Part shown: in pieces, positions 1-62,467 of the stretch
Layout of the letters: each line of letters opens with the position of its first letter
Numbering within the stretch: the first letter of the stretch is position 1
Virus record (IMG/VR): IMGVR_UViG_3300005613_000065
Span: 1 to 62,467 of that record
Source of the DNA: a virus
Taxonomy: Duplodnaviria > Caudoviricetes
Reading direction: 5' to 3' (one strand)
DNA: 62,467 nt
Notes under the pieces: model-generated
Databases searched by the model: none
Told to the model about the DNA's origin: nothing
Seen by the model: the letters and a program-made list of their open reading frames with translations, nothing else
Translations under genes and position numbers: made by a program

Positions 1-25
1 ACCTTTTGGATTGAGGAAAATTATT

Positions 26-262
26 ATGAAAAAACTCAAATACAAAAAACAGAATGAACATCTAGAACTCTTTGCTGATGATATTCAGAAGATTGTAGAG
101 TCCTTTGCCCGTGAAGGTTATGAGGTATCTCCAGAAGATGCCTGCTCTGCTTGGATGGAATATTCCGACGCATACTGTGCTGGGTGGTTGTGTATGGGTA
201 AAAGTGGATTGACACCAGCAATAATCGAAGAACTAATGAAGTATTTTGAGGAGGAAAACTGA
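26..262 (+). CDS. hypothetical phage protein
   Basis: ORF track 11..262; ATG at 26 follows GAGGA SD; stop overlaps next start (TGATG). Confidence 0.75.
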   Translation: MKKLKYKKQNEHLELFADDIQKIVESFAREGYEVSPEDACSAWMEYSDAYCAGWLCMGKSGLTPAIIEELMKYFEEEN

Positions 263-486
263 TGACTACGAAAACCTGGCAAGTAATGAATTCTTTGGAA
301 GAAGCATTTAGTGAAATCACTGCTTTTGGATTTATGCTGGAACAACTCCAAGAAGCAGTAAATGCTAATGATGCTCGGCAGATTGTTGACATCACAGCAG
401 CACTGAATGCTTTCTATCCAGTTTATACTAACAACTGGGATAAGAAGTTTAAGATTGCTTGGAATGAGGTGATGAATGATAAATAG
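262..486 (+). CDS. hypothetical protein, paralog of 5886..6227
   Basis: ORF track; shares VMNxLEx(A)F..IT...L...LQ.A...D.KFK.A..EV pattern with 5886..6227. Confidence 0.8.
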   Translation: MTTKTWQVMNSLEEAFSEITAFGFMLEQLQEAVNANDARQIVDITAALNAFYPVYTNNWDKKFKIAWNEVMNDK

Positions 487-575
487 TATTACCTATAGGT
501 CGCATTATAGGTAGAGAGGGAGCAGAAATGCTCCTTTTCTTGTATAAATAGTATTGCGACCTATAGAGTAGAACT
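478..575 (+). promoter_or_regulatory. HEG control module copy 1: late promoter, hairpin sRNA, terminator, late promoter, complementary leader
   Basis: GATAAATA 478-485; hairpin ACCTATA/TATAGGT 491-512; terminator GGAGCA-GAAA-TGCTCC-TTTT 519-538; TATAAATA 543-550; leader TGCGACCTATAG 555-566 is the reverse complement of 493-504. Confidence 0.75.
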
Positions 576-1175
576 ATGACTTCACAAAGTCCAAGAATAT
601 ACTTGTATAAAATAACCTTTGAAGAAGTTCCTTACTATTACTATGGGATAAAGAAGGAAAAATACTTCAATCAAGAATATTGGGGTTCTCCAAAGACAAA
701 CAAGTGGTGTTGGGAACTTTATACTCCAAAAAAGCAAATATTAGAAATATTTGATTTTAGTGATGAAGGTTGGATAGAAGCACAAGAAGTTGAAAAAAGA
801 GTAATAAAACCATTCCATAATGTTGATAAATGGTGTCTTAATGAAAATTGTGGTGGCAAAATTTCCCTTAAAGTATTAAGAGAAACTGGTAAAAAGTGTG
901 GTAAAAACGGTGGGTTAATTGGTGGAGAATTGTCATATAAAATGAAAGTGGGCATACATGCAAGAAGTAAAGAACAAAAGATTGAAGATGGAAAAAAAGG
1001 TTATAGTAATGGTCTTGCTTCTATGACAAAAGAAGAAAGGCAAAAAATAGTAGTAAAAACAAACTCTCAAAAATGGATGTGCCTTGAAACTGGGTATATT
1101 ACAACTTCTGGACCACTCACGTTATATCAAAACAAAAGGGGTATAAACACTTCTAAAAGAAAACTAATAGAATAA
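576..1175 (+). CDS. GIY-YIG (Seg-like) homing endonuclease
   Basis: N-terminal IYLY...YYYG motif, conserved E and CLNEN, G/K-rich C-terminal DNA-binding part; late promoter upstream. Confidence 0.8.
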   Translation: MTSQSPRIYLYKITFEEVPYYYYGIKKEKYFNQEYWGSPKTNKWCWELYTPKKQILEIFDFSDEGWIEAQEVEKRVIKPFHNVDKWCLNENCGGKISLKVLRETGKKCGKNGGLIGGELSYKMKVGIHARSKEQKIEDGKKGYSNGLASMTKEERQKIVVKTNSQKWMCLETGYITTSGPLTLYQNKRGINTSKRKLIE

Positions 1176-1233
1176 GGACACTTCCCAAACTGGGACAAGG
1201 GCACTTGAAAACAGGTGCCCTTTCTGGTATGAT
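1176..1233 (+). promoter_or_regulatory. sigma70-type early promoter with -35 inside a stem-loop and upstream GxCA-N10-TG motif
   Basis: TTGAAA 1205-1210, 17 nt, TATGAT 1228-1233; stem AAGGGCAC/GTGCCCTT 1197-1222; GGACA-CTTCCCAAAC-TGGGAC 1176-1196. Confidence 0.7.
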
Positions 1234-1257
1234 ACTCTCATACACACAAAAACCGAA

Positions 1258-1485
1258 ATGACCCTCTTTGAGAAAACCATTCCCAAAATGTCTTACGACA
1301 TTCAATATCCCAAAGAATGGGCAAAAGAACATTTCTCTTATGGAGAGCATAGTGATACTCTAACATACATTTCAGAAGATAGTGGAGAAACCATTTGTAG
1401 TCGTTCGTTGATTATGCTTCTTCATCAAATGAATGAACGCATTTATGAACTTGAAAGTGAAATCCGACAACTCAAAGGAGAATGA
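1258..1485 (+). CDS. hypothetical protein
   Basis: ORF track, directly after promoter. Confidence 0.75.
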   Translation: MTLFEKTIPKMSYDIQYPKEWAKEHFSYGEHSDTLTYISEDSGETICSRSLIMLLHQMNERIYELESEIRQLKGE

Positions 1486-1694
1486 AAATGACCGAACAGA
1501 AACTTATTGAACTCTGGGGAGATGGAACCCAATTTGGAATGACTGAACTTGGTGCTGGTGTAATGACTGGTGCTCTCACTAATTCCTTCCGTGAGGTTGC
1601 TGTAAAGTTTGCTCTTGTAGTTGCTGATAAAGCATATGATATTGGTTATCATATTGGAGTTGAAAGTGTAAGGTCTGGTATTCTTGGAGATTGA
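1482..1694 (+). CDS. hypothetical protein
   Basis: ORF track, AGGAG SD, ATGA overlap. Confidence 0.7.
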   Translation: MKMTEQKLIELWGDGTQFGMTELGAGVMTGALTNSFREVAVKFALVVADKAYDIGYHIGVESVRSGILGD

Positions 1695-1736
1695 CTTATG
1701 CCCACGATAAATGGAACAACTAATGAGGACTGACAA

Positions 1737-1967
1737 ATGAAACTAAATGATGAAGCACTAATTACTCTGTGGATTGTGTTTGGATTTACTCTTATTCTTT
1801 CTTTACTATGTGGTGGGTTTTATGTTAGTATTCAGAAACAAAGTTTGTATAAGCAAACTTATAACAAATCTATGGAGTGTCGTATTGCTTTCAAAGGTGG
1901 AAGTCCAACAGAAGTAAATTCTTATTGTGGTGAAATTCCTAAACTTGGAGATTTTGTAGTAAAATGA
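1737..1967 (+). CDS. hypothetical membrane protein
   Basis: ORF track; N-terminal hydrophobic helix. Confidence 0.75.
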   Translation: MKLNDEALITLWIVFGFTLILSLLCGGFYVSIQKQSLYKQTYNKSMECRIAFKGGSPTEVNSYCGEIPKLGDFVVK

Positions 1968-2164
1968 AGTTATCAGCACACGAATTAGCAGTTATTATTG
2001 ACACAATCAACCAGTCTCTAAAGGTATCAAATTGGAGTGGTTATTATACTCAAAAATCAAGGGAGAGTGTAAGGGATTTGATTTCCATGATTATGGATGA
2101 AATGAGTGTAGAAGTCATCACAGACAAACCAAACTTCACAATTGATGCTGACACAGGTATTTGA
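1964..2164 (+). CDS. hypothetical protein, probable paralog of 2465..2653
   Basis: ORF track; L.A..L.VI.DT...Y....RE.V pattern shared. Confidence 0.75.
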   Translation: MKLSAHELAVIIDTINQSLKVSNWSGYYTQKSRESVRDLISMIMDEMSVEVITDKPNFTIDADTGI

Positions 2165-2165
2165 G

Positions 2166-2465
2166 ATGACTGAAATGACTTTGATATCTGATAGTGAAGA
2201 TGTTTATAACAACTTCATAAAAATTAAAAAAGCATCAGAAGAAATTCTCCAAAAACATAAGAAATCCACAGAAAAATTTAGTGGAGAAACTTATGGTGAT
2301 TTGGATGTTGTGGATGTTTATGTATCTTATCATATGGATGGAGATATTCATTATCATATTTTGATTGAAGAGTGTTCTCCAACTGCTTATGATTTTTGTA
2401 AGTTTATGGTAGAATGTCTCAAAGACAAACTTGGGTTTTATGTGAATGTGGAGTGTGAATGGTGA
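2166..2465 (+). CDS. hypothetical protein
   Basis: ORF track 2142..2465; ATG at 2166 just after the previous stop. Confidence 0.75.
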   Translation: MTEMTLISDSEDVYNNFIKIKKASEEILQKHKKSTEKFSGETYGDLDVVDVYVSYHMDGDIHYHILIEECSPTAYDFCKFMVECLKDKLGFYVNVECEW

Positions 2466-2653
2466 TGACTAGACCAACTTTGAATGCTCTTGACCTAATG
2501 GTAATCACAGATACTTTGAGGAGAACTCTTTCTATTGCTAGATTTGAGAATGTTCTTGGTGGATATTCAAAAGAAGCAAGAGAGAATGTTTCTAATAAAG
2601 TTCAGGATATTTTGAGAACTATGGAATTATCTGTGGAGAATACTGATGACTGA
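2465..2653 (+). CDS. hypothetical protein
   Basis: ORF track 2459..2653; TGATG coupling. Confidence 0.75.
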   Translation: MTRPTLNALDLMVITDTLRRTLSIARFENVLGGYSKEARENVSNKVQDILRTMELSVENTDD

Positions 2654-2810
2654 AAATTATTATAACGATTACCCAAACGAACCTATTGGTGGTCGTAATC
2701 CTTATTATCGTTGTTCTTATTGTAAGATTAGTGACCCACAAATCAACGGACAACTAAAAAATCACGCAGAATGGTGTGAGTATCGCATAGAAATGGAGGC
2801 ACGGAAATAA
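2646..2810 (+). CDS. small hypothetical protein with CxxC...HxxxC
   Basis: read by hand: MTENYYNDYPNEPIGGRNPYYRCSYCKISDPQINGQLKNHAEWCEYRIEMEARK; fills gap, coupled at both ends. Confidence 0.7.
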   Translation: MTENYYNDYPNEPIGGRNPYYRCSYCKISDPQINGQLKNHAEWCEYRIEMEARK

Positions 2811-2992
2811 TGAAAGTTTATGATTACCGAATTGAAGAGAAACTTAATGTGGATACTATGAAACAACCTGTGTATCATTATGTTGAATACCATCCATCAT
2901 ATTGCTGTCCCAAATGTGGAGAACAAATCGGTTGGTTGGGAGGATTTTTTAACTTCTTTATTCCAAATTATCATAGGTGTGAAAATGAATAA
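2810..2992 (+). CDS. hypothetical protein with CPKC motif
   Basis: ORF track; GGAGG SD. Confidence 0.65.
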   Translation: MKVYDYRIEEKLNVDTMKQPVYHYVEYHPSYCCPKCGEQIGWLGGFFNFFIPNYHRCENE

Positions 2993-3185
2993 ACCTTATT
3001 TGCTGATTGCTGGAGACAATTATTACCCTGATGGTGATACTGGTGATTGGGTTGGGTGTTTCTCTACCTATGAGGAAGCAAAGGCACAAGTAGAACCCAG
3101 AAAAACCAACGGATATACTGTAAATGGTCGGGATTGGGGTTGTGATTGGTATGAGATTATAGACCTTCGTGAATGGACTGAATGA
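2985..3185 (+). CDS. hypothetical protein
   Basis: ORF track 2880..3185; likely start MNKPYLL at 2985. Confidence 0.7.
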   Translation: MNKPYLLIAGDNYYPDGDTGDWVGCFSTYEEAKAQVEPRKTNGYTVNGRDWGCDWYEIIDLREWTE

Positions 3186-3334
3186 TGATTGAAATGATTA
3201 AAACTCTACTTAAATTCTTATACTCAAAAGAAATAGAAGTTGCTCCTGGTGTTTTTTGGTTGGGTGGAGTATTATATGAGAACAGAAACCGACCAACGAC
3301 ACCACCACCACTTAAATTGAAGACCTCAAAATGA
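3182..3334 (+). CDS. small hypothetical protein
   Basis: read by hand; ATGA overlaps at both ends. Confidence 0.55.
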   Translation: MMIEMIKTLLKFLYSKEIEVAPGVFWLGGVLYENRNRPTTPPPLKLKTSK

Positions 3335-3483
3335 CTGAATACAACTATCCAAAATGGGAAGAGGTTTATACAAACGAACTTACTCTTCAAGCACTCTTTG
3401 AGAAACTTATTGATGTTGAAAATGGACTGAAAGATGGGATTTATGAACTTGACCAAAGAATTGAGAAGTTAGAAGAACGATGA
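3331..3483 (+). CDS. small coiled-coil hypothetical protein
   Basis: read by hand: MTEYNYPKWEEVYTNELTLQALFEKLIDVENGLKDGIYELDQRIEKLEER. Confidence 0.65.
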   Translation: MTEYNYPKWEEVYTNELTLQALFEKLIDVENGLKDGIYELDQRIEKLEER

Positions 3484-3679
3484 CTGACGAACAACTACTC
3501 AATTCACTACAAGGAACTATGGCAACGATTGGCCTGTATTCAATAAAAAAGAAGCAATTGATGAGTATCGTATAGATACGATTGAGGAACGACTTACTCG
3601 TATTGAAGATAAAATTGATTTACTCATTACTCAACTCAAAATAAAGTTTTATAAGAAAAATGATGGGACATCCAGATGA
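3480..3679 (+). pseudogene. frameshifted small ORF (or -1 frameshift gene)
   Basis: ATG 3480 frame stops at 3575; a protein-like -1 frame (EAIDEYRIDTIEERLTRIEDKIDLL...) continues from 3551 to 3679. Confidence 0.4.
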
Positions 3680-4313
3680 TATTATACTCACAAATCCCTC
3701 AAAGATGTTTGAGTATGAAAGATTAGCAAGAAATATTGATAATTGTGAGAATGTAGAGGAACTACAGATTTCACTCAAAGGTATGTTAAAGTTGTATATG
3801 AAACAACAAGAAGTAACGGCATCAGTATTAAAAGAGAAGGTGAAAGAAACCGCACAAGAACGGGGAGAACGACTTCATAAAGATGTGGAAAGAGTTGTGA
3901 AGGAGAGTGTGAAATGGTGTGAGGAAAATCCCGATAAAGACCCATTAGATTGGTTGAAACCTCAAACACCAGAAGAAATTGAGAAATCATTAAGGGAAGC
4001 ATTTAGAGAGGCACAAAAAACAGAAAAGTGGAAAGAAATTCAAAAATTGATTGATGAAGAAGATAATGATAAGAACTTCAAGAATTCTCTTGACATTATC
4101 AAAGAATGGGGAGAGAAGAATAAACCACCTACTCTAAAAGAACTCTTGTGGGAATGGTGGGAGGACATTTTTACTGTTGATAGTGATTTAGATGCTGATG
4201 CTTCTATTGATGTTCTGGTAGATAAGATTGAGGAATTTCTCCCAAAAGAACACGAAACTAACAGTCATAAATGGAATGAGTGTATTAGAACAATCAAGTC
4301 CAAGTTGAGGTAG
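3660..4313 (+). CDS. hypothetical protein; N-terminal ~55 aa resemble NblA-like helix-loop-helix
   Basis: ORF track; SKMFEYERLARNID...LKLYMKQQEV N-terminus; NblA likeness is by eye only. Confidence 0.7.
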   Translation: MMGHPDDIILTNPSKMFEYERLARNIDNCENVEELQISLKGMLKLYMKQQEVTASVLKEKVKETAQERGERLHKDVERVVKESVKWCEENPDKDPLDWLKPQTPEEIEKSLREAFREAQKTEKWKEIQKLIDEEDNDKNFKNSLDIIKEWGEKNKPPTLKELLWEWWEDIFTVDSDLDADASIDVLVDKIEEFLPKEHETNSHKWNECIRTIKSKLR

Positions 4314-4410
4314 ATAAATAATAATGCCTGTAGGTCGCATTATAGGTAGAGAGGGAGCAGAAATGCTCCTTTTCTTGTATAAATAATATTGCGACCTATA
4401 GAGTAGAACT
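4313..4410 (+). promoter_or_regulatory. HEG control module copy 2 (near-identical to 478-575)
   Basis: GATAAATA 4313-4320; hairpin GCCTGTA/TATAGGT 4326-4347; same GAAA terminator; TATAAATA 4378-4385; leader TGCGACCTATAG 4390-4401. Confidence 0.75.
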
Positions 4411-5100
4411 ATGACTTCACAAAGTCCAAGAATATACTTGTATAAAATTACCTTTGAAGAAGTTCCATATTACTATTATGGTGTAAAGAAGGAAGATTAT
4501 TATAATCAAGAGTATTGGGGTTCTCCAATAACTAATAAATGGTGTTGGGAATTTTATACACCAAAGAAGCAGATATTGGAGGTTTTTGATTATACTGATG
4601 AAGGTTGGTTGGAAGCACAAGAGGTTGAAAAAAGATTAATACAACCAGTTTTTAATACTGATAAGTGGTGTCTTAATGAAAATTATAGTGGTGTAGTTTC
4701 TTTAGAATGTCTCATAAGAGGTGGAAAAATTGCTGGAAATAAAAATAAAGAATTGAGGAGAGGAGTTTGTGGAATAACAAAAGAAGAAAGAAGTATAATA
4801 TCAAAAATAAATTATGAAAATGGTATTGGTATTGGTGGAATGGACTATGAAAAAAGAATTGAAATAGGAAAAAAAAGTGCTGCGAAAAATAAAAAGAATG
4901 GAGTTGCTATATTTGCTCTTACAAAAGAACAATTAAGTAATCAAGGTAAAAAAGGTGGAGCAAAAGCAGCAAAGATTATACACAATCAAAAGTGGATGTG
5001 TCTTGAAACTGGTTATATTTCAACTTCTGCTGGTGTTGTTTCTTATCAAAAAGGTAGAGGCATAGATACTTCACGGAATAATAGAAGAAAATTATCATAA
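4411..5100 (+). CDS. GIY-YIG (Seg-like) homing endonuclease, paralog of 576..1175
   Basis: first ~90 aa closely match 576..1175; divergent middle; shared C-terminal QKWMCLETGYI. Confidence 0.8.
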   Translation: MTSQSPRIYLYKITFEEVPYYYYGVKKEDYYNQEYWGSPITNKWCWEFYTPKKQILEVFDYTDEGWLEAQEVEKRLIQPVFNTDKWCLNENYSGVVSLECLIRGGKIAGNKNKELRRGVCGITKEERSIISKINYENGIGIGGMDYEKRIEIGKKSAAKNKKNGVAIFALTKEQLSNQGKKGGAKAAKIIHNQKWMCLETGYISTSAGVVSYQKGRGIDTSRNNRRKLS

Positions 5101-5106
5101 AAGAAC

Positions 5107-5135
5107 TTGACTTCAGGTGTCCTTTGTGGTATAAT
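5107..5135 (+). promoter_or_regulatory. sigma70-type promoter
   Basis: TTGACT-17 nt-TATAAT with extended TG. Confidence 0.75.
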
Positions 5136-5157
5136 AATTTTATAATTGAAAGAGACG

Positions 5158-5385
5158 ATGCCCGATTATAATCTACCAGATAAAGATGATGCTCCGTGGT
5201 TGGATACAACTTATGATGGTTTCAACGAAGAAGCACCGAATGGTGATTACATCAAGTCTTATCCACTTATCAATCGTGTAGAGGTGATCGGTAAGAATGG
5301 ACGAGAGTTTGTTCAATATGACTGCTCTAATGTTCAAATATCAGAACAAGACAACGGACGCACACTTAAGGTATTTTTATCGTGA
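5158..5385 (+). CDS. hypothetical protein
   Basis: ORF track 5146..5385; ATG at 5158. Confidence 0.7.
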   Translation: MPDYNLPDKDDAPWLDTTYDGFNEEAPNGDYIKSYPLINRVEVIGKNGREFVQYDCSNVQISEQDNGRTLKVFLS

Positions 5386-5444
5386 CTGAACCATTCTATC
5401 GTTTCTTTGTAGTAGATTATTTTGCAACTTGAACTAATAAAACT

Positions 5445-5633
5445 ATGGAAGAGTATCCCGATTATAAAAATCTTTTTCAATATATTGAAGATTTGACCAG
5501 ACGAATTGAAATTCTTGAAGAAGAAAATATTGCAACAACAAATGAATTGTATCGTCTTGAGAATTCATTGGAATCTCGTATTGACATTTTAGCATCAGAG
5601 TGTCATAATACTGGAAAATGCTGTAATTCCTAA
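5445..5633 (+). CDS. coiled-coil hypothetical protein
   Basis: ORF track. Confidence 0.75.
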   Translation: MEEYPDYKNLFQYIEDLTRRIEILEEENIATTNELYRLENSLESRIDILASECHNTGKCCNS

Positions 5634-5884
5634 TGACAACTAAAGCACAACAAGCAAAAGAGGAGTTTTTATATCCAACTCCTCCAATGAATCCAGATGG
5701 TGATATGAGTTTTCTGGATATTGCAATGATTAATAATCTCAATAATTTTTCTCATCACGTCTCATATCTGACCAATATGGCAATTGGTGGAAAAATAAAA
5801 TCAGAAGATGCATATCAAGAAATTAAAAAACTTTATAAGGCAATGAAAGAATCACATAAATCACTCAAAGGTTCCTGGTTTTAA
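5633..5884 (+). CDS. homolog of a small conserved cyanobacterial protein
   Basis: KEEFLYP...NL..F...VSY..N...GGK...EDAYQEIK.L.K pattern recalled from cyanobacterial hypothetical proteins. Confidence 0.75.
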   Translation: MTTKAQQAKEEFLYPTPPMNPDGDMSFLDIAMINNLNNFSHHVSYLTNMAIGGKIKSEDAYQEIKKLYKAMKESHKSLKGSWF

Positions 5885-5885
5885 T

Positions 5886-6227
5886 ATGAAATCATCAGAT
5901 TATTCTAAGAAATTATCAGTAATGAATGAACTTGAAGATGCATTTAATCAAATTACAACAATTCATTTTCTGTCTGATGCTTTACAAAAAGCAATTGATG
6001 AGGACGACGCAGCAACAATTATTGATACTACTGATGCAATTCAATCATTTCTTCCAGTTTTTCAGTCTGTTTTTAGAGATAAGTTCAAAAATGCCCGAAA
6101 AGAAGTTCTTCATCGAGAAAACATAACCAGTCCTGTTGTAAATGGTATCAAAGTTAATTCTTATATCAATTATGATGAAATTTTGAAATATCATGAGCCA
6201 AAAGATCTTCTGGCACAAGATACTTGA
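5886..6227 (+). CDS. hypothetical protein, paralog of 262..486
   Basis: ORF track; similarity by eye. Confidence 0.75.
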   Translation: MKSSDYSKKLSVMNELEDAFNQITTIHFLSDALQKAIDEDDAATIIDTTDAIQSFLPVFQSVFRDKFKNARKEVLHRENITSPVVNGIKVNSYINYDEILKYHEPKDLLAQDT

Positions 6228-6252
6228 CAAATCATATTTTATGAGTTATATT
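6224..6252 (+). promoter_or_regulatory. sigma70-type promoter
   Basis: TTGACA-17 nt-TATATT; AGGAG SD before 6276. Confidence 0.7.
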
Positions 6253-6275
6253 ATAAAAGTAAATTACAGGAGTCA

Positions 6276-6509
6276 ATGAAATACTTTTTTGTTGTCGATC
6301 ATTTTGTACCATTTCCAAGTTCAGAATATGGCGGTTTGTGGAATGTCATCGCATCTGATACTGAAGAATGTTTTGATCTCATTGTATCAGAAGATGATGA
6401 TATGTATCCTGAACATTATGGGAAACTGAGAGAGAATATTGAGAAGGCGAATAAATATCAACTAGCAGACGAACTAGAGTCTCAAGTTGTAGAGTCATTC
6501 CTTACCTAA
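6276..6509 (+). CDS. hypothetical cyanophage protein
   Basis: ORF track; PFPSSEYGG motif; SD. Confidence 0.8.
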   Translation: MKYFFVVDHFVPFPSSEYGGLWNVIASDTEECFDLIVSEDDDMYPEHYGKLRENIEKANKYQLADELESQVVESFLT

Positions 6510-6510
6510 T

Positions 6511-6660
6511 ATGGAAGAAAAAATGATCGAAAGTCTTCAAGAAAAAATTGTTATCTTGGAGACTCAAATCGAACAACAAAATAAAGAAATCTTTGAACTT
6601 CAAAATCTGATCCAGATTATCAGAGCAGATTCTCCAGATCAAAAAGAATTTGACGAATAA
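6511..6660 (+). CDS. small coiled-coil protein
   Basis: read by hand MEEKMIESLQEKIVILETQIEQQNKEIFELQ...; fills gap. Confidence 0.65.
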   Translation: MEEKMIESLQEKIVILETQIEQQNKEIFELQNLIQIIRADSPDQKEFDE

Positions 6661-6671
6661 CTAATTTTATT

Positions 6672-6947
6672 ATGAAATTTCATCATCAAGCTCCTGATGG
6701 TTTTGAATACTGGCAAGATCAGTTTTCAGAAACAATGACTCGTATTTGGATTCGCAATCTGAGACCTTTCTCATACACTAATAAACAACCGAGTTCAATT
6801 TGGGGATTTTGGGATAAAAAAAGAAAAGTATTTCTTTCTCCAATCAATTATAAAAAACCAGGAAAAGTTGTAGATATTGAAAAAACTACTGCATATTCTG
6901 CAATGCAGTTAAATCTAAATCCATTGGAATATGCATTATTCAAATGA
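6672..6947 (+). CDS. hypothetical cyanophage protein
   Basis: ORF track. Confidence 0.8.
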   Translation: MKFHHQAPDGFEYWQDQFSETMTRIWIRNLRPFSYTNKQPSSIWGFWDKKRKVFLSPINYKKPGKVVDIEKTTAYSAMQLNLNPLEYALFK

Positions 6948-7189
6948 GTTATTATGACCCCAAAATTAATGATTATGTAAAATTTAGAAATATTGAAGGA
7001 TGGGTGTATTTTAGAGATTCACAAGATCATTACATTACCATTGAAATTGGTGTCAAACCAAAACCATTTTGTGAGTACACAAAGAAAAGAATACATTTCA
7101 AAGATCATGTTTTAGTTCTTTGTTATTCTTGGAATTGGGATGAATTGATTTATGTGAAATCGAGACAATCAATTTATGATGAAACTTAG
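6944..7189 (+). CDS. hypothetical cyanophage protein
   Basis: ORF track; ATGA overlap. Confidence 0.8.
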   Translation: MSYYDPKINDYVKFRNIEGWVYFRDSQDHYITIEIGVKPKPFCEYTKKRIHFKDHVLVLCYSWNWDELIYVKSRQSIYDET

Positions 7190-7198
7190 ATATTTCAT

Positions 7199-7256
7199 GT
7201 GCCAGTTACCAAACTGTCCATAACTCCTTGACTTTACCTTCTAAATAACCTATATT
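7199..7256 (+). promoter_or_regulatory. sigma70-type promoter with upstream GxCA-N10-TGxC motif
   Basis: GTGCCA-GTTACCAAAC-TGTCCA 7199-7220; TTGACT 7228-7233, 17 nt, TATATT 7251-7256. Confidence 0.7.
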
Positions 7257-7283
7257 ATTAAGGTAGTCATTCAGGAGTTCTCA

Positions 7284-7460
7284 ATGCCTGTCACTTATCT
7301 TCCTCAAAAAGCACGTTATCGTATCACTCTGGAACTTGATGTTATGGAAGATTTTTCTCCTCATAACATTGATTGGGGAAAGGTTCTTGATATTCAAGGA
7401 TCTGAAAGTGTTGAATCTTATGTCGAAGATCTAAGCGTCCCCGATTGTTTCTTCTCCTGA
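7284..7460 (+). CDS. hypothetical cyanophage protein
   Basis: read by hand MPVTYLPQKARYRITLELDVMEDFSPHNIDWGKVLDIQGSESVESYVEDLS...; AGGAG SD. Confidence 0.75.
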   Translation: MPVTYLPQKARYRITLELDVMEDFSPHNIDWGKVLDIQGSESVESYVEDLSVPDCFFS

Positions 7461-7517
7461 AAAACTATGTGGAAGTCATAAATACTTTTTGATTATGGCT
7501 TCCATACATAAAATCCA

Positions 7518-8153
7518 ATGAAAACACTCAGTCAATTTCTCGCAGAAGCAAATTACGATCCTGAGATTATGGGTCGTTCGCAAATTAAACAGACTGGTGA
7601 AGGTGGAAGAAAAGAGCCTAAAAGGTCTGCAGATCAAAGGCGCCGACCTGGTGTAAAACCAAGAGTGAAAGCAGTTGGTGGTGGTAAGACTGCACCTGTT
7701 GGTGAATACAAAGACAGAAAAGATATTGGAACAACAAAAGCGAGAAGTGAAAGAGAACAACAACCTGAACAAGAACGTGGAAGTGCAAGAGAAAGACAAT
7801 TAGCAGCAGCAAAAGAAGAAAGAAGAAAGGCAGCACAAGCAAGAGCAGCAGCAAGAAAGGCTGGTAGTCAAACACCAACTGAAAAACCAAAAGCAAAAGA
7901 TGCTGAAAAGAAAGCATCTGAACTTCTGAAGAAAAAAACAAAGAAAACTGTCAGTCCTGATTACAAACCAGCAGTTGCGTCGGGACTCACTCGTAAGGAG
8001 AGAATGTCCCGTCAACGTAAAGGTGAAAGTTATCTTAAAGATATTATGAAACAACAAGAAACTGAAAAATATCGTAAAGAAACTGGTCAAAATCCTGATG
8101 CAAAAGGTAAGACTAAGATTTTAGGCAGAGTTCATAAACGAATGAGTTCTTAA
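7518..8153 (+). CDS. basic putative internal head protein
   Basis: N-terminus MKTLSQFLAEA resembles the T4 internal-protein capsid targeting sequence; K/R-rich; CATAAATA late promoter at 7477-7484. Confidence 0.75.
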   Translation: MKTLSQFLAEANYDPEIMGRSQIKQTGEGGRKEPKRSADQRRRPGVKPRVKAVGGGKTAPVGEYKDRKDIGTTKARSEREQQPEQERGSARERQLAAAKEERRKAAQARAAARKAGSQTPTEKPKAKDAEKKASELLKKKTKKTVSPDYKPAVASGLTRKERMSRQRKGESYLKDIMKQQETEKYRKETGQNPDAKGKTKILGRVHKRMSS

Positions 8154-8184
8154 CAGACTCAAAAGTATTGGGAGATAAAGAATC

Positions 8185-8346
8185 ATGCAATACATGAGAT
8201 TATTTGACACAACGGCAGATGCACAGACTTATCTCATAAACACTTACGGGTATTCTGTATCAGAAGCACAAATTTATCTTACAAAACATACTGTTACAGC
8301 TATTCCTTCAATTGGCGATAAGATTTGGGTTATTCTTCCCAGTTAA
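8185..8346 (+). CDS. small hypothetical protein
   Basis: read by hand MQYMRLFDTTADAQTYLINTYG...; GGAG SD; stop overlaps repeat copy 1. Confidence 0.6.
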   Translation: MQYMRLFDTTADAQTYLINTYGYSVSEAQIYLTKHTVTAIPSIGDKIWVILPS

Positions 8347-8367
8347 AGTTAGTTACCTCTTAGGGTT
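8346..8367 (+). repeat. 33-bp element copy 1 (degenerate, lacks -10 part)
   Basis: AAGTTAGTTACCTCTTAGGGTT. Confidence 0.7.
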
Positions 8368-8379
8368 GGGCGGTCATGC

Positions 8380-8447
8380 TGCGGGGGCGTAACTTGACGT
8401 AAGACCCATTTTATGGTATAAATATAATTACCCCCGCAAATAGAAGA
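8380..8447 (+). promoter_or_regulatory. promoters and leader-complementary segment before HEG-like ORF
   Basis: TGCGGGGG 8380-8387 complementary to CCCCCGCA in the leader (~8431-8438); TTGACG 8394-8399, 17 nt, TATAAATA 8417-8424. Confidence 0.55.
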
Positions 8448-8903
8448 ATGGACTGGAACTGTGAAGGTCTCAATCGTGCCTTTGAGTGTGATGGACCGTC
8501 AGTAATTACACTGACAGAAGAAGAACTTAAACCTGTGTATGATGCTCGTGTGTCATACGTCAGAGGATCTGTGTGGATTAACAACGGATCAGAACATCAT
8601 ATGGTATTTGAAGATGAAATACCTGATGGTTGGGTGCTAGGACGTATCAACGTTCAGACTGATAAAGAACAATTCAGACAACAGGGACTTAATAATAATA
8701 GTAACGCAAAGAAATATAGAATTAAGTTTAGAAACGGTGATGTGGTAGAATGTCACCAGTTATCTAAATGGGGACGTGAAAATGGTATCAAATACACAGC
8801 ACTGAAGAGTGTGGTACACAGAACCAAACATAAGAAGAATATACACTACTACAAAAAATCTTCTCCTACTTCACACATAGAAAGCATATATCTCATTAAT
8901 TAA
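8448..8903 (+). CDS. homing-endonuclease-like DNA-binding protein with no recognisable nuclease domain
   Basis: WINNG...PDGWVLGR and NAKKY.I.F.NG...L.KW.RENG segments resemble HEG C-terminal modules (compare 11747..12397 C-terminus). Confidence 0.65.
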   Translation: MDWNCEGLNRAFECDGPSVITLTEEELKPVYDARVSYVRGSVWINNGSEHHMVFEDEIPDGWVLGRINVQTDKEQFRQQGLNNNSNAKKYRIKFRNGDVVECHQLSKWGRENGIKYTALKSVVHRTKHKKNIHYYKKSSPTSHIESIYLIN

Positions 8904-8935
8904 AGTTAGTTACCTTGAAATGTCCCCTACAGTAC
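8903..8935 (+). repeat. 33-bp element copy 2
   Basis: AAGTTAGTTACCTTGAAATGTCCCCTACAGTAC. Confidence 0.85.
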
Positions 8936-8954
8936 GAGACACCCTTACGATATT

Positions 8955-9836
8955 ATGACCATGACTCACATCTCCCATCCTGAAGATCTTGTCCTGACTG
9001 GTGATCTGTCGGTTCTTGATCTTCTTTATGATACTGCACATATCTCCATGAAGATGGATGGTATGAGCCTTGTGTGGGGCACTAATCCTGCCAATGGTAA
9101 GTTCTTTGTGTGCACCAAAGCAGCATTTAATAAGAAAAAGATTCGTCTTTGTTATTCTGATGAAGATGTAAAGACTCATTTTGGTCATCAACCAGAAGTC
9201 GAAGAGATTATGAAGTCTTGTCTTCGTTATCTTCCTCGTACTGAGAACATTTATTGGGGAGATTGGCTTGGTTTTGGTGGAACTGACACGTTCAATCAAA
9301 ACACTTTGGTCTATTCTTTTCCTGAGATTATTTCTCAGAATCTTGTTATTGCACCTCATACTCAAGTGTATGTGCATGACCAAATGCATAATGCAGTTTG
9401 TGAACCGTTGATGGAAACTTTTGTTGACACTGATGATGTCAAGTGGGTCCAGCCTTCGGTGGATCGTGTTCATCAGTCCACAAATATTCCAAAAGTGAAC
9501 ACTGATGCAATTAAGTTTCTTTCTCATAAAGAAGCAGAAGTTGCTAAGGTTTCGATCAATAAACTCATTAAAGAAGGTCAAAAAGTTGATGATGCATCTT
9601 TGATTGAGATTCTGGGTTGTCCACAACTTGTAAATCTGTATCAATTTGTAACAGAAATCAAGCTTGATTTGATGGATAGTCTTATTATTACTGATTCTCC
9701 TTCTTGTTTTCTTCCGAATGGATGGGAAACAACTGGAGAAGGTTATGTCTTTCATTCTGAAAATTATGGAAGTGTGAAACTTGTTCGTCGTGAAGAGTTT
9801 GCATACGCCAACTTCAATTTCGGTTATTCGAGTTAG
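8955..9836 (+). CDS. ligase-like nucleotidyltransferase (RNA ligase-like, DUF6267-like)
   Basis: KMDG (motif I KxDG), WGDW, GEGYVF (motif IV), VKLV.R (motif V); N-terminal HISHPED. Confidence 0.7.
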   Translation: MTMTHISHPEDLVLTGDLSVLDLLYDTAHISMKMDGMSLVWGTNPANGKFFVCTKAAFNKKKIRLCYSDEDVKTHFGHQPEVEEIMKSCLRYLPRTENIYWGDWLGFGGTDTFNQNTLVYSFPEIISQNLVIAPHTQVYVHDQMHNAVCEPLMETFVDTDDVKWVQPSVDRVHQSTNIPKVNTDAIKFLSHKEAEVAKVSINKLIKEGQKVDDASLIEILGCPQLVNLYQFVTEIKLDLMDSLIITDSPSCFLPNGWETTGEGYVFHSENYGSVKLVRREEFAYANFNFGYSS

Positions 9837-9862
9837 TTACCTGCAAAGGTCTTTATCACTGT
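9830..9862 (+). repeat. 33-bp element copy 3
   Basis: GAGTTAGTTACCTGCAAAGGTCTTTATCACTGT; supplies the TAG stop of the upstream gene. Confidence 0.95.
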
Positions 9863-9875
9863 AATTACTTGATTC

Positions 9876-11054
9876 ATGATTACTCTTCGTCCTCATCAAC
9901 AACAAGCAGTCAAAGCTCTTCAGAATCATTCTATCGGTCAGTGCATCTTTCCGACTGGTGCTGGTAAGACTTTGGTTGCAATCATGGATGCTGTGTCTCG
10001 TTTTGAGTCTGACATTTCGCGGACCATTGTTGTTGTTTGTCCACGCATTCTTCTGGTCGAACAACTTTCTTCTGAGTATCTTGAGCACATCACTAATGCG
10101 CATGTGATGCATGTGCATAGTGGTGAGACCAGACATTTCAAGACCACTAAACCCGAACAAATTAAGCTTCATCATCAAGTTTGCAAAAATGCAAACGAGC
10201 ATGAGATTATCTTTACTACCTATCATTCTCTTCATCGTATTCAGGAAGCTGAGATTGATGTAGATACCATTTACTTTGATGAGGCGCATAATTCTTGTCA
10301 GAATCACTTCTATCCTGCGACTGAATATTTCAGTCAGAATGCCAATCGCAAATACTTTTTTACCGCAACTCGTAAGACCAGTGTGACACCGAAGAAACCA
10401 GGCATGAACTGGACTGAGACCTATGGTCAGGTGATTGCACGAGTGTCTGCACCTGATCTAGTTGAGAATGGATACATTCTTCCGCCTAAAGTCAAGGTGA
10501 TTGAGATGGATAAGGTGGACAAAAAGTCTCTGACTCCTCATCTTGAGAGCAATAATGTTCTTGCTTCGATTGATGAAATTGGAATCAAAAAGATTCTAGT
10601 TTGTGTCAAGACTTCGCGACAGTTGCAGAATCTGTTCATGACAGACTTTGCATATCAATTAACAGAACGTGGTTACTCTTATCTTTACATTACGGCTAAG
10701 ACTGGCGCAATTATTGATGGTCGCAAAGTGTCCCGTGAAGAGTTCTTCAACATTCTAAATGTATGGGGTAAAGACAAATCTAAAAAGTTTGTTGTACTGC
10801 ATCGGTCGATTCTCAGCGAAGGAATTAACTGTAGTGAACTTGAGGCTGTTGTGTTTCTTCGTAATATGGACGCAATTGAGCTTCTTCAAACTGTGGGTCG
10901 TGTGATTCGTGTCGGTTCAGAGAATAAAACCTATGGTTTGTTGTGTGTGCCAGTGTATTCTAATGTTGGAGTTTCGACTCAACGTTCTCTGCAGAAGTGT
11001 GTAGATATTGTGTTTGAGAAAGGTGAAATGCTTGATTCTGTTGTTCGGAGGTGA
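9876..11054 (+). CDS. SF2 DEAH helicase (ResIII/UvsW-like)
   Basis: LRPHQ, PTGAGKT Walker A, DEAH, TAT, ILSEGIN, QTVGRVIR motifs. Confidence 0.9.
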   Translation: MITLRPHQQQAVKALQNHSIGQCIFPTGAGKTLVAIMDAVSRFESDISRTIVVVCPRILLVEQLSSEYLEHITNAHVMHVHSGETRHFKTTKPEQIKLHHQVCKNANEHEIIFTTYHSLHRIQEAEIDVDTIYFDEAHNSCQNHFYPATEYFSQNANRKYFFTATRKTSVTPKKPGMNWTETYGQVIARVSAPDLVENGYILPPKVKVIEMDKVDKKSLTPHLESNNVLASIDEIGIKKILVCVKTSRQLQNLFMTDFAYQLTERGYSYLYITAKTGAIIDGRKVSREEFFNILNVWGKDKSKKFVVLHRSILSEGINCSELEAVVFLRNMDAIELLQTVGRVIRVGSENKTYGLLCVPVYSNVGVSTQRSLQKCVDIVFEKGEMLDSVVRR

Positions 11055-11057
11055 TTG

Positions 11058-11273
11058 ATGGGATTTGATTACACTAACTCTCACATTCTTAATTCACAAC
11101 CTGGCCCAATGGGATTTGTGATTGGAAATGGGGAATATGCTGCAATTCCAATGATGGGAAGTACCACTAAGCTCATGGTAATTCATAACGATCTTCAGCT
11201 TAAAGTATGTCGAAACCGCCAATCTGCCATGAGTTTTATAGATAAACATAGAAAATCAAATAAAAAAAGTTAG
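11058..11273 (+). CDS. hypothetical cyanophage protein
   Basis: ORF track; GGAGG SD; stop inside repeat. Confidence 0.75.
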   Translation: MGFDYTNSHILNSQPGPMGFVIGNGEYAAIPMMGSTTKLMVIHNDLQLKVCRNRQSAMSFIDKHRKSNKKS

Positions 11274-11299
11274 TAACCTGCAAAGGTCCTCTGTAGTGT
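11267..11299 (+). repeat. 33-bp element copy 4
   Basis: AAGTTAGTAACCTGCAAAGGTCCTCTGTAGTGT. Confidence 0.95.
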
Positions 11300-11312
11300 A
11301 ACTGTTGACTTG

Positions 11313-11483
11313 ATGATGACTTCCTTGCATATTGAACTTTACAATGATGGTGTTTGGCAATGCCCAAATACTGGGATGATGATTCCTCTGGGATCTGCAC
11401 CTTACAATGAAGAGGAAATTGCAGAGATGGAAAGGTTCAACATCGATGCACATCTTGATGACGCAATGGACTGGGACTTCTAG
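11313..11483 (+). CDS. small acidic hypothetical protein
   Basis: read by hand MMTSLHIELYNDGVWQCPNTGMMIPLGSAPYNEEEIAEMERFNIDAHLDDAMDWDF. Confidence 0.7.
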   Translation: MMTSLHIELYNDGVWQCPNTGMMIPLGSAPYNEEEIAEMERFNIDAHLDDAMDWDF

Positions 11484-11485
11484 AA

Positions 11486-11617
11486 ATGTCAAACACTCCA
11501 AACTGGCAACATCACAGCCAAAAACAAAAGAAAACGAAAGGAACTTGTAAGGGTATTCTAAGGGGGCGTAAGCAGTCTCTGAAGGCCCTGAAACTCAAGC
11601 TAAGTAGTAAGAGTTAG
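11486..11617 (+). CDS. small basic hypothetical protein
   Basis: read by hand MSNTPNWQHHSQKQKKTKGTCKGILRGRKQSLKALKLKLSSKS; stop inside repeat. Confidence 0.65.
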   Translation: MSNTPNWQHHSQKQKKTKGTCKGILRGRKQSLKALKLKLSSKS

Positions 11618-11643
11618 TTACCTGCAAAGGTCTTCATTACTGT
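11611..11643 (+). repeat. 33-bp element copy 5 (within 55-bp direct repeat 11589-11643)
   Basis: GAGTTAGTTACCTGCAAAGGTCTTCATTACTGT. Confidence 0.95.
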
Positions 11644-11651
11644 AACCAACT

Positions 11652-11746
11652 GATAAATAATAATGCTTAATCGTGGTTGTTTAAGCAAATGAAGGGGTCT
11701 TAATGATCCCTTTTTTAATAAATAATAATAACCACGATTAAAGCAG
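11652..11746 (+). promoter_or_regulatory. HEG control module copy 3 (different sequence, same architecture)
   Basis: GATAAATA 11652-11659; hairpin TGCTTAA/TTAAGCA 11664-11687; terminator GGGGTC/GATCCC+T6 11694-11716; AATAAATA 11717-11724; leader ATAACCACGATTAA 11728-11741 complementary to 11667-11680. Confidence 0.75.
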
Positions 11747-12397
11747 ATGGAATACTACACTTACGCATATTTGCGCGAAGATGGATCACCCTACTACATT
11801 GGTAAGGGTAAAGGAAATAGAGCATATAATCAGCATAAAAGAAAAGGAATAGGTTTTTTGCCAGTTCCACCAAAAGATAGAATAATCAAACTCAAGCAGA
11901 ATCTCACCGAAAAAGAAGCATTTAGACATGAAATCTATATGATTGCTGTTTTTGGTAGAAAAGATTTGGGAACAGGTATTTTAATAAATCTTACTGATGG
12001 TGGAGAAGGATCATCTGGTGCTATTCCTTGGAATATAGGTAAGAAACACTCTCAAGAAATAGTTGAGAAGATAAGAAAAAAAGCAACAGGAAGAATACTG
12101 GATGAGAATACCAAACAAAAAATGAGTAAATCTCATAAAGGCATAAAACATACAGAAGAAACAAAGAAACTAATATCACAAAAACAACTAGGGGAAAATA
12201 ATCATAATTTTCAATATGTTTGGATATTTACCTTTGAAAGTGGTGAAGTTGTCAAAACATCAAGTATGCCAAGTTGGTGTAAAAATAATGGATATGATAA
12301 AGCAGCATTGATGAGAGTGTGTAAAGGTCAAGTTGGAAGACACAAAGACATTGTGACAGTTGAGAAAGTGTCACACAACCCCTTCCAACGGGCATAA
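11747..12397 (+). CDS. GIY-YIG homing endonuclease with NUMOD3 repeats
   Basis: YTYAY...YYIGKG...[12 protein letters not shown]; [21 protein letters not shown]3-type repeats. Confidence 0.85.
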
Positions 12398-12410
12398 AAG
12401 ACCCTATAAT
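12352..12410 (+). promoter_or_regulatory. promoter with perfect palindrome TGTGACA-N10-TGTCACA
   Basis: palindrome 12352-12375; TATAAT 12405-12410; weak -35. Confidence 0.65.
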
Positions 12411-12437
12411 ACAAAGGTAATCAACGAAACGCCTCAA

Positions 12438-12845
12438 ATGAGCACCAGAAGTCGCGTAGGTCTTGAACTTGCTGACGGAAGTATCCTCTCAATCTACTCA
12501 CATTATGATGGGTATCCTGAGTGGGCGGGTCGTATTCTTCGCACCCACTATAATACCCGTGAGAAAGTTGAGGCACTTGTGGATGGTGGAGATGTAAGTT
12601 GTCTTTGGACCGATGAAGGATTTTATACTTCTGAAGGTTCAACTCAACGGGATTGTTACGGACCTCTTCATTACAACGAAAGAGGTGAAAATTGCCCTCC
12701 TCGTCTTGATGCTAACTTGATTGAGTATGTTGGTGATGGTGAAGAATATGCCTATCTTTATACTTTGAAAGGTGAATGGGTATGCTATGAACTTCACGAA
12801 ACTCCTAAAATTGTTGAAATTCCCTCTGGAGCACTCATGGCATGA
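12438..12845 (+). CDS. conserved hypothetical phage protein
   Basis: ORF track 12360..12845; start MSTRSRVG; YSHYDGYP and EYAYLY motifs. Confidence 0.8.
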   Translation: MSTRSRVGLELADGSILSIYSHYDGYPEWAGRILRTHYNTREKVEALVDGGDVSCLWTDEGFYTSEGSTQRDCYGPLHYNERGENCPPRLDANLIEYVGDGEEYAYLYTLKGEWVCYELHETPKIVEIPSGALMA

Positions 12846-12864
12846 AACTTAAGCTAAGTAGTAA

Positions 12865-12897
12865 GAGTTAGTTACCTGCAAAGGTCTTCATTACTGT
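12865..12897 (+). repeat. 33-bp element copy 6 (within 55-bp direct repeat 12843-12897)
   Basis: identical to copy 5. Confidence 0.95.
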
Positions 12898-12914
12898 GAC
12901 CCACTAATTTAATT

Positions 12915-13475
12915 ATGAAAAATCGCTCACAAATTGGCATAAAACTTAAGTCTCTTCTCATTGCAGGTATTCTCGCAATACCTGCATTTTTTTCAAATCA
13001 AGTCAAGGCAGATGAACAACATCGTTATCTTGCAAGAACTATTCGATCTGTTGGAGTTTCTGTAACTATCAACACACGAGTTCATTGTTCTCCAGGAGAA
13101 TCTGGGAGTTATTATCCTGCAGGATTTATGGTCATCTGTCAGGACAATCGCAGGCAAGATGGAGTCGAAGTCGAATGGACTGCTAATGATCTTGATACTC
13201 TGCGCCATGAAGCACATCATATGATTCAGGATTGTGCTGCTGGTGGTATTGGTGATCGTAAAATGTCTCTGATGTTTAACACTCAAGAAGAGCTTGTTAG
13301 ATTTTTATCAAATTCTGGCTACACACAACAAGAACTACAACAAATTTCTAGTCATTATCAAAAACAAGGTGTGACTGGCTATGATTTGTTGATGGAATTG
13401 GAAGCATTTGCAGTTGCTAGATCCATTCCTGCTGATATTATTGCAAACAAAATTAAGGAGTATTGTATCGAATGA
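12915..13475 (+). CDS. putative zinc metallopeptidase-like protein with signal peptide
   Basis: HEAHH (HExxH), downstream ELEAF, hydrophobic N-terminus ending VKA. Confidence 0.7.
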   Translation: MKNRSQIGIKLKSLLIAGILAIPAFFSNQVKADEQHRYLARTIRSVGVSVTINTRVHCSPGESGSYYPAGFMVICQDNRRQDGVEVEWTANDLDTLRHEAHHMIQDCAAGGIGDRKMSLMFNTQEELVRFLSNSGYTQQELQQISSHYQKQGVTGYDLLMELEAFAVARSIPADIIANKIKEYCIE

Positions 13476-13651
13476 ATCTTGACAAATTGACTCACGTTCA
13501 AAAAGAATTACTTGCAGAAGATTGTGAAGATTTTCTTTTGCATCGTAACATTCCTCTTCGTTCGCATTCGTATGATAATATCATCGAACAAGCATTGAAA
13601 GAGGGTTATCAACTCTCCAAGTTTGATCGTTTCGTAAATCTTCCAAAATGA
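13472..13651 (+). CDS. hypothetical protein
   Basis: ORF track; ATGA overlap. Confidence 0.7.
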   Translation: MNLDKLTHVQKELLAEDCEDFLLHRNIPLRSHSYDNIIEQALKEGYQLSKFDRFVNLPK

Positions 13652-13797
13652 AAGTGCTTTTTGTAATTCTAAGTTTGACATTCATCTTTGGATGGAATGC
13701 TGTTCTTGTCCGAAGAGATGCAAAGATGTTTGATGCTTACAATCAAGAATGTGCAGAACTTCCACAATCACATCCTAATTGCCGATTCGCAAAATAA
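13648..13797 (+). CDS. small membrane or secreted protein
   Basis: read by hand MKVLFVILSLTFIFGWNAVLVRRDAKMFDAYNQECAELPQSHPNCRFAK. Confidence 0.65.
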   Translation: MKVLFVILSLTFIFGWNAVLVRRDAKMFDAYNQECAELPQSHPNCRFAK

Positions 13798-13800
13798 TTT

Positions 13801-13833
13801 AAGTTAGTAACCTTCAAAAGTCCACATTATTGT
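13801..13833 (+). repeat. 33-bp element copy 7
   Basis: AAGTTAGTAACCTTCAAAAGTCCACATTATTGT. Confidence 0.85.
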
Positions 13834-13849
13834 AACTCACTAATTTATC

Positions 13850-14134
13850 ATGAAGTATTTTGAACAAGACAATTTCTTCTTGATTGAAGATATTGAAACC
13901 AATCTGAATCTCCAACGTGGTAATATTCCTTGGAGCAAAATTGCAGAATCTTCTAAGAATGGAAAGGCTTGGTTTTACAGTCTGAATCTCACTAAATCTA
14001 CCGATCCTAACTATCGACCTAAAACTCCAGCTACTTGGGTAAAAAAAGGATACGTATTTACATCTCGCAAAAGTCCAAACCTGAACACTGGTGAGCCAGG
14101 ATACTACATTTGGTGCACGAAATCACCAGAGTAA
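13850..14134 (+). CDS. hypothetical protein
   Basis: ORF track. Confidence 0.75.
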   Translation: MKYFEQDNFFLIEDIETNLNLQRGNIPWSKIAESSKNGKAWFYSLNLTKSTDPNYRPKTPATWVKKGYVFTSRKSPNLNTGEPGYYIWCTKSPE

Positions 14135-14174
14135 ATTATTACTCTATTTTGCTATTTTTATTTTATTCTAACCC

Positions 14175-14384
14175 ATGAACAATTCTTCTCAGATTCTCCG
14201 TGAAATGCAAAGTCTTCAAAAAACCTGGAGGCAGCAGAACTTTATGTTGACGAAAGAACAATCTGCAAGGTATCAAGAACTGTCTCTACTTCGCCAAGCA
14301 TTTATTTCATATTGGAAAGAGCAGGGTTTGGTATGGACTGGCCCATCTAATGTAGGTAAAGCCAAAACTGAATCTGCAGCTTGA
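14175..14384 (+). CDS. hypothetical cyanophage protein
   Basis: ORF track. Confidence 0.75.
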   Translation: MNNSSQILREMQSLQKTWRQQNFMLTKEQSARYQELSLLRQAFISYWKEQGLVWTGPSNVGKAKTESAA

Positions 14385-14403
14385 TTTTTGTTGTTTATTG
14401 AAT

Positions 14404-14730
14404 ATGATGATGCAATTTGATTCAAATCGTTCCGAAGTCTTTGAAACGGAAGGTACAGTATTTGAGTACAATCATGAACGTACAGAATACATCGCAGATG
14501 ACATTCTAGAACAATATGAAGCTCAAATGCGTAAGATGGTTGATGAGTTTAACTCGTCAAGTCGAGCAAAGAAACTATCACTTGCAGATGACATCTTTTC
14601 TCTTCATTCAGAATGGAATGTAAAAGATAATGATGAAACATTGTATCTGGTCTTTAATCATGATGATGAATGTTTCACTGATGTCAGAACTGATAATAAA
14701 CATTATGCAAATCCTTTCAAAAAAAGTTAG
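14404..14730 (+). CDS. hypothetical protein
   Basis: ORF track 14398..14730; stop inside repeat. Confidence 0.75.
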   Translation: MMMQFDSNRSEVFETEGTVFEYNHERTEYIADDILEQYEAQMRKMVDEFNSSSRAKKLSLADDIFSLHSEWNVKDNDETLYLVFNHDDECFTDVRTDNKHYANPFKKS

Positions 14731-14756
14731 TTACCTGCAAAGGTCATCTGTAGTGT
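14724..14756 (+). repeat. 33-bp element copy 8
   Basis: AAGTTAGTTACCTGCAAAGGTCATCTGTAGTGT. Confidence 0.95.
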
Positions 14757-14781
14757 GAGAAACGCAATTCACTGAAACTTG

Positions 14782-14943
14782 ATGAAGTATGACATCCGCA
14801 TCGAATACAAAGACGGAACTGTTGAAAAGTTTCAACGCAAAAGTAACATCAAGCCAATCAACTGTGTCAAACTGAACGACAAAATTGCAGAGGAAATCTT
14901 TCCCCGCGATTGGAGAGAAATTAGCTCAATTCCTGTTTATTGA
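14782..14943 (+). CDS. small hypothetical protein
   Basis: read by hand MKYDIRIEYKDGTVEKFQRKSNIKPINCVKLNDKIAEEIFPRDWREISSIPVY. Confidence 0.7.
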   Translation: MKYDIRIEYKDGTVEKFQRKSNIKPINCVKLNDKIAEEIFPRDWREISSIPVY

Positions 14944-14945
14944 TT

Positions 14946-15134
14946 ATGACTAACGGCTACACTCTCAACCGAGTTGAGTTCACTCAAGATGAAGAAACTT
15001 GCATTCTTAAGTTTCTTCGTGAAGCACAAGAATGTGGTTATCCTTCAGGCAATGAGCCTTGGTATCCAATTATTAACTCTATCATGCGAAAGTATTATGA
15101 TAGTGATGTCAAAGAAGCACAGGTGATTTGGTAA
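14946..15134 (+). CDS. hypothetical protein
   Basis: ORF track 14940..15134. Confidence 0.75.
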   Translation: MTNGYTLNRVEFTQDEETCILKFLREAQECGYPSGNEPWYPIINSIMRKYYDSDVKEAQVIW

Positions 15135-15289
15135 TGATTTACAACATTGCTAGTGATCTTGACACTCGAAGAATTGTCTGGATTTGTTCATCTTATCAGA
15201 CTGTACATTCCTCTGTGGAAGTATCAGCAATCTGTCGCAAGATGAGTCGAATTAAAGTTAGTAACCTGCAAAGGTCATCTGTAGTATGA
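15134..15289 (+). CDS. small hypothetical protein
   Basis: read by hand MIYNIASDLDTRRIVWIC...; coupled start; reads through repeat copy 9. Confidence 0.5.
   Translation: MIYNIASDLDTRRIVWICSSYQTVHSSVEVSAICRKMSRIKVSNLQRSSVV
15255..15287 (+). repeat. 33-bp element copy 9
   Basis: AAGTTAGTAACCTGCAAAGGTCATCTGTAGTAT. Confidence 0.95.
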
Positions 15290-15303
15290 GAAACGCAAAT
15301 TGT

Positions 15304-15471
15304 ATGACTGAAACTTTCACTGTTCGTTTTATCTCTGAAGAGCTTGATTCTCCAGAGTATTTTGGGCCTTTTCATTCTGAAGATGATGCCTATGATTTTG
15401 CTGATGAATCTAACATTCGTTTGAGTCTTGCCGGGATTCCTTCTTGGGTTGCATCTTATTCTGTTGTATGA
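15304..15471 (+). CDS. small acidic hypothetical protein
   Basis: ORF track 15286..15471; likely start MTETF. Confidence 0.75.
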   Translation: MTETFTVRFISEELDSPEYFGPFHSEDDAYDFADESNIRLSLAGIPSWVASYSVV

Positions 15472-15544
15472 ATCTGACATTATTTGCGGTGATTACTTTC
15501 ACCATTTGCTTTACATTTCTTTCATTCACTCTTCCTTAAATCTT

Positions 15545-15670
15545 ATGATTGAAACTTACAACTTCAGTGGTAATGTTGTCACCTTTTTAGGTTTGATTGG
15601 TGTAGTTTCTACTGGTATCATCGTGGCTACATCTTTTCGGCGTTATTTTAACTCTCCTCTACGGAAATGA
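15545..15670 (+). CDS. small membrane protein
   Basis: C-terminal part of ORF 15428..15670; one TM helix, ends RRYFNSPLRK. Confidence 0.65.
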   Translation: MIETYNFSGNVVTFLGLIGVVSTGIIVATSFRRYFNSPLRK

Positions 15671-15855
15671 AAATCACAAAGCAACAAGCATTGCTTCGGT
15701 TTCGTGATGACTTGAAAGTAGTATCTCGTTCCAATCCTGACATTCAAAACGATACGATTATGAAACGTGAAGCATGGAATGATTTTGTTGATTCTCTCAA
15801 CAAAGAAGGTTATGTAACTGATTCTCAAGCATTTAACTGGTCAAATCCTTTCTGA
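15667..15855 (+). CDS. hypothetical cyanophage protein
   Basis: ORF track. Confidence 0.8.
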   Translation: MKITKQQALLRFRDDLKVVSRSNPDIQNDTIMKREAWNDFVDSLNKEGYVTDSQAFNWSNPF

Positions 15856-15858
15856 ATT

Positions 15859-16056
15859 ATGAAACTCGAAACTCAACTTATTTGTCTTCAAGAACGTCTG
15901 CAAGATGCAGTGAATGTATGTAATGAATCTCCAAAATTGGAGGATCAAGGTTATCCTTATGCTACTGGTTACTCTCGATCTGCAATGCAAGGTGTAATTG
16001 AAGATTTGAATCGAATCATGCAACAACTCAGTGATTCTCAGGAGATTGACTTTTAA
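15859..16056 (+). CDS. hypothetical cyanophage protein
   Basis: ORF track; GYPYATGYSRS motif. Confidence 0.8.
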   Translation: MKLETQLICLQERLQDAVNVCNESPKLEDQGYPYATGYSRSAMQGVIEDLNRIMQQLSDSQEIDF

Positions 16057-16063
16057 GGTATTC

Positions 16064-16096
16064 AAGTGAGTTACCTGCAAAGGTCATCTGTAGTGT
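16064..16096 (+). repeat. 33-bp element copy 10
   Basis: AAGTGAGTTACCTGCAAAGGTCATCTGTAGTGT. Confidence 0.95.
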
Positions 16097-16119
16097 AAGA
16101 ATCAAGCAAATCAAGACAA

Positions 16120-16479
16120 ATGCAAATCGCACAAAGCAAAACTGAGTTTCTGACTGAATCATTGGTCGAGCAATTGAACGATCGTTGGTATGTTGAGAAT
16201 ATCGAATCTGAGAGTAATTATGATTACTTTGCGAAAGCATTTATCAAATCTGGTCGTAAGTATTTGAAGATTATGATTTGTGATGTAAATCGTAAGAATG
16301 CAGAATACAATGCTCGTTCGCATGGGCGAGTCTACATGTTTGTGGAGAAAGAGACTGGTTTTTGTTACAAACCCGCAAGTCTGAATGCACCTGCCAAAGG
16401 TGTGCGATTTGGGATTCATCAACTCGCCAATTATCCTGAGTTTTGTGATAAGTTTGGCAGTTTTCTTTATCTACGTTGA
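16120..16479 (+). CDS. conserved hypothetical phage protein
   Basis: GRKYLKI...FVEKETG..YKPAS..APAKGVRF family pattern. Confidence 0.85.
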   Translation: MQIAQSKTEFLTESLVEQLNDRWYVENIESESNYDYFAKAFIKSGRKYLKIMICDVNRKNAEYNARSHGRVYMFVEKETGFCYKPASLNAPAKGVRFGIHQLANYPEFCDKFGSFLYLR

Positions 16480-16555
16480 TATTTCTTTTTCGCTATTGTT
16501 ATTACACATTTCTTGGTATGTGTATTGTTATTCTAATTGAGTATTTAAAATCACA

Positions 16556-16750
16556 ATGATGTTATCTGAAGAAACAATTTGCAAAATTGCTGATGCATTA
16601 GTAAATGATGTCAGTGATTATGTTTATTCCAGTGAAGAGTATGCATCTGTCATGCGTAAATTAATTGAAGAAGCATTAGATGCAAAAATGGGAGAAATGG
16701 ATGACCAATTGCATTTTGAGTTAGGTTTAATTTTATTTGAGAAACTTTAA
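16556..16750 (+). CDS. hypothetical cyanophage protein
   Basis: ORF track. Confidence 0.75.
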   Translation: MMLSEETICKIADALVNDVSDYVYSSEEYASVMRKLIEEALDAKMGEMDDQLHFELGLILFEKL

Positions 16751-16758
16751 CGGTATTC

Positions 16759-16791
16759 AAGTGAGTTACCTGCAAAGGTCTGTAGTAGTGT
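16759..16791 (+). repeat. 33-bp element copy 11
   Basis: AAGTGAGTTACCTGCAAAGGTCTGTAGTAGTGT. Confidence 0.95.
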
Positions 16792-16812
16792 AAGAATCAA
16801 ACTTTTTCATTG

Positions 16813-16974
16813 ATGCTTTATTCAATTTTGACTTGCAAACGTGATGATCCCGAACAGAATTGGGAAGTGATCATGGGCGCACCATGTGATATGGATCGTG
16901 CGTTAATCAAACTTCAGTATTATCGTAAGAACTGGGGTGTGCAACAAAAGTATCGTGTTGCGCGTGCAAAGTAA
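16813..16974 (+). CDS. small hypothetical protein
   Basis: read by hand MLYSILTCKRDDPEQNWEVIMGAPCDMDRALIKLQYYRKNWGVQQKYRVARAK. Confidence 0.7.
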   Translation: MLYSILTCKRDDPEQNWEVIMGAPCDMDRALIKLQYYRKNWGVQQKYRVARAK

Positions 16975-16990
16975 TTCAATTTTATTCATT

Positions 16991-17170
16991 ATGACACATT
17001 CCAATCCTTATGTTGAACAACTCATTGAGATGGGTTATGATCGTGCAGATTGTGAGACTGTAGCTTCTGCAGGAATGAAGAAAACCTTTCCGCTTACAAT
17101 TCATGGAAGAGTGTATGAAACTCAAGAGCAATATGATGAAGCTCTTGCTGATTTTATCAATGGACTTTAA
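16991..17170 (+). CDS. hypothetical cyanophage protein
   Basis: ORF track 16937..17170; likely start MTHSNPY. Confidence 0.75.
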   Translation: MTHSNPYVEQLIEMGYDRADCETVASAGMKKTFPLTIHGRVYETQEQYDEALADFINGL

Positions 17171-17172
17171 TA

Positions 17173-17346
17173 ATGAATGAAACTGAAATAATTCAACAAT
17201 ATGCTCATTTGATGATTGAAGGCATGAGCAAAGAGGATATGTATGAAATTGTTTTTGAGACCATATCGCAACAATTAAGTAAGTATGATAAAGATCAGCT
17301 TATGGAAGAAATTGAACATTTTTATCCAGAACTTTTGAGCAATTAA
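17173..17346 (+). CDS. hypothetical protein, paralog of 18012..18188
   Basis: read by hand MNETEIIQQYAHLMIEGMSKEDMYEIVFETISQQLSKYDKDQLMEEIEHFYPELLSN. Confidence 0.75.
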   Translation: MNETEIIQQYAHLMIEGMSKEDMYEIVFETISQQLSKYDKDQLMEEIEHFYPELLSN

Positions 17347-17378
17347 AGTAAGTTACCTGCAAAGGTCAGTAGTATTGT
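17346..17378 (+). repeat. 33-bp element copy 12
   Basis: AAGTAAGTTACCTGCAAAGGTCAGTAGTATTGT. Confidence 0.95.
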
Positions 17379-17396
17379 AAGTTTCGCTTTTGTTTT

Positions 17397-17729
17397 ATGT
17401 TCTGCATTGAGATGACTTTCGCTGTCATGAATCCTGACTTTCAGGGTGCTTATCTTGCGATTTGTGATGATGATATTCGTACTGCTAAATTGTTTGATAC
17501 CAAGCATGAGATGTATGGTTGGATTCGTGATCAAATTGAGAATCAAGGTGTAAGTCAAGTGACTACAACTGTTCTTGGCAAAAATGGTGAAGTTGATGAT
17601 CGACTTGTTTGTGATTCTGTTCGGTATTTTGCTGATGAGAATTGTTACAAAGGCGGTATGTATGAGCCAATCTTTGGTGATAATATTCGCCAAGTTCCTT
17701 CTTACAAAGATAAGTTCTCCTGGATTTAA
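17397..17729 (+). CDS. hypothetical protein (single-gene unit between two repeats)
   Basis: ORF track. Confidence 0.8.
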   Translation: MFCIEMTFAVMNPDFQGAYLAICDDDIRTAKLFDTKHEMYGWIRDQIENQGVSQVTTTVLGKNGEVDDRLVCDSVRYFADENCYKGGMYEPIFGDNIRQVPSYKDKFSWI

Positions 17730-17760
17730 GTTAGTTACCTGCAAAGGTCTGTAGTATTGT
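17728..17760 (+). repeat. 33-bp element copy 13
   Basis: AAGTTAGTTACCTGCAAAGGTCTGTAGTATTGT. Confidence 0.95.
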
Positions 17761-17781
17761 AAGTTTCGCTTCTTAATTCTG

Positions 17782-17985
17782 ATGCCTACTGTGGATCGCC
17801 TTGAAATGCTCACGGCAAGGGAACAACTAATGGAGGACATTGATGCTATTATTGAAGGTTTTTACTTTGACAATCCAGTTCAAAACTGCTGCGGTGATGA
17901 CCGTCTCCAACTAACTGCCACTGATAGTGATGAGCTCATCCGCACACTATGTGATGCCGTCTGCAAAAACTTCCCCACTAATTGA
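17782..17985 (+). CDS. hypothetical cyanophage protein
   Basis: ORF track. Confidence 0.8.
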   Translation: MPTVDRLEMLTAREQLMEDIDAIIEGFYFDNPVQNCCGDDRLQLTATDSDELIRTLCDAVCKNFPTN

Positions 17986-18011
17986 TACAAACTCATTCTT
18001 CCTTAATTAAC

Positions 18012-18188
18012 ATGAACCGCACTGAACTACAAGAGTCCTACATTCAACAATTGATTGAAGGTATGGATTACAAAACGATGGAACGACTTGTTTATGATTC
18101 ACTGAATGATAATTTAAGTGCTTACGGTGAGGCAGAACTTATCACTGAGATTGAAGAGTATTATCCCGAACTGTTGGAGGAAAATTGA
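18012..18188 (+). CDS. hypothetical cyanophage protein
   Basis: ORF track 17982..18188; start MNRTEL. Confidence 0.8.
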   Translation: MNRTELQESYIQQLIEGMDYKTMERLVYDSLNDNLSAYGEAELITEIEEYYPELLEEN

Positions 18189-18343
18189 TGCCTTACACTG
18201 TTGAGATTACTGAAACTTATTACACCACAGTTTCTTTTGAAACTGAAGAAGAAGCAAAGGAGTTTATGAAGGAACCCAATTATGATCTGGTTGATAGTTG
18301 GGAACTTGATGATGCCAAACTGAAACTTTTGGAGGGAAACTGA
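18188..18343 (+). CDS. small acidic hypothetical protein
   Basis: read by hand MPYTVEITETYYTTVSFETEEEAKEFMKEPNYDLVDSWELDDAKLKLLEGN; coupled at both ends. Confidence 0.75.
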   Translation: MPYTVEITETYYTTVSFETEEEAKEFMKEPNYDLVDSWELDDAKLKLLEGN

Positions 18344-18591
18344 TGCCAACTGTTCAAGTTTACGGTGTCAAGTTTGACACTACAGATGATGGATTTGGTG
18401 ATCTTTCCAGGGAGGAAACTTTGAAACTGGAGAGAGACATTGAAGGTCGCATCTTTGAGATAGATTGTCACCCTGATGCTGATATTGCTGAGTTTGAGTA
18501 TGAGATTTGTGATGCCATTACTGAAGAAACTGGTTGGTGCGTGAATACTTTTAGCTATCGTCATGTTGTCATTGGAGCAAACGATAACTGA
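18343..18591 (+). CDS. acidic hypothetical protein
   Basis: ORF track; ITEETGWCV motif. Confidence 0.8.
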   Translation: MPTVQVYGVKFDTTDDGFGDLSREETLKLERDIEGRIFEIDCHPDADIAEFEYEICDAITEETGWCVNTFSYRHVVIGANDN

Positions 18592-18857
18592 TGTATTCTA
18601 ATCTCTCAAAGATTAAGCCAGCCTTCAGGACTGAGGGACAAATCACAGGGAATTGGGGTAGACCAAAGACTCGCACTCATGGTAATACTGATCTCGGATT
18701 GACTTCTAAAGATCATATCACAATCACAAAACAAAGTGATTACATTCAAAGAATGTATCAGGTTCTTGATCATACTCAAGATCCAAAGATTCGACGATTT
18801 GCTTTTAATGAAATTAAAAAGTATTTGATACAAACAAATCAATGGAAAAACACTTAA
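18591..18857 (+). CDS. hypothetical cyanophage protein
   Basis: ORF track. Confidence 0.8.
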   Translation: MYSNLSKIKPAFRTEGQITGNWGRPKTRTHGNTDLGLTSKDHITITKQSDYIQRMYQVLDHTQDPKIRRFAFNEIKKYLIQTNQWKNT

Positions 18858-18993
18858 AAGCATGGTTTTTATCTTAAAAAGCATTTAAAAAAGGCTTATT
18901 AAATGTTATTAAGCGTTTTGTAATGATTATTACTGCTTTTTAATATTGATAAGAATTCGTATCAAATAGTGATATGAATACTGATTATGATGA

Positions 18994-19083
18994 TAGAAAC
19001 CTTCTGCTTATGTGTCTAGAAACCTTCTAAATGCCTCATGTTCTTGTGATTAATGCCTTCTAAATGCCTCATGTTCTTGTGAT
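18994..19083. repeat. tandem direct repeats in AT-rich intergenic region
   Basis: CCTTCTAAATGCCTCATGTTCTTGTGAT at 19023-19050 and 19056-19083; TAGAAACCTTCT at 18994 and 19017. Confidence 0.9.
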
Positions 19084-19093
19084 CTTAGGCCGT

Positions 19094-19122
19094 ATCATAT
19101 CAGGCCTTTTCAGTATTGTCAA
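19094..19122 (-). promoter_or_regulatory. minus-strand sigma70-type promoter
   Basis: reverse complement reads TTGACA-17 nt-TATGAT. Confidence 0.7.
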
Positions 19123-19146
19123 GGGCCCCCAGATTTTTCAGAATTA

Positions 19147-19179
19147 TTGTTAGTAACCTGCAAAGGTCATTTACAGTGT
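19147..19179 (+). repeat. 33-bp element copy 14
   Basis: TTGTTAGTAACCTGCAAAGGTCATTTACAGTGT. Confidence 0.9.
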
Positions 19180-19195
19180 CACCCATTGAATCCTG

Positions 19196-19321
19196 ATGAC
19201 CTCGACACAGCAACTATTGCAATCGATTGATACATTAAAAGCAGAAGGTCATCAATCAATTAAGCTTATGCAATTGCCATCACAAGCCAAACGTAAGCGC
19301 AAGTCTGTATGGTCTCGATAA
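19196..19321 (+). CDS. small basic hypothetical protein
   Basis: read by hand MTSTQQLLQSIDTLKAEGHQSIKLMQLPSQAKRKRKSVWSR. Confidence 0.65.
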   Translation: MTSTQQLLQSIDTLKAEGHQSIKLMQLPSQAKRKRKSVWSR

Positions 19322-19414
19322 GACTCTACAGCAGGGTTTCATTATCTTTTAGGTATCATTTGTCCTTAGTATGACATTAAACTGCTTCAATGTCCTCTTT
19401 ATTCTTCTTGAATT

Positions 19415-19564
19415 ATGTCTCGCGAATTGATGATTGGTCTGCTTCGTAAGGGTCGGAATGGCAATCAGATTCTGAATATTCTGGATGCTATTGTGGTTAC
19501 TGATGATTTGGAATCGATTGAGATTCCTGCTTCTGAGCCTACTTTGGAAGAGCTTGAATTCTGA
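19415..19564 (+). CDS. small hypothetical cyanophage protein
   Basis: read by hand MSRELMIGLLRKGRNGNQILNILDAIVVTDDLESIEIPASEPTLEELEF. Confidence 0.7.
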   Translation: MSRELMIGLLRKGRNGNQILNILDAIVVTDDLESIEIPASEPTLEELEF

Positions 19565-19575
19565 TTGTTTCTAAA

Positions 19576-19820
19576 TAAATGAGTATTTGTTGAGATCTTG
19601 TAGAGCAGCACTTGAACTCTCCCATTGGGAAACAGAGGTAACAATCTGACAAAGAAGCAAGCAAATACTCATTTAATTGATTATACTCAGAGGGAGTTTA
19701 TCTTGTCTCCGGCGTAATAAAACAGAACATAAAATCAGAGTAAAAGATGATGAGAATTAAATAAAAAGCAGGACGATTCCTGATTAGAACTTTATGTCAA
19801 ATTCTAATCACTTAGGAGTC
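19576..19820 (+). ncRNA. candidate structured non-coding RNA
   Basis: no ORF; perfect 14-bp inverted repeat 19576-19589/19662-19675 plus two further stem domains; strand assumed. Confidence 0.4.
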
Positions 19821-19838
19821 ATATTTTGTTGCGTATTA

Positions 19839-19871
19839 AAGTTAGTTACCTCGAAAGGTCCCCTGTAGTGT
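19839..19871 (+). repeat. 33-bp element copy 15
   Basis: AAGTTAGTTACCTCGAAAGGTCCCCTGTAGTGT. Confidence 0.9.
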
Positions 19872-19888
19872 AATCGTTGATTCCTCTC

Positions 19889-20248
19889 ATGCGTAAGATC
19901 GAAGCTCAAATGAATTCTGCCATCACTAACAATGTGCATTGGCAATCTGCTAACACTACTGTTACCTTCGATTCGGAAACTAATGAGTCCAAAGTGTATC
20001 TGTATGGCAATCTGATCGCTGAGGTTGGCGATAACTACTTTAAGCTTTATGATGGTGATTATCAGTCTGCTACTACAAAGTCGCGACTGAATGCTATTCT
20101 GGCTACACATGGCGCACCTGGTGAGTGTGTCTTTCAGAAGAATTTGAAGTGGTTTATTCGTCTCTGGAATGGCACGGAATACTTCACTACTGAATTCCGT
20201 AATGGCATGAGGCTTGGTGCACTTCCTTGGCAACTATGCCTCGCCTGA
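19889..20248 (+). CDS. conserved hypothetical cyanophage protein
   Basis: ORF track 19877..20248; MRKIE...TTKSRLNA family pattern. Confidence 0.85.
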   Translation: MRKIEAQMNSAITNNVHWQSANTTVTFDSETNESKVYLYGNLIAEVGDNYFKLYDGDYQSATTKSRLNAILATHGAPGECVFQKNLKWFIRLWNGTEYFTTEFRNGMRLGALPWQLCLA

Positions 20249-20273
20249 TTCTTATTTTATCTCCTGATTCTTT

Positions 20274-20555
20274 ATGTACACTCAAGTTCAAACAATTCAA
20301 GCACAGTTTGACTTTATCTCTGATCTGCCTTATACTGGCTTAGCTGAAGTATGCGAAGAGTCTCAAGTCACACCTATCAGTGCTACATTGCATGAAAATA
20401 CTTCTCATGGTGTGCCTTATTTTGATATTGAATTTGTATCAATACAAGATGCAATTCGTTTCACTCGAACATACTTAGACTCGAATAATTTGAGTGAACT
20501 TTGTGATTATCTTCAGCTTGATGTGACAAAATCTGAACTGCAAGATATGCTATAG
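20274..20555 (+). CDS. hypothetical protein
   Basis: ORF track. Confidence 0.75.
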   Translation: MYTQVQTIQAQFDFISDLPYTGLAEVCEESQVTPISATLHENTSHGVPYFDIEFVSIQDAIRFTRTYLDSNNLSELCDYLQLDVTKSELQDML

Positions 20556-20571
20556 ATAATTGTTACTGACT

Positions 20572-20613
20572 GCCGAAGAGTTCTTGACAGTCTCTTCGGC
20601 TATATGGTAAAAT
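20572..20613 (+). promoter_or_regulatory. sigma70-type promoter with -35 in the loop of a 9-bp hairpin
   Basis: GCCGAAGAG/CTCTTCGGC 20572-20600; TTGACA 20584-20589, 18 nt, TAAAAT 20608-20613. Confidence 0.65.
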
Positions 20614-20844
20614 ACAGTATATCCCAAAAGCACAGTCTTATGTGTTATTTTATAACGCGCCGGGACGCGCGTAACGGCCGTGATAGAATGATCGTAATGA
20701 TCGTAAAATGATTCGAGGCCCCCCCTTGATAAAAACGCATAAGTCCCTAACCTACAAAAGTATATTCCCGAGAGAGAAATAAAAAGAGAAAAAAATTTCA
20801 GAAGAGTAGAAAAGATATATAAACCGGCGCATAAAAATAAGAAG

Positions 20845-21045
20845 ATGAAAAAAAATTCCGTAGAAAAAATTTACCACATATATCTGAAGGATGAATGTGT
20901 TTTACATAATTTAAATGAGGAAATGTTTAAGAGTCATTGGGAGATTTTAAATAATCTAGTAGGATTAATGAAAACTGATTATACATCAGAAGATTTATCT
21001 TATGAGATGTTAGAGAAAAGGTTTGAAGAATTAAAGGAGGATTAA
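20845..21045 (+). CDS. hypothetical cyanophage protein
   Basis: ORF track. Confidence 0.75.
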   Translation: MKKNSVEKIYHIYLKDECVLHNLNEEMFKSHWEILNNLVGLMKTDYTSEDLSYEMLEKRFEELKED

Positions 21046-21064
21046 AGGAGGAGAGGAGTTATTA

Positions 21065-21268
21065 ATGAAAAGCCGTGAGAGACCATATTGGAATTTTTGG
21101 AAAGTTATTATTGCTGGGTGGTTAATTCAATATCCGATAATATTTTTCAAGACAATATTTGTCATTATATTTGTAGGAGGGATAGGGTTGATGTATATGA
21201 CATCAGAGACATCAAATGAATTGACAGGGGATAAATATGAGAGTATAATGAAGACTGAAATGGAGTGA
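21065..21268 (+). CDS. hypothetical membrane protein
   Basis: ORF track; hydrophobic segments; strong SD. Confidence 0.7.
   Translation: MKSRERPYWNFWKVIIAGWLIQYPIIFFKTIFVIIFVGGIGLMYMTSETSNELTGDKYESIMKTEME
21221..21249 (+). promoter_or_regulatory. consensus sigma70 promoter with embedded late-type ATAAATA
   Basis: TTGACA-17 nt-TATAAT. Confidence 0.75.
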
Positions 21269-21277
21269 TTCTAATTC

Positions 21278-22060
21278 ATGGCTAAAGGTTTTACTATAAA
21301 GGCTGCATCACCTAAATCAAAAAAGAATGAAGGTCCTGAATGGGACTATGATGCAATTAAGGAAAGAATGCGAGGGAAGAGAATTGTCTTTTGTCTTCCA
21401 GGACGGGGATGTTCTTATACATTTTTAAAGAATTTTGTTCAATTATGTTTTGATTTGGTGCAGAATCAGATGAGTATTCAGATCAGTCAAGATTATAGTT
21501 CAATGGTTAATTTTGCAAGATGTAAATGTCTTGGTGCAAATGTTCTTCGTGGACCAGATCAAATTCCATGGGATGGAAAATTGGAATATGATTATCAATT
21601 ATGGATTGATAGTGATATTGTGTTTAATACTGAGAAGTTCTGGCAACTTTGTGATCTTGTTTTAAACGAAGAGGGAGAAGAGAAACAAATTGTTGCTGGA
21701 TGGTATAGTACAGAAGATGGTCGTACAACTTCAGTAGCTCATTGGTTAGAAGAAGATGATTTCCGTAATAATGGTGGAGTAATGAATCATGAAATGGTAG
21801 ATGGTATTTCAAAACGAAAGAAACCATTTACTGTTGATTATACTGGATTTGGATGGGTGATGATTCAGAATGGAGTTTTTGAAAATGAGGGAATGAAATA
21901 TCCATGGTTTGCACCAAAGATGCAAGTTTTTGAATCTGGTGCAGTACAAGATATGTGTGGTGAAGATGTATCATTCTGTTTAGATGCAATTGAAGCAGGT
22001 TATGAGATTTGGTGTGATCCACGAATTCGAGTGGGTCATGAAAAGATGAGAGTCATTTGA
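21278..22060 (+). CDS. GT-A fold glycosyltransferase-like protein
   Basis: WIDSD (DxD), TGFG, GEDVSFC, VGHEK motifs. Confidence 0.8.
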   Translation: MAKGFTIKAASPKSKKNEGPEWDYDAIKERMRGKRIVFCLPGRGCSYTFLKNFVQLCFDLVQNQMSIQISQDYSSMVNFARCKCLGANVLRGPDQIPWDGKLEYDYQLWIDSDIVFNTEKFWQLCDLVLNEEGEEKQIVAGWYSTEDGRTTSVAHWLEEDDFRNNGGVMNHEMVDGISKRKKPFTVDYTGFGWVMIQNGVFENEGMKYPWFAPKMQVFESGAVQDMCGEDVSFCLDAIEAGYEIWCDPRIRVGHEKMRVI

Positions 22061-22066
22061 TTTTTC

Positions 22067-22105
22067 AAAAGAGGGGTTGACACCCCTTTTTTTATTGTTT
22101 ATACT
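22067..22105 (+). promoter_or_regulatory. combined terminator hairpin and sigma70 promoter
   Basis: GAGGGG-TTGACA-CCCCTTTTTTT hairpin; TTGACA 22077-22082, 17 nt, TATACT 22100-22105. Confidence 0.7.
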
Positions 22106-22127
22106 ATCAAGGTTCAAACAACAGATC

Positions 22128-22415
22128 ATGGAAACCTTTCGACCAATTAACACTTGTGATAAATGTGATTATACATGGCATCCAAGAGGTAAAAATCGAT
22201 CATTGAAATGTCCAAGTTGTGGAAGTCAAAATGTTTATCTCATTCGTTGGTCTCATTATTGGAAACGAATTGGTTTTGGATTATGTGCAAGTCTTTTGAG
22301 TTTTGGTCTCATCACAATAAATCATAAAGATTTAAAACTTCTTGGTGTTTTTGGGATACTCGGAAGTTCTTATGTTGTTTGGAAATCAATTGGTACAAAA
22401 AGAGAGTATGTGTAA
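22128..22415 (+). CDS. Zn-ribbon membrane protein
   Basis: CDKC...CPSC plus two hydrophobic helices; ATG at 22128 after promoter. Confidence 0.7.
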   Translation: METFRPINTCDKCDYTWHPRGKNRSLKCPSCGSQNVYLIRWSHYWKRIGFGLCASLLSFGLITINHKDLKLLGVFGILGSSYVVWKSIGTKREYV

Positions 22416-22561
22416 TGGCTAAATTTAAAAAATCACTGAGTGGTTCAGGTCTTATTGAATCTCATCCCAAATCTACTCGACAGGGTTCAGGGAAGCATAC
22501 AAAATATTCTGCAACGAGCAGAAATAAAGCAAAAAAACCTTATCGAGGTCAAGGTCGTTAA
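22415..22561 (+). CDS. small basic conserved phage protein
   Basis: MAKFKKS...KPYRGQGR C-terminal motif. Confidence 0.8.
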   Translation: MAKFKKSLSGSGLIESHPKSTRQGSGKHTKYSATSRNKAKKPYRGQGR

Positions 22562-23158
22562 ATGTCTTACAAACTCACAGTTTTTGATGAATGGTCTTCA
22601 ATTCATACTGAAGATTTGTGGGTTTATAATAAATTACAATTAAGTCAGGTCTTAGGTTATACTTGTGGTCCAGCTGGACTGGAAGTTCCTCGACCTGACT
22701 TTTATATTATTCGACCTTGTATGAATTTTATGGGAATGGGCCGATACTCTAAAATTCAGTATATGAAATACTCTACAGAACATTTACATCCAGGTGAATT
22801 CTGGTGTGAAATCTTTCAAGGTGAACATCTCTCCATTGATTATTATCAGGGTACTCCAGAACTTATTGTCAGGGGGTTGAGAGACTCTTTAGAACCTCTA
22901 TATAAATGGTCAAGATGGGAGAAGGTAGATACTCCTATTTTATTTCCAGATATCTTAAAGGGATTAGAAGAAAAATACGATTGGATTAATTGTGAATTTA
23001 TAGATCAGAAATTAATTGAGGTACATTTTAGAAGAAATCCAGATTTTAGATTTGATAATGAATCAATCATACCAATATGGGATGATCAAGAAATACCAGA
23101 AGGAAACTATATACAAGAGAAAGATTATAAAAGAAAAGGATTTATTGTAGATGGATAA
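22562..23158 (+). CDS. ATP-grasp-like hypothetical protein
   Basis: YIIRPCMNFMGMG, FWCEIFQGEH, INCEF...LIEVHFR pattern. Confidence 0.7.
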   Translation: MSYKLTVFDEWSSIHTEDLWVYNKLQLSQVLGYTCGPAGLEVPRPDFYIIRPCMNFMGMGRYSKIQYMKYSTEHLHPGEFWCEIFQGEHLSIDYYQGTPELIVRGLRDSLEPLYKWSRWEKVDTPILFPDILKGLEEKYDWINCEFIDQKLIEVHFRRNPDFRFDNESIIPIWDDQEIPEGNYIQEKDYKRKGFIVDG

Positions 23159-23306
23159 TCAATTTTTAAGAGAGATTAATCACGATCTTAGAACACCAAA
23201 GAATCAAAAGAAATTAAATGAAGATGGTTTCTTTGAATCTACTGATGAAGAATGTTGTTCAAATGATTGTGATTGTAAAAAGAATCAAATTACATTGACT
23301 GAATAA
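23151..23306 (+). CDS. small hypothetical protein
   Basis: read by hand MDNQFLREINHDLRTPKNQKKLNEDGFFE... Confidence 0.65.
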   Translation: MDNQFLREINHDLRTPKNQKKLNEDGFFESTDEECCSNDCDCKKNQITLTE

Positions 23307-23323
23307 AATCTATGAATTAGTCG

Positions 23324-23331
23324 AATAAATA
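23324..23331 (+). promoter_or_regulatory. T4-type late promoter
   Basis: AATAAATA upstream of gp25. Confidence 0.65.
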
Positions 23332-23356
23332 ACTCAGAATTGTTGTAGACAATTAA

Positions 23357-23758
23357 GTGCCGGTACAAAGAGTCAGTCAAGGTTTTAAGGATGTTAGTGC
23401 TACATTTCAAATCAACCCATTAAATTATGATTTAATTGTGTTGAGAAATGAGAATGCTATAGCTCGTTCAATTCGCAATTTAGTTTTTACAGTTCCAGGT
23501 GAAAAGCCTTTTGAACCAACTATTGGATCAAGAGTATCCTCTTTATTGTTTGAGAACTTTGACTCTTTAACTTCTGCTGCTATTCGTGTTGAAATTGAAA
23601 ATACGATTAATAGTTATGAACCAAGAGTTGACTTAAGGAATGTCATTGTCGAACCTGATTTCGATAATAATGAATTTAATGTTCAAATCATATATGACAT
23701 TATTGGTATCGATGTTCCTACACAACAATTATCTTTCGCATTACAACCCACTAGGTAA
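23357..23758 (+). CDS. g25: baseplate wedge subunit gp25
   Basis: SIRNLV.T.PGEKPF.P..GS, YEPRV motifs; synteny. Confidence 0.9.
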   Translation: MPVQRVSQGFKDVSATFQINPLNYDLIVLRNENAIARSIRNLVFTVPGEKPFEPTIGSRVSSLLFENFDSLTSAAIRVEIENTINSYEPRVDLRNVIVEPDFDNNEFNVQIIYDIIGIDVPTQQLSFALQPTR

Positions 23759-25792
23759 ATGCCTTTAGTCAATTTTAGCAACTTAGATTTTGATCAGATT
23801 AAGACATCCATTAAGGACTATCTTCGAGCAAATTCAAATTTTACAGATTATGATTTTGAAGGATCAAATCTAAGTACAATTATCGATACGTTAGCTTATA
23901 ATACGTATATCACTTCATATAATGCCAATATGGTATCAAATGAAGTATTCATTGATAGTGCGACATTAAGAGAAAACGTAGTTTCTCTTGCGAGAAATAT
24001 TGGATATGTACCAAGATCTAGAAAGGCTGCAGTAGCTCAAGTATCTTTTTCAGTTGATGTCTCAAATACCACAGCAGTAGCTGTGACACTTAAGGCTGGT
24101 GCTGTTTTAACATCAAGATCAACAGGAGTGAATAAGACAAGAAATTTTATATTTTCAATTTTAAATGATATTACTGTTCCAGTAAATTCAACAGGATCGG
24201 CCAATTTTACCAACATTAATGTATATGAAGGAACTTATATTAAACAAACTTTTACAGTCGATGGTAGTAATTCTCAACAAAAATTTATATTACCAAACTC
24301 AGGAATTGATACAGATTTAATTTCAGTTATCGTAAAAGATACACAAAATTCGACTGTATCAAGAAAGTTTGAAATGTTCCATAGTTTATTTGATGTTGTA
24401 AATTCAACAAGAGCATATTTCATTCAAGAAATTGATCAGGAAAGATATGAACTTTTATTTGGAGATGGTGTATTTGGTGTCAAATTAGAAGATCAAAACT
24501 TCCTTGAGGCAAGTTATATTACAAGTCATGGTGAAGAAGCAAATGGTATAAACAATTTTACTTTTATTGGAACACTACGAGAAAATAATGGTGATGCAAT
24601 AAGTTCTGGAATATCTAATATTGCAACAGATACTGTTTCTAATGGTGGAAAGTCAATAGAATCAATTGATTCTATTCGCAAATATGCTCCACAGATTTAT
24701 GCATCTCAAAATAGAGCTGTGACATCTTCTGATTATGAAGCATTAATTCCACAAATTTATCCTGAAGCGGAATCTGTTTCAGCATTTGGAGGGGAAGATT
24801 TGACACCACCACTATATGGAAAAGTTTTTATCAGTATCAAGCCATATAATGGTGTATTTTTGTCTAGTGCAATTAAACAAAATTTACAGCAACAAATGAA
24901 ACGTTACTCAGTTGCTGGTATCAAACCTGAAATTGTTGACTTAAAATATCTTTATGTTGAACCTAATTGTAGTGTTTACTACAATAGTAATCTTGCACCA
25001 TCATCAACTTTTGTGCAAAATATTGTAACTCAAAATATTACTAGATATTCCGATTCATCAGAGTTGAATAGATTTGGTGCAAGATTTAAGTATTCTAAAT
25101 TTCAAAAAATTATTGATGATAGCCATGAATCAATTACTTCTAATATTACAGCAGTTGATATGAGAAGAGATTTGGTTTCCCAATTAAATACTTTTGCAGA
25201 GTATGAAATATGTTTTGGCAATCAATTCTATATTAAGAATCATGGCCATGGTGCAGTATTTAATGGAACACTAGTTGGTTATAATATTAAATCTTCTGGA
25301 TTTGTAGTAAGTGGTATTAGTGGAACCGTATATCTTGGAGATAGACCTGGTGCTGATTTAAAAACAGGAACGGTCTTTTTATTCAAACTTAATTCTCCAA
25401 CTGAACCAGTTATTGTTAAACAAAATGTAGGTGTAATTGATTATGTAAAAGGTGAAATCAGATTAAATCCTATAAATGTTATCTCGACATTAGTAAGTCG
25501 TGGTACTCCACTAATAGAAGTATCTGCTACTCCATACTCAAATGACGTAATAGGTCTTCAGGATCTTTATATCCAACTGGATGTAAATAATACGATAGTT
25601 AATGTCATTACTGATAATATTTCTTCAGGAAATGATGTGTCTGGAACAAATTATATTGTTTCTTCAAGTTATGGTTCAAATGTTTTAGTCAGAGGAACAC
25701 CCGTAACATCTATTATAAGTAGTTCAACAACAGAAAGTACAAATACAAATACAACAAGTATGAGTACTTCTTCACAAACGTCTTATTCATAA
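23759..25792 (+). CDS. g6: baseplate wedge protein gp6
   Basis: LDFDQIK...FTDYDFEGSNLS...LAYNT, QNRAVT..DYE. Confidence 0.95.
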   Translation: MPLVNFSNLDFDQIKTSIKDYLRANSNFTDYDFEGSNLSTIIDTLAYNTYITSYNANMVSNEVFIDSATLRENVVSLARNIGYVPRSRKAAVAQVSFSVDVSNTTAVAVTLKAGAVLTSRSTGVNKTRNFIFSILNDITVPVNSTGSANFTNINVYEGTYIKQTFTVDGSNSQQKFILPNSGIDTDLISVIVKDTQNSTVSRKFEMFHSLFDVVNSTRAYFIQEIDQERYELLFGDGVFGVKLEDQNFLEASYITSHGEEANGINNFTFIGTLRENNGDAISSGISNIATDTVSNGGKSIESIDSIRKYAPQIYASQNRAVTSSDYEALIPQIYPEAESVSAFGGEDLTPPLYGKVFISIKPYNGVFLSSAIKQNLQQQMKRYSVAGIKPEIVDLKYLYVEPNCSVYYNSNLAPSSTFVQNIVTQNITRYSDSSELNRFGARFKYSKFQKIIDDSHESITSNITAVDMRRDLVSQLNTFAEYEICFGNQFYIKNHGHGAVFNGTLVGYNIKSSGFVVSGISGTVYLGDRPGADLKTGTVFLFKLNSPTEPVIVKQNVGVIDYVKGEIRLNPINVISTLVSRGTPLIEVSATPYSNDVIGLQDLYIQLDVNNTIVNVITDNISSGNDVSGTNYIVSSSYGSNVLVRGTPVTSIISSSTTESTNTNTTSMSTSSQTSYS

Positions 25793-25799
25793 GAAGTCA

Positions 25800-28700
25800 A
25801 TGACAGTAGATAGAGTTAAATTTCAAGAGATTGTTTCTAGTCAACTCCCACGATACGTTCGTGAAGATTATCCTCTTTTACCAGAATTTTTAGAACAATA
25901 TTACATATCACAAGAATATCAAAGTGGACCAATTGATATTATTAATAATATTGATCAATATGTAAAAGTTGATGAATTATATAATCTGGTAAGTTCTACA
26001 ACACTATCATCTGATTTGAACTATACTTCAACAACTATTGATGTTGATTCGACTGAAGGATTTAACGATAATAATGGATTGATACAAATTGATGATGAGA
26101 TTATATTTTATAAATCAAAAACTCCCACATCTTTTGTAAATTGTTCTAGGGGATTCAGTGGAATTACTACTTATATTACATCTGGTTCACCAGATCAATT
26201 AACTTTTTCTACATCTGAAATAGATGCACACAGTTCTGGATCTACTGTACATAATTTAAATATTCTTTTTCTTCAACAATTTTTTAAGAAACTTAAAAGA
26301 CAAGTTATTCCTGGATTTACGGAAAGAAATTTATATTCTGGACTAGATCAAAGAAATTTTATTTTCAATTCAGATTCTTTTTACAAATCAAAAGGAACAA
26401 ATCAATCTTTTGAGATACTTTTTAGAGCATTATATGGTGAGGATGTTGAGATTATTAAACCTTCTCAGTATCTTTTTACTCCATCAAATGCCGACTATAA
26501 AGTAACAAAAGATTATGTTGTCGAAAGATATTCTGGCGATCCTTTAGAATTGAAAGATTTAACTATTTTTCAACCTTTGACTGGGGCAAGGGGTTCAGTC
26601 ACAAATGTTCAACAAATACCATATGAAAATTATCAGTATTATCAAATAAGTGTTGACTCTGGTTATTCAAGAGACACTGATGTAACTGGTTCAATTTATG
26701 GTGAATTCAAACCAAACCCTCTTACAAAAATTCTTAATAATGTATCTGTTGGAGCAACAGTTATTGATGTTGATTCAACGATTGGTTTTCCTGAATATGG
26801 AAATTTGCAAACATATGATATTGATAATCAAATAGTTGGTATTGCATATAGTGGTAAAACATCCAATCAATTTTTTAATGTGGATGGTGTAATTACTGAA
26901 ATCTCTAAAAAAACGAATATATCCTTAGATTCTTATTCTTATGCTTATGTTGGAATTGACACTTCTCAACAAATACGAGTTAAGTTTACATCTACGTTAA
27001 AAGATTTTGTACAAAATAAACCGAATTATTATTATCTAAGAGATGATACTGTAAAAATAAAGTCTTTGGGATATGAAGTATCAGGTAAAAAATATAATAA
27101 TTACGTTTTAAATATCAAGACAAAATGGAAAGTTGCTGAGTTAGAAGTAGTAGATATCAATGCATTTTCTTATCAGTTTATTTTTTATGAGAAACATTTC
27201 TTACAAGAAGGTTACTCAGTTCTGATTGAAAATTTTGATGGATCTTATTCGATACCTGGAACTGTTGTAAGAATTGTTTCAGACACTGAAGTTATTATTA
27301 ATTTCACTCAGAGTATTAGATTACCTGAAGAATATTATATTGAAAATCAACTTTTGAGAGGTAATTCATTAAAGTATTCATATCTCAATAACTATATTGG
27401 AAACGTACAAAATACTTATGCAAAGTTTAACGGAGATTTATTAGTTGCTTCAAACTCAATTCCAAACTACTATAATTTACAAATAAATCCTTATAGTAAA
27501 AAAATTACTTTTAGTACTTCTCTAATAAGTACTGACACTTTAACTTTACCCGTAAATCCATCTAGTATACCAGATCATGGGTTTTATACTGGTGATTCAA
27601 TATATTTTGAATCAAATGGTAATGGATTTGAAGGTATTCCATCTGGATCGTATTTTGTTTATAGAGTAAATGAGAAAAGCATAAAACTTTCTAGAAGTAA
27701 AGCAGATCTGTTTAAAAAAATATATTTAATTTTTAACGGTTCTGTAATTGACGCATCAATTTCATATCTTGAATTCTACAAAAAAAATATTGAACCTCAA
27801 GGAATATACAGAAAAATAACAAGTCCAGTAAATCAAAGTAAAAATAACATCACAGAAGCTGGATATACTGGTATATTTGTAAATGGTGTAGAACTCTGTA
27901 ACTATAAGTCACAGAACAGTGTGTACTATGGAAATATTGTTGACTTTACTATAACAAGTGGTGGTGAAGGTTATGATATTATTAATCCACCTGTTTTAAA
28001 TATAAATGATGATATTGGTGTTGGAGCAACAGGTAATTGTAATGTAAGGGGTGATTTAAAACGACTTGATGTTATTGATGGTGGATTAGGATATTATGCA
28101 CCTCCAACAATAACAATTGCTGGAGGAAATGGAACTGGGGCTTCAGCTGAAGCAAGAATGATTTCCATAGTTCATGAAAATTCTTTTATTGCAAATTCTC
28201 CATTACAGGTTAACTTAACAACGGATGAAATTATTTTTACTGATGATCATAAATTCTCAGATGGTGAAAGTGTAATATATGAACCTAGAAGTACAAAGGT
28301 CATAACAGGTCTTACTACAGAGAGTCAATATTTTATTCAAGTAACTGGTCAAAATTCAGTCAAATTACATACAACGTCTAGTGATGCTATAGCAGGTATC
28401 AATACAGTTGATATCACAGAATATGGAGAAGGAACTCAATATTTTGTCGCATCAAAATTAAAACAGGTAGTGTCTTCTGTTGTTATTACAAATCCTGGTA
28501 TTAATTACGAAAATAAAAAGAGAACTATTCCAAGTGTTGGCGTTAATACTGCATCAAATAGAGTAGAAATTAAAAGTCACGGATATCAGTCAAAAGAAAT
28601 TGTAAGATATTATGAGGGTACTCCTAAAGTTTCAGAACTTAGGGAGGATAAAGATTATTATGTAGTAAAAGTAAATGATAATGAGTTTTCATTGACAGAG

Positions 28701-31700
28701 GTTGGAATTGGAACCATTTCAAGAGATTATTATTATGATAATGGTATTATTATTAATTTTTCAAATCCTGGATTAGGTTCATTCAACTATCCACCAATTA
28801 CGGTTACTGTTGAAGGTGCTGCAGCATCTTATGATAAAACTTTTGTTGAAGACTTTCAAGAACTTTTTATCATTGAATCTCCAATTGTTGAAAACATAAT
28901 TACTCCTAGTAATATACTTGCCTGGACTGATACTGTAGCAGAAATAGAAACTCCATGTAGCATTTATACTTTAATAAGTGATGGATCAAATTGGTTGATT
29001 AGTGAGTATCCTTTTATCGGTAATATACTATTATATGATGCTAAAGTTCAACCAATATTCAGAGGATCGATTGAATCTATAGATCTTACAAATGGTGGTG
29101 TTGGTTATGGATCTTCAGATATCATAGATTTTGTAAGACAACCAGAAGTTACATTTGAATCTGGAACTGGAGCTAAACTGACTCCAATTATAAACAATGG
29201 TAAAATTGTAGATGTTATTGTAAATATTCCAGGAAGTGGATATAATTCACCTCCAGATTTAAATATTATCAGTGATACTGGAGACTATGCAATTCTTGTT
29301 CCGATTATATCAAATGGACAAATTGAAAGAGTTGTTGTTTCAAAAGGTGGTGTAGGATACGAGGCAGGAAAAACGACTATAGACGTAATTCCTGCTGGTT
29401 CAGCAGCAAGAGTTAATACAAATATTAATTCATGGAATGTCAATCTTTTTGAAAGAAATTATAATAATATTTTAGATGATGATGGATTTATACAGGAAAA
29501 TATATCAAATGAAAATTTACAATACTCTTCACTATATTTACCAAGAGCTCTGAGAAAATCATTGAATTCAGTAAATGGTTTTGACAAAGATAATATAAAG
29601 TATGGTAGTTTCGATTTAACAATAAATTCTAATGAAGAGGAAATAGATAACTTATACCACTCTCCTATTGTAGGGTGGGCATATGATGGTAATCCAATTT
29701 ATGGACCATATGGATTTAGTAATATAGATGGTACTGGTTCTATAAAGAGGATGGAAAGTGGTTATAAATTAAGGACCACATCAATTAATAGACCTTCATA
29801 TGACGCATTTCCAAATGGTTTCTTTGTTGATGACTATATTTTTACTGGTAATGGTGATCTTGACATTTATAATGGAAGATTTTGTGTGACACCAGATTTC
29901 CCAAATGGTGTTTATGCATATTTTTGTACAATTTCAGAAAATATTGATTCTTCTGGGCCTTTTAATAAATTTAGAAGACCAATTTTTCCTTATGTGATAG
30001 GAAATAGTTATAAATCTAATCCTATTGAGTTTAACTTCAGATCAATATCCAATCAGACTGATTTTGATATTGAGTCTGATGGTTGGTTGAGAAATACCAC
30101 ATATTACTCCACTAACGGTGGAAATCGTGAGTATGACTATATTTTCAACTCAAATAAAATAAGACAACAATCATTAGATGTAACTTCTACTACAAAAGGG
30201 TCTATAGATTCTCTTACAATATTAGATTCTGGTAAAAATTATAAAGTAAATGATAAAGTAATATTTGATACTACAGGAACTGAAGGAAGAAATGTCAACT
30301 GGAAGGTATCTAAAGTAAAAGGAAAACCTGTAGATAATGTAAGTCTTGCCACAACTTTCTTTGATGAGGTTGAATTTACATCATCAACAATAAACACCAG
30401 ATTTGTTGGTTTAACTTCTCAACCACATAATTTTCTGATAAACGATACGGTTTTTATTGACAGTCTTTCTTTTGATTTTAAAAATTTCTCTGGTTCTTAT
30501 AATATTGGAGTTAGTAGTTCAAGATGGTATACATCTCTTGGAATTCCTACTGATACAGTAACTGGTATTGTTACTTTCATCTATGTTTCTGGGTTATTAA
30601 ATCCAAGTACAATTTCTTCTAATGATATTGTAAGAATTGAAGGAGAAAAATTTAAAGTATTGAATATTGACACTAATTCAAATAGACTTAGAGTTATCAG
30701 AGGATATGATAATACTTTATCTGTTGCTCATTCTGCAGGAACTCTTGTCAGAGATGATCCTAGAAAAATAATATTTACTGCGGCTTCTATATCAACAACA
30801 AAATATCTTCCAACAAATAAAGAATATTATTTTGCACCTAATGAATCACTTGGTATTGGAACAAATTCCGTAGGATCTGCAACTACAATTACTTTTTCAA
30901 ATCCTGGAGTTGGTATAACACAAATTATTTTAGATCAACAACAAGTTTATTTTCCAGATCACGATTTGGAATTAAACACTCCGATGATATATTATACTAA
31001 TGGAGGTACTTCTATTCAGTGTTGGAGTGGTGTTACAAGTACATCAATTTTTAGTCTTGAATCTGAAAGAAATATTTTTGCAGTTCCAATATCAAAGGAT
31101 ATTATTGGAATTGCAACAGTAAGAGTTGGTATTGATAGTATTTCAGGAAATTATGTTGGTGTTGGAAGTCAGACTGGTGGATTATTATATTTTACAAACT
31201 CTGTAGGTCTTGGAAGTTATCATAGTTTTAAAACTAATAAGTTATCAGTATTAAAAGGAAGAGTTTCTAAAAATGTAGTTACTGTTTCTACTGCTCAGAC
31301 TCATGGCCTTAAGAGGGGTGACAGAATTACAATGGATCTAAATCCAAAAAATACTATTAAAATTGATGTTTTATATAATGATTATAATAGAAGAATTGTA
31401 TTTGATCCAGACACTGTTGAACCTACAGGAATCAACACGTTTTTAAATACTTTTACTGTACCATCTAATAAGTATAGATTAGGCGATAAAATCATATACA
31501 CATCAAACGACCCTTCTCAAAATTTAGATGATAATGGACTTTATTATGTTTATCCACAAGAAAATGATAAGATTAAATTAGTTAAAAATGTTTCTGAGTT
31601 AAGAAAACAAAATCCGAAATTTATTAATGTAGGATCTGCAACTACAGGAACCATTTCCAGAATAAACCCTGAAGTTAGAATTCAAAAAAATCAAAACATA

Positions 31701-34700
31701 AGATTTAATTTATCAGATTCTTCATTATCATTTGTAAGTTCTGGATTAAGATATTCTGCATTTGATATGTTCATATATTCTGATTCTGAATATATGAACA
31801 AATTCTGGATAGCAAATGAATCTGAATCATTTGAAGTTACAAAATCGGGTGTTATAGGTGTAGATACTAATGCATATTTAAATCTTTATGTAAGTGAAAA
31901 TATTCCAAATAACTTGAAGTATAACTTTGAGCTTGACAATGTTGATATTATAACTCCAGTTAAGGAAAGAATTCTTATTGATAATACTGTCTTTAATAAT
32001 AACCAATTGAATGTTATTAAAAATAAATTTGATGGTGATTTTAGTGTTGTCGGTGTAAGTTCTTTAACATTTGATTATAATATACCATTTAATAGAGATA
32101 CCGTAACCTCATATGGTTCAACAAACTCCGTAATATCTTATGATACAACTTCAAGAACTGCATTTGGTCCAATATCTAAACTTTATCCTCTTAATAAAGG
32201 AATTGGATATAAATCTCTTCCAGGATTTACATCAGTAAGAAGTAATACAGGAACTGGTGCTCTTATACAACCTAATAGTACTACTATTGGAAGTATAATA
32301 AATTGGAAATTTAACTATATTGGTTTTGGATATCCATCAGATAAGACTCTGAATGCCGTTGCAAATTTACCAGAAATATTGAAGATTGATCCTCTTGTAT
32401 CCTTTGAATCTATAGGAATTAATTCTTCAGGTGTTAACTATAGTACTGCACCTGATCTTGTTGTTGTTGATGGAGTAACTAATAAACAAATAACAGATGT
32501 AGATTTAACATATGAACTTGAAGATAACGAAGTAACAATACTTCAAAATACAATTTCTTTGAATAACGTACCTCCATCTATTATTCCTATTAATAATTCA
32601 AGTAATTATGGAATCAGTTCTGTAACCTATTCACCATCAAATAAAGTAGTACGTCTTACTTTATCAAAACAATTTAGTGACGAAAAAGATTGGCCATTCA
32701 AGATTGGTGAATCTATTATCGTAGAAAATATTGCGATTGGATTTGGAACTGATGGAAAAGGTTATAACTCTGAAAATTACGAATATGCACTTTTTGAAGT
32801 TATTGGACTTGATAGTCAATTAGGTGGAGCTGGTGCATATGTCGAATATAGTCTTTCTGATTATCTTGAAAATGGTGAGTATCCAGGTAATGTAACTTCT
32901 GTTTATGCAGCAACAATTACTCCTCAATCATTTTTCCCAATTTTTGAATCAAAGTTAAAAATATCAAACTTCTTAAGTGGCGAAAAAGTTTTCACTGATA
33001 ATTCGGTTGGAGTTGTGGAAAGATGGGATCCTGTGAGTGAATACTTATTTGTAACTACACAAGATGATCTAAAAATTGGAGATATTATTCAATCAGAGAC
33101 ATCCCAAATTAAATCAACTATTAGTTCAAAAATTGATTTTGACTCAATTATCGAATTGGGAGTAGGAGCAACATTTATTGATGGTTGGCAAACAAATTCT
33201 GGATTTTTGAACGATAATCTACAAGTTCTTCCAAATAATGAATATTATCAAAATTTCTCATACTCTCTGAAATCAAGAGTTGATTATGATACTTGGAATG
33301 ATCCAGTAAGTGCATTAAATCACACTGCTGGATTTGAAAAATTTGCAGATCTTGTCATCGATAATGATGCGGTAGGTATTGTTTCTGCTGTTGATATTGA
33401 TGTTGAAACAGTTATTGATCTTATAGGTGAAGGTAGTCTTAGTTGTTTCCCAGATTTTGATGATGCTACTGAAACTACTCTTAGAATAGGTAGTGGAAAA
33501 ATAGTTTCTAACGAAATTATTTTTGAAAATCGTATTCTGGTTGATTATTTCGAATCAAGAGGGAACAGAGTATTAGATATTGATGATTTTAGTGATCAAT
33601 TTAACAGTAACGCAAGAAGTACTTCATATTCAATTGTTGACTTTTTTGATGATAAGTTTACTTTCAATAAAATCTTTACTCTTGTACAAGATACTGAATT
33701 AAGAGATAGAAAACAATTTAGTATTGTTTCTGTTCTTCAAAATAAAGATCTTGGTTACATAAACCAATATGGTGTTTTGGATACGATTACTCCTTTAGGT
33801 TATTTTGATTATATTGATGCGGGGGATCAATGGGGTCTTGCATTTTATCCAAATCTTTTTGAATATAATAATTATCAAATTTCATACTTTACATTTAGTG
33901 GATTAGATAATGTAGTAGGTATTAATTCTACAAATCTTGGAGATGTTGTACAAATATCTACAGCTAGTACAAACGTATCTGTGGGTACAACTACAAATAT
34001 TGTATCTATTTCTTCTACTTATAGGGCAGCAAAACTTTTAGTTCAACTTGAGGATCAAGATAATAATTATTTTGGTAATGAGTTAAATATTTTAAATACT
34101 GGATCTACTGTTAATATACTTCAATATGGTGATATTGATAGTAATATTGGTATTACAAGTTTTTCTGGATTTGGAACTTATTTTGCATATTTAGATGGTG
34201 GTCAAATTAAAGTTGATATAATTCCAACTGTAGGTACAGCTGTTACTGCAAATACTAGTGTGGTTGCAATTAGTACTTCTGGTTCAACAGGAGTATCGAC
34301 GACAAATCTTGTTGTTACAAACCTATCATCATATTCTGTAGCTATAGCTTCTTCTTCATCTCCAGTTGCAGAAATAGTTGCATCATATTCCGATCCCTTC
34401 TCTTGTGAATATTATATTGTTTCTGTTGAGGACATTACAAATAATGAATATGAATTATTTGAAATTAATGTACTTAATAATGATTCAAATCAATCATATG
34501 TTGAATTTGCTAAAATTAATACATCATCTGGTCTTGGTACAGTAGGAGTTTCTACAAGTGGAACAGAAACAAACTTAATTTATACTCCAATACCAAATAT
34601 TGATGTTGAAATTAGAGCATTTGGCATTTCTCTTAAAAATTATAATAATATTGTTGGTATTTCATCTATTGATTTAAATAACAATATTTTATTTTCTGAA

Positions 34701-37700
34701 TATGGAACTTATACTGGAACAGAGTTTGATAAGAAAACTGCATTTAAACTGAATCATAATAGTCTTCCAATATTTGAAAGAACATTTGAGGGAAATAGTT
34801 CATCTGTTGTAAACATTAACAACAATCAAGTAATTCTTGATGATCATTATTTTGTAACTGGTGAAAAAGTCACTTATAATTATGAAAATTCCTCTCAATC
34901 AACAGCTAATGCAATTGGTATTGTGACAACATCAGTATTAGGAATATCAACAGACAAATTACCATCTACTCTTTATATTGTTAAGTATAGTAATAGAAGT
35001 GTAGGTTTTGCAAAAAGTGCTGCAGATGCATTATTACCAACTCCAATTACTTTAGATATTACAAATCTTGGTATTGGTACATTCCATCAGATTGTATCGA
35101 CAAATCAAAATGCAAGAGCTCTCTTAGCAATTGATAATATGGTACAAGCACCTGTTACACAGGTAAAAATTGATACTCAATTAGATCAGAATATAATATT
35201 TGATGTTGATTTTACAGTAACTGGTATTTCATCATTTAAGTCAAATGATCTCATACAGATTGATGACGAAATTATGCTGATTCAAAATATTGGAGTTGGA
35301 GCTACAAATAAATTTAAAGTCTTAAGGGCTCAGTTAGGAACAGAAGTTGCATCTCATAATATTGGAACTTCTGTAAATCTTCTTGGTGGTAATTATAATA
35401 TTGTAGATAATACTGTACATTTTGCTTCCGCACCATATGGTGCTACTCCAATTGGAACAACAACTGGAAGTCCAGATGAAAGAGATTGGTCTGGTATTAC
35501 AACCTATTCTTCTTTTCAAGGAAGAACTTTTATGAGAAGTGGAATTCAAAATGACACTGTTGATACTTATAGTACAAATTATACTTTTGATAATATACAA
35601 AGTCAATTTGATGGTCAAAAGAAAGTATTCACTGTTACTTCTGAAGGTAATAATATTACTGGATTTGCAACAAATCAAGCTATTGTCCTAAATTCTAATA
35701 TTCTTCAGGAACCTCAAGGTGCTCAATCATCAGTAGGAGATTATAGTTTCCTTGAAGTTGCTGGTGTCACAAGTATTACCTATCTTGGTGATAGTGTTTC
35801 ATCTGAAGATGATCCAAATAGAGCTACAATACCTAGAGGTGGATCTATTATATCAGTTGGTTCAACTCCTGGTTTTGGTTATCAACCATTAGTCTCTGCT
35901 GGTGCATCAGTATTTGTTTCAGCAGCAGGAACTATTACATCAATAAGTATTGGAAATAGTGGTTCTGGGTATAGGACAGGAATACATACAGTAAATGTTG
36001 GTATTATTACTTCTACAACAGGAATAGCCACAGTAACAAATATTGGTGTTGCTAATGTAAGTGGAGGTATTGTAACAAGTATTACATTAACTGGTTTTGG
36101 AACTGAGTTAGATGAAAATAATCCTCCAACTGTTGTTATCGATGCTCCACTTCCATACTCTGGAATTCCTCTTGTTTATAGTTCTGATTCACCAGCTGGT
36201 GTTGGTACTGGAGCAAAAGTTGATATTCTTGTTGGACAAGGATCAAGTGTCGTAAATTTTGAGATAGTAAGTCCAGGATTCGGATATAAAGAGGGTGAAA
36301 TACTCCGACTTTCTATAGGAGGGACTACTGGTATTCAAACAGACATAAGTCTTCCATATTCTGAGTTTCAACTTTCTGTTTCTGAAGTTTATAGAGATAC
36401 ATTTAATGGATTTACAATAGGTGAACTTGATGTGTTTGATAGTTTAGATGAACTATTTGATGGAGAAAGAACCAGATTTCCATTAACAATTGCAGATGAA
36501 CAGTATGCTATTGAATCTCCTAAAGGATCGAATATTAATATAGTACAAACACTAATTGTTACTATTAATGATATTCTTCAAATTCCTGGAGAGGCTTATA
36601 GATTTACTGGTGGAAGTATAATTGAATTTGCCGATCCTCCAAAAGAGGGTGATACTTCTAAGATTATTTTCTATAAAGGAACACCTGATGTTGATGTTGT
36701 ATTAGTAGATATACTTGAAACTGTAAAAGTTGGTGATACTCTCCAATTAAAAAATAATTCTTCAAAAGGTCAATCTTTTGGATTATACCAGGATCCCAGA
36801 ACTGTCATAGGAATTACAACTCTAGATACTGTAAAAACTTTAGCATATGAAGGTCCAGGTATTACTACAAATCAAAGTTTAGTTAGACCTGTAGAGTGGT
36901 GTAAACAAAGAAATGATATAGTAATAAATGGTGATTTTGTAACTAAAGATAGAGTTGAATATGAACCAATCATATATCCAGTTTCATACTTAACAAGTTA
37001 TGTTGGTATTACGAGTTCTTATGTATATGTTGATACTGTAAGACCACTTTTTGATTCTGCAAATGAAACATCTCTTCTTGATTATCAAGATAGAGTTACG
37101 ATCACTGATCAGGGTGAAATAGATCCAGCCACAGCAATTGCAGTTGTAAATAATGGTTCTGTTTCATATTTTAGTATGACAAATGTTGGTGCTGGTTATT
37201 CAAGACTTACAAATCCAACAGTTTCAATTTCAAAACCTGATGATCCTTCTGGAATAACTGCTACTGCTATGGCAATTGTAGTTGGTGATAGAGTTGCATC
37301 CTTACAAATTGCAAATCCAGGTTCTGGTTATATACAATCTCCTCAAGTTCTTATTGAAGTTCCAAATGTAAGAAAAGAGCAAATTGGTGTTTCTTCTTAT
37401 TATGGTGATCAAGGTGTAATAGTAGGTTATGCATTTTCTTCTGGTGGTCTTACAACACTTGAACTTCATATTCCTGAAGATTCATATATGAGAGATCCTA
37501 ATATTGCTGGTATTGCAGTAACTTTAAGTGCTTTGAATTCTGGAGACATATTTGTTGTCAACAAATCTAATTTTGGTATTTTCGAAAGTGATAATTTTGA
37601 CAATATATATCAAGTCACTAATGCATATAATATTACAAAAGATCTCAGTAGTGTAGGTTTAGGGACTACTACTATAAGAAGAGTTGAATTTGTACAGTCT

Positions 37701-37967
37701 GGAATTGGATCGACCAATTTCTCATCAACTAGTATTTTCTTTGATTCAAGTATTACTACTTGGGATGACCAGGCAGGAGCTTATTCTGGATTAGGATCTT
37801 TCTTTAATGAAAGAATATATGGTGAATACACTTGGGGTAAAATAGAATTTGTCAATAGAGATGTATCAAATTCTTTAGTATTTTATCCTGAAAATTATCC
37901 AAATTTATCTTCGGCTCCACTTGTATCTAGATTTAGGCCATTAAGGTTTAATAACTACACTCTATAA
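25800..37967 (+). CDS. g7: baseplate wedge initiator gp7 (cyanophage-type, 4055 aa)
   Basis: follows gp6; FYKSKGT, HSPIVGWAYDGNPIYGPYG (YHYH-like), YYQNFSYSLKS..H.AGF motifs; repeated G.GY domains. Confidence 0.85.
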   Translation: MTVDRVKFQEIVSSQLPRYVREDYPLLPEFLEQYYISQEYQSGPIDIINNIDQYVKVDELYNLVSSTTLSSDLNYTSTTIDVDSTEGFNDNNGLIQIDDEIIFYKSKTPTSFVNCSRGFSGITTYITSGSPDQLTFSTSEIDAHSSGSTVHNLNILFLQQFFKKLKRQVIPGFTERNLYSGLDQRNFIFNSDSFYKSKGTNQSFEILFRALYGEDVEIIKPSQYLFTPSNADYKVTKDYVVERYSGDPLELKDLTIFQPLTGARGSVTNVQQIPYENYQYYQISVDSGYSRDTDVTGSIYGEFKPNPLTKILNNVSVGATVIDVDSTIGFPEYGNLQTYDIDNQIVGIAYSGKTSNQFFNVDGVITEISKKTNISLDSYSYAYVGIDTSQQIRVKFTSTLKDFVQNKPNYYYLRDDTVKIKSLGYEVSGKKYNNYVLNIKTKWKVAELEVVDINAFSYQFIFYEKHFLQEGYSVLIENFDGSYSIPGTVVRIVSDTEVIINFTQSIRLPEEYYIENQLLRGNSLKYSYLNNYIGNVQNTYAKFNGDLLVASNSIPNYYNLQINPYSKKITFSTSLISTDTLTLPVNPSSIPDHGFYTGDSIYFESNGNGFEGIPSGSYFVYRVNEKSIKLSRSKADLFKKIYLIFNGSVIDASISYLEFYKKNIEPQGIYRKITSPVNQSKNNITEAGYTGIFVNGVELCNYKSQNSVYYGNIVDFTITSGGEGYDIINPPVLNINDDIGVGATGNCNVRGDLKRLDVIDGGLGYYAPPTITIAGGNGTGASAEARMISIVHENSFIANSPLQVNLTTDEIIFTDDHKFSDGESVIYEPRSTKVITGLTTESQYFIQVTGQNSVKLHTTSSDAIAGINTVDITEYGEGTQYFVASKLKQVVSSVVITNPGINYENKKRTIPSVGVNTASNRVEIKSHGYQSKEIVRYYEGTPKVSELREDKDYYVVKVNDNEFSLTEVGIGTISRDYYYDNGIIINFSNPGLGSFNYPPITVTVEGAAASYDKTFVEDFQELFIIESPIVENIITPSNILAWTDTVAEIETPCSIYTLISDGSNWLISEYPFIGNILLYDAKVQPIFRGSIESIDLTNGGVGYGSSDIIDFVRQPEVTFESGTGAKLTPIINNGKIVDVIVNIPGSGYNSPPDLNIISDTGDYAILVPIISNGQIERVVVSKGGVGYEAGKTTIDVIPAGSAARVNTNINSWNVNLFERNYNNILDDDGFIQENISNENLQYSSLYLPRALRKSLNSVNGFDKDNIKYGSFDLTINSNEEEIDNLYHSPIVGWAYDGNPIYGPYGFSNIDGTGSIKRMESGYKLRTTSINRPSYDAFPNGFFVDDYIFTGNGDLDIYNGRFCVTPDFPNGVYAYFCTISENIDSSGPFNKFRRPIFPYVIGNSYKSNPIEFNFRSISNQTDFDIESDGWLRNTTYYSTNGGNREYDYIFNSNKIRQQSLDVTSTTKGSIDSLTILDSGKNYKVNDKVIFDTTGTEGRNVNWKVSKVKGKPVDNVSLATTFFDEVEFTSSTINTRFVGLTSQPHNFLINDTVFIDSLSFDFKNFSGSYNIGVSSSRWYTSLGIPTDTVTGIVTFIYVSGLLNPSTISSNDIVRIEGEKFKVLNIDTNSNRLRVIRGYDNTLSVAHSAGTLVRDDPRKIIFTAASISTTKYLPTNKEYYFAPNESLGIGTNSVGSATTITFSNPGVGITQIILDQQQVYFPDHDLELNTPMIYYTNGGTSIQCWSGVTSTSIFSLESERNIFAVPISKDIIGIATVRVGIDSISGNYVGVGSQTGGLLYFTNSVGLGSYHSFKTNKLSVLKGRVSKNVVTVSTAQTHGLKRGDRITMDLNPKNTIKIDVLYNDYNRRIVFDPDTVEPTGINTFLNTFTVPSNKYRLGDKIIYTSNDPSQNLDDNGLYYVYPQENDKIKLVKNVSELRKQNPKFINVGSATTGTISRINPEVRIQKNQNIRFNLSDSSLSFVSSGLRYSAFDMFIYSDSEYMNKFWIANESESFEVTKSGVIGVDTNAYLNLYVSENIPNNLKYNFELDNVDIITPVKERILIDNTVFNNNQLNVIKNKFDGDFSVVGVSSLTFDYNIPFNRDTVTSYGSTNSVISYDTTSRTAFGPISKLYPLNKGIGYKSLPGFTSVRSNTGTGALIQPNSTTIGSIINWKFNYIGFGYPSDKTLNAVANLPEILKIDPLVSFESIGINSSGVNYSTAPDLVVVDGVTNKQITDVDLTYELEDNEVTILQNTISLNNVPPSIIPINNSSNYGISSVTYSPSNKVVRLTLSKQFSDEKDWPFKIGESIIVENIAIGFGTDGKGYNSENYEYALFEVIGLDSQLGGAGAYVEYSLSDYLENGEYPGNVTSVYAATITPQSFFPIFESKLKISNFLSGEKVFTDNSVGVVERWDPVSEYLFVTTQDDLKIGDIIQSETSQIKSTISSKIDFDSIIELGVGATFIDGWQTNSGFLNDNLQVLPNNEYYQNFSYSLKSRVDYDTWNDPVSALNHTAGFEKFADLVIDNDAVGIVSAVDIDVETVIDLIGEGSLSCFPDFDDATETTLRIGSGKIVSNEIIFENRILVDYFESRGNRVLDIDDFSDQFNSNARSTSYSIVDFFDDKFTFNKIFTLVQDTELRDRKQFSIVSVLQNKDLGYINQYGVLDTITPLGYFDYIDAGDQWGLAFYPNLFEYNNYQISYFTFSGLDNVVGINSTNLGDVVQISTASTNVSVGTTTNIVSISSTYRAAKLLVQLEDQDNNYFGNELNILNTGSTVNILQYGDIDSNIGITSFSGFGTYFAYLDGGQIKVDIIPTVGTAVTANTSVVAISTSGSTGVSTTNLVVTNLSSYSVAIASSSSPVAEIVASYSDPFSCEYYIVSVEDITNNEYELFEINVLNNDSNQSYVEFAKINTSSGLGTVGVSTSGTETNLIYTPIPNIDVEIRAFGISLKNYNNIVGISSIDLNNNILFSEYGTYTGTEFDKKTAFKLNHNSLPIFERTFEGNSSSVVNINNNQVILDDHYFVTGEKVTYNYENSSQSTANAIGIVTTSVLGISTDKLPSTLYIVKYSNRSVGFAKSAADALLPTPITLDITNLGIGTFHQIVSTNQNARALLAIDNMVQAPVTQVKIDTQLDQNIIFDVDFTVTGISSFKSNDLIQIDDEIMLIQNIGVGATNKFKVLRAQLGTEVASHNIGTSVNLLGGNYNIVDNTVHFASAPYGATPIGTTTGSPDERDWSGITTYSSFQGRTFMRSGIQNDTVDTYSTNYTFDNIQSQFDGQKKVFTVTSEGNNITGFATNQAIVLNSNILQEPQGAQSSVGDYSFLEVAGVTSITYLGDSVSSEDDPNRATIPRGGSIISVGSTPGFGYQPLVSAGASVFVSAAGTITSISIGNSGSGYRTGIHTVNVGIITSTTGIATVTNIGVANVSGGIVTSITLTGFGTELDENNPPTVVIDAPLPYSGIPLVYSSDSPAGVGTGAKVDILVGQGSSVVNFEIVSPGFGYKEGEILRLSIGGTTGIQTDISLPYSEFQLSVSEVYRDTFNGFTIGELDVFDSLDELFDGERTRFPLTIADEQYAIESPKGSNINIVQTLIVTINDILQIPGEAYRFTGGSIIEFADPPKEGDTSKIIFYKGTPDVDVVLVDILETVKVGDTLQLKNNSSKGQSFGLYQDPRTVIGITTLDTVKTLAYEGPGITTNQSLVRPVEWCKQRNDIVINGDFVTKDRVEYEPIIYPVSYLTSYVGITSSYVYVDTVRPLFDSANETSLLDYQDRVTITDQGEIDPATAIAVVNNGSVSYFSMTNVGAGYSRLTNPTVSISKPDDPSGITATAMAIVVGDRVASLQIANPGSGYIQSPQVLIEVPNVRKEQIGVSSYYGDQGVIVGYAFSSGGLTTLELHIPEDSYMRDPNIAGIAVTLSALNSGDIFVVNKSNFGIFESDNFDNIYQVTNAYNITKDLSSVGLGTTTIRRVEFVQSGIGSTNFSSTSIFFDSSITTWDDQAGAYSGLGSFFNERIYGEYTWGKIEFVNRDVSNSLVFYPENYPNLSSAPLVSRFRPLRFNNYTL

Positions 37968-38003
37968 AAATAAATAAAACATAGCAAAGGACTTTTATAA
38001 AAG

Positions 38004-39323
38004 ATGGCATACCAAGGTATTAACACTGGTACTTCTCCTAATAGTGGAACAGGTGATTCACTTATTGTTGGTGGTCAAAAAATTAATAGTAATTTTTTAG
38101 AAATTTATAATGTAATTGGTGATGGGTCCGATTTGTTTGTTGGTATTGTTACTCAAATATCTGCGGGAACAAACGTAAGTATTTCTACAGCATATGGTGC
38201 TGTTCAAATTTCTGCTCCTACACCATCTAATATATCTGCTACAAATCTCAATATTACTGGTATTACTACCTTAGGTTCATCCAATGGTATTGGAACAGTC
38301 ACTATTGGAACTGGTAGTACTGCACTTTATGTTGATGGAAATGCAAGAATCGTAGGTGTTTTAACTGTAGGGTCAACATCAATTGTTCTTGATGGTGATA
38401 GTAATCTTGTAAATGTTGGAAGTGCTGTGACCATTGATGGTCAAAATAGTATATTTTATATGGGTGATTCTATTACATTAAATGCTACAACTGGAATCAT
38501 CACTGCAAATTCACTTATAATTGGTAATAATGAGTTTACTGGTACGGGAAATACATTCAATACACTTACTGTAACGGGAATCTCAACTCTTACTGGAGAT
38601 GTAAGTTGTGGATCTTCTATTTTGATTGGTGATGATAAAAAAATTATTTTAGGAGATAATGATGAATTTGATCTTTATCATAATGACTCGGATGGCAATA
38701 TAATTAGAGATAAAATTGGTAACTTAAATATTTTGAGTGATAGTATTAACTTTAAGAGTGGAGCAGGAACAACTGAAGTTTTACTCACAAATACAAACAA
38801 TGAATATAACGTAGAACTTTATTATAATGGTACAAAAAGACTTGATACAAGACCTGCTGGTGTTAGAGTTACTGGAAATCTGAATGTAACTGGAGTTTCT
38901 ACTTTAGGTATTATAACAGGAGCAACTTATTACGGTAATGGTTCTAATTTATCACTTACTGGTGCCGATGGCTCTGGTTTAACTGGAGTTATTACTTCTC
39001 TTACTGGACAAGATGGCTCTGGTTTAACTGGGATTACGACATTAATATCTGCGGGTGATAATATCACTATCAATACAAATTCAGGTATTACAACTATTTC
39101 TGGAATTTCCACTCAACATATAAATTCTGATTCACTGGTTGTATCTGGTATTTCAACTTTAGGAGTTGTAACTTCATCGTCTCAGACAACTACTGGAATA
39201 GTTACCGCCTTAGGTGGTTTTATTAGTGGAGTTTCAACTTCAGCAGTTCAGATTACATTTTCGGGAAATATTCTTACTTTCACTGTTGTTGGTGTTGGTT
39301 CAACTAACCTTATACTTTCCTGA
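38004..39323 (+). CDS. virion structural/fibre protein with gp9/gp10-like N-terminus
   Basis: GT.PN.GTGDSL..GG.KINSNF; GITTLG-rich beta repeats; AATAAATA 37969-37976. Confidence 0.75.
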   Translation: MAYQGINTGTSPNSGTGDSLIVGGQKINSNFLEIYNVIGDGSDLFVGIVTQISAGTNVSISTAYGAVQISAPTPSNISATNLNITGITTLGSSNGIGTVTIGTGSTALYVDGNARIVGVLTVGSTSIVLDGDSNLVNVGSAVTIDGQNSIFYMGDSITLNATTGIITANSLIIGNNEFTGTGNTFNTLTVTGISTLTGDVSCGSSILIGDDKKIILGDNDEFDLYHNDSDGNIIRDKIGNLNILSDSINFKSGAGTTEVLLTNTNNEYNVELYYNGTKRLDTRPAGVRVTGNLNVTGVSTLGIITGATYYGNGSNLSLTGADGSGLTGVITSLTGQDGSGLTGITTLISAGDNITINTNSGITTISGISTQHINSDSLVVSGISTLGVVTSSSQTTTGIVTALGGFISGVSTSAVQITFSGNILTFTVVGVGSTNLILS

Positions 39324-39348
39324 TAAATAAAAAGAAAGTCCTATAAAA

Positions 39349-40908
39349 ATGGCAGCGATAATTACTGATCAACTTCGTATATTAAATGCTAAGAATTTTG
39401 TTGGATCTGTTCAAGATTCATCAAATTCATATTATGCATGGATTGGTTTACCAGATTCTAAAGAGTTTCAAAGTAATTGGGATTCAGATCCTCCCGCACC
39501 AAAAGATAATTTAGATGATTCCAATTATTATTGGGACACTATGATTGCTTTGAAAAAAATTAATTCGGGAGATGTAAGTCAGGTCATAAGAAAAGTTACT
39601 TGGCAATCAGGAACCACATATGATATGTGGAGAAATGATATTGATAGAGATAATCCTTCACTTCCTTCTGGAGCATTTGATATCTATGATTCAAATTTTT
39701 ATGTAATGAATAGTGAATATAAAGTTTATATCTGTCTTTATAATAATGCAAATCCAGAAAATAGTTTTAGAGGTGGTCCATCTTTAGATGAACCAAATTT
39801 CACTGATTTAGAACCTAGAGAAGCAGGAAGTAGTGGTGATGGTTATATTTGGAAGTATTTGTATACTATAAAACCAAATCGAATTATTAAATTTGATTCT
39901 ACAAATTATATTCCTGTACCATCAGATTGGGAAACTAATTCCTCTTATAGTGCGGTTAGAGAAAATGCCTCTACAAGTGGACAAATAAAAATCGTTACTA
40001 TTAGAAATAGAGGTGTTGGTATTGGAACAGCAAATGTAACTTATACTAGAGTTCCTATTTTAGGTGATGGTAGAGGTGCTGAGGCAACAGTTGTAATCAA
40101 TAATGATGCGAAAGTAGAATCAGTAACTATCTCAAGAGGGGGAAATGGTTATTCTTTTGGTACTTTAGATTTGAAAACTGGAGGTGTACCTTCTGGTACT
40201 ATTGATCCAGTTTTTGATGTTATTATTCCTCCTCCAGGAGGTCATGGTGCAGATATTTATAGGGAACTTGGAGCATATAACGTTTTATCATATGCAAGAT
40301 TTGAAAATGATACACAAAATCCAGATTTTATTACTGGAAATCAATTTTCTCAGGTTGGAATTGTAAAAAATCCATCAAATTATGGATCATCTTCAAATCT
40401 TACGAGAGATAAAGCAAGTGCGGTTTATGCTCTTAAATTAACTGGTACTGGATATAGTGAGGCTTCATTCACGGCAGACTCTTTTATAACTCAAACTGTT
40501 GGTTTGGGTTCAACAGCTGTAGGCAAAGTTGTTTCGTATGATCCACAAACAGGTATTCTTAAGTATTGGCAAGATAGACGTACTGCAGGATTTAATACAG
40601 ATGGGACAAAGAATACGTCTCCAACTTATGGGTTTAGTCAGTTAAAGTTTACTGTAGATCCTACTTTTGGAGGAAGTGTGAGTATTGTACCAACAACTGG
40701 AAACACATTAAATATAGATGTAAGTTTTTCTGGTGTTTCTACCACAATAAATAGTAGGACATATTATTTGGGTCAAGAATTCACAAAAGGTATTTCTAAC
40801 CCAGAAACACAAAAATATTCTGGTGACATCATATATGTTGATAATAGACCTTCTGTCACTAGATCTTCTTCACAAAAAGAAGATATTAAAGTCATCTTGC
40901 AATTTTAA
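39349..40908 (+). CDS. g8: baseplate wedge protein gp8
   Basis: AIITDQLRILNA, YKVYICL.N, DGYIWKYLYTI, SGDIIYVDNR; GATAAATA 39322-39329. Confidence 0.9.
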   Translation: MAAIITDQLRILNAKNFVGSVQDSSNSYYAWIGLPDSKEFQSNWDSDPPAPKDNLDDSNYYWDTMIALKKINSGDVSQVIRKVTWQSGTTYDMWRNDIDRDNPSLPSGAFDIYDSNFYVMNSEYKVYICLYNNANPENSFRGGPSLDEPNFTDLEPREAGSSGDGYIWKYLYTIKPNRIIKFDSTNYIPVPSDWETNSSYSAVRENASTSGQIKIVTIRNRGVGIGTANVTYTRVPILGDGRGAEATVVINNDAKVESVTISRGGNGYSFGTLDLKTGGVPSGTIDPVFDVIIPPPGGHGADIYRELGAYNVLSYARFENDTQNPDFITGNQFSQVGIVKNPSNYGSSSNLTRDKASAVYALKLTGTGYSEASFTADSFITQTVGLGSTAVGKVVSYDPQTGILKYWQDRRTAGFNTDGTKNTSPTYGFSQLKFTVDPTFGGSVSIVPTTGNTLNIDVSFSGVSTTINSRTYYLGQEFTKGISNPETQKYSGDIIYVDNRPSVTRSSSQKEDIKVILQF

Positions 40909-40913
40909 AAGAT

Positions 40914-43900
40914 ATGCCACAGGAAACTAATCTCAACGTTGCACCTTACTTTGATGATTTTGATCCGCAACAAAATTATTACAAAGTTTTATTTAAACCT
41001 GGATTTCCTGTTCAGGCAAGAGAATTAACAGGATTACAATCCATACTTCAAAATCAAATTGAAGATATGGGTAGTCATTTCTTTAAAGAAGGTGCAAAAG
41101 TTATTCCTGGAGATCTTACATATATACAAAATTTTTATTGTATTCAGATTGAACCTGAATTTTTAGGAGTTCCAGTAGGAATTTATCTTGATCAACTTGT
41201 TGGCACTTTAATTACGGGACAGACATCTGGCGTTACAGCAAAAGTTGTAACTTATATTACAAATGAAGAATCTGAGAGAGGAGTATATACACTTTATTTG
41301 AACTACGAGAATTCAAGTTCAAATGATGATGAAATAAGTACATTTTTAAGTGGGGAAATATTACTTACAAATACAAATATAACTTATGCATCTACTTTTA
41401 TCTCATCTGGTGAAGGTTTTGCAACAACAATTCCTCAAAATGCCCCAGCAATAGGTTCCTCTTTTAATATCTCTCAAGGAATTTACTTTTTAAGAGGTTA
41501 TTTTGTTGATGTCACAACTCAAACACTCATTCTTGATCAATATTCAAATAATCCATCCTATAGAGTAGGACTTGATGTTATAGAGGAGATTATTTCATCG
41601 GATGTTGATCCTTCTCTTAATGATAATGCACGAGGATTCAATAATTTTACTGCTCCAGGTGCAGATAGATTAAAAATAACTCCAATTTTATCAAAAAAAC
41701 CAGTAGGAAGTTTTGATGAAGCCAATTTTGTTCAACTTGCTGAAGTAAATAATGGAACTTTAAGAGCCGTTAATACAAATACTGATTATAATTTTATTGG
41801 AGATGAATTTGCTAGAAGAACTTATGATGAATCTGGTCATTACTATGTAAAAGAATTTGTAACAACTGTTAAAAATAGTTTAAATGATGGCGAAGGAAAT
41901 CGTGGGTTATTTACAAAAGATCAGGTTACAAGTCAAGGCAATACTCCCTCTGATAGTTTAGGTATATATAAAATTTCTCCAGGTAAGGCATATGTTAAGG
42001 GATATGAAGTAGAAACCATATCTCCCACACTATTGGATTTTAAAAAACCAAGAACTGTCAAAAATATAAAAAATCAAGCTGTTAATTTTGGTTTTGGACC
42101 AACATTGAGTGTTAATAGAGTTTATGGTTCACCAACTATCGGAATCAACACTACAAATACTCTAAGTCTTAGAAGTAAAAGAGTGGGTTCGGATCAAGAA
42201 GTAGCACCTGGAAAGGAAGTTGGAATAGCAAGAATTTATGATTTTGCTCTTGAATCTGGATCTTATGATACTAATTTTCCCAATTTAAATGTTTGGGATT
42301 TATCATTGTTTGATGTACAAACTTATACTGATATTTCTTTAAATGAACCAGTTACATTAAATACATCGGTTTATATTAAAGGAGAATATAGTGGTGCTAC
42401 TGGTTATTTAAAATCTTCTGTTTCTGCAGGAACAGCTTTAACTGCTTATGGTGTAAATGGGGACTTTTTTAGAGGTGAAAGACTTATTTTTAATGGAGTT
42501 CTTGATGACTCAAGATTTGTAACGGGTTCTAAAAACTATTCTATTTCTGATGTTAAGTCTGTTTTTGGTATTGTAGGAAGTGCTACAACCTTCACTGCTG
42601 ATACAATTCAATCTCCAACATATAATATTGGAAATGCATCAGTATCACCTCAAGTAGCTAATTCTTCCAGAATTTCAATTCCAGTAAATCCTGGTTTTTC
42701 ATTCGTCGGTATTGTTACTGTAGGTAATCTTGTCAGGTTCTCAAGATCATCTCTTGACACAACAACATTTGCAAGAGTTACTGGAGTAGGTAGAACAAAC
42801 TTTACGGTAACAGGAATTACTACTGTGAGTGGTGTAGTTGATGGAGGTCTTCCATCGACTACTGAAAGTATATCTAATTTACAAGTAATTAGTACAAGAA
42901 TTCAGAGTAATGTTGGATCTGGTAATATTACCAGTAATGAATCTCTTTACAGTGCATTTCCAAAGAAAAATATTGCTTCGGTAAATCTCACCAATTCTGA
43001 ATTGGTTATTAGAAGACAGTTTACTACTAACATTACTAATGGATCTACTCCTGCAATTAGTGCAAGTGATAATGAAGTATTCTTACCATTTGATGAAGAA
43101 AGATATACATTGATAAGATCAGATGGAACTACAGAAGTATTAACGGAAGATAAGTTTAGTCTTACAAATGGTTCAACAACCCTTCAAATTAATGGATTGG
43201 GATCAAATGATACTAATTCAAAACTTATCACTACACTAAGAAAAAGTAATATTAAATCAAAAGTAAAATTAAAATCCGTTTCTAACAGTATTATTATTGA
43301 TAAATCAAATATTTCAGCTTCTGGGATTGGAAGTACAACTTTAAATGATGGTTTGATTTATGGAAACTATCCATTTGGTACAAGAGTGCAGGATGAAATT
43401 ATATCACTTAATACACCAGATGTAATTAAAATTTATGGTATATTTGAATCTAATGACATAACTGATCCAGTATGTCCAAGTATGACCACTTCTCAGATGG
43501 ATGGCATTACAAAAACCACCAATGATTTAATTGTTGGAGAGACATTAACTGGTCAAGTTTCTGGAGCTAAAGCTGTTTATTTGGAAAAAATAGACGATGG
43601 TGGTATTAATTATGTTTATTTAAATAATGTTACTTTCCAAAATGGAGAGATTGTTTCTTTTGAAAAATCTAATGTTAATGCAATTGTTGCAGATGTAAGT
43701 CTTGGTTCTAAAAATATAACAAAGAATTTTAAATTTTCAAATGGACAAAAAGGTGGTTTTTATGATTATTCAAGAATATTAAGAAAGGGAAGTGTTGGCA
43801 TTCCTTCAAGAAAACTAAGAGTTTATTATTCTACTGCAAATTATTCTACATCAGATGAAGGTGATATTACTACAACCAATTCTTACGTGAATTTCAATTA

Positions 43901-46900
43901 CGGGAAAGAAATATCAACTGTAGATGGACATAGAAATACCGATTTAATTGATGCAAGACCAAGAGTTGTTGATTATCAAGTAGTTGAGGGTACAAGATCT
44001 CCTTTTGAGTTTGATGGTAGAAGTTTTGCCGATTCTTCAGATGGTAATCAACAAAGTTCAAAACATATTATTGCATCTGATGAATCAATATCACTTGGAT
44101 ATCAATATTATCTTCCTAGAGCTGATAGAATCTATATTGACAAAGACGGTTCATTTAGTATTGTATACGGTACTCCAGATGATCAACCAAGACTCCCTGA
44201 TAGTATCAGTGGGTCAATGAATATTGCAAATGTATTCTTACCTGCATATTTGTATAATACTTCGGATGCAAAAATAAATTTTGTAGAGCATAAACGATAT
44301 CAGATGACTGATATTGCAAAACTTGAGCAAAGAATTAAAAATCTTGAGTACTATACCTCTTTAAATCAACTTGAACAGAATACTTTAAATCTTTTCGTTG
44401 AGGATGCTGATGGAAATAACAGATTTAAGTCTGGTATTTTTGTGGATAATTTTACAAGTCTTGAACCTCAGGATACTACAATTGGTATCAGAAATAGTGT
44501 AGATACAAGAAATGGTATTTTAAGACCTTCTCACTATACAACAGCATTAAATCTTCAACTTGGGACAACAGCAATTAGTGGAATTGGAACAACTTCTAAT
44601 TCTAATCAAGATTCTCAATTTGTTCCAGTTGTTGGATCAAATGTAAGAAAAACTGGTAGAGTTTTAACACTTGATTATGTTGATGAAGTATGGTTAAATC
44701 AACCTTATGCAACAAGAATTGAAAATGTAACTCCGTTTTTGGTTCAATTCTGGGAAGGTAACATCAAGTTAACTCCAGAAGTCGATGTTTGGATTGATGT
44801 TAATAGATTAGAACTTAATAATGTGATGATGGAAGGATCTTTTCAAGGAGTTGCTCAAGCACTAGGTGCTGAAGTATCTACTACAGAGGACGGATCAAGG
44901 GTTGGAGTAAGTCCCGTAATTTGGAATTCTTGGGAAACTGTAGGAGTAAATGTAGATTTATCTTTATCAAATCAACAAGAATTTTTACAAGGAGCTTCAG
45001 ACACAATATCAAATGGTGTAGTTGATAATCTTTTACGTGGTGCTGATATCGGTATTAATCAAATTGTTGATGCAAGTGATTCAATTGTTAATAATATTAC
45101 TGCAACAGGAGGTACAACTCTAGATCAACAAAGAACAGGTACTCAATTCAATGTAAATGAAGTTATTGAAACTGAATCTTTAGGAGATAGAGTTGTTAGA
45201 AGAGATATTATCAACTTTATGAGATCTCGTAATATTGAAGTTACTGCTACAAGATTTAAACCATTTACTAGAGTATATTCATTCTTTGATGAAGTTGATG
45301 TAAATAAATTTGTTACACCTAAATTAATTGAAATACAAATGATTCACGGATCATTTATTGTAGGTGAAAATATTAGAGGTAGAATGAATAATGGTGGGTC
45401 TCAAAATACAAGTTCAGCAGCAGTTCCATCAATAGATTTTAGAGTTGCAAATCTTAATCATAAGTATGGTCCATACAATAATCCTACAGATTTTTATGAC
45501 AGTAATCCTTACAACAGAGATACAAATATAGCATCAGTATATTCAGAGTCTTCATCATTACTTAATGTAGATACTTTTAGTCTTTCTTCTGAAGATTTTC
45601 CACAGTATAGTGGATATATTTCTACAGGAATGATTTTGACTGGTAGTAGTAGTGGTGCTCAAGCAAGAGTTATTAATGTCAGATTAATTACTGATAGAGT
45701 TGGTACTCTACAGGCATGTTTTAGAGTTCCTGATGGCTCAAATACATCTAACCCAGTATTTGAAACGGGAAGATCTAGATTTAGATTAACCAATAGTTCA
45801 ATTAATAGTACAATTGTTGGTTCTACAACTACAGCAGGTGAAACAACATTTTATTCTCAAGGTGATGTTGATACAACTCAAGAACGAACTCTTTCTGTCA
45901 GAAATGCTGTTGTTTCAAGAAGAGACGTAAGTCAAACTAGACAAATTGGTGATACCGTAACATCAAATAGTGTTTCTATTGAAAGTGGATTTGATGTTGT
46001 AACTAATATTGAACAAGATATTACAAACATTACTCAAGAATTCATCACAAATGAATTCATCACAAATGAATTTATTACCAATGAATTTGTTACTAATGTA
46101 ACTGAGGTAACAGAAGTAACTAACGTAAGGAATGTAACAGAAGTAACAAACGTTACAAACGTTACAAATATAACCCAAGTTAATCAAGATGATAGAAGAG
46201 ATCCTCTTGCACAAACATTTTATGTTGATTATCAAACTGGGGTGTTTGTAACAAAAGTAAATATCTATTTCCAATCAAAGGATGAGAATATTCCAGTTCT
46301 TTTTGAATTAAGAGAAGTAAATCTTGGTACTCCAACTGAGAAGGTTCTTCCTTTTTCTAGAGTAAGTATTGATCCAAAAAATATTACTGTAAGTGAGGAT
46401 GGTTCTTTAGCTACAACTGTGAATTTAGAATCTCCTGTATATCTAAATGGGAATACAGAATATGCAATAGTACTTCTTTCTCAGTCTACAGAATATAGAG
46501 TGTGGATTAGTAGACTTGGGGAGGCAGACGTGAGATCATCGCAACAAGAAGCAGGACAAATACTTGTCACTGAACAACCTCTTCTTGGTTCCCTGTTTAA
46601 GTCTCAAAATGCGTCTGTTTGGACTCCAAGTCAGTATGAAGATCTTAAGTTTGATATTTTAATTGCAAACTTCAAACAAACTGGAGCAGTACAATTCTTT
46701 AATCCAGATCTTCCAAGCTCTCTTGCTAAAATTGATCCAAATGGCATTTCTATAAATTCAAGAAAAATAACAATCGGAATTGGTACTACTGTACAAGATG
46801 TCGGATTGGTAGTTGGTAATACTGTTAAACAATTGAGTAATGGTGCCAATGGAACACTTGTAGCATTTGCTGGTTCTGTAACATCTGATTTGACAATTAC

Positions 46901-48677
46901 AAATGCTGGAGTTGGTTACACACCATCATCCTCAAACTTGACATATACTGGTATTGCGTTAACTTCGGTTACTGGAAATGGTATTAATGCTACTGCTGAT
47001 ATTACGATTTCAAGTGGAGTAGCCGTTGCTGCTACAGTAAGAAGTGGAGGAAGTGGGTATTCTATTGGTGATGTTCTTACACCAATTTCTATTGGTTCAG
47101 AAAATCTTGGTTCTGGAATGCAACTTTCAGTAAATCAAATACTTGGTAATAATACTTTAGTACTAGAAAATGTTCAGGGTAACTTTACCACAAATTCTAG
47201 TTATCCACTTTATTATGAAAATACCTCTGGTATCACTACAGAATTAAATTATTCAGTTGGAGGTGATGTAGTTGTATTGTCACCAATAACAGTTAATAAT
47301 CCTGGAAATTATATTAAAGTATTCCAGAGAAATCACGGAATGTATTCTAATGTGAATCGTGTATCAATTAGAGATATAAGAAGTGATATAGTCCCATATA
47401 CTCTTGCTCAAGAATATACTTTTGATTCAACGTCATTTATTACTATTGATGGTTTAGTAACTGAATTTGAAACATTTGAAAACATTGGAGTAGGTGGAAC
47501 AAATCCAGGTTATATAAAAATTGGTGAGGAAATTATTAGTTACACTGGGACAAGTGGAAGAGCATTAACAGGAATTGTAAGAGGAATTGATAATACCGTA
47601 ATTTCCACACATGTTCAGGGAGAATTAGTATACAAATATGAACTTGATGGTGTTTCTTTGAGAAGAATCAATAGAGATCATCAGTTAGCTGATGTGGTAG
47701 ATAGTGAATTAAGTGAGAATCCAATAGGTCTTGATTACTATTACTTAAAAATTTCCATGAGTTCAAATGGAGCAAATAGAGCTCCAGGTAATTCTGAAGG
47801 ATTCCCTCCATTATACTTTAATATTAAGACAGTTGCTGGTGGACCTGACGTTACTGGTACATATAATTTACCATATTCATTAATTACTCCAAAAGTAACA
47901 ACTATTACTCCATTAGGTACAAACCTAATTTCTCAGGTTAGAACAATATCTGCCACTAGTATTTCTGGAAATCAACAATCATTTGTAGATGAAGGTTATA
48001 AACAAATAACACTTTTTGATAAAAACTACTTTGAAACTCAAAGAATGGTTGCTTCTCCTCTTAATGAGTCCGTTTTACTTGATTCTCAAACATATCCAGG
48101 TCAAAAGTCATTTACAATGTTGTTTAGTTTAATATCCACTAACACTAGATTGAGTCCTGTTATTGACTTGGACAATGCTTCAGTTGTTTTTACTTCAAAT
48201 CGTGTAAATAATCCAATTACAAATTATGCGACTGATTTTAGAGTTAATAGTGTAGATCAAGATCCTAATAGGTTCATCTATGTTTCTAAAAATGTCATTC
48301 TTGAAAATCCTGCAACTTCTTTACAGGTTATTTTAGATGCATATGTATCAAATTATAATGATATAAGAGTGTTTTATGCATTAAATCAAGACACAAAACC
48401 TGAAGAGACTATTTTTATTCCATTCCCAGGTTATTCAAATGTTGGTTCTAATGGTTCTGTATTAAACATATCCAATAATAATGGAACATCAGATAAAAAA
48501 GTACCTAAAATTGACTCATATCAACCAGAACCTTCCGTAAATCTTTATAAAGAATACAAATTCACGATTGATGATGTTGTTTCTTTTAATTCATTTAGAA
48601 TTAAAGTCGTTGGTACGTCTACAGATCAATCAAATCCACCATTAATTAGAAATCTAAGAGTATTATCTTTTGCATAA
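40914..48677 (+). CDS. VrlC-like virion structural protein (DUF4815-type)
   Basis: MPQETNLNVAPYFDDF...VQARELT.LQSILQNQI, APGADRLKI, RDPLAQTF. Confidence 0.85.
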   Translation: MPQETNLNVAPYFDDFDPQQNYYKVLFKPGFPVQARELTGLQSILQNQIEDMGSHFFKEGAKVIPGDLTYIQNFYCIQIEPEFLGVPVGIYLDQLVGTLITGQTSGVTAKVVTYITNEESERGVYTLYLNYENSSSNDDEISTFLSGEILLTNTNITYASTFISSGEGFATTIPQNAPAIGSSFNISQGIYFLRGYFVDVTTQTLILDQYSNNPSYRVGLDVIEEIISSDVDPSLNDNARGFNNFTAPGADRLKITPILSKKPVGSFDEANFVQLAEVNNGTLRAVNTNTDYNFIGDEFARRTYDESGHYYVKEFVTTVKNSLNDGEGNRGLFTKDQVTSQGNTPSDSLGIYKISPGKAYVKGYEVETISPTLLDFKKPRTVKNIKNQAVNFGFGPTLSVNRVYGSPTIGINTTNTLSLRSKRVGSDQEVAPGKEVGIARIYDFALESGSYDTNFPNLNVWDLSLFDVQTYTDISLNEPVTLNTSVYIKGEYSGATGYLKSSVSAGTALTAYGVNGDFFRGERLIFNGVLDDSRFVTGSKNYSISDVKSVFGIVGSATTFTADTIQSPTYNIGNASVSPQVANSSRISIPVNPGFSFVGIVTVGNLVRFSRSSLDTTTFARVTGVGRTNFTVTGITTVSGVVDGGLPSTTESISNLQVISTRIQSNVGSGNITSNESLYSAFPKKNIASVNLTNSELVIRRQFTTNITNGSTPAISASDNEVFLPFDEERYTLIRSDGTTEVLTEDKFSLTNGSTTLQINGLGSNDTNSKLITTLRKSNIKSKVKLKSVSNSIIIDKSNISASGIGSTTLNDGLIYGNYPFGTRVQDEIISLNTPDVIKIYGIFESNDITDPVCPSMTTSQMDGITKTTNDLIVGETLTGQVSGAKAVYLEKIDDGGINYVYLNNVTFQNGEIVSFEKSNVNAIVADVSLGSKNITKNFKFSNGQKGGFYDYSRILRKGSVGIPSRKLRVYYSTANYSTSDEGDITTTNSYVNFNYGKEISTVDGHRNTDLIDARPRVVDYQVVEGTRSPFEFDGRSFADSSDGNQQSSKHIIASDESISLGYQYYLPRADRIYIDKDGSFSIVYGTPDDQPRLPDSISGSMNIANVFLPAYLYNTSDAKINFVEHKRYQMTDIAKLEQRIKNLEYYTSLNQLEQNTLNLFVEDADGNNRFKSGIFVDNFTSLEPQDTTIGIRNSVDTRNGILRPSHYTTALNLQLGTTAISGIGTTSNSNQDSQFVPVVGSNVRKTGRVLTLDYVDEVWLNQPYATRIENVTPFLVQFWEGNIKLTPEVDVWIDVNRLELNNVMMEGSFQGVAQALGAEVSTTEDGSRVGVSPVIWNSWETVGVNVDLSLSNQQEFLQGASDTISNGVVDNLLRGADIGINQIVDASDSIVNNITATGGTTLDQQRTGTQFNVNEVIETESLGDRVVRRDIINFMRSRNIEVTATRFKPFTRVYSFFDEVDVNKFVTPKLIEIQMIHGSFIVGENIRGRMNNGGSQNTSSAAVPSIDFRVANLNHKYGPYNNPTDFYDSNPYNRDTNIASVYSESSSLLNVDTFSLSSEDFPQYSGYISTGMILTGSSSGAQARVINVRLITDRVGTLQACFRVPDGSNTSNPVFETGRSRFRLTNSSINSTIVGSTTTAGETTFYSQGDVDTTQERTLSVRNAVVSRRDVSQTRQIGDTVTSNSVSIESGFDVVTNIEQDITNITQEFITNEFITNEFITNEFVTNVTEVTEVTNVRNVTEVTNVTNVTNITQVNQDDRRDPLAQTFYVDYQTGVFVTKVNIYFQSKDENIPVLFELREVNLGTPTEKVLPFSRVSIDPKNITVSEDGSLATTVNLESPVYLNGNTEYAIVLLSQSTEYRVWISRLGEADVRSSQQEAGQILVTEQPLLGSLFKSQNASVWTPSQYEDLKFDILIANFKQTGAVQFFNPDLPSSLAKIDPNGISINSRKITIGIGTTVQDVGLVVGNTVKQLSNGANGTLVAFAGSVTSDLTITNAGVGYTPSSSNLTYTGIALTSVTGNGINATADITISSGVAVAATVRSGGSGYSIGDVLTPISIGSENLGSGMQLSVNQILGNNTLVLENVQGNFTTNSSYPLYYENTSGITTELNYSVGGDVVVLSPITVNNPGNYIKVFQRNHGMYSNVNRVSIRDIRSDIVPYTLAQEYTFDSTSFITIDGLVTEFETFENIGVGGTNPGYIKIGEEIISYTGTSGRALTGIVRGIDNTVISTHVQGELVYKYELDGVSLRRINRDHQLADVVDSELSENPIGLDYYYLKISMSSNGANRAPGNSEGFPPLYFNIKTVAGGPDVTGTYNLPYSLITPKVTTITPLGTNLISQVRTISATSISGNQQSFVDEGYKQITLFDKNYFETQRMVASPLNESVLLDSQTYPGQKSFTMLFSLISTNTRLSPVIDLDNASVVFTSNRVNNPITNYATDFRVNSVDQDPNRFIYVSKNVILENPATSLQVILDAYVSNYNDIRVFYALNQDTKPEETIFIPFPGYSNVGSNGSVLNISNNNGTSDKKVPKIDSYQPEPSVNLYKEYKFTIDDVVSFNSFRIKVVGTSTDQSNPPLIRNLRVLSFA
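46038..46175 (+). repeat. coding tandem repeats (EFITN x4, then TEV/TNV)
   Basis: GAATTCATCACAAAT at 46038 and 46053, variants at 46068 and 46083, then 9-nt units. Confidence 0.85.
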
Positions 48678-48678
48678 A

Positions 48679-48921
48679 ATGAATAATTATATTCCAGTTG
48701 AAGGAATGGACGGTCATTTTAGAGATAGAAGGACTGGTGCCATTATCAATAAAAATAACCAAGAATATCGATCATATGTAAAAAAGAGAGAAAAGTTATC
48801 TGAAGAGAGGAAGAAAATAAACTCTCTTCAGGGTGAAGTCTCTTCACTAAAAAATGATGTGGATGATATTAAATCTATGTTAGTTGGGATTACGGACTTA
48901 TTAAAGCAAGACCATAAATAG
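48679..48921 (+). CDS. conserved hypothetical protein upstream of gp13
   Basis: VEG....RD..TGAIIN, coiled coil; synteny. Confidence 0.8.
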   Translation: MNNYIPVEGMDGHFRDRRTGAIINKNNQEYRSYVKKREKLSEERKKINSLQGEVSSLKNDVDDIKSMLVGITDLLKQDHK

Positions 48922-48946
48922 AGGTATAGATAGGATCTTAATATAA

Positions 48947-49810
48947 ATGGCTCAGCCAACTACACGTCAAGAACTTATTGACTATTGTTTAAGGCAATTG
49001 GGAGCTCCTGTATTGGAGATAAACGTTGCTGAAGAACAAATACAAGATCTTGTTGATGATGCCATTCAGTTTTTTCAAGAAAGACATTTTGATGGTGTAG
49101 CACAAGTATATCTTAAGTATAAAGTGACACAGGAAGATGTTGATAGAGGAAAGGCAAGACCACCTGGAGCTCCCTCTGCAGGAGGATCTGTTGGTATTGC
49201 ATCAACATCGGTAACTACAAATATTGTAGGTAATTCCACCACATTCACTTATTACGAAAATAGTAATTATTTACAAATACCTCCTTCAATTATAGGTATT
49301 AATAAAGTATTTCAATATGATGATGCTCAATCTGTGAGTAGTGCTAATATGTTCAGTTTTAAATATCAATTGTTTTTGAATGATATCTATTATTGGGGAA
49401 ATACAGATATATTGTCATATTCAATGGCAATGAGTTATCTGGAAACTCTTAATTTTCTTCTTAATACGCACAAACAAATTAGATTTAATCAAAGACAAGA
49501 TCGAATGTATCTTGATGTTGATTGGAGTCAACTAAGAGTTGGAGAATTTTTAATTATTGATTGTTGGAGAGCAATGGATCCAAATGATTACCCAAGAGTG
49601 TGGAACGATTCTTTTCTTAAACCTTATTTAACTGCTTTGATTAAAAGACAATGGGGACAAAATCTTATTAAATTTCAAGGAGTAAAACTTCCAGGTGGGA
49701 TTGAGTTTAATGGAAGACAACTTTATGATGATGCACAAACAGAACTTGATAAGATTCAGGAGAGAATGTTAAGTACATATGAAATTCCACCTCTTGATCT
49801 TATCGGGTGA
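48947..49810 (+). CDS. g13: neck protein gp13
   Basis: YCLRQLGAPVLEINV, KRQWGQNLIKFQGVKLPGG; CATAAATA 48913-48920. Confidence 0.95.
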   Translation: MAQPTTRQELIDYCLRQLGAPVLEINVAEEQIQDLVDDAIQFFQERHFDGVAQVYLKYKVTQEDVDRGKARPPGAPSAGGSVGIASTSVTTNIVGNSTTFTYYENSNYLQIPPSIIGINKVFQYDDAQSVSSANMFSFKYQLFLNDIYYWGNTDILSYSMAMSYLETLNFLLNTHKQIRFNQRQDRMYLDVDWSQLRVGEFLIIDCWRAMDPNDYPRVWNDSFLKPYLTALIKRQWGQNLIKFQGVKLPGGIEFNGRQLYDDAQTELDKIQERMLSTYEIPPLDLIG

Positions 49811-49816
49811 CATGTT

Positions 49817-51208
49817 ATGCTCAATCCATTTTTTCTTAACGGTAGTAAAACTGAACAAAATTTAATCCAAAGTCTTGTCAACGAACAGTTGATGATGTAT
49901 GGAGTAGAAGTATACTACTTACCAAGAAGATATGTTACTACTAATACTGTTATAAAAGAAGTTATACAATCAAATTTTTCGAATGCATATCCAATTGAAG
50001 CTTATGTAGATAATTATGAGGGGTATGTAGGTCAAGGGACATTATTATCAAAATTTGGAATTGAGAATAGAGATGATCTTCAATTAATAATTTCAAAAGA
50101 AAGGTTTGAATCTTATATTTCACCACTAATTAGAGATCTTCCTGATATACAACTTTCTACAAGACCAAAAGAGGGGGATTTAATTTATTTTCCTCTTGGT
50201 GATAGATTATTTGAAATTAAATTTGTAGAACATGAGCAACCTTTCTATCAGCTTAGACAAACATATGTTTATGAATTAAAATGCGAACTCTTTAGATATG
50301 AAGATGAAGTCATTAATACTGGGGTTGATGAGATTGATGATGAAATAGAACAAATTGGTTATATACAAACACTTTCTTTAATTGGAGTGGGCAGAACAGC
50401 TGTAGGAATAGCAAGTATTTGTTCTTCTGGAGCAGTAAATAGAATTTATCTATCAAATATGGGTAAAAACTATTCTAGTACTCCTACAGTAGGATTTTCT
50501 TCTGCGCCAATTGGTAATATTACAGCAACTGGAATAGCTTCTGTTACTTATGAATATCCAGGTTGTGTTGGAGTTACTGGTAGAGTATCTACTATTAATA
50601 TTATTAATGCTGGTTGTGGATATACAGTAACTCCATGGATTACTGTACAAGGTGGTGGTGGAAGTGGATTTGCAGCAACTACAGGTATTTCGACAAATGG
50701 TTCAATTCAATCAATAACTGTTATTGATGGTGGTTCTGGTTATACTAGACCCCCAAGTGTTTCCATTGCCGGGACATCATCAAGACAGGCAGTTGGTGTT
50801 GCAACAATTAATTCTACTGGTGTCGTTACAGCAATTTACATTTTAGATGGTGGAGATGGTTATGACATAGAACCAGTTGTAACCATCTCCCCTCCAACAG
50901 TATCAGATCCTTCTGTTTCTATTGGGGGGACTTTCATTTTTAATGAAATTGTGACAGGATCAACAACTGAAACTCAAGCAAGAGTAAAAGAATGGAATGG
51001 AGTTACTAATACTATGGAGATTGGAGTAATTTCTGGTAACTTTATATCAGGAGAATATGTAATAGGTTCTGAATCTGGAGCAAAATATGTAATTGGAGAT
51101 GTAAATATAAATGATATTGTATCACCATATACTGATAATGATACAATAGAAATTGAAGCGGATCAAATTATAGATTTTTCACAAACTAATCCATTTGGTA
51201 TGCCTTGA
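49817..51208 (+). CDS. g14: neck protein gp14
   Basis: MLNPFF...YYLPR, RPKEGDLIYFP, FEIKFVEHEQPFYQL, NPFG. Confidence 0.95.
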   Translation: MLNPFFLNGSKTEQNLIQSLVNEQLMMYGVEVYYLPRRYVTTNTVIKEVIQSNFSNAYPIEAYVDNYEGYVGQGTLLSKFGIENRDDLQLIISKERFESYISPLIRDLPDIQLSTRPKEGDLIYFPLGDRLFEIKFVEHEQPFYQLRQTYVYELKCELFRYEDEVINTGVDEIDDEIEQIGYIQTLSLIGVGRTAVGIASICSSGAVNRIYLSNMGKNYSSTPTVGFSSAPIGNITATGIASVTYEYPGCVGVTGRVSTINIINAGCGYTVTPWITVQGGGGSGFAATTGISTNGSIQSITVIDGGSGYTRPPSVSIAGTSSRQAVGVATINSTGVVTAIYILDGGDGYDIEPVVTISPPTVSDPSVSIGGTFIFNEIVTGSTTETQARVKEWNGVTNTMEIGVISGNFISGEYVIGSESGAKYVIGDVNINDIVSPYTDNDTIEIEADQIIDFSQTNPFGMP

Positions 51209-51247
51209 TTATAATTCTGTTAAATAGAAGTATATGTCTTTAAAATA

Positions 51248-52246
51248 ATGTTTGAGTATTTTTACAACGAGATTTTCAGATCTGTTATTATTGGATTTGG
51301 TTCCCTTTTTAATGGTATACAGATTAGGAAAAAAGATTCTGATGATAACACTTTTAGTATCATCGAAGTTCCTCTTGCATATGGACCTACTCAAAAATTT
51401 CTTGCAAGATTACAGCAAAATCCTGATTTAAATCATCCCACTCAAATGACTCTTCCTAGAATGTCATTTGAGTTTATAGATCTGACTTATGATCCTACAA
51501 GAAAATCTACTCAAACACAACAATTAGTATTGACAAATCAAGACGGTACTGAAGAAAGAAAAACATATTTACCTGTTCCATATAACATGACATTTACTCT
51601 TTCAATTTATACAAAATTGAATGATGATATGTTACAAATTATGGAACAAATAGTTCCATACTTTCAACCAGCATATACACTTCCTGTGAAATTTTTAGGA
51701 CAATTTCAGGAAACAATGAATGTTCCTATTCAACTTGATAATATTCAAATGAGTGATGAATATGAAGGAAATTTTGATACCAGAAGGGCTTTACTATATA
51801 CTCTAACATTTACAGCAAAAACATTTGTCTTTGGTCCTCTTAGAGATATATCTAAAGATATTGTTAAGAAAGTTACTGTTGGTTATATTGCTGGAAGTAA
51901 ATCTGGGAGCTATCAAAGAGATCTTACTTATCAAGTTACTCCTAGAGCAACTAAAGATTATGATGGTGTTGTTGCGACGCTTCTTTCAGAGAATGTTGAT
52001 ATGGTAGAAAATATAATTGAAGTTGATGATTCTACTTCAATTTCACCAAAGACCTACATTTACATTGATCAGGAAGAAATGTATGTTGAATCCATAAGTG
52101 GAAATAAACTTGTTGTAAAGAGAGCACAAGATAATACCACTTTACAAAATCATGTTCTTGGATCTAAAGTTTATACTATTACTCAAACAGATAATAATTC
52201 AATAGAATTAGGAGACGATTTTGGATTTGATGGAACTGTTTTTTGA
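51248..52246 (+). CDS. g15: tail sheath stabiliser/terminator gp15
   Basis: FGSLFN, VPLAYGPTQKFLARL, LPRMSFE, PYFQP. Confidence 0.95.
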   Translation: MFEYFYNEIFRSVIIGFGSLFNGIQIRKKDSDDNTFSIIEVPLAYGPTQKFLARLQQNPDLNHPTQMTLPRMSFEFIDLTYDPTRKSTQTQQLVLTNQDGTEERKTYLPVPYNMTFTLSIYTKLNDDMLQIMEQIVPYFQPAYTLPVKFLGQFQETMNVPIQLDNIQMSDEYEGNFDTRRALLYTLTFTAKTFVFGPLRDISKDIVKKVTVGYIAGSKSGSYQRDLTYQVTPRATKDYDGVVATLLSENVDMVENIIEVDDSTSISPKTYIYIDQEEMYVESISGNKLVVKRAQDNTTLQNHVLGSKVYTITQTDNNSIELGDDFGFDGTVF

Positions 52247-52255
52247 GGTTAAGGT

Positions 52256-52693
52256 ATGGATAAGTATGATAAACTCAACCAAACATTCGATGTAGATCCG
52301 ATTGAAGTAAAAGAAGAGAAAACAACTGAAATAGAAAAAGTTGAAGATCAAATAGAAAAATTTAAAAATTACACGGAAGATATTCGTAAAGATTATGAAT
52401 ATACTAGGGGTAATTTATATTCTATTATTGAAAAAGGTCAAGAAGCTATTAATGGTATTTTAGAACTTGCTCAAGAAAGTGAAATGCCTAGAGCATATGA
52501 AGTAGCCGGTCAATTAATTAAAAATGTATCTGATGCAACAGATAAATTAATGGATCTTCAGAAAAAACTTAAGAATATTAATAAAGAAGAAGATAAAAAA
52601 GGTCCAACTACAGTTAATAATGCACTTTTTGTTGGTTCTACAGCAGATTTACAAAAAATGTTGAAGAATGTAAGTAAAGATATAAATACTTAA
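52256..52693 (+). CDS. g16: terminase small subunit gp16
   Basis: DYEYTRGNL, PRAYEVAGQL, NNALFVGSTADLQKML. Confidence 0.95.
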   Translation: MDKYDKLNQTFDVDPIEVKEEKTTEIEKVEDQIEKFKNYTEDIRKDYEYTRGNLYSIIEKGQEAINGILELAQESEMPRAYEVAGQLIKNVSDATDKLMDLQKKLKNINKEEDKKGPTTVNNALFVGSTADLQKMLKNVSKDINT

Positions 52694-52702
52694 AAAAATA
52701 AA

Positions 52703-53038
52703 ATGACCGCTAAATCAGTAAATATACAAATTGATAGGGGTACAGATTTTTCTCATAGTTTTGTTATGAAAAATACAGATCAAACTATTATTGATTTAAC
52801 TGGATATACTGCTGTATCAAAAATTAGAAAATATCCTGATGATTCTCTTAGTGTTCAAAGTTTCAATGTAGGTATCTCTTCAACTACAGGAACTATTACT
52901 CTTTCAATGGGTTCTACTTTGACAAGTATTTTAGAGTCTGGAAGAAATTATTATGATATTTTAGTCATTACTACATCAAATTTAACTTCAAAGGTTTTTG
53001 AGGGGACTGTTATGGTAAACACAACTATATCTGTATAA
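52703..53038 (+). CDS. small virion-associated protein
   Basis: I.IDRGTDF...DLTGYT..S.IRK...GRNYYD; TATAAATA 52681-52688. Confidence 0.75.
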   Translation: MTAKSVNIQIDRGTDFSHSFVMKNTDQTIIDLTGYTAVSKIRKYPDDSLSVQSFNVGISSTTGTITLSMGSTLTSILESGRNYYDILVITTSNLTSKVFEGTVMVNTTISV

Positions 53039-53039
53039 A

Positions 53040-53345
53040 ATGGATAATTTAGGGGATTTTTTCTCTATTGTTAAAGAGGAAAAGAAAAAAGAAGAAGAAA
53101 AAAAGAAAGAATTGATAGGAGAAGTGTCTCTTGGAGACTTCTTCACGGTTTTAAATGAAGAAAAAAAGAGATCGAGAGAAATTGAGGAGGAAAAAGAAGA
53201 AAAAGTTAATGAATTGTTGAAAGATGTAAAAATTTTTGAGTCTTTTTTGTTTTCAGAGAATACAAATATTGAAAATAAATCTTTTTGGTATGGTCTTGTT
53301 CCTAATGAAAACGCCGTTATTGCAAATTCTGTTACTATTACATAA
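53040..53345 (+). CDS. hypothetical E/K-rich protein
   Basis: ORF track; LGDFF occurs twice. Confidence 0.65.
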   Translation: MDNLGDFFSIVKEEKKKEEEKKKELIGEVSLGDFFTVLNEEKKRSREIEEEKEEKVNELLKDVKIFESFLFSENTNIENKSFWYGLVPNENAVIANSVTIT

Positions 53346-53379
53346 TAAATAAATATAAAAGAAGGTTTTTTCCATCAAA

Positions 53380-55161
53380 ATGAATGAGGATCTCCGAGAT
53401 TGGTTTGGTAAAGGTGAAAAAGGTGGTGTGGGTGGTGGCGGATGGGATCGTTACAGCACTAAAGGTGAAAGAATTGGTAAGTGTGCCCGTGAGCCTGGTG
53501 AACTAAAACCTAAGTGTCTCTCAAAAGAGAAAGCAGCAAATATGTCTAAGGATGAAATTGCTGCAGCTGTGAGAAGAAAAAGAAAAAAAGATCCTATAGC
53601 AGATCGTCCAGGTAAAGGAGGAAAACCTAAGATGGTTTCTAATAAAATTAAGGAAGAAATGGAAGAAATTAGATATTGTCCTATGTGTAAAAAGAGAGAA
53701 AAAAGAAGTGAATGTTCTTATGGACCTAAAATGTGGGATTCAGTAACCGTACCATCATCAAATTCAACAATGCAAGAAGCAAAAAAACAGCCAGATCATG
53801 AACACTCAATGATTCGTTCTGAACTTGAGACAATTAGAAAGGCGGTAACTCGTCTTAAGTCAAAAATGAAAGGTGAAGGAAATGTAGAAGCTTGGGTACA
53901 ATCCAAAATTACTAAGGCTGCTGATTACATTGATTCTGCAGCAGATTATATTGAAAGTGGAGAACATAATGTTCATGGCTCTATGGATGAAGAAAAAGAT
54001 CCATGTTGGAAAGGATATAAACAAGTAGGAATGAAGAGGAAGAAAGGGAAAAACGTTCCAAATTGTGTTCCAGAAGAATATAATCTTTCCGAATCACATT
54101 TTAAGGTTGGTGATGAGGTTATCTGTAAAAAGAGTGGAATGGAAGGTGAGATTATTAAAGTTGATCCTGAAGAAAAAGGTAAGTATTACACCGTAAAACG
54201 TGAAGACGGAAAGAAAATGAAGTACGCTCCTGATGAACTCAAGCTTGAAGATGAAGGTGAAGAAGAGAAGGGAATGAAGGAAGTAAAAAATGGTGGGGTA
54301 AGTAGGAAATCAGAAACTAAGTTTCATAAAAAGTTGGATACTCTTGTTCATAAAACTTTTGGTAAGAGGTTAGGAGAACAAAAAGAAGATTTAAGTCCGA
54401 TTGTAGCAAAAGTCTTAGATAAGCATTTTGCTACAGAAGAACTTCAAACTTTTGAAGAAGAAAATAAACCAACAAATCCAAAACTTTGGTCAAGAGCAAA
54501 ATCTCTTGCTAAGAAAAAGTTTGATGTTTATCCTTCAGCTTATGCAAATGGTTGGGCTGCTAAATGGTATAAATCAAAAGGAGGTAAGTGGAAAACTTCT
54601 GAGGAAGTAGAAACTCAAGAAGTAAGTGAAGCAACTAGAATTCCATCTCAAAATGGAAATATCTATATGGTTGCTTTTTCTTGGAGAGGAAAGATGATGT
54701 ATATCAAGGTTTTCTTTCCAGAACCTAGAAGGCCAAATAGAAAACAAGTTGAAGAAACTATTAATAAAGTTTATCCTGGAGCAATGATTAGATCTTACGA
54801 TATGACCATAGTCAATCAGGGTGATTCATACCTGAATGCTGGTTCATATGAAGGAGGATCGGGAGCTGGAAAAAAGACTAATGTTTACGCAGTATTTGAT
54901 GAAGACTGGCAAAAGGTAAATCGTAAAGATAAGACTGATGGATTAAGTCAAAAGGCAGTAAATGCATATCGTCGTGAAAATCCAGGTTCTAAGTTACAAA
55001 CTGCAGTAACTGAGAAAAATCCAAAAGGAAAAAGAGCAGATCGTCGTAAATCATTTTGCCGACGTATGTCTGGGATGAAGTCAAAACTTACTTCTGCAAA
55101 AACTGCAAGAGATCCAGATTCAAGAATCAATAAAGCACTTCGTCGTTGGAACTGCAACTAA
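53380..55161 (+). CDS. modular basic protein, putative processed internal head polyprotein
   Basis: basic modules (EDLRDWF, PCWKGYKQVG, YPSAYANGW, RRKSFCRRM...ALRRWNC) separated by hydrophobic-X-E linkers. Confidence 0.75.
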   Translation: MNEDLRDWFGKGEKGGVGGGGWDRYSTKGERIGKCAREPGELKPKCLSKEKAANMSKDEIAAAVRRKRKKDPIADRPGKGGKPKMVSNKIKEEMEEIRYCPMCKKREKRSECSYGPKMWDSVTVPSSNSTMQEAKKQPDHEHSMIRSELETIRKAVTRLKSKMKGEGNVEAWVQSKITKAADYIDSAADYIESGEHNVHGSMDEEKDPCWKGYKQVGMKRKKGKNVPNCVPEEYNLSESHFKVGDEVICKKSGMEGEIIKVDPEEKGKYYTVKREDGKKMKYAPDELKLEDEGEEEKGMKEVKNGGVSRKSETKFHKKLDTLVHKTFGKRLGEQKEDLSPIVAKVLDKHFATEELQTFEEENKPTNPKLWSRAKSLAKKKFDVYPSAYANGWAAKWYKSKGGKWKTSEEVETQEVSEATRIPSQNGNIYMVAFSWRGKMMYIKVFFPEPRRPNRKQVEETINKVYPGAMIRSYDMTIVNQGDSYLNAGSYEGGSGAGKKTNVYAVFDEDWQKVNRKDKTDGLSQKAVNAYRRENPGSKLQTAVTEKNPKGKRADRRKSFCRRMSGMKSKLTSAKTARDPDSRINKALRRWNCN

Positions 55162-55475
55162 TGAAATCCTTCAAACAATTTTTATCGGAAAGTGTCACAA
55201 TTCAAGGCGATTTTAACGGAACTTTGAATGTAAATGGAAGTACTCCAGAACCACAACAAGTTGGTGAAAATTATGTGGCAGATGTAATGTGGAATGGGCA
55301 ATTATATAGAATGGAATTGACATCAGAAGGAATACCATCAACAAGAAGACTTTCTGAGCAACTTCAAGGAGAATATCCTGGAGCAATCGTTCATAACATT
55401 TATCCTGTACAGGAAAGGACATTAAATATAACAGGAACAAAAAGATATCATCCTGGAAAATTAGAGTGGATTTGA
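55161..55475 (+). CDS. putative internal head protein
   Basis: start MKSFKQFLSES resembles the capsid targeting sequence; TAATG coupling. Confidence 0.75.
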   Translation: MKSFKQFLSESVTIQGDFNGTLNVNGSTPEPQQVGENYVADVMWNGQLYRMELTSEGIPSTRRLSEQLQGEYPGAIVHNIYPVQERTLNITGTKRYHPGKLEWI

Positions 55476-55479
55476 TTTT

Positions 55480-56844
55480 ATGGCACAGTGGAATAAAAAT
55501 ACACAAGATTATCTAAACCAAGAAAGAACACTTCATGAAGTCTTTATGTGTGCCGATAGATATGGCAACATAGGAGATTGTGGAGTATCTACAGGTATAA
55601 GTGCTGGTGGATATGATGCTTTTGGACGGTCAAGAACATCAGAACCATTTACCCTTGCAGACTATTCTCACCAGTATGGATTGAATGAAGAGATTCTAAT
55701 TAAAAAAGTTGGATCTGGTTCAACAGTAGAATATCTCCGAAACAAAGCAGCTGCATCTCTTGTAGTTGGCACTGGTTCTACTGATTATACGATACATCAA
55801 TCTAGAATGTATCATCACTATATGCCAGGCAAATCTCAGTTTGCTCTTTCCAGTTTCAACTTTAATGATGTAAGAGAGAATACTGTTAAGAGAACTGGAT
55901 ACTTTGATGATAGAAATGGAGTATTTGTTCAGCAAGAAGGTGATGGGACAGTTTCTCTTGTGAGGAGGGATTATGTTTCTGGTATTGCATCAGATACTGT
56001 TGTTAATCAATCAAGTTGGAGTTTAGATCCAATGAATGGTGTTGGTATTTCCAGCATCAGTCTTGATTTTACAAAGACTCAATTATTTGCAACCGATTTT
56101 CAATGGTTAGGTGTTGGCAGAATTCGTTGTGGATTTGTGGTTGGTGGAAGCCTTGTATATTGCCATGAATTCAATCATTCCAATATTGAAGAAAATGTTT
56201 ATTGGAGCCAACCTTCACTTCCGATTCGTTGTGAAGTAAGAAATACTGATACTGCTGTTGGTGTCACATCAATGCAGCAGATTTGTTCTACTGTATTGAG
56301 TGAAGGTGGATATGAAGAAAGTGGATTTGAATTCTCTCATGGGGTAACAACTGCAATTTCTCTTCCTGGTTCTAATAGTGCTCCAAATCACATTAAGTGT
56401 GTAATGGCAATTCGTGCCAAACCAACTGTAAATGGATATCCAAATAGAACAACAATTCGTATTTCAGATTTAGAACTTCTTTCTACTTCTGCACCTTGTA
56501 AGTTTGATGTTTATAGAATGCCAGACAGTTCAAATATCACAGGAGGAACTTGGGTAGATTTTGATGATGATTATTCTGGTGTACAGTACAATATCAGTGT
56601 TGGCACTAACTTCAATCTAACAAATGCATATTCAAAATCTACTGGATATGTGACAGGAAATAACCCATCAGGTAAGCAAGCATCGGGTAATATTAACCTT
56701 AGTCCTTCATCTGCAAAGAAATCATATCTTGCACAAAACATAGATAGTGATGATAGTAATATTTTTGCAGTAGTTGTTCAAAACTTAACTACAAATACCG
56801 CAAACGAAATTTATGTTGCTATGCAATGGAGAGAAACTCGATAG
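55480..56844 (+). CDS. virion structural protein
   Basis: DAFGRSRTSEP, YMPGKSQ, DFQWLGVGRIRCGF motifs; position in late module. Confidence 0.75.
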   Translation: MAQWNKNTQDYLNQERTLHEVFMCADRYGNIGDCGVSTGISAGGYDAFGRSRTSEPFTLADYSHQYGLNEEILIKKVGSGSTVEYLRNKAAASLVVGTGSTDYTIHQSRMYHHYMPGKSQFALSSFNFNDVRENTVKRTGYFDDRNGVFVQQEGDGTVSLVRRDYVSGIASDTVVNQSSWSLDPMNGVGISSISLDFTKTQLFATDFQWLGVGRIRCGFVVGGSLVYCHEFNHSNIEENVYWSQPSLPIRCEVRNTDTAVGVTSMQQICSTVLSEGGYEESGFEFSHGVTTAISLPGSNSAPNHIKCVMAIRAKPTVNGYPNRTTIRISDLELLSTSAPCKFDVYRMPDSSNITGGTWVDFDDDYSGVQYNISVGTNFNLTNAYSKSTGYVTGNNPSGKQASGNINLSPSSAKKSYLAQNIDSDDSNIFAVVVQNLTTNTANEIYVAMQWRETR

Positions 56845-56851
56845 GTAACTT

Positions 56852-58498
56852 ATGGTTGATAATGTATATCTTGGTAATCCGAATCTAAAAAAAGCAAATA
56901 CTGCTATTGAGTTTACTCAAGAACAAATTCTTGAGTTTATGAAATGCAAGGAAGACCCAGTTTACTTTGCTAACAATTATATTAAGATTGTTTCTCTTGA
57001 TGAGGGTCTGACTCAGTTTCATCCATATCATTTTCAAGAAAAGTTAATCAATAACTTTCACGATAACAGATTTAATATCTGTAAGATGCCACGACAGACT
57101 GGTAAATCTACTACAGTCGTATCTTACCTTTTGCACTATGCTGTCTTTAATGACAGTGTAAACATTGGTATTCTGGCAAACAAAGCAGCAACCGCAAGAG
57201 AACTTCTTGGAAGGTTACAAACTGCATATGAGAACTTACCAAAATGGATGCAACAGGGTATCATATCATGGAACAAAGGATCTCTGGAGTTAGAAAATGG
57301 CAGTAAGATATTGGCAGCTTCTACGTCTGCGAGTGCTGTCCGAGGTATGTCATTCAACATCCTCTTTCTCGACGAGTTCGCATTCGTCCCGAATCACGTT
57401 GCTGACTCGTTCTTTGCATCTGTTTATCCTACTATTACTTCTGGTAAAAACACCAAAGTAATTATTGTATCTACTCCACACGGTATGAATCACTTCTACC
57501 GTATGTGGCATGATGCGGAGAAGGGAAAGAATGAATATGTCCCAACTGATGTTCATTGGTCAGAAGTTCCTGGAAGAGATGAGGAGTGGAAAGAAACCAC
57601 TATTGCCAACACTTCAGAACAACAGTTTAAAGTTGAGTTTGAATGTGAGTTCTTAGGATCTGTTGATACACTGATTGCTCCTAGTAAATTAAGGACGATG
57701 GTATATGATAATCCACTGCAAAGAAATGCTGGATTAGATGTATATGAACCATCAAAGGATAAACATGATTATGTAATGACAGTTGACGTTGCTAGAGGAG
57801 TTGGAGAAGATTATTCTGCATTTGTAGTTGTAGATATTACTGAGTTTCCTCATAGAGTTGTAGCAAAGTATAGAAATAACGACATCAAACCAATGTTGTT
57901 CCCTAACATCATTTACGAAGTGGCAAAGAATTACAATAGTGCATTTATTTTATGTGAGGTAAATGATATTGGAGATCAAGTTGCAAGTATTCTTCAATAT
58001 GATCTTGAATATCAGAATCTGTTGATGTGTTCTATGAGAGGTAGAGCAGGACAGATTGTTGGTCAAGGATTCTCTGGTAAAAAAACACAATTGGGTGTTA
58101 AGATGTCCAAGACAGTAAAGAAAGTTGGATCTCTCAACCTCAAAACCCTAATTGAAGAAGATAAGTTAATCTTCAATGACTATGAGATTATCTCAGAACT
58201 GACAACCTTTATTTCAAAGCACAACTCATTTGAGGCAGAAGAGGGTTGTAATGATGACTTGGCAATGTGTCTTGTCATCTATGCCTGGTTAGTCCAGATG
58301 GACTATTTCAAAGAATTGACTGATCAGGATGTTCGTAAGAGATTATACGAAGAACAAAAGAACCAGATTGAGCAAGATATGGCTCCCTTTGGTTTCTTAA
58401 ATGATGGATTAAGTGATGATAGTTTTGTTGATAGTGAGGGTGATAGATGGTTTACCGATGAGTATGGAGATAGATCTTACATGTGGGACTACCGTTAA
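56852..58498 (+). CDS. g17: terminase large subunit gp17
   Basis: YLGNPNLK, PRQTGKST Walker A, LFLDEFAF Walker B, VDVARG nuclease, DDLAM. Confidence 0.97.
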   Translation: MVDNVYLGNPNLKKANTAIEFTQEQILEFMKCKEDPVYFANNYIKIVSLDEGLTQFHPYHFQEKLINNFHDNRFNICKMPRQTGKSTTVVSYLLHYAVFNDSVNIGILANKAATARELLGRLQTAYENLPKWMQQGIISWNKGSLELENGSKILAASTSASAVRGMSFNILFLDEFAFVPNHVADSFFASVYPTITSGKNTKVIIVSTPHGMNHFYRMWHDAEKGKNEYVPTDVHWSEVPGRDEEWKETTIANTSEQQFKVEFECEFLGSVDTLIAPSKLRTMVYDNPLQRNAGLDVYEPSKDKHDYVMTVDVARGVGEDYSAFVVVDITEFPHRVVAKYRNNDIKPMLFPNIIYEVAKNYNSAFILCEVNDIGDQVASILQYDLEYQNLLMCSMRGRAGQIVGQGFSGKKTQLGVKMSKTVKKVGSLNLKTLIEEDKLIFNDYEIISELTTFISKHNSFEAEEGCNDDLAMCLVIYAWLVQMDYFKELTDQDVRKRLYEEQKNQIEQDMAPFGFLNDGLSDDSFVDSEGDRWFTDEYGDRSYMWDYR

Positions 58499-58701
58499 TG
58501 GACGAAGATCAACCAATAAAGTTAGATATATCTCTTTGTTTTCAAATTGAAGATGTTAAAATGCAATATGCTGCTATGGAAAAATATATGGAAGATATGG
58601 ATAAAGTGAGTTGGGAGTATCGTCATGCAGACAAAATAAAAACAGAATTATATCGAGTTATAGCTCATCACAAATTTCATCATGAAAAGGAAGGAGAATG
58701 A
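58498..58701 (+). CDS. hypothetical protein
   Basis: ORF track 58483..58701; coupled ATG at 58498. Confidence 0.65.
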   Translation: MDEDQPIKLDISLCFQIEDVKMQYAAMEKYMEDMDKVSWEYRHADKIKTELYRVIAHHKFHHEKEGE

Positions 58702-58929
58702 ATGGATTTAGATGGTCAGATAAAACTTGGACACCTTTTGCTACAAGACAGAAAGTGTAGAGTTTGTGGCGAAACAAAATATCTAGTTGAAGAGTTTTAC
58801 AGAACCAGAAAAGATAGGGGTCCAGTAGCATCTTCATATTCATATGAATGTAAAGAGTGTACAATAACAAGAGTTGCAAACAAAATGACAAACAGAGTTT
58901 TGGGTAAGTGGGAATATCCAGATTGGTAG
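58702..58929 (+). CDS. small Zn-finger protein
   Basis: CRVC...FYRTRK...SYECKEC; SD AGGAG. Confidence 0.8.
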   Translation: MDLDGQIKLGHLLLQDRKCRVCGETKYLVEEFYRTRKDRGPVASSYSYECKECTITRVANKMTNRVLGKWEYPDW

Positions 58930-59007
58930 TTCACGGCGTGTTTCCCCTGCGAAACTATGGTTTTTAATAAATATTTTCAGATAAACTGAGACTCGGAGAA
59001 CAAAAAC

Positions 59008-61215
59008 ATGGCGACTCCTCAATTATCTCCAGGCGTATTAGTCAGGGAGGTTGACCTAACAGTAGGAAGAGCTGATAATGTACTAGACAACATTGGTGCG
59101 ATCGCTGGACCTTTCAAGATCGGACCAATTGACGATCCAATTGACATTTCTACAGAACAAGAACTTATCGATACATTCGGTAAGCCCCTGTCAACTGACT
59201 CACAGTATGAGTACTGGATGAGTGCATCATCTTTCCTTTCTTATGGGGGAGTTCTGAAGGTTATTAGAACTGATGACACCCAACTCAATAATGCAAATGC
59301 AGGTGTTGGAATTGCATCAACAACCTCACTGAAGATTACCAACTATGATGACTATGTTGGTTTCCATACTTCAGACAATAGTTTTACATATGCTGCTAAG
59401 AACCCTGGAACCTGGGGTAATGGACTGAAAGTTTGCACAATTGACGACTTTGCTGATCAAAGAGTCGGTATTGCAACAACTGGTCTTGCTGATGCTGGTG
59501 CAACAATCGGATTTGGTGTAACCGCATCACTTGACAATGCAGTCATTCCTGGATCAGGAACGACTACTGGATTCACTGGATTCCTGAAAGGCATCATCGT
59601 TGGAATGGCAACTGATGTAACTGGTGGAAATAGCACGATTGATGTTAAGGTTGTTTCTCGTGTAGAAACTGTTGGTGGTGGATCTACCGAAACTAAGATC
59701 ACTTATCAAGAAGGTTCTAACACAAGAGCATTTGGTACTGGTACAGAGATTCACTTCGTTAATAATTCTGGTATTAACAGCACTGGACTTAACGGTACTA
59801 CTTTCACTCCAGCAACTGCAGTTGACTGGTATGAGGAGCAAACTCTGGGTCTGACTAATGCAACTACTTATTGGAAAGCAATTGCACCAAGACCTACATC
59901 TAATGTTTATGTAACCGATAGAAACGGTATAAATGATGGACTTCATGTTGTAGTTGTTGATGACACAGGTTCCATTACTGGAATCAAGGGCAACATTCTT
60001 GAGAAGCACGTCAACCTGTCCAAGGCAGGAGATGCAATCTCTAATGTAAATGCACCTCAGAGAATCTACTACAAGGATTACCTTGCTGATTTCTCTGCTA
60101 ACATCTATGCTGGTTATAATCCTTCCCAAGCATATGATGCAGCACACAACACAACTCCAAGAGCAACTGGATTCTCAACCGACTTCACCGCAATTACAAC
60201 TGCAGATGGACTCTGGGGACAATCTGCTCAAGATGTAACATTTGCTGGTATTGGTAATGTAACTTACACACTCGGTGGTGGTGTTGATTATTCCGCAACT
60301 GGTGGAATGAAGGCAGAACTTTCCAACCTGATCACTTCATACGGACTCTTCTCTAATAAAGATGAAATTGAAGTTGATTATCTGATCATGGGTCCTGGTT
60401 GTGCAACTGAAGCAGAATCGCAAGCAAAAGCAAACTACTTAATTTCTGTTGCTAATGATAGAAAGGACTGCATGGCAGTCGTTGGACCTCACAGAGGAAA
60501 TCTGGTTAACATCACTAACACGAATACTCAGACAGAAAATCTGATCAACTACTTCAGTTCACTGTCCTCCTCGTCTTATGCAACATTTGACAGTGGATAT
60601 AAGTACACCTACGACAGATTCAATAACGAGTTCCGTTATGTTCCAACAAATGCTGATGTTGCTGGTCTCATGACTCGCACAGCAATCGTTGCATATCCTT
60701 GGTTCTCACCTGCTGGACAACAGAGAGGTGTTATTAACAATGCAGTTAAGTTGGCATACAACCCCAACAAAGCACAAAGAGATCGTCTCTATCCTGCAAG
60801 AATTAACTCCTTTGTCACCACACCTGGTATCGGAACACTTCTCTTCGGTGATAAGACTGCACTCGGATATGCTTCTGCGTTTGACAGAATCAACGTTCGT
60901 CGTTTGTTCCTTACCATCGAACAAGCACTGGAAAGAGCAGCACAAGCTCAACTCTTTGAACTCAACGATGAGTTAACCAGAGCTAACTTCAGAAACATCG
61001 TTGAACCTTATCTTCGTGACATTCAATCGAAGAGAGGACTTTATGGATTCATGGTTGTTTGTGATAGCACGAACAACACTCCTGATATCATCGATAATAA
61101 TGAGTTTAGGGCAGACATCTTCCTGAAGCCTGCTAAGTCGATTAACTATGTAACACTCACCTTCGTTGCTACCCGTACTGGTGTTAGCTTTGAAGAAGTA
61201 GTTGGCAGAGTTTGA
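59008..61215 (+). CDS. g18: tail sheath protein gp18
   Basis: SPGVLVREVDLT, PWFSPAG, FDRINVRRLF, KPAKSINY; AATAAATA 58966-58973. Confidence 0.97.
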   Translation: MATPQLSPGVLVREVDLTVGRADNVLDNIGAIAGPFKIGPIDDPIDISTEQELIDTFGKPLSTDSQYEYWMSASSFLSYGGVLKVIRTDDTQLNNANAGVGIASTTSLKITNYDDYVGFHTSDNSFTYAAKNPGTWGNGLKVCTIDDFADQRVGIATTGLADAGATIGFGVTASLDNAVIPGSGTTTGFTGFLKGIIVGMATDVTGGNSTIDVKVVSRVETVGGGSTETKITYQEGSNTRAFGTGTEIHFVNNSGINSTGLNGTTFTPATAVDWYEEQTLGLTNATTYWKAIAPRPTSNVYVTDRNGINDGLHVVVVDDTGSITGIKGNILEKHVNLSKAGDAISNVNAPQRIYYKDYLADFSANIYAGYNPSQAYDAAHNTTPRATGFSTDFTAITTADGLWGQSAQDVTFAGIGNVTYTLGGGVDYSATGGMKAELSNLITSYGLFSNKDEIEVDYLIMGPGCATEAESQAKANYLISVANDRKDCMAVVGPHRGNLVNITNTNTQTENLINYFSSLSSSSYATFDSGYKYTYDRFNNEFRYVPTNADVAGLMTRTAIVAYPWFSPAGQQRGVINNAVKLAYNPNKAQRDRLYPARINSFVTTPGIGTLLFGDKTALGYASAFDRINVRRLFLTIEQALERAAQAQLFELNDELTRANFRNIVEPYLRDIQSKRGLYGFMVVCDSTNNTPDIIDNNEFRADIFLKPAKSINYVTLTFVATRTGVSFEEVVGRV

Positions 61216-61250
61216 TAGCATTATCTAAATACCAAAAGGAGGATTAAAAA

Positions 61251-61820
61251 ATGCCACACTCTATCGAGAAAATTAAATCAACTCTTGTTGGGGGCGGTGC
61301 TCGCCCCAATCTATTCCAGGTAGACTTAACTTCTTTCCCTGGATCGGGTGATACAAACTACGATTCTGATAGTTTTTCTGTTCTCTGTAAGGCAGCACAG
61401 TTGCCTGCTTCTAACGTAGCATCAATTGATGTTCCATTCAGAGGCAGAATCTTCAAAGTTGCTGGAGACAGAACCTTTGATACTTGGACCGTTACAGTCA
61501 TCAACGATAACGACTTCGTTATTCGCACTGCAATGGAACGTTGGATGCAAGAGATTGCACAATATGCTGATGGATCTGGTTTGCTTGACCCAGCAGATTA
61601 TCAAGTTGATGCTGTTGTCAAACAGTTCAAGAGAAAAACATCTGCTACCAATGATGTAAGAGGTGATGGTCTTGAGACTGCTAAGAAGTACAAGTTCTAC
61701 GGAATCTTCCCAACGAACGTTGCTGCTATTGACCTGTCTTACGACACATCTGACACCATTGAAGAATTTACAGTTGAATTCCAAGTTCAATACTGGTCCC
61801 CAGATAACACTGCTGACTGA
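61251..61820 (+). CDS. g19: tail tube protein gp19
   Basis: GGGARPNLF, FRGR..KVAGDRTF..W, IEEFTVEFQVQYW; TCTAAATA 61224-61231. Confidence 0.97.
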   Translation: MPHSIEKIKSTLVGGGARPNLFQVDLTSFPGSGDTNYDSDSFSVLCKAAQLPASNVASIDVPFRGRIFKVAGDRTFDTWTVTVINDNDFVIRTAMERWMQEIAQYADGSGLLDPADYQVDAVVKQFKRKTSATNDVRGDGLETAKKYKFYGIFPTNVAAIDLSYDTSDTIEEFTVEFQVQYWSPDNTAD

Positions 61821-61856
61821 TCCATAAATAGATCAGACTTAAGTTAGTTTATAATA

Positions 61857-62467
61857 ATGTCTAAGTTATTTGGGTTCTCTATTGAGGACACAGAACCACT
61901 ATCTCCAAGTGCCGTCAGTCCCGTTCCTCCTAATAATGAGGACGGGAATGACCACTATATGAGTAGTGGTTTTTTTGGTTCTTATGTAGATATTGAAGGT
62001 GTATATCGCACCGAATTTGATCTCATTAAAAGATATCGTGAAATGGCACTTCATCCCGAAGCGGATAGTGCCATTGAAGATATTGTAAATGAAGCAATCG
62101 TATCAGATTCTAATGATAGTCCTGTTGAGATTGAACTTTCAAATCTCAATGCTAGTGATGGTATCAAAAATATAATTCGTAAAGAGTTCAAATACATTCT
62201 CGATCTTCTTGATTTTGATAAGAAGGCACACGAAATTTATAGAAATTGGTATATTGATGGTCGCATTTACTATCATAAAGTTATTGATTTAAAGAATCCT
62301 GAAGCAGGTATCCAGGAACTTCGTTATATTGACGCAATGAAAATGCGTTATGTTAGACAGCAGAAAAAATCAAAGAATGATGTTTCTGCTATCACAAAAA
62401 TAAGAAGTGATAATCCTATGGATTATGACTTCCCTGAGATTGAAGAGTTTTTCATCTATAATCCTAA
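61857..62467 (+). CDS. g20: portal protein gp20 (5' part, runs off window)
   Basis: read by hand MSKLFGFSIED...LIKRYREMALHPEADSAIEDIVNEAIV...RNWYIDGRIYYHKVID; CATAAATA 61823-61830. Confidence 0.95.
   Translation, partial: MSKLFGFSIEDTEPLSPSAVSPVPPNNEDGNDHYMSSGFFGSYVDIEGVYRTEFDLIKRYREMALHPEADSAIEDIVNEAIVSDSNDSPVEIELSNLNASDGIKNIIRKEFKYILDLLDFDKKAHEIYRNWYIDGRIYYHKVIDLKNPEAGIQELRYIDAMKMRYVRQQKKSKNDVSAITKIRSDNPMDYDFPEIEEFFIYNP

Follow-up and report, generated by a model that had tools for sequence, protein, structure and literature searches.

Promoter-like repeats as probable portable homology for cassette recombination and local patch copying in a T4-like cyanophage

Results

The DNA analysed here, referred to as the window (62,467 nt; IMG/VR record IMGVR_UViG_3300005613_000065), is part of a T4-like cyanomyovirus (Kyanoviridae), a marine cyanobacterial virus, and contains an array of promoter-like repeats, some of which share private flanking sequence with their neighbour and precede unrelated genes. 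We infer, with rather better than even confidence, that these putative promoters provide portable homology for recombination and that short patches are copied non-reciprocally between them, in the directions proposed below. This reading is built on features that are seen directly, namely the repeats, the extents of the shared patches and their junction sequences, the relatives' single-copy and moved-cassette states, and the ancient site that copy 10 occupies.

The window encodes baseplate gp6, gp8 and gp9/10 domains, terminase, tail sheath and Kyano_Gp96. Its closest cultured relatives, with which it shares about 75% nucleotide identity, are the Synechococcus phages RB11-B, S-B05 and S-B43. 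The window and every close relative used below are metagenomic contigs, and the relatives may stem from a single lineage. A near-identical piece is present in one RNA run, deposited as contigs without 5' ends.

The core of the repeat, GTTACCTGCAAAGGTC, occurs 14 times with at most three mismatches, always on the + strand, from position 8909 to position 19845; 0.37 occurrences are expected by chance, and none of 100 shuffles reached 14. A weight-matrix scan of both strands of the window revealed no further copies. The repeats are copies of a clade-specific promoter-like element of about 36–40 bp. In each, a 5-nt spacer separates a strongly conserved box (roughly −38 to −15) from a TAnnnT −10-like hexamer, and the short leader behind it sets the start codon some 13–17 nt past the hexamer, the first ATG lying mostly 24–28 nt downstream of the box. 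All of the 268 copies (225 distinct) collected from the window and related loci are on the coding strand; the reverse strand has none. Strict matches cluster in one region in RB11-B (8/8), S-B05 (9/9) and S-B43 (4/5). The element, a clade-specific one, is absent from Syn9 and S-PM2.

Every copy stands at the head of a cassette of one to five small genes in a hyperplastic early-type region, and the stop codon of the upstream gene often lies inside the element. In the window, all 14 copies fall at 8.9–19.9 kb, amid ORFs of 41–392 aa, with none at 22–62 kb. Copy 1 (8903–8938), whose degenerate core has three mismatches, precedes ORF 8955–9836 (DUF6267); copy 2 (9830–9865) precedes the helicase ORF 9876–11054; copy 3 (11267–11302) precedes ORFs 11313–11483 and 11486–11617; copy 6 (13801–13836), with a variant core, precedes ORF 13850–14134. 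At the far end, copy 13 (19147–19182) is followed by copy 14 (19839–19874), which precedes ORF 19889–20248 (Kyano_Gp96), a promoter–gene association kept in the outgroups, the gene order being different in relatives.

A weak −35-like hexamer lies 17 nt upstream of the fixed-position TAnnnT hexamer, and none of the 14 copies passed a simple sigma-70 consensus scan; the two true sigma-70 consensus sites, at 20584 and 21221, are both away from the copies. The 50 nt preceding the copies showed no stem-loop, their mean folding energy being −4.79 kcal/mol versus −6.75 kcal/mol for random 50-mers of the array, and of ten terminator-like sites only one (17673–17694) is 60 nt or less ahead of a copy. 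The 36-nt element itself folds no better than random 36-mers do (−4.19 versus −3.78 kcal/mol), and the ACCT/AGGT palindrome of the core is not conserved across lineages, three of the four main variants carrying uncompensated changes that disrupt it. Rfam covariance models run over 8000–21500 gave only two sub-threshold chance matches, neither on a repeat. The T7-like single-subunit RNA polymerase family PF00940 had no match in RB11-B, S-B05, S-B43 or Syn9, a search of unproven power, the control genomes being equally blank.

An earlier note on this DNA had observed that neighbouring copies share private flanks. It numbered the copies one higher than we do, its pairs 8/9, 10/11 and 12/13 being our 7/8 (14730/15261), 9/10 (16070/16765) and 11/12 (17352/17734). 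Every string that it quoted is present, as is the stepwise change of the spacer that it described (ATCTG in copies 7, 8 and 9, then TGTAG, AGTAG and TGTAG). In gapped alignments, 14723–14780 matches 15254–15316 (copies 7/8), 16049–16105 matches 16744–16800 (copies 9/10) and 17342–17389 matches 17724–17771 (copies 11/12). A fourth pair, outside the range that the note had covered, is formed by copies 4 and 5 (11617/12871), where 11589–11673 matches 12843–12925. Pairs 7/8 and 11/12 have only the downstream leader in common, their upstream flanks being different. The genes behind paired copies are indeed unrelated: an all-against-all blastp comparison of the array ORFs detected no similarity between them, the sole clear paralogues being ORFs 17173–17346 and 18012–18188 (42% identity, E = 4e-15).

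The correlation between sequence likeness and array position that the note had proposed to test is borne out in the window. Mean identity over −45 to +60 is 0.523 for adjacent and 0.471 for non-adjacent copies (22 of 20,000 permutations as high); when just the flanks are compared, 7 of 10,000 permutations of the order were as high as observed, and the best match is a neighbour for 8 of the 14 copies (20 of 10,000 permutations). The −10 region alone carries an adjacency signal (228 of 20,000 permutations) and the core alone does not (2,500 of 20,000). A shared promoter consensus is, as had been argued, insufficient to produce the shared flanks. The array of the closest relative shows no adjacency signal (4,354 of 10,000), the signal is at most weak in eight other arrays, and in the pooled clade 6 of 16 patch-sharing pairs are adjacent versus about 3 expected. 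The adjacency signal is strong only in this genome, and a general neighbour bias is not borne out by the relative and the pooled clade.

Copy 5 is a derived 88-nt copy of neighbouring copy 4, placed between two resident genes. The donor, copy 4 (11611–11646), has the 3' end of ORF 11486–11617 as its upstream flank. The duplicated patch (12843–12925, + strand; element 12865–12900) lies at the junction between ORF_A (12438–12845, + strand; phrog_1987) and ORF_B (12915–13475, + strand), a resident gene for a secreted-type protein. More specifically, the 88-nt insert begins with 28 nt of the copy 4 upstream flank, continues with promoter and leader, and adds about nine ORF_A-derived codons. It is edged by an imperfect 14-nt direct repeat and interrupts a stop/start overlap that the relative has intact. 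Owing to the inserted patch, ORF_B has some 8–9 more N-terminal residues than its counterparts in relatives and outgroups; the short form is present at each of the 11 related loci that were examined. Copy 5 is absent in all three contigs that span its junction, and copies 4 and 5 are both closest to the single copy of the relative (0.70 and 0.71). Between copy 4 and ORF_A lies a free-standing homing-endonuclease-like ORF (11747–12397, + strand; NUMOD3, phrog_314), which is absent in the four close relatives covering the site. ORF_A is only 54% identical to its counterpart in the relative, whereas its neighbours exceed 90%; judging from this divergence, ORF_A is therefore probably a foreign allele, which would have arrived with the endonuclease gene.

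Copy 10 (16759–16794) lies directly after ORF 16556–16750, and its position is ancient: in 8 of 10 outgroup loci, an element is found 11 nt past the homologous stop codon. Its likeness to copy 9 would therefore be due to a later overwrite. Copy 9 (16064–16099) forms with ORF 16120–16479 (DUF7717) an ancient promoter–gene association, and its two private upstream variants are found again at copy 10. From the aligned patch (16744–16800), copy 10 (core at 16765) appears to have been overwritten from −13 to about +30 by the sequence of copy 9, which matches the alternative of local gene conversion that the note itself had named.

The remaining two pairs can be read in more than one way. The patch of copy 7 (14724–14759) ends, on its 3' side, in a 10-nt remnant of codons 2–4 of the gene behind its partner, copy 8 (15255–15290). 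Copy 7 heads a two-ORF cassette (14782–15134, + strand; small ORFs 14782–14943 and 14946–15134) that is followed by a small conserved ORF (15134–15289, + strand). The latter is missing in the relatives that are about 88% identical to the window, where one hybrid copy stands for the two in 5 of 5 covering contigs; recombination between copies could have led to this state by deletion or to that of the window by insertion. In the outgroups, ORF 15134–15289 directly follows the homologue of ORF 14404–14730 and overlaps the next promoter copy. The window and the relatives have the junction of gene 14404 with the promoter in common, while gene 15134 occupies that place in the outgroups. A deletion joining copies 7 and 8 would explain the single copy equally well. 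Copy 8 has a leader unlike the one on the single orthologous copy of the relatives. As for copies 11 (17346–17381) and 12 (17728–17763), the latter preceding ORF 17782–17985, the intervening ORF 17397–17729 is found in outgroups as a promoter-headed single-gene cassette elsewhere in the gene order. For both pairs, duplicative insertion fits as well as conversion.

Rearrangements between the window and its relatives often end in the repeats: 8 of the 20 ends of long window–relative matches fall within promoter elements, against a 6.8% share of the region for those elements (binomial P = 2.9e-5). In relatives, cassette 14782–15134 is found some 1.3 kb further along, flanked by two copies corresponding to copy 9 of the window; ORF 13850–14134, behind copy 6, occurs in one relative contig and is missing from two, with the junction just past the −10-like box; and outgroups differ among themselves in how their promoter-headed cassettes are ordered. 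Copies also come and go without genes, as five of five relatives have an extra promoter copy between two genes that overlap by ATGA in the window. In the relative L033/L034, a patch made of the promoter, the leader and four codons of the gene 16120 homologue recurs at a distance of 2.2 kb, joined to an unrelated gene, and is common to non-adjacent copies. Orthologous copies in relatives carry other leaders before the same genes.

Discussion

Because T4-type phages replicate through recombination, repeats lying on the same strand could serve as portable homology. Exchange between copies would then delete, insert or move whole cassettes, and non-reciprocal copying, by gene conversion or template switching, would transfer a patch of 45–105 nt to a nearby copy or gene boundary. 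Such a patch would comprise the promoter, the leader and the first 3–9 codons of the donor gene, with one junction in the conserved core or in microhomology and the other in microhomology within the first codons, and would leave neighbours with private flanks in common before unrelated genes.

The earlier note had read the array as a record of its own growth, in which a gene enters behind a copy, the copy and its leader are duplicated in the same event, and the pairs mark acquisitions. We regard this as unlikely, although parts of it hold. Copy and leader are duplicated together, the duplication even reaching the first codons of the donor gene, and relatives with one copy and no intervening unit do exist, both at copy 5 and at the 7/8 site. 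Moreover, the leader-only sharing of pairs 7/8 and 11/12 is what an illegitimate junction in the leader or first codons, combined with a homologous one in the next promoter, would give, and comparison with the outgroups makes the cassette headed by copy 7 an insertion that parts gene 14404 from gene 15134. Against it, copy 5 was inserted between two old resident, translationally coupled genes, with no gene gained at the junction, so that duplication is not tied to unit acquisition there; the position of copy 10 is older than the lineage; and promoter copies are gained or lost at constant gene content. The single copy of the relatives has another leader despite the shared 14404/promoter junction, and the leader common to copies 7 and 8 must therefore be younger than the insertion. 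The closest relative, finally, lacks the adjacency signal and has a patch common to non-adjacent copies. Rather than its growth order, the array would record a few recent local copying events.

Other explanations have still less in their favour. Functional promoter and leader sub-types, kept by selection and lying side by side because neighbouring cassettes are co-regulated, would account for the private differences in the spacer, −10-like box and leader, all places able to tune promoter strength, and for the adjacency signal of the −10 region; we nevertheless hold this to be very improbable, since the sharing extends into upstream coding sequence (28 nt of a gene 3' end at 4/5) and into remnants of donor first codons, neither of which is expected of a sub-type, and relatives have the same genes behind orthologous copies with other leaders. 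A run of cassettes with one repeat at the start of each, in an order that differs among genomes, also recalls dedicated site-specific recombination sites capturing cassettes in the manner of integron attC. Integron arrays are likewise linear series of small cassettes parted by one repeated element, in varying order among relatives, but attC is structured and lies downstream of a promoterless cassette, whereas the repeat here is upstream and promoter-like, at a fixed distance to the start codon that suggests expression. Scans of 28 window ORFs against Pfam or PHROGs disclosed no integrase or recombinase family, the element lacks a conserved inverted repeat and folds no better than random sequence, and its junctions are variable and rest on microhomology, which makes a site-specific system even less probable than selected sub-types. 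The least credible explanation is an assembly artefact, that is, chimeric joins of co-occurring strains through short repeats: the sequences compared are all metagenomic and repeats of 45–105 nt could mislead an assembler, yet a separate, independent contig, 99.7% identical, has the arrangement of the window across 10.5 kb, the alternative order is reproduced in at least five separately recorded contigs, and private shared flanks are features of sequence, not of joins.

By analogy, portable homology with patch copying would be a variant of the gene shuffling already known in T4-like phages, where the relevant sections of two reports document recombination between promoter cassettes (PMC4122927, PMC2839356). 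In the PeSL (promoter-early stem-loop) cassettes described there (Arbiol et al. 2010; Comeau et al. 2014), as in the window, conserved promoter repeats precede small ORFs of hyperplastic regions, the boundaries of insertions, deletions, replacements and displacements between close relatives lie inside the repeats, crossovers map between the −10 box and the ATG, and there are 'half' or extra elements; one of the reports also names a PmSL variant (PMC4122927). Compared with PeSLs as those sections present them, the present array has no stem-loop or terminator beside the promoter, its putative promoter appears to be a clade-specific 36–40-bp box instead of a sigma-70 consensus, its host group is marine cyanomyoviruses, and it gives evidence of patches copied non-reciprocally together with the donor's first codons. 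The one cyanophage paper mentioning PeSLs reports, in the part concerned, few of them in S-PM2 (PMC4503421).

In T4 middle promoters, the MotA box, centred near −30, replaces the −35 element. The present repeat resembles them in combining a TAnnnT-type −10 hexamer with a conserved upstream box other than the host −35 hexamer, and differs in the sequence of the box and its placement (about −38 to −15 versus centred near −30). By this analogy, a non-host upstream box with a TAnnnT −10 suggests a phage-specified factor as a candidate. T4-like cyanophages are reported, in the passage of PMC5780444 that deals with them, to be without motA and asiA.

The 4/5 site also recalls free-standing homing endonucleases of T4-like phages, for which co-conversion of flanks is described in part of PMC2988022: the NUMOD3 ORF is lacking in relatives, and a divergent ORF_A allele beside it is as co-conversion would give. 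Such co-conversion covers at most this site, the other three pairs having no endonuclease gene. Finally, the reuse of prokaryotic 'mobile promoters', as outlined in PMC3575422, likewise places near-identical promoters before unrelated genes, away from the original gene; unlike these, the promoter-like repeats described here form a dense, one-strand phage array in a recombination context, and leader and start codons are copied along with them.

Phage and genome setting

The partial virus record (62.5 kb; CheckV completeness, 29%) carries all its long ORFs on the + strand and encodes T4-type baseplate proteins (gp6, gp8 and gp9/10 domains) as well as a terminase, a tail sheath protein and a Kyano_Gp96 protein. 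Its nearest cultured relatives are Synechococcus phages RB11-B, RN05-S, S-B05 and S-B43, with ~75% nucleotide identity over the conserved parts. Given this T4-type gene set and these relatives, the phage is a T4-like cyanomyovirus (Kyanoviridae). Two giant structural ORFs lie among the baseplate genes on the + strand, at 25800–37967 (4,055 aa, with a YHYH domain at residues 1249–1381) and 40914–48677 (2,587 aa, DUF4815). They could be taken to indicate a virion RNA polymerase, as in a phage of N4-like or crAss-like type, a reading that was rejected because of these domains and of the T4 baseplate genes that they adjoin. The repeat array occupies a small-gene region, with a helicase on one side and the structural module on the other.

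The repeat is a putative clade-specific promoter

The repeat core, GTTACCTGCAAAGGTC, has 14 matches with at most three mismatches, from 8909 to 19845 and on the + strand only, for a chance expectation of 0.37; a weight-matrix scan of the window revealed no fifteenth copy. Note that the copy numbers of the earlier note are one above those used here. Around the helicase homologue of many IMG/VR contigs, the family amounts to 268 copies (225 distinct), exclusively on the coding strand; the reverse strand has none. The element consists of a conserved box, a 5-nt spacer and a TAnnnT hexamer, in that order and spanning 36–40 bp in total; the first ATG mostly lies 24–28 nt 3′ of the box, hence a very short leader, and the stop codon of the upstream gene often falls inside the 5′ end of the element. 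Judging from this anatomy alone, the best functional reading is a putative promoter with a dedicated upstream box. One metatranscriptome run contains a near-identical RNA, a 606-nt piece corresponding to 15213–15818 with four differences, which is stored as contigs, begins upstream of copy 8 (15261) and is neutral as to the transcript start.

None of the 14 copies passed a sigma-70 consensus scan. Just 3′ of the array, two + strand sites do match this consensus (20584–20613 and 21221–21249, at 11/12 and 12/12 positions), so that the phage employs canonical promoters of host type alongside the repeat class, the same mixture being found in RB11-B. The regions upstream of the copies fold worse than random sequence, and an Rfam search gave no match at the repeats. 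An ACCT-N4-AGGT palindrome in the core was also considered as a hairpin (N4-type promoter or RNA tetraloop) and rejected: folding of the element is no better than that of random 36-mers, and one pair of the palindrome is broken without compensation in three of the four main lineage variants, so that we take the element for a DNA signal.

The element is specific to its clade: no match was obtained in Syn9 or S-PM2, and the strict matches in RB11-B and S-B05 all lie in one region and on one strand, as do 4/5 in S-B43. Its box exists in four main lineage variants (loci L001, L034, L038, L048, L061, L070, L073 and others). All copies of a given genome carry one variant, including copies before orthologous genes, and orthologous promoters preceding the same genes differ between lineages and match their own genome-mates. 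This genome-wide uniformity would reflect either concerted evolution or co-evolution with a putative binding factor. Among the relatives, a Sigma70_r2 search returned nothing above cut-off, and a search for T7-like polymerases, which had no working control since the control genomes were equally blank, gave no match.

Neighbouring copies share flanks in the window's lineage

The earlier note had observed that neighbouring copies share private flanks, and every string that it quoted is present in the window. The shared patches are 14723–14780 and 15254–15316 (copies 7/8), 16049–16105 and 16744–16800 (copies 9/10), 17342–17389 and 17724–17771 (copies 11/12) and, upstream of the range considered in that note, 11589–11673 and 12843–12925 (copies 4/5). 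The genes following paired copies were said to be unrelated, and indeed display no similarity by blastp. The proposed correlation with array position survives permutation of the copy order in the window: the observed identity of adjacent copies was reached by 22 of 20,000 order permutations over positions −45 to +60 and by 7 of 10,000 for the flanks alone, while the best match of 8 of the 14 copies is a neighbour (reached by 20 of 10,000). The shared flanks are confirmed and are not due to chance.

The adjacency signal is absent from the array of the closest relative (4,354 of 10,000 permutations) and at most marginal in eight others, among which that of L048 is the strongest (285 of 10,000). 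In the pooled clade, sharing of a leader or an upstream flank was seen in 16 of 1,281 copy pairs; six of these 16 are adjacent, compared to ~3 expected, which is too few for a general neighbour bias. Patch copying appears to recur within the clade: in IMG/VR contig L033 (reverse complement, L034), a stretch comprising promoter, leader and the initial four codons of the homologue of gene 16120 (genes are named by their start in the window) recurs before an unrelated gene, and 2.2 kb with three copies lie between donor and recipient. Given the weak or absent adjacency in other arrays and this distant patch, the strong neighbour pattern reflects recent events in the window's lineage alone, not a standing record of array growth.

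Promoter patches at the four sharing pairs

The site of copies 4 (11611–11646) and 5 (12865–12900) holds a single copy in relatives, and in a relative the stop codon of ORF_A (12438–12845 in the window) overlaps the start of ORF_B (12915–13475). The window contains an 88-nt insert exactly at this stop–start junction, bounded by an imperfect 14-nt direct repeat. The insert begins with 28 nt identical to the upstream flank of copy 4, which is the 3′ end of another gene, and continues with promoter, leader, ATG and ~9 codons resembling the start of ORF_A; through it, ORF_B gained an N-terminal extension that is absent from all 11 related loci examined. Both copies have the relative's single copy as their best match. 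Copy 5 thus looks like a derived state, a promoter patch copied and pasted between resident genes, rather than the trace of a gene acquisition. Between copies 4 and 5 lie a free-standing homing-endonuclease-like ORF (11747–12397, + strand; NUMOD3 motif, phrog_314) and a divergent ORF_A allele, 54% identical to the relative's compared to >90% for its neighbours. The endonuclease gene is missing in 4/4 relative contigs and copy 5 in 3/3. The endonuclease ORF and the divergent ORF_A suggest a homing event, separate or linked, the divergence being such as co-conversion during homing would give.

In outgroups, an element lies 11 nt 3′ of the stop codon of the 16556–16750 homologue in 8/10 loci, and another precedes the 16120 homologue in nearly all; the positions of copies 9 (16070) and 10 (16765) are therefore old. 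Copy 10 carries the private upstream variants and the leader of copy 9, and has probably been overwritten by this neighbour, i.e. by gene conversion.

At the 7/8 site (14730/15261), outgroups have gene 15134 immediately behind gene 14404, which marks copy 7 with its two genes as inserted. The join of gene 14404 to the promoter is common to the window and its ~88% identical relatives, which lack the stretch from 14782 to 15289. The single-copy relatives that the earlier note proposed to look for do exist here (one copy in 5/5 contigs), and recombination either deleted the stretch in the relatives, acting on copies 7 and 8, or brought it into the window at a resident copy. Either history additionally requires that a patch was transferred from 8 to 7, since the leader common to both copies differs from that of the relatives and copy 7 carries a 10-nt remnant of codons 2–4 of copy 8's gene. 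As to pair 11/12 (17352/17734), gene 17397, which follows copy 11, is an old promoter-headed cassette found in other orders and with other leaders in outgroups.

Rearrangements between close relatives cluster at the repeats

Contigs L115 and L117, 99.7–99.8% identical to the window, have the same arrangement. The arrangement of L033, which is ~88% identical to the window and contains 15 copies, is common to metagenome contigs L114, L120, L122, L124, L125, L127 and L128. The differences between the two arrangements are clustered at repeats: 8 of the 20 ends of long window–relative matches fall inside elements, against an element share of 6.8% of the region (P = 2.9e-5). In place of the window's single copy 9, the relatives have two copies enclosing a cassette of homologues of window 14782–15134, so that this cassette stands under a different promoter in each lineage. 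Genes 15545–15670 and 15667–15855 overlap by ATGA in the window with no copy between them, whereas in 5/5 relatives (L034, at position 8208, L120, L122, L124 and L128) an extra copy of ~57 nt separates their homologues, which points to a promoter copy gained or lost with gene content unchanged. Of three relative contigs, one has ORF 13850–14134 and two lack it, the junction lying directly 3′ of the −10-like box.

Note that the order of genes 18012, 18343, 18591 and 19889 (18012–20248) differs between the window and L034, L116, L118, L121 and L129; some of the breakpoints lack a promoter copy in the window, so repeats do not bound every rearrangement. L115 (99.7% identical) differs from the window by 31 alignment columns, with substitution clusters at 12815–12824 and 14867–14924, a 2-nt deletion in the copy 8 leader (15301–15302) and an 11-nt indel near 21030 (21030–21040).

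Possible mechanisms

The earlier note held that a new gene enters downstream of a copy, which is then duplicated with its leader, so that the array records its own growth. The duplication of a copy with its leader is real, but its coupling to acquisition, and with it the growth record, is contradicted by two of the four pairs; we consider this model unlikely. Selected promoter sub-types, as another origin of the shared flanks, seem very improbable, an integron-like system capturing the cassettes even more so, and an assembly artefact hardly credible. A possible reading, which we put forward tentatively, is that the element is the site of a putative clade-specific transcription factor or sigma-like protein and that promoter, leader and start codon form a self-propagating module. 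Such a module would spread by template switching to neighbouring gene boundaries, and its spread would uncouple co-transcribed genes and make N-terminal chimeras.

Relation to PeSL cassettes

Most of the unknown, host-adaptive genes of T4-like phages reside in their hyperplastic regions, and how such genes are gained, lost and rewired has been learned chiefly from a handful of coliphage and vibriophage pairs. The promoter-early stem-loop (PeSL) cassettes of T4-type phages are the closest known system to the array: in them, small ORFs are deleted, inserted and swapped when conserved promoter/terminator units recombine, and mini-circles form (PMC2839356, PMC4122927). Like PeSLs, the array lies in a hyperplastic region, with breakpoints in repeats and cassettes that have moved. 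Unlike them, it has neither a stem-loop nor a near-consensus sigma-70 promoter, two defining PeSL features, and is therefore not classed as a strict PeSL. Few PeSLs are reported for S-PM2 in the one cyanophage paper found to mention them (PMC4503421), and a text search of the literature yielded no description of the element or of PeSL-like arrays in cyanomyoviruses. New here are the occurrence in a cyanomyovirus and sequences that directly support what appears to be non-reciprocal copying of promoter, leader and start-codon patches.

Promoter-mediated cassette shuffling is thus extended to an abundant group of marine cyanophages, and the array indicates that shuffling is possible without the terminator half of PeSL. 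It also offers base-level examples of a promoter pasted with its leader and start codons before another gene, which would give a co-transcribed gene its own promoter and alter the N-terminus of the protein. The box, clade-specific and evolving in concert, suggests a specificity of transcription factor or polymerase that is as yet undescribed for cyanomyoviruses. Finally, the sole clear paralogues in the array, 17173–17346 and 18012–18188 (42% identity over 55 aa, E 4e-15), belong to different cassettes, the former preceding copy 11 and the latter following copy 12.
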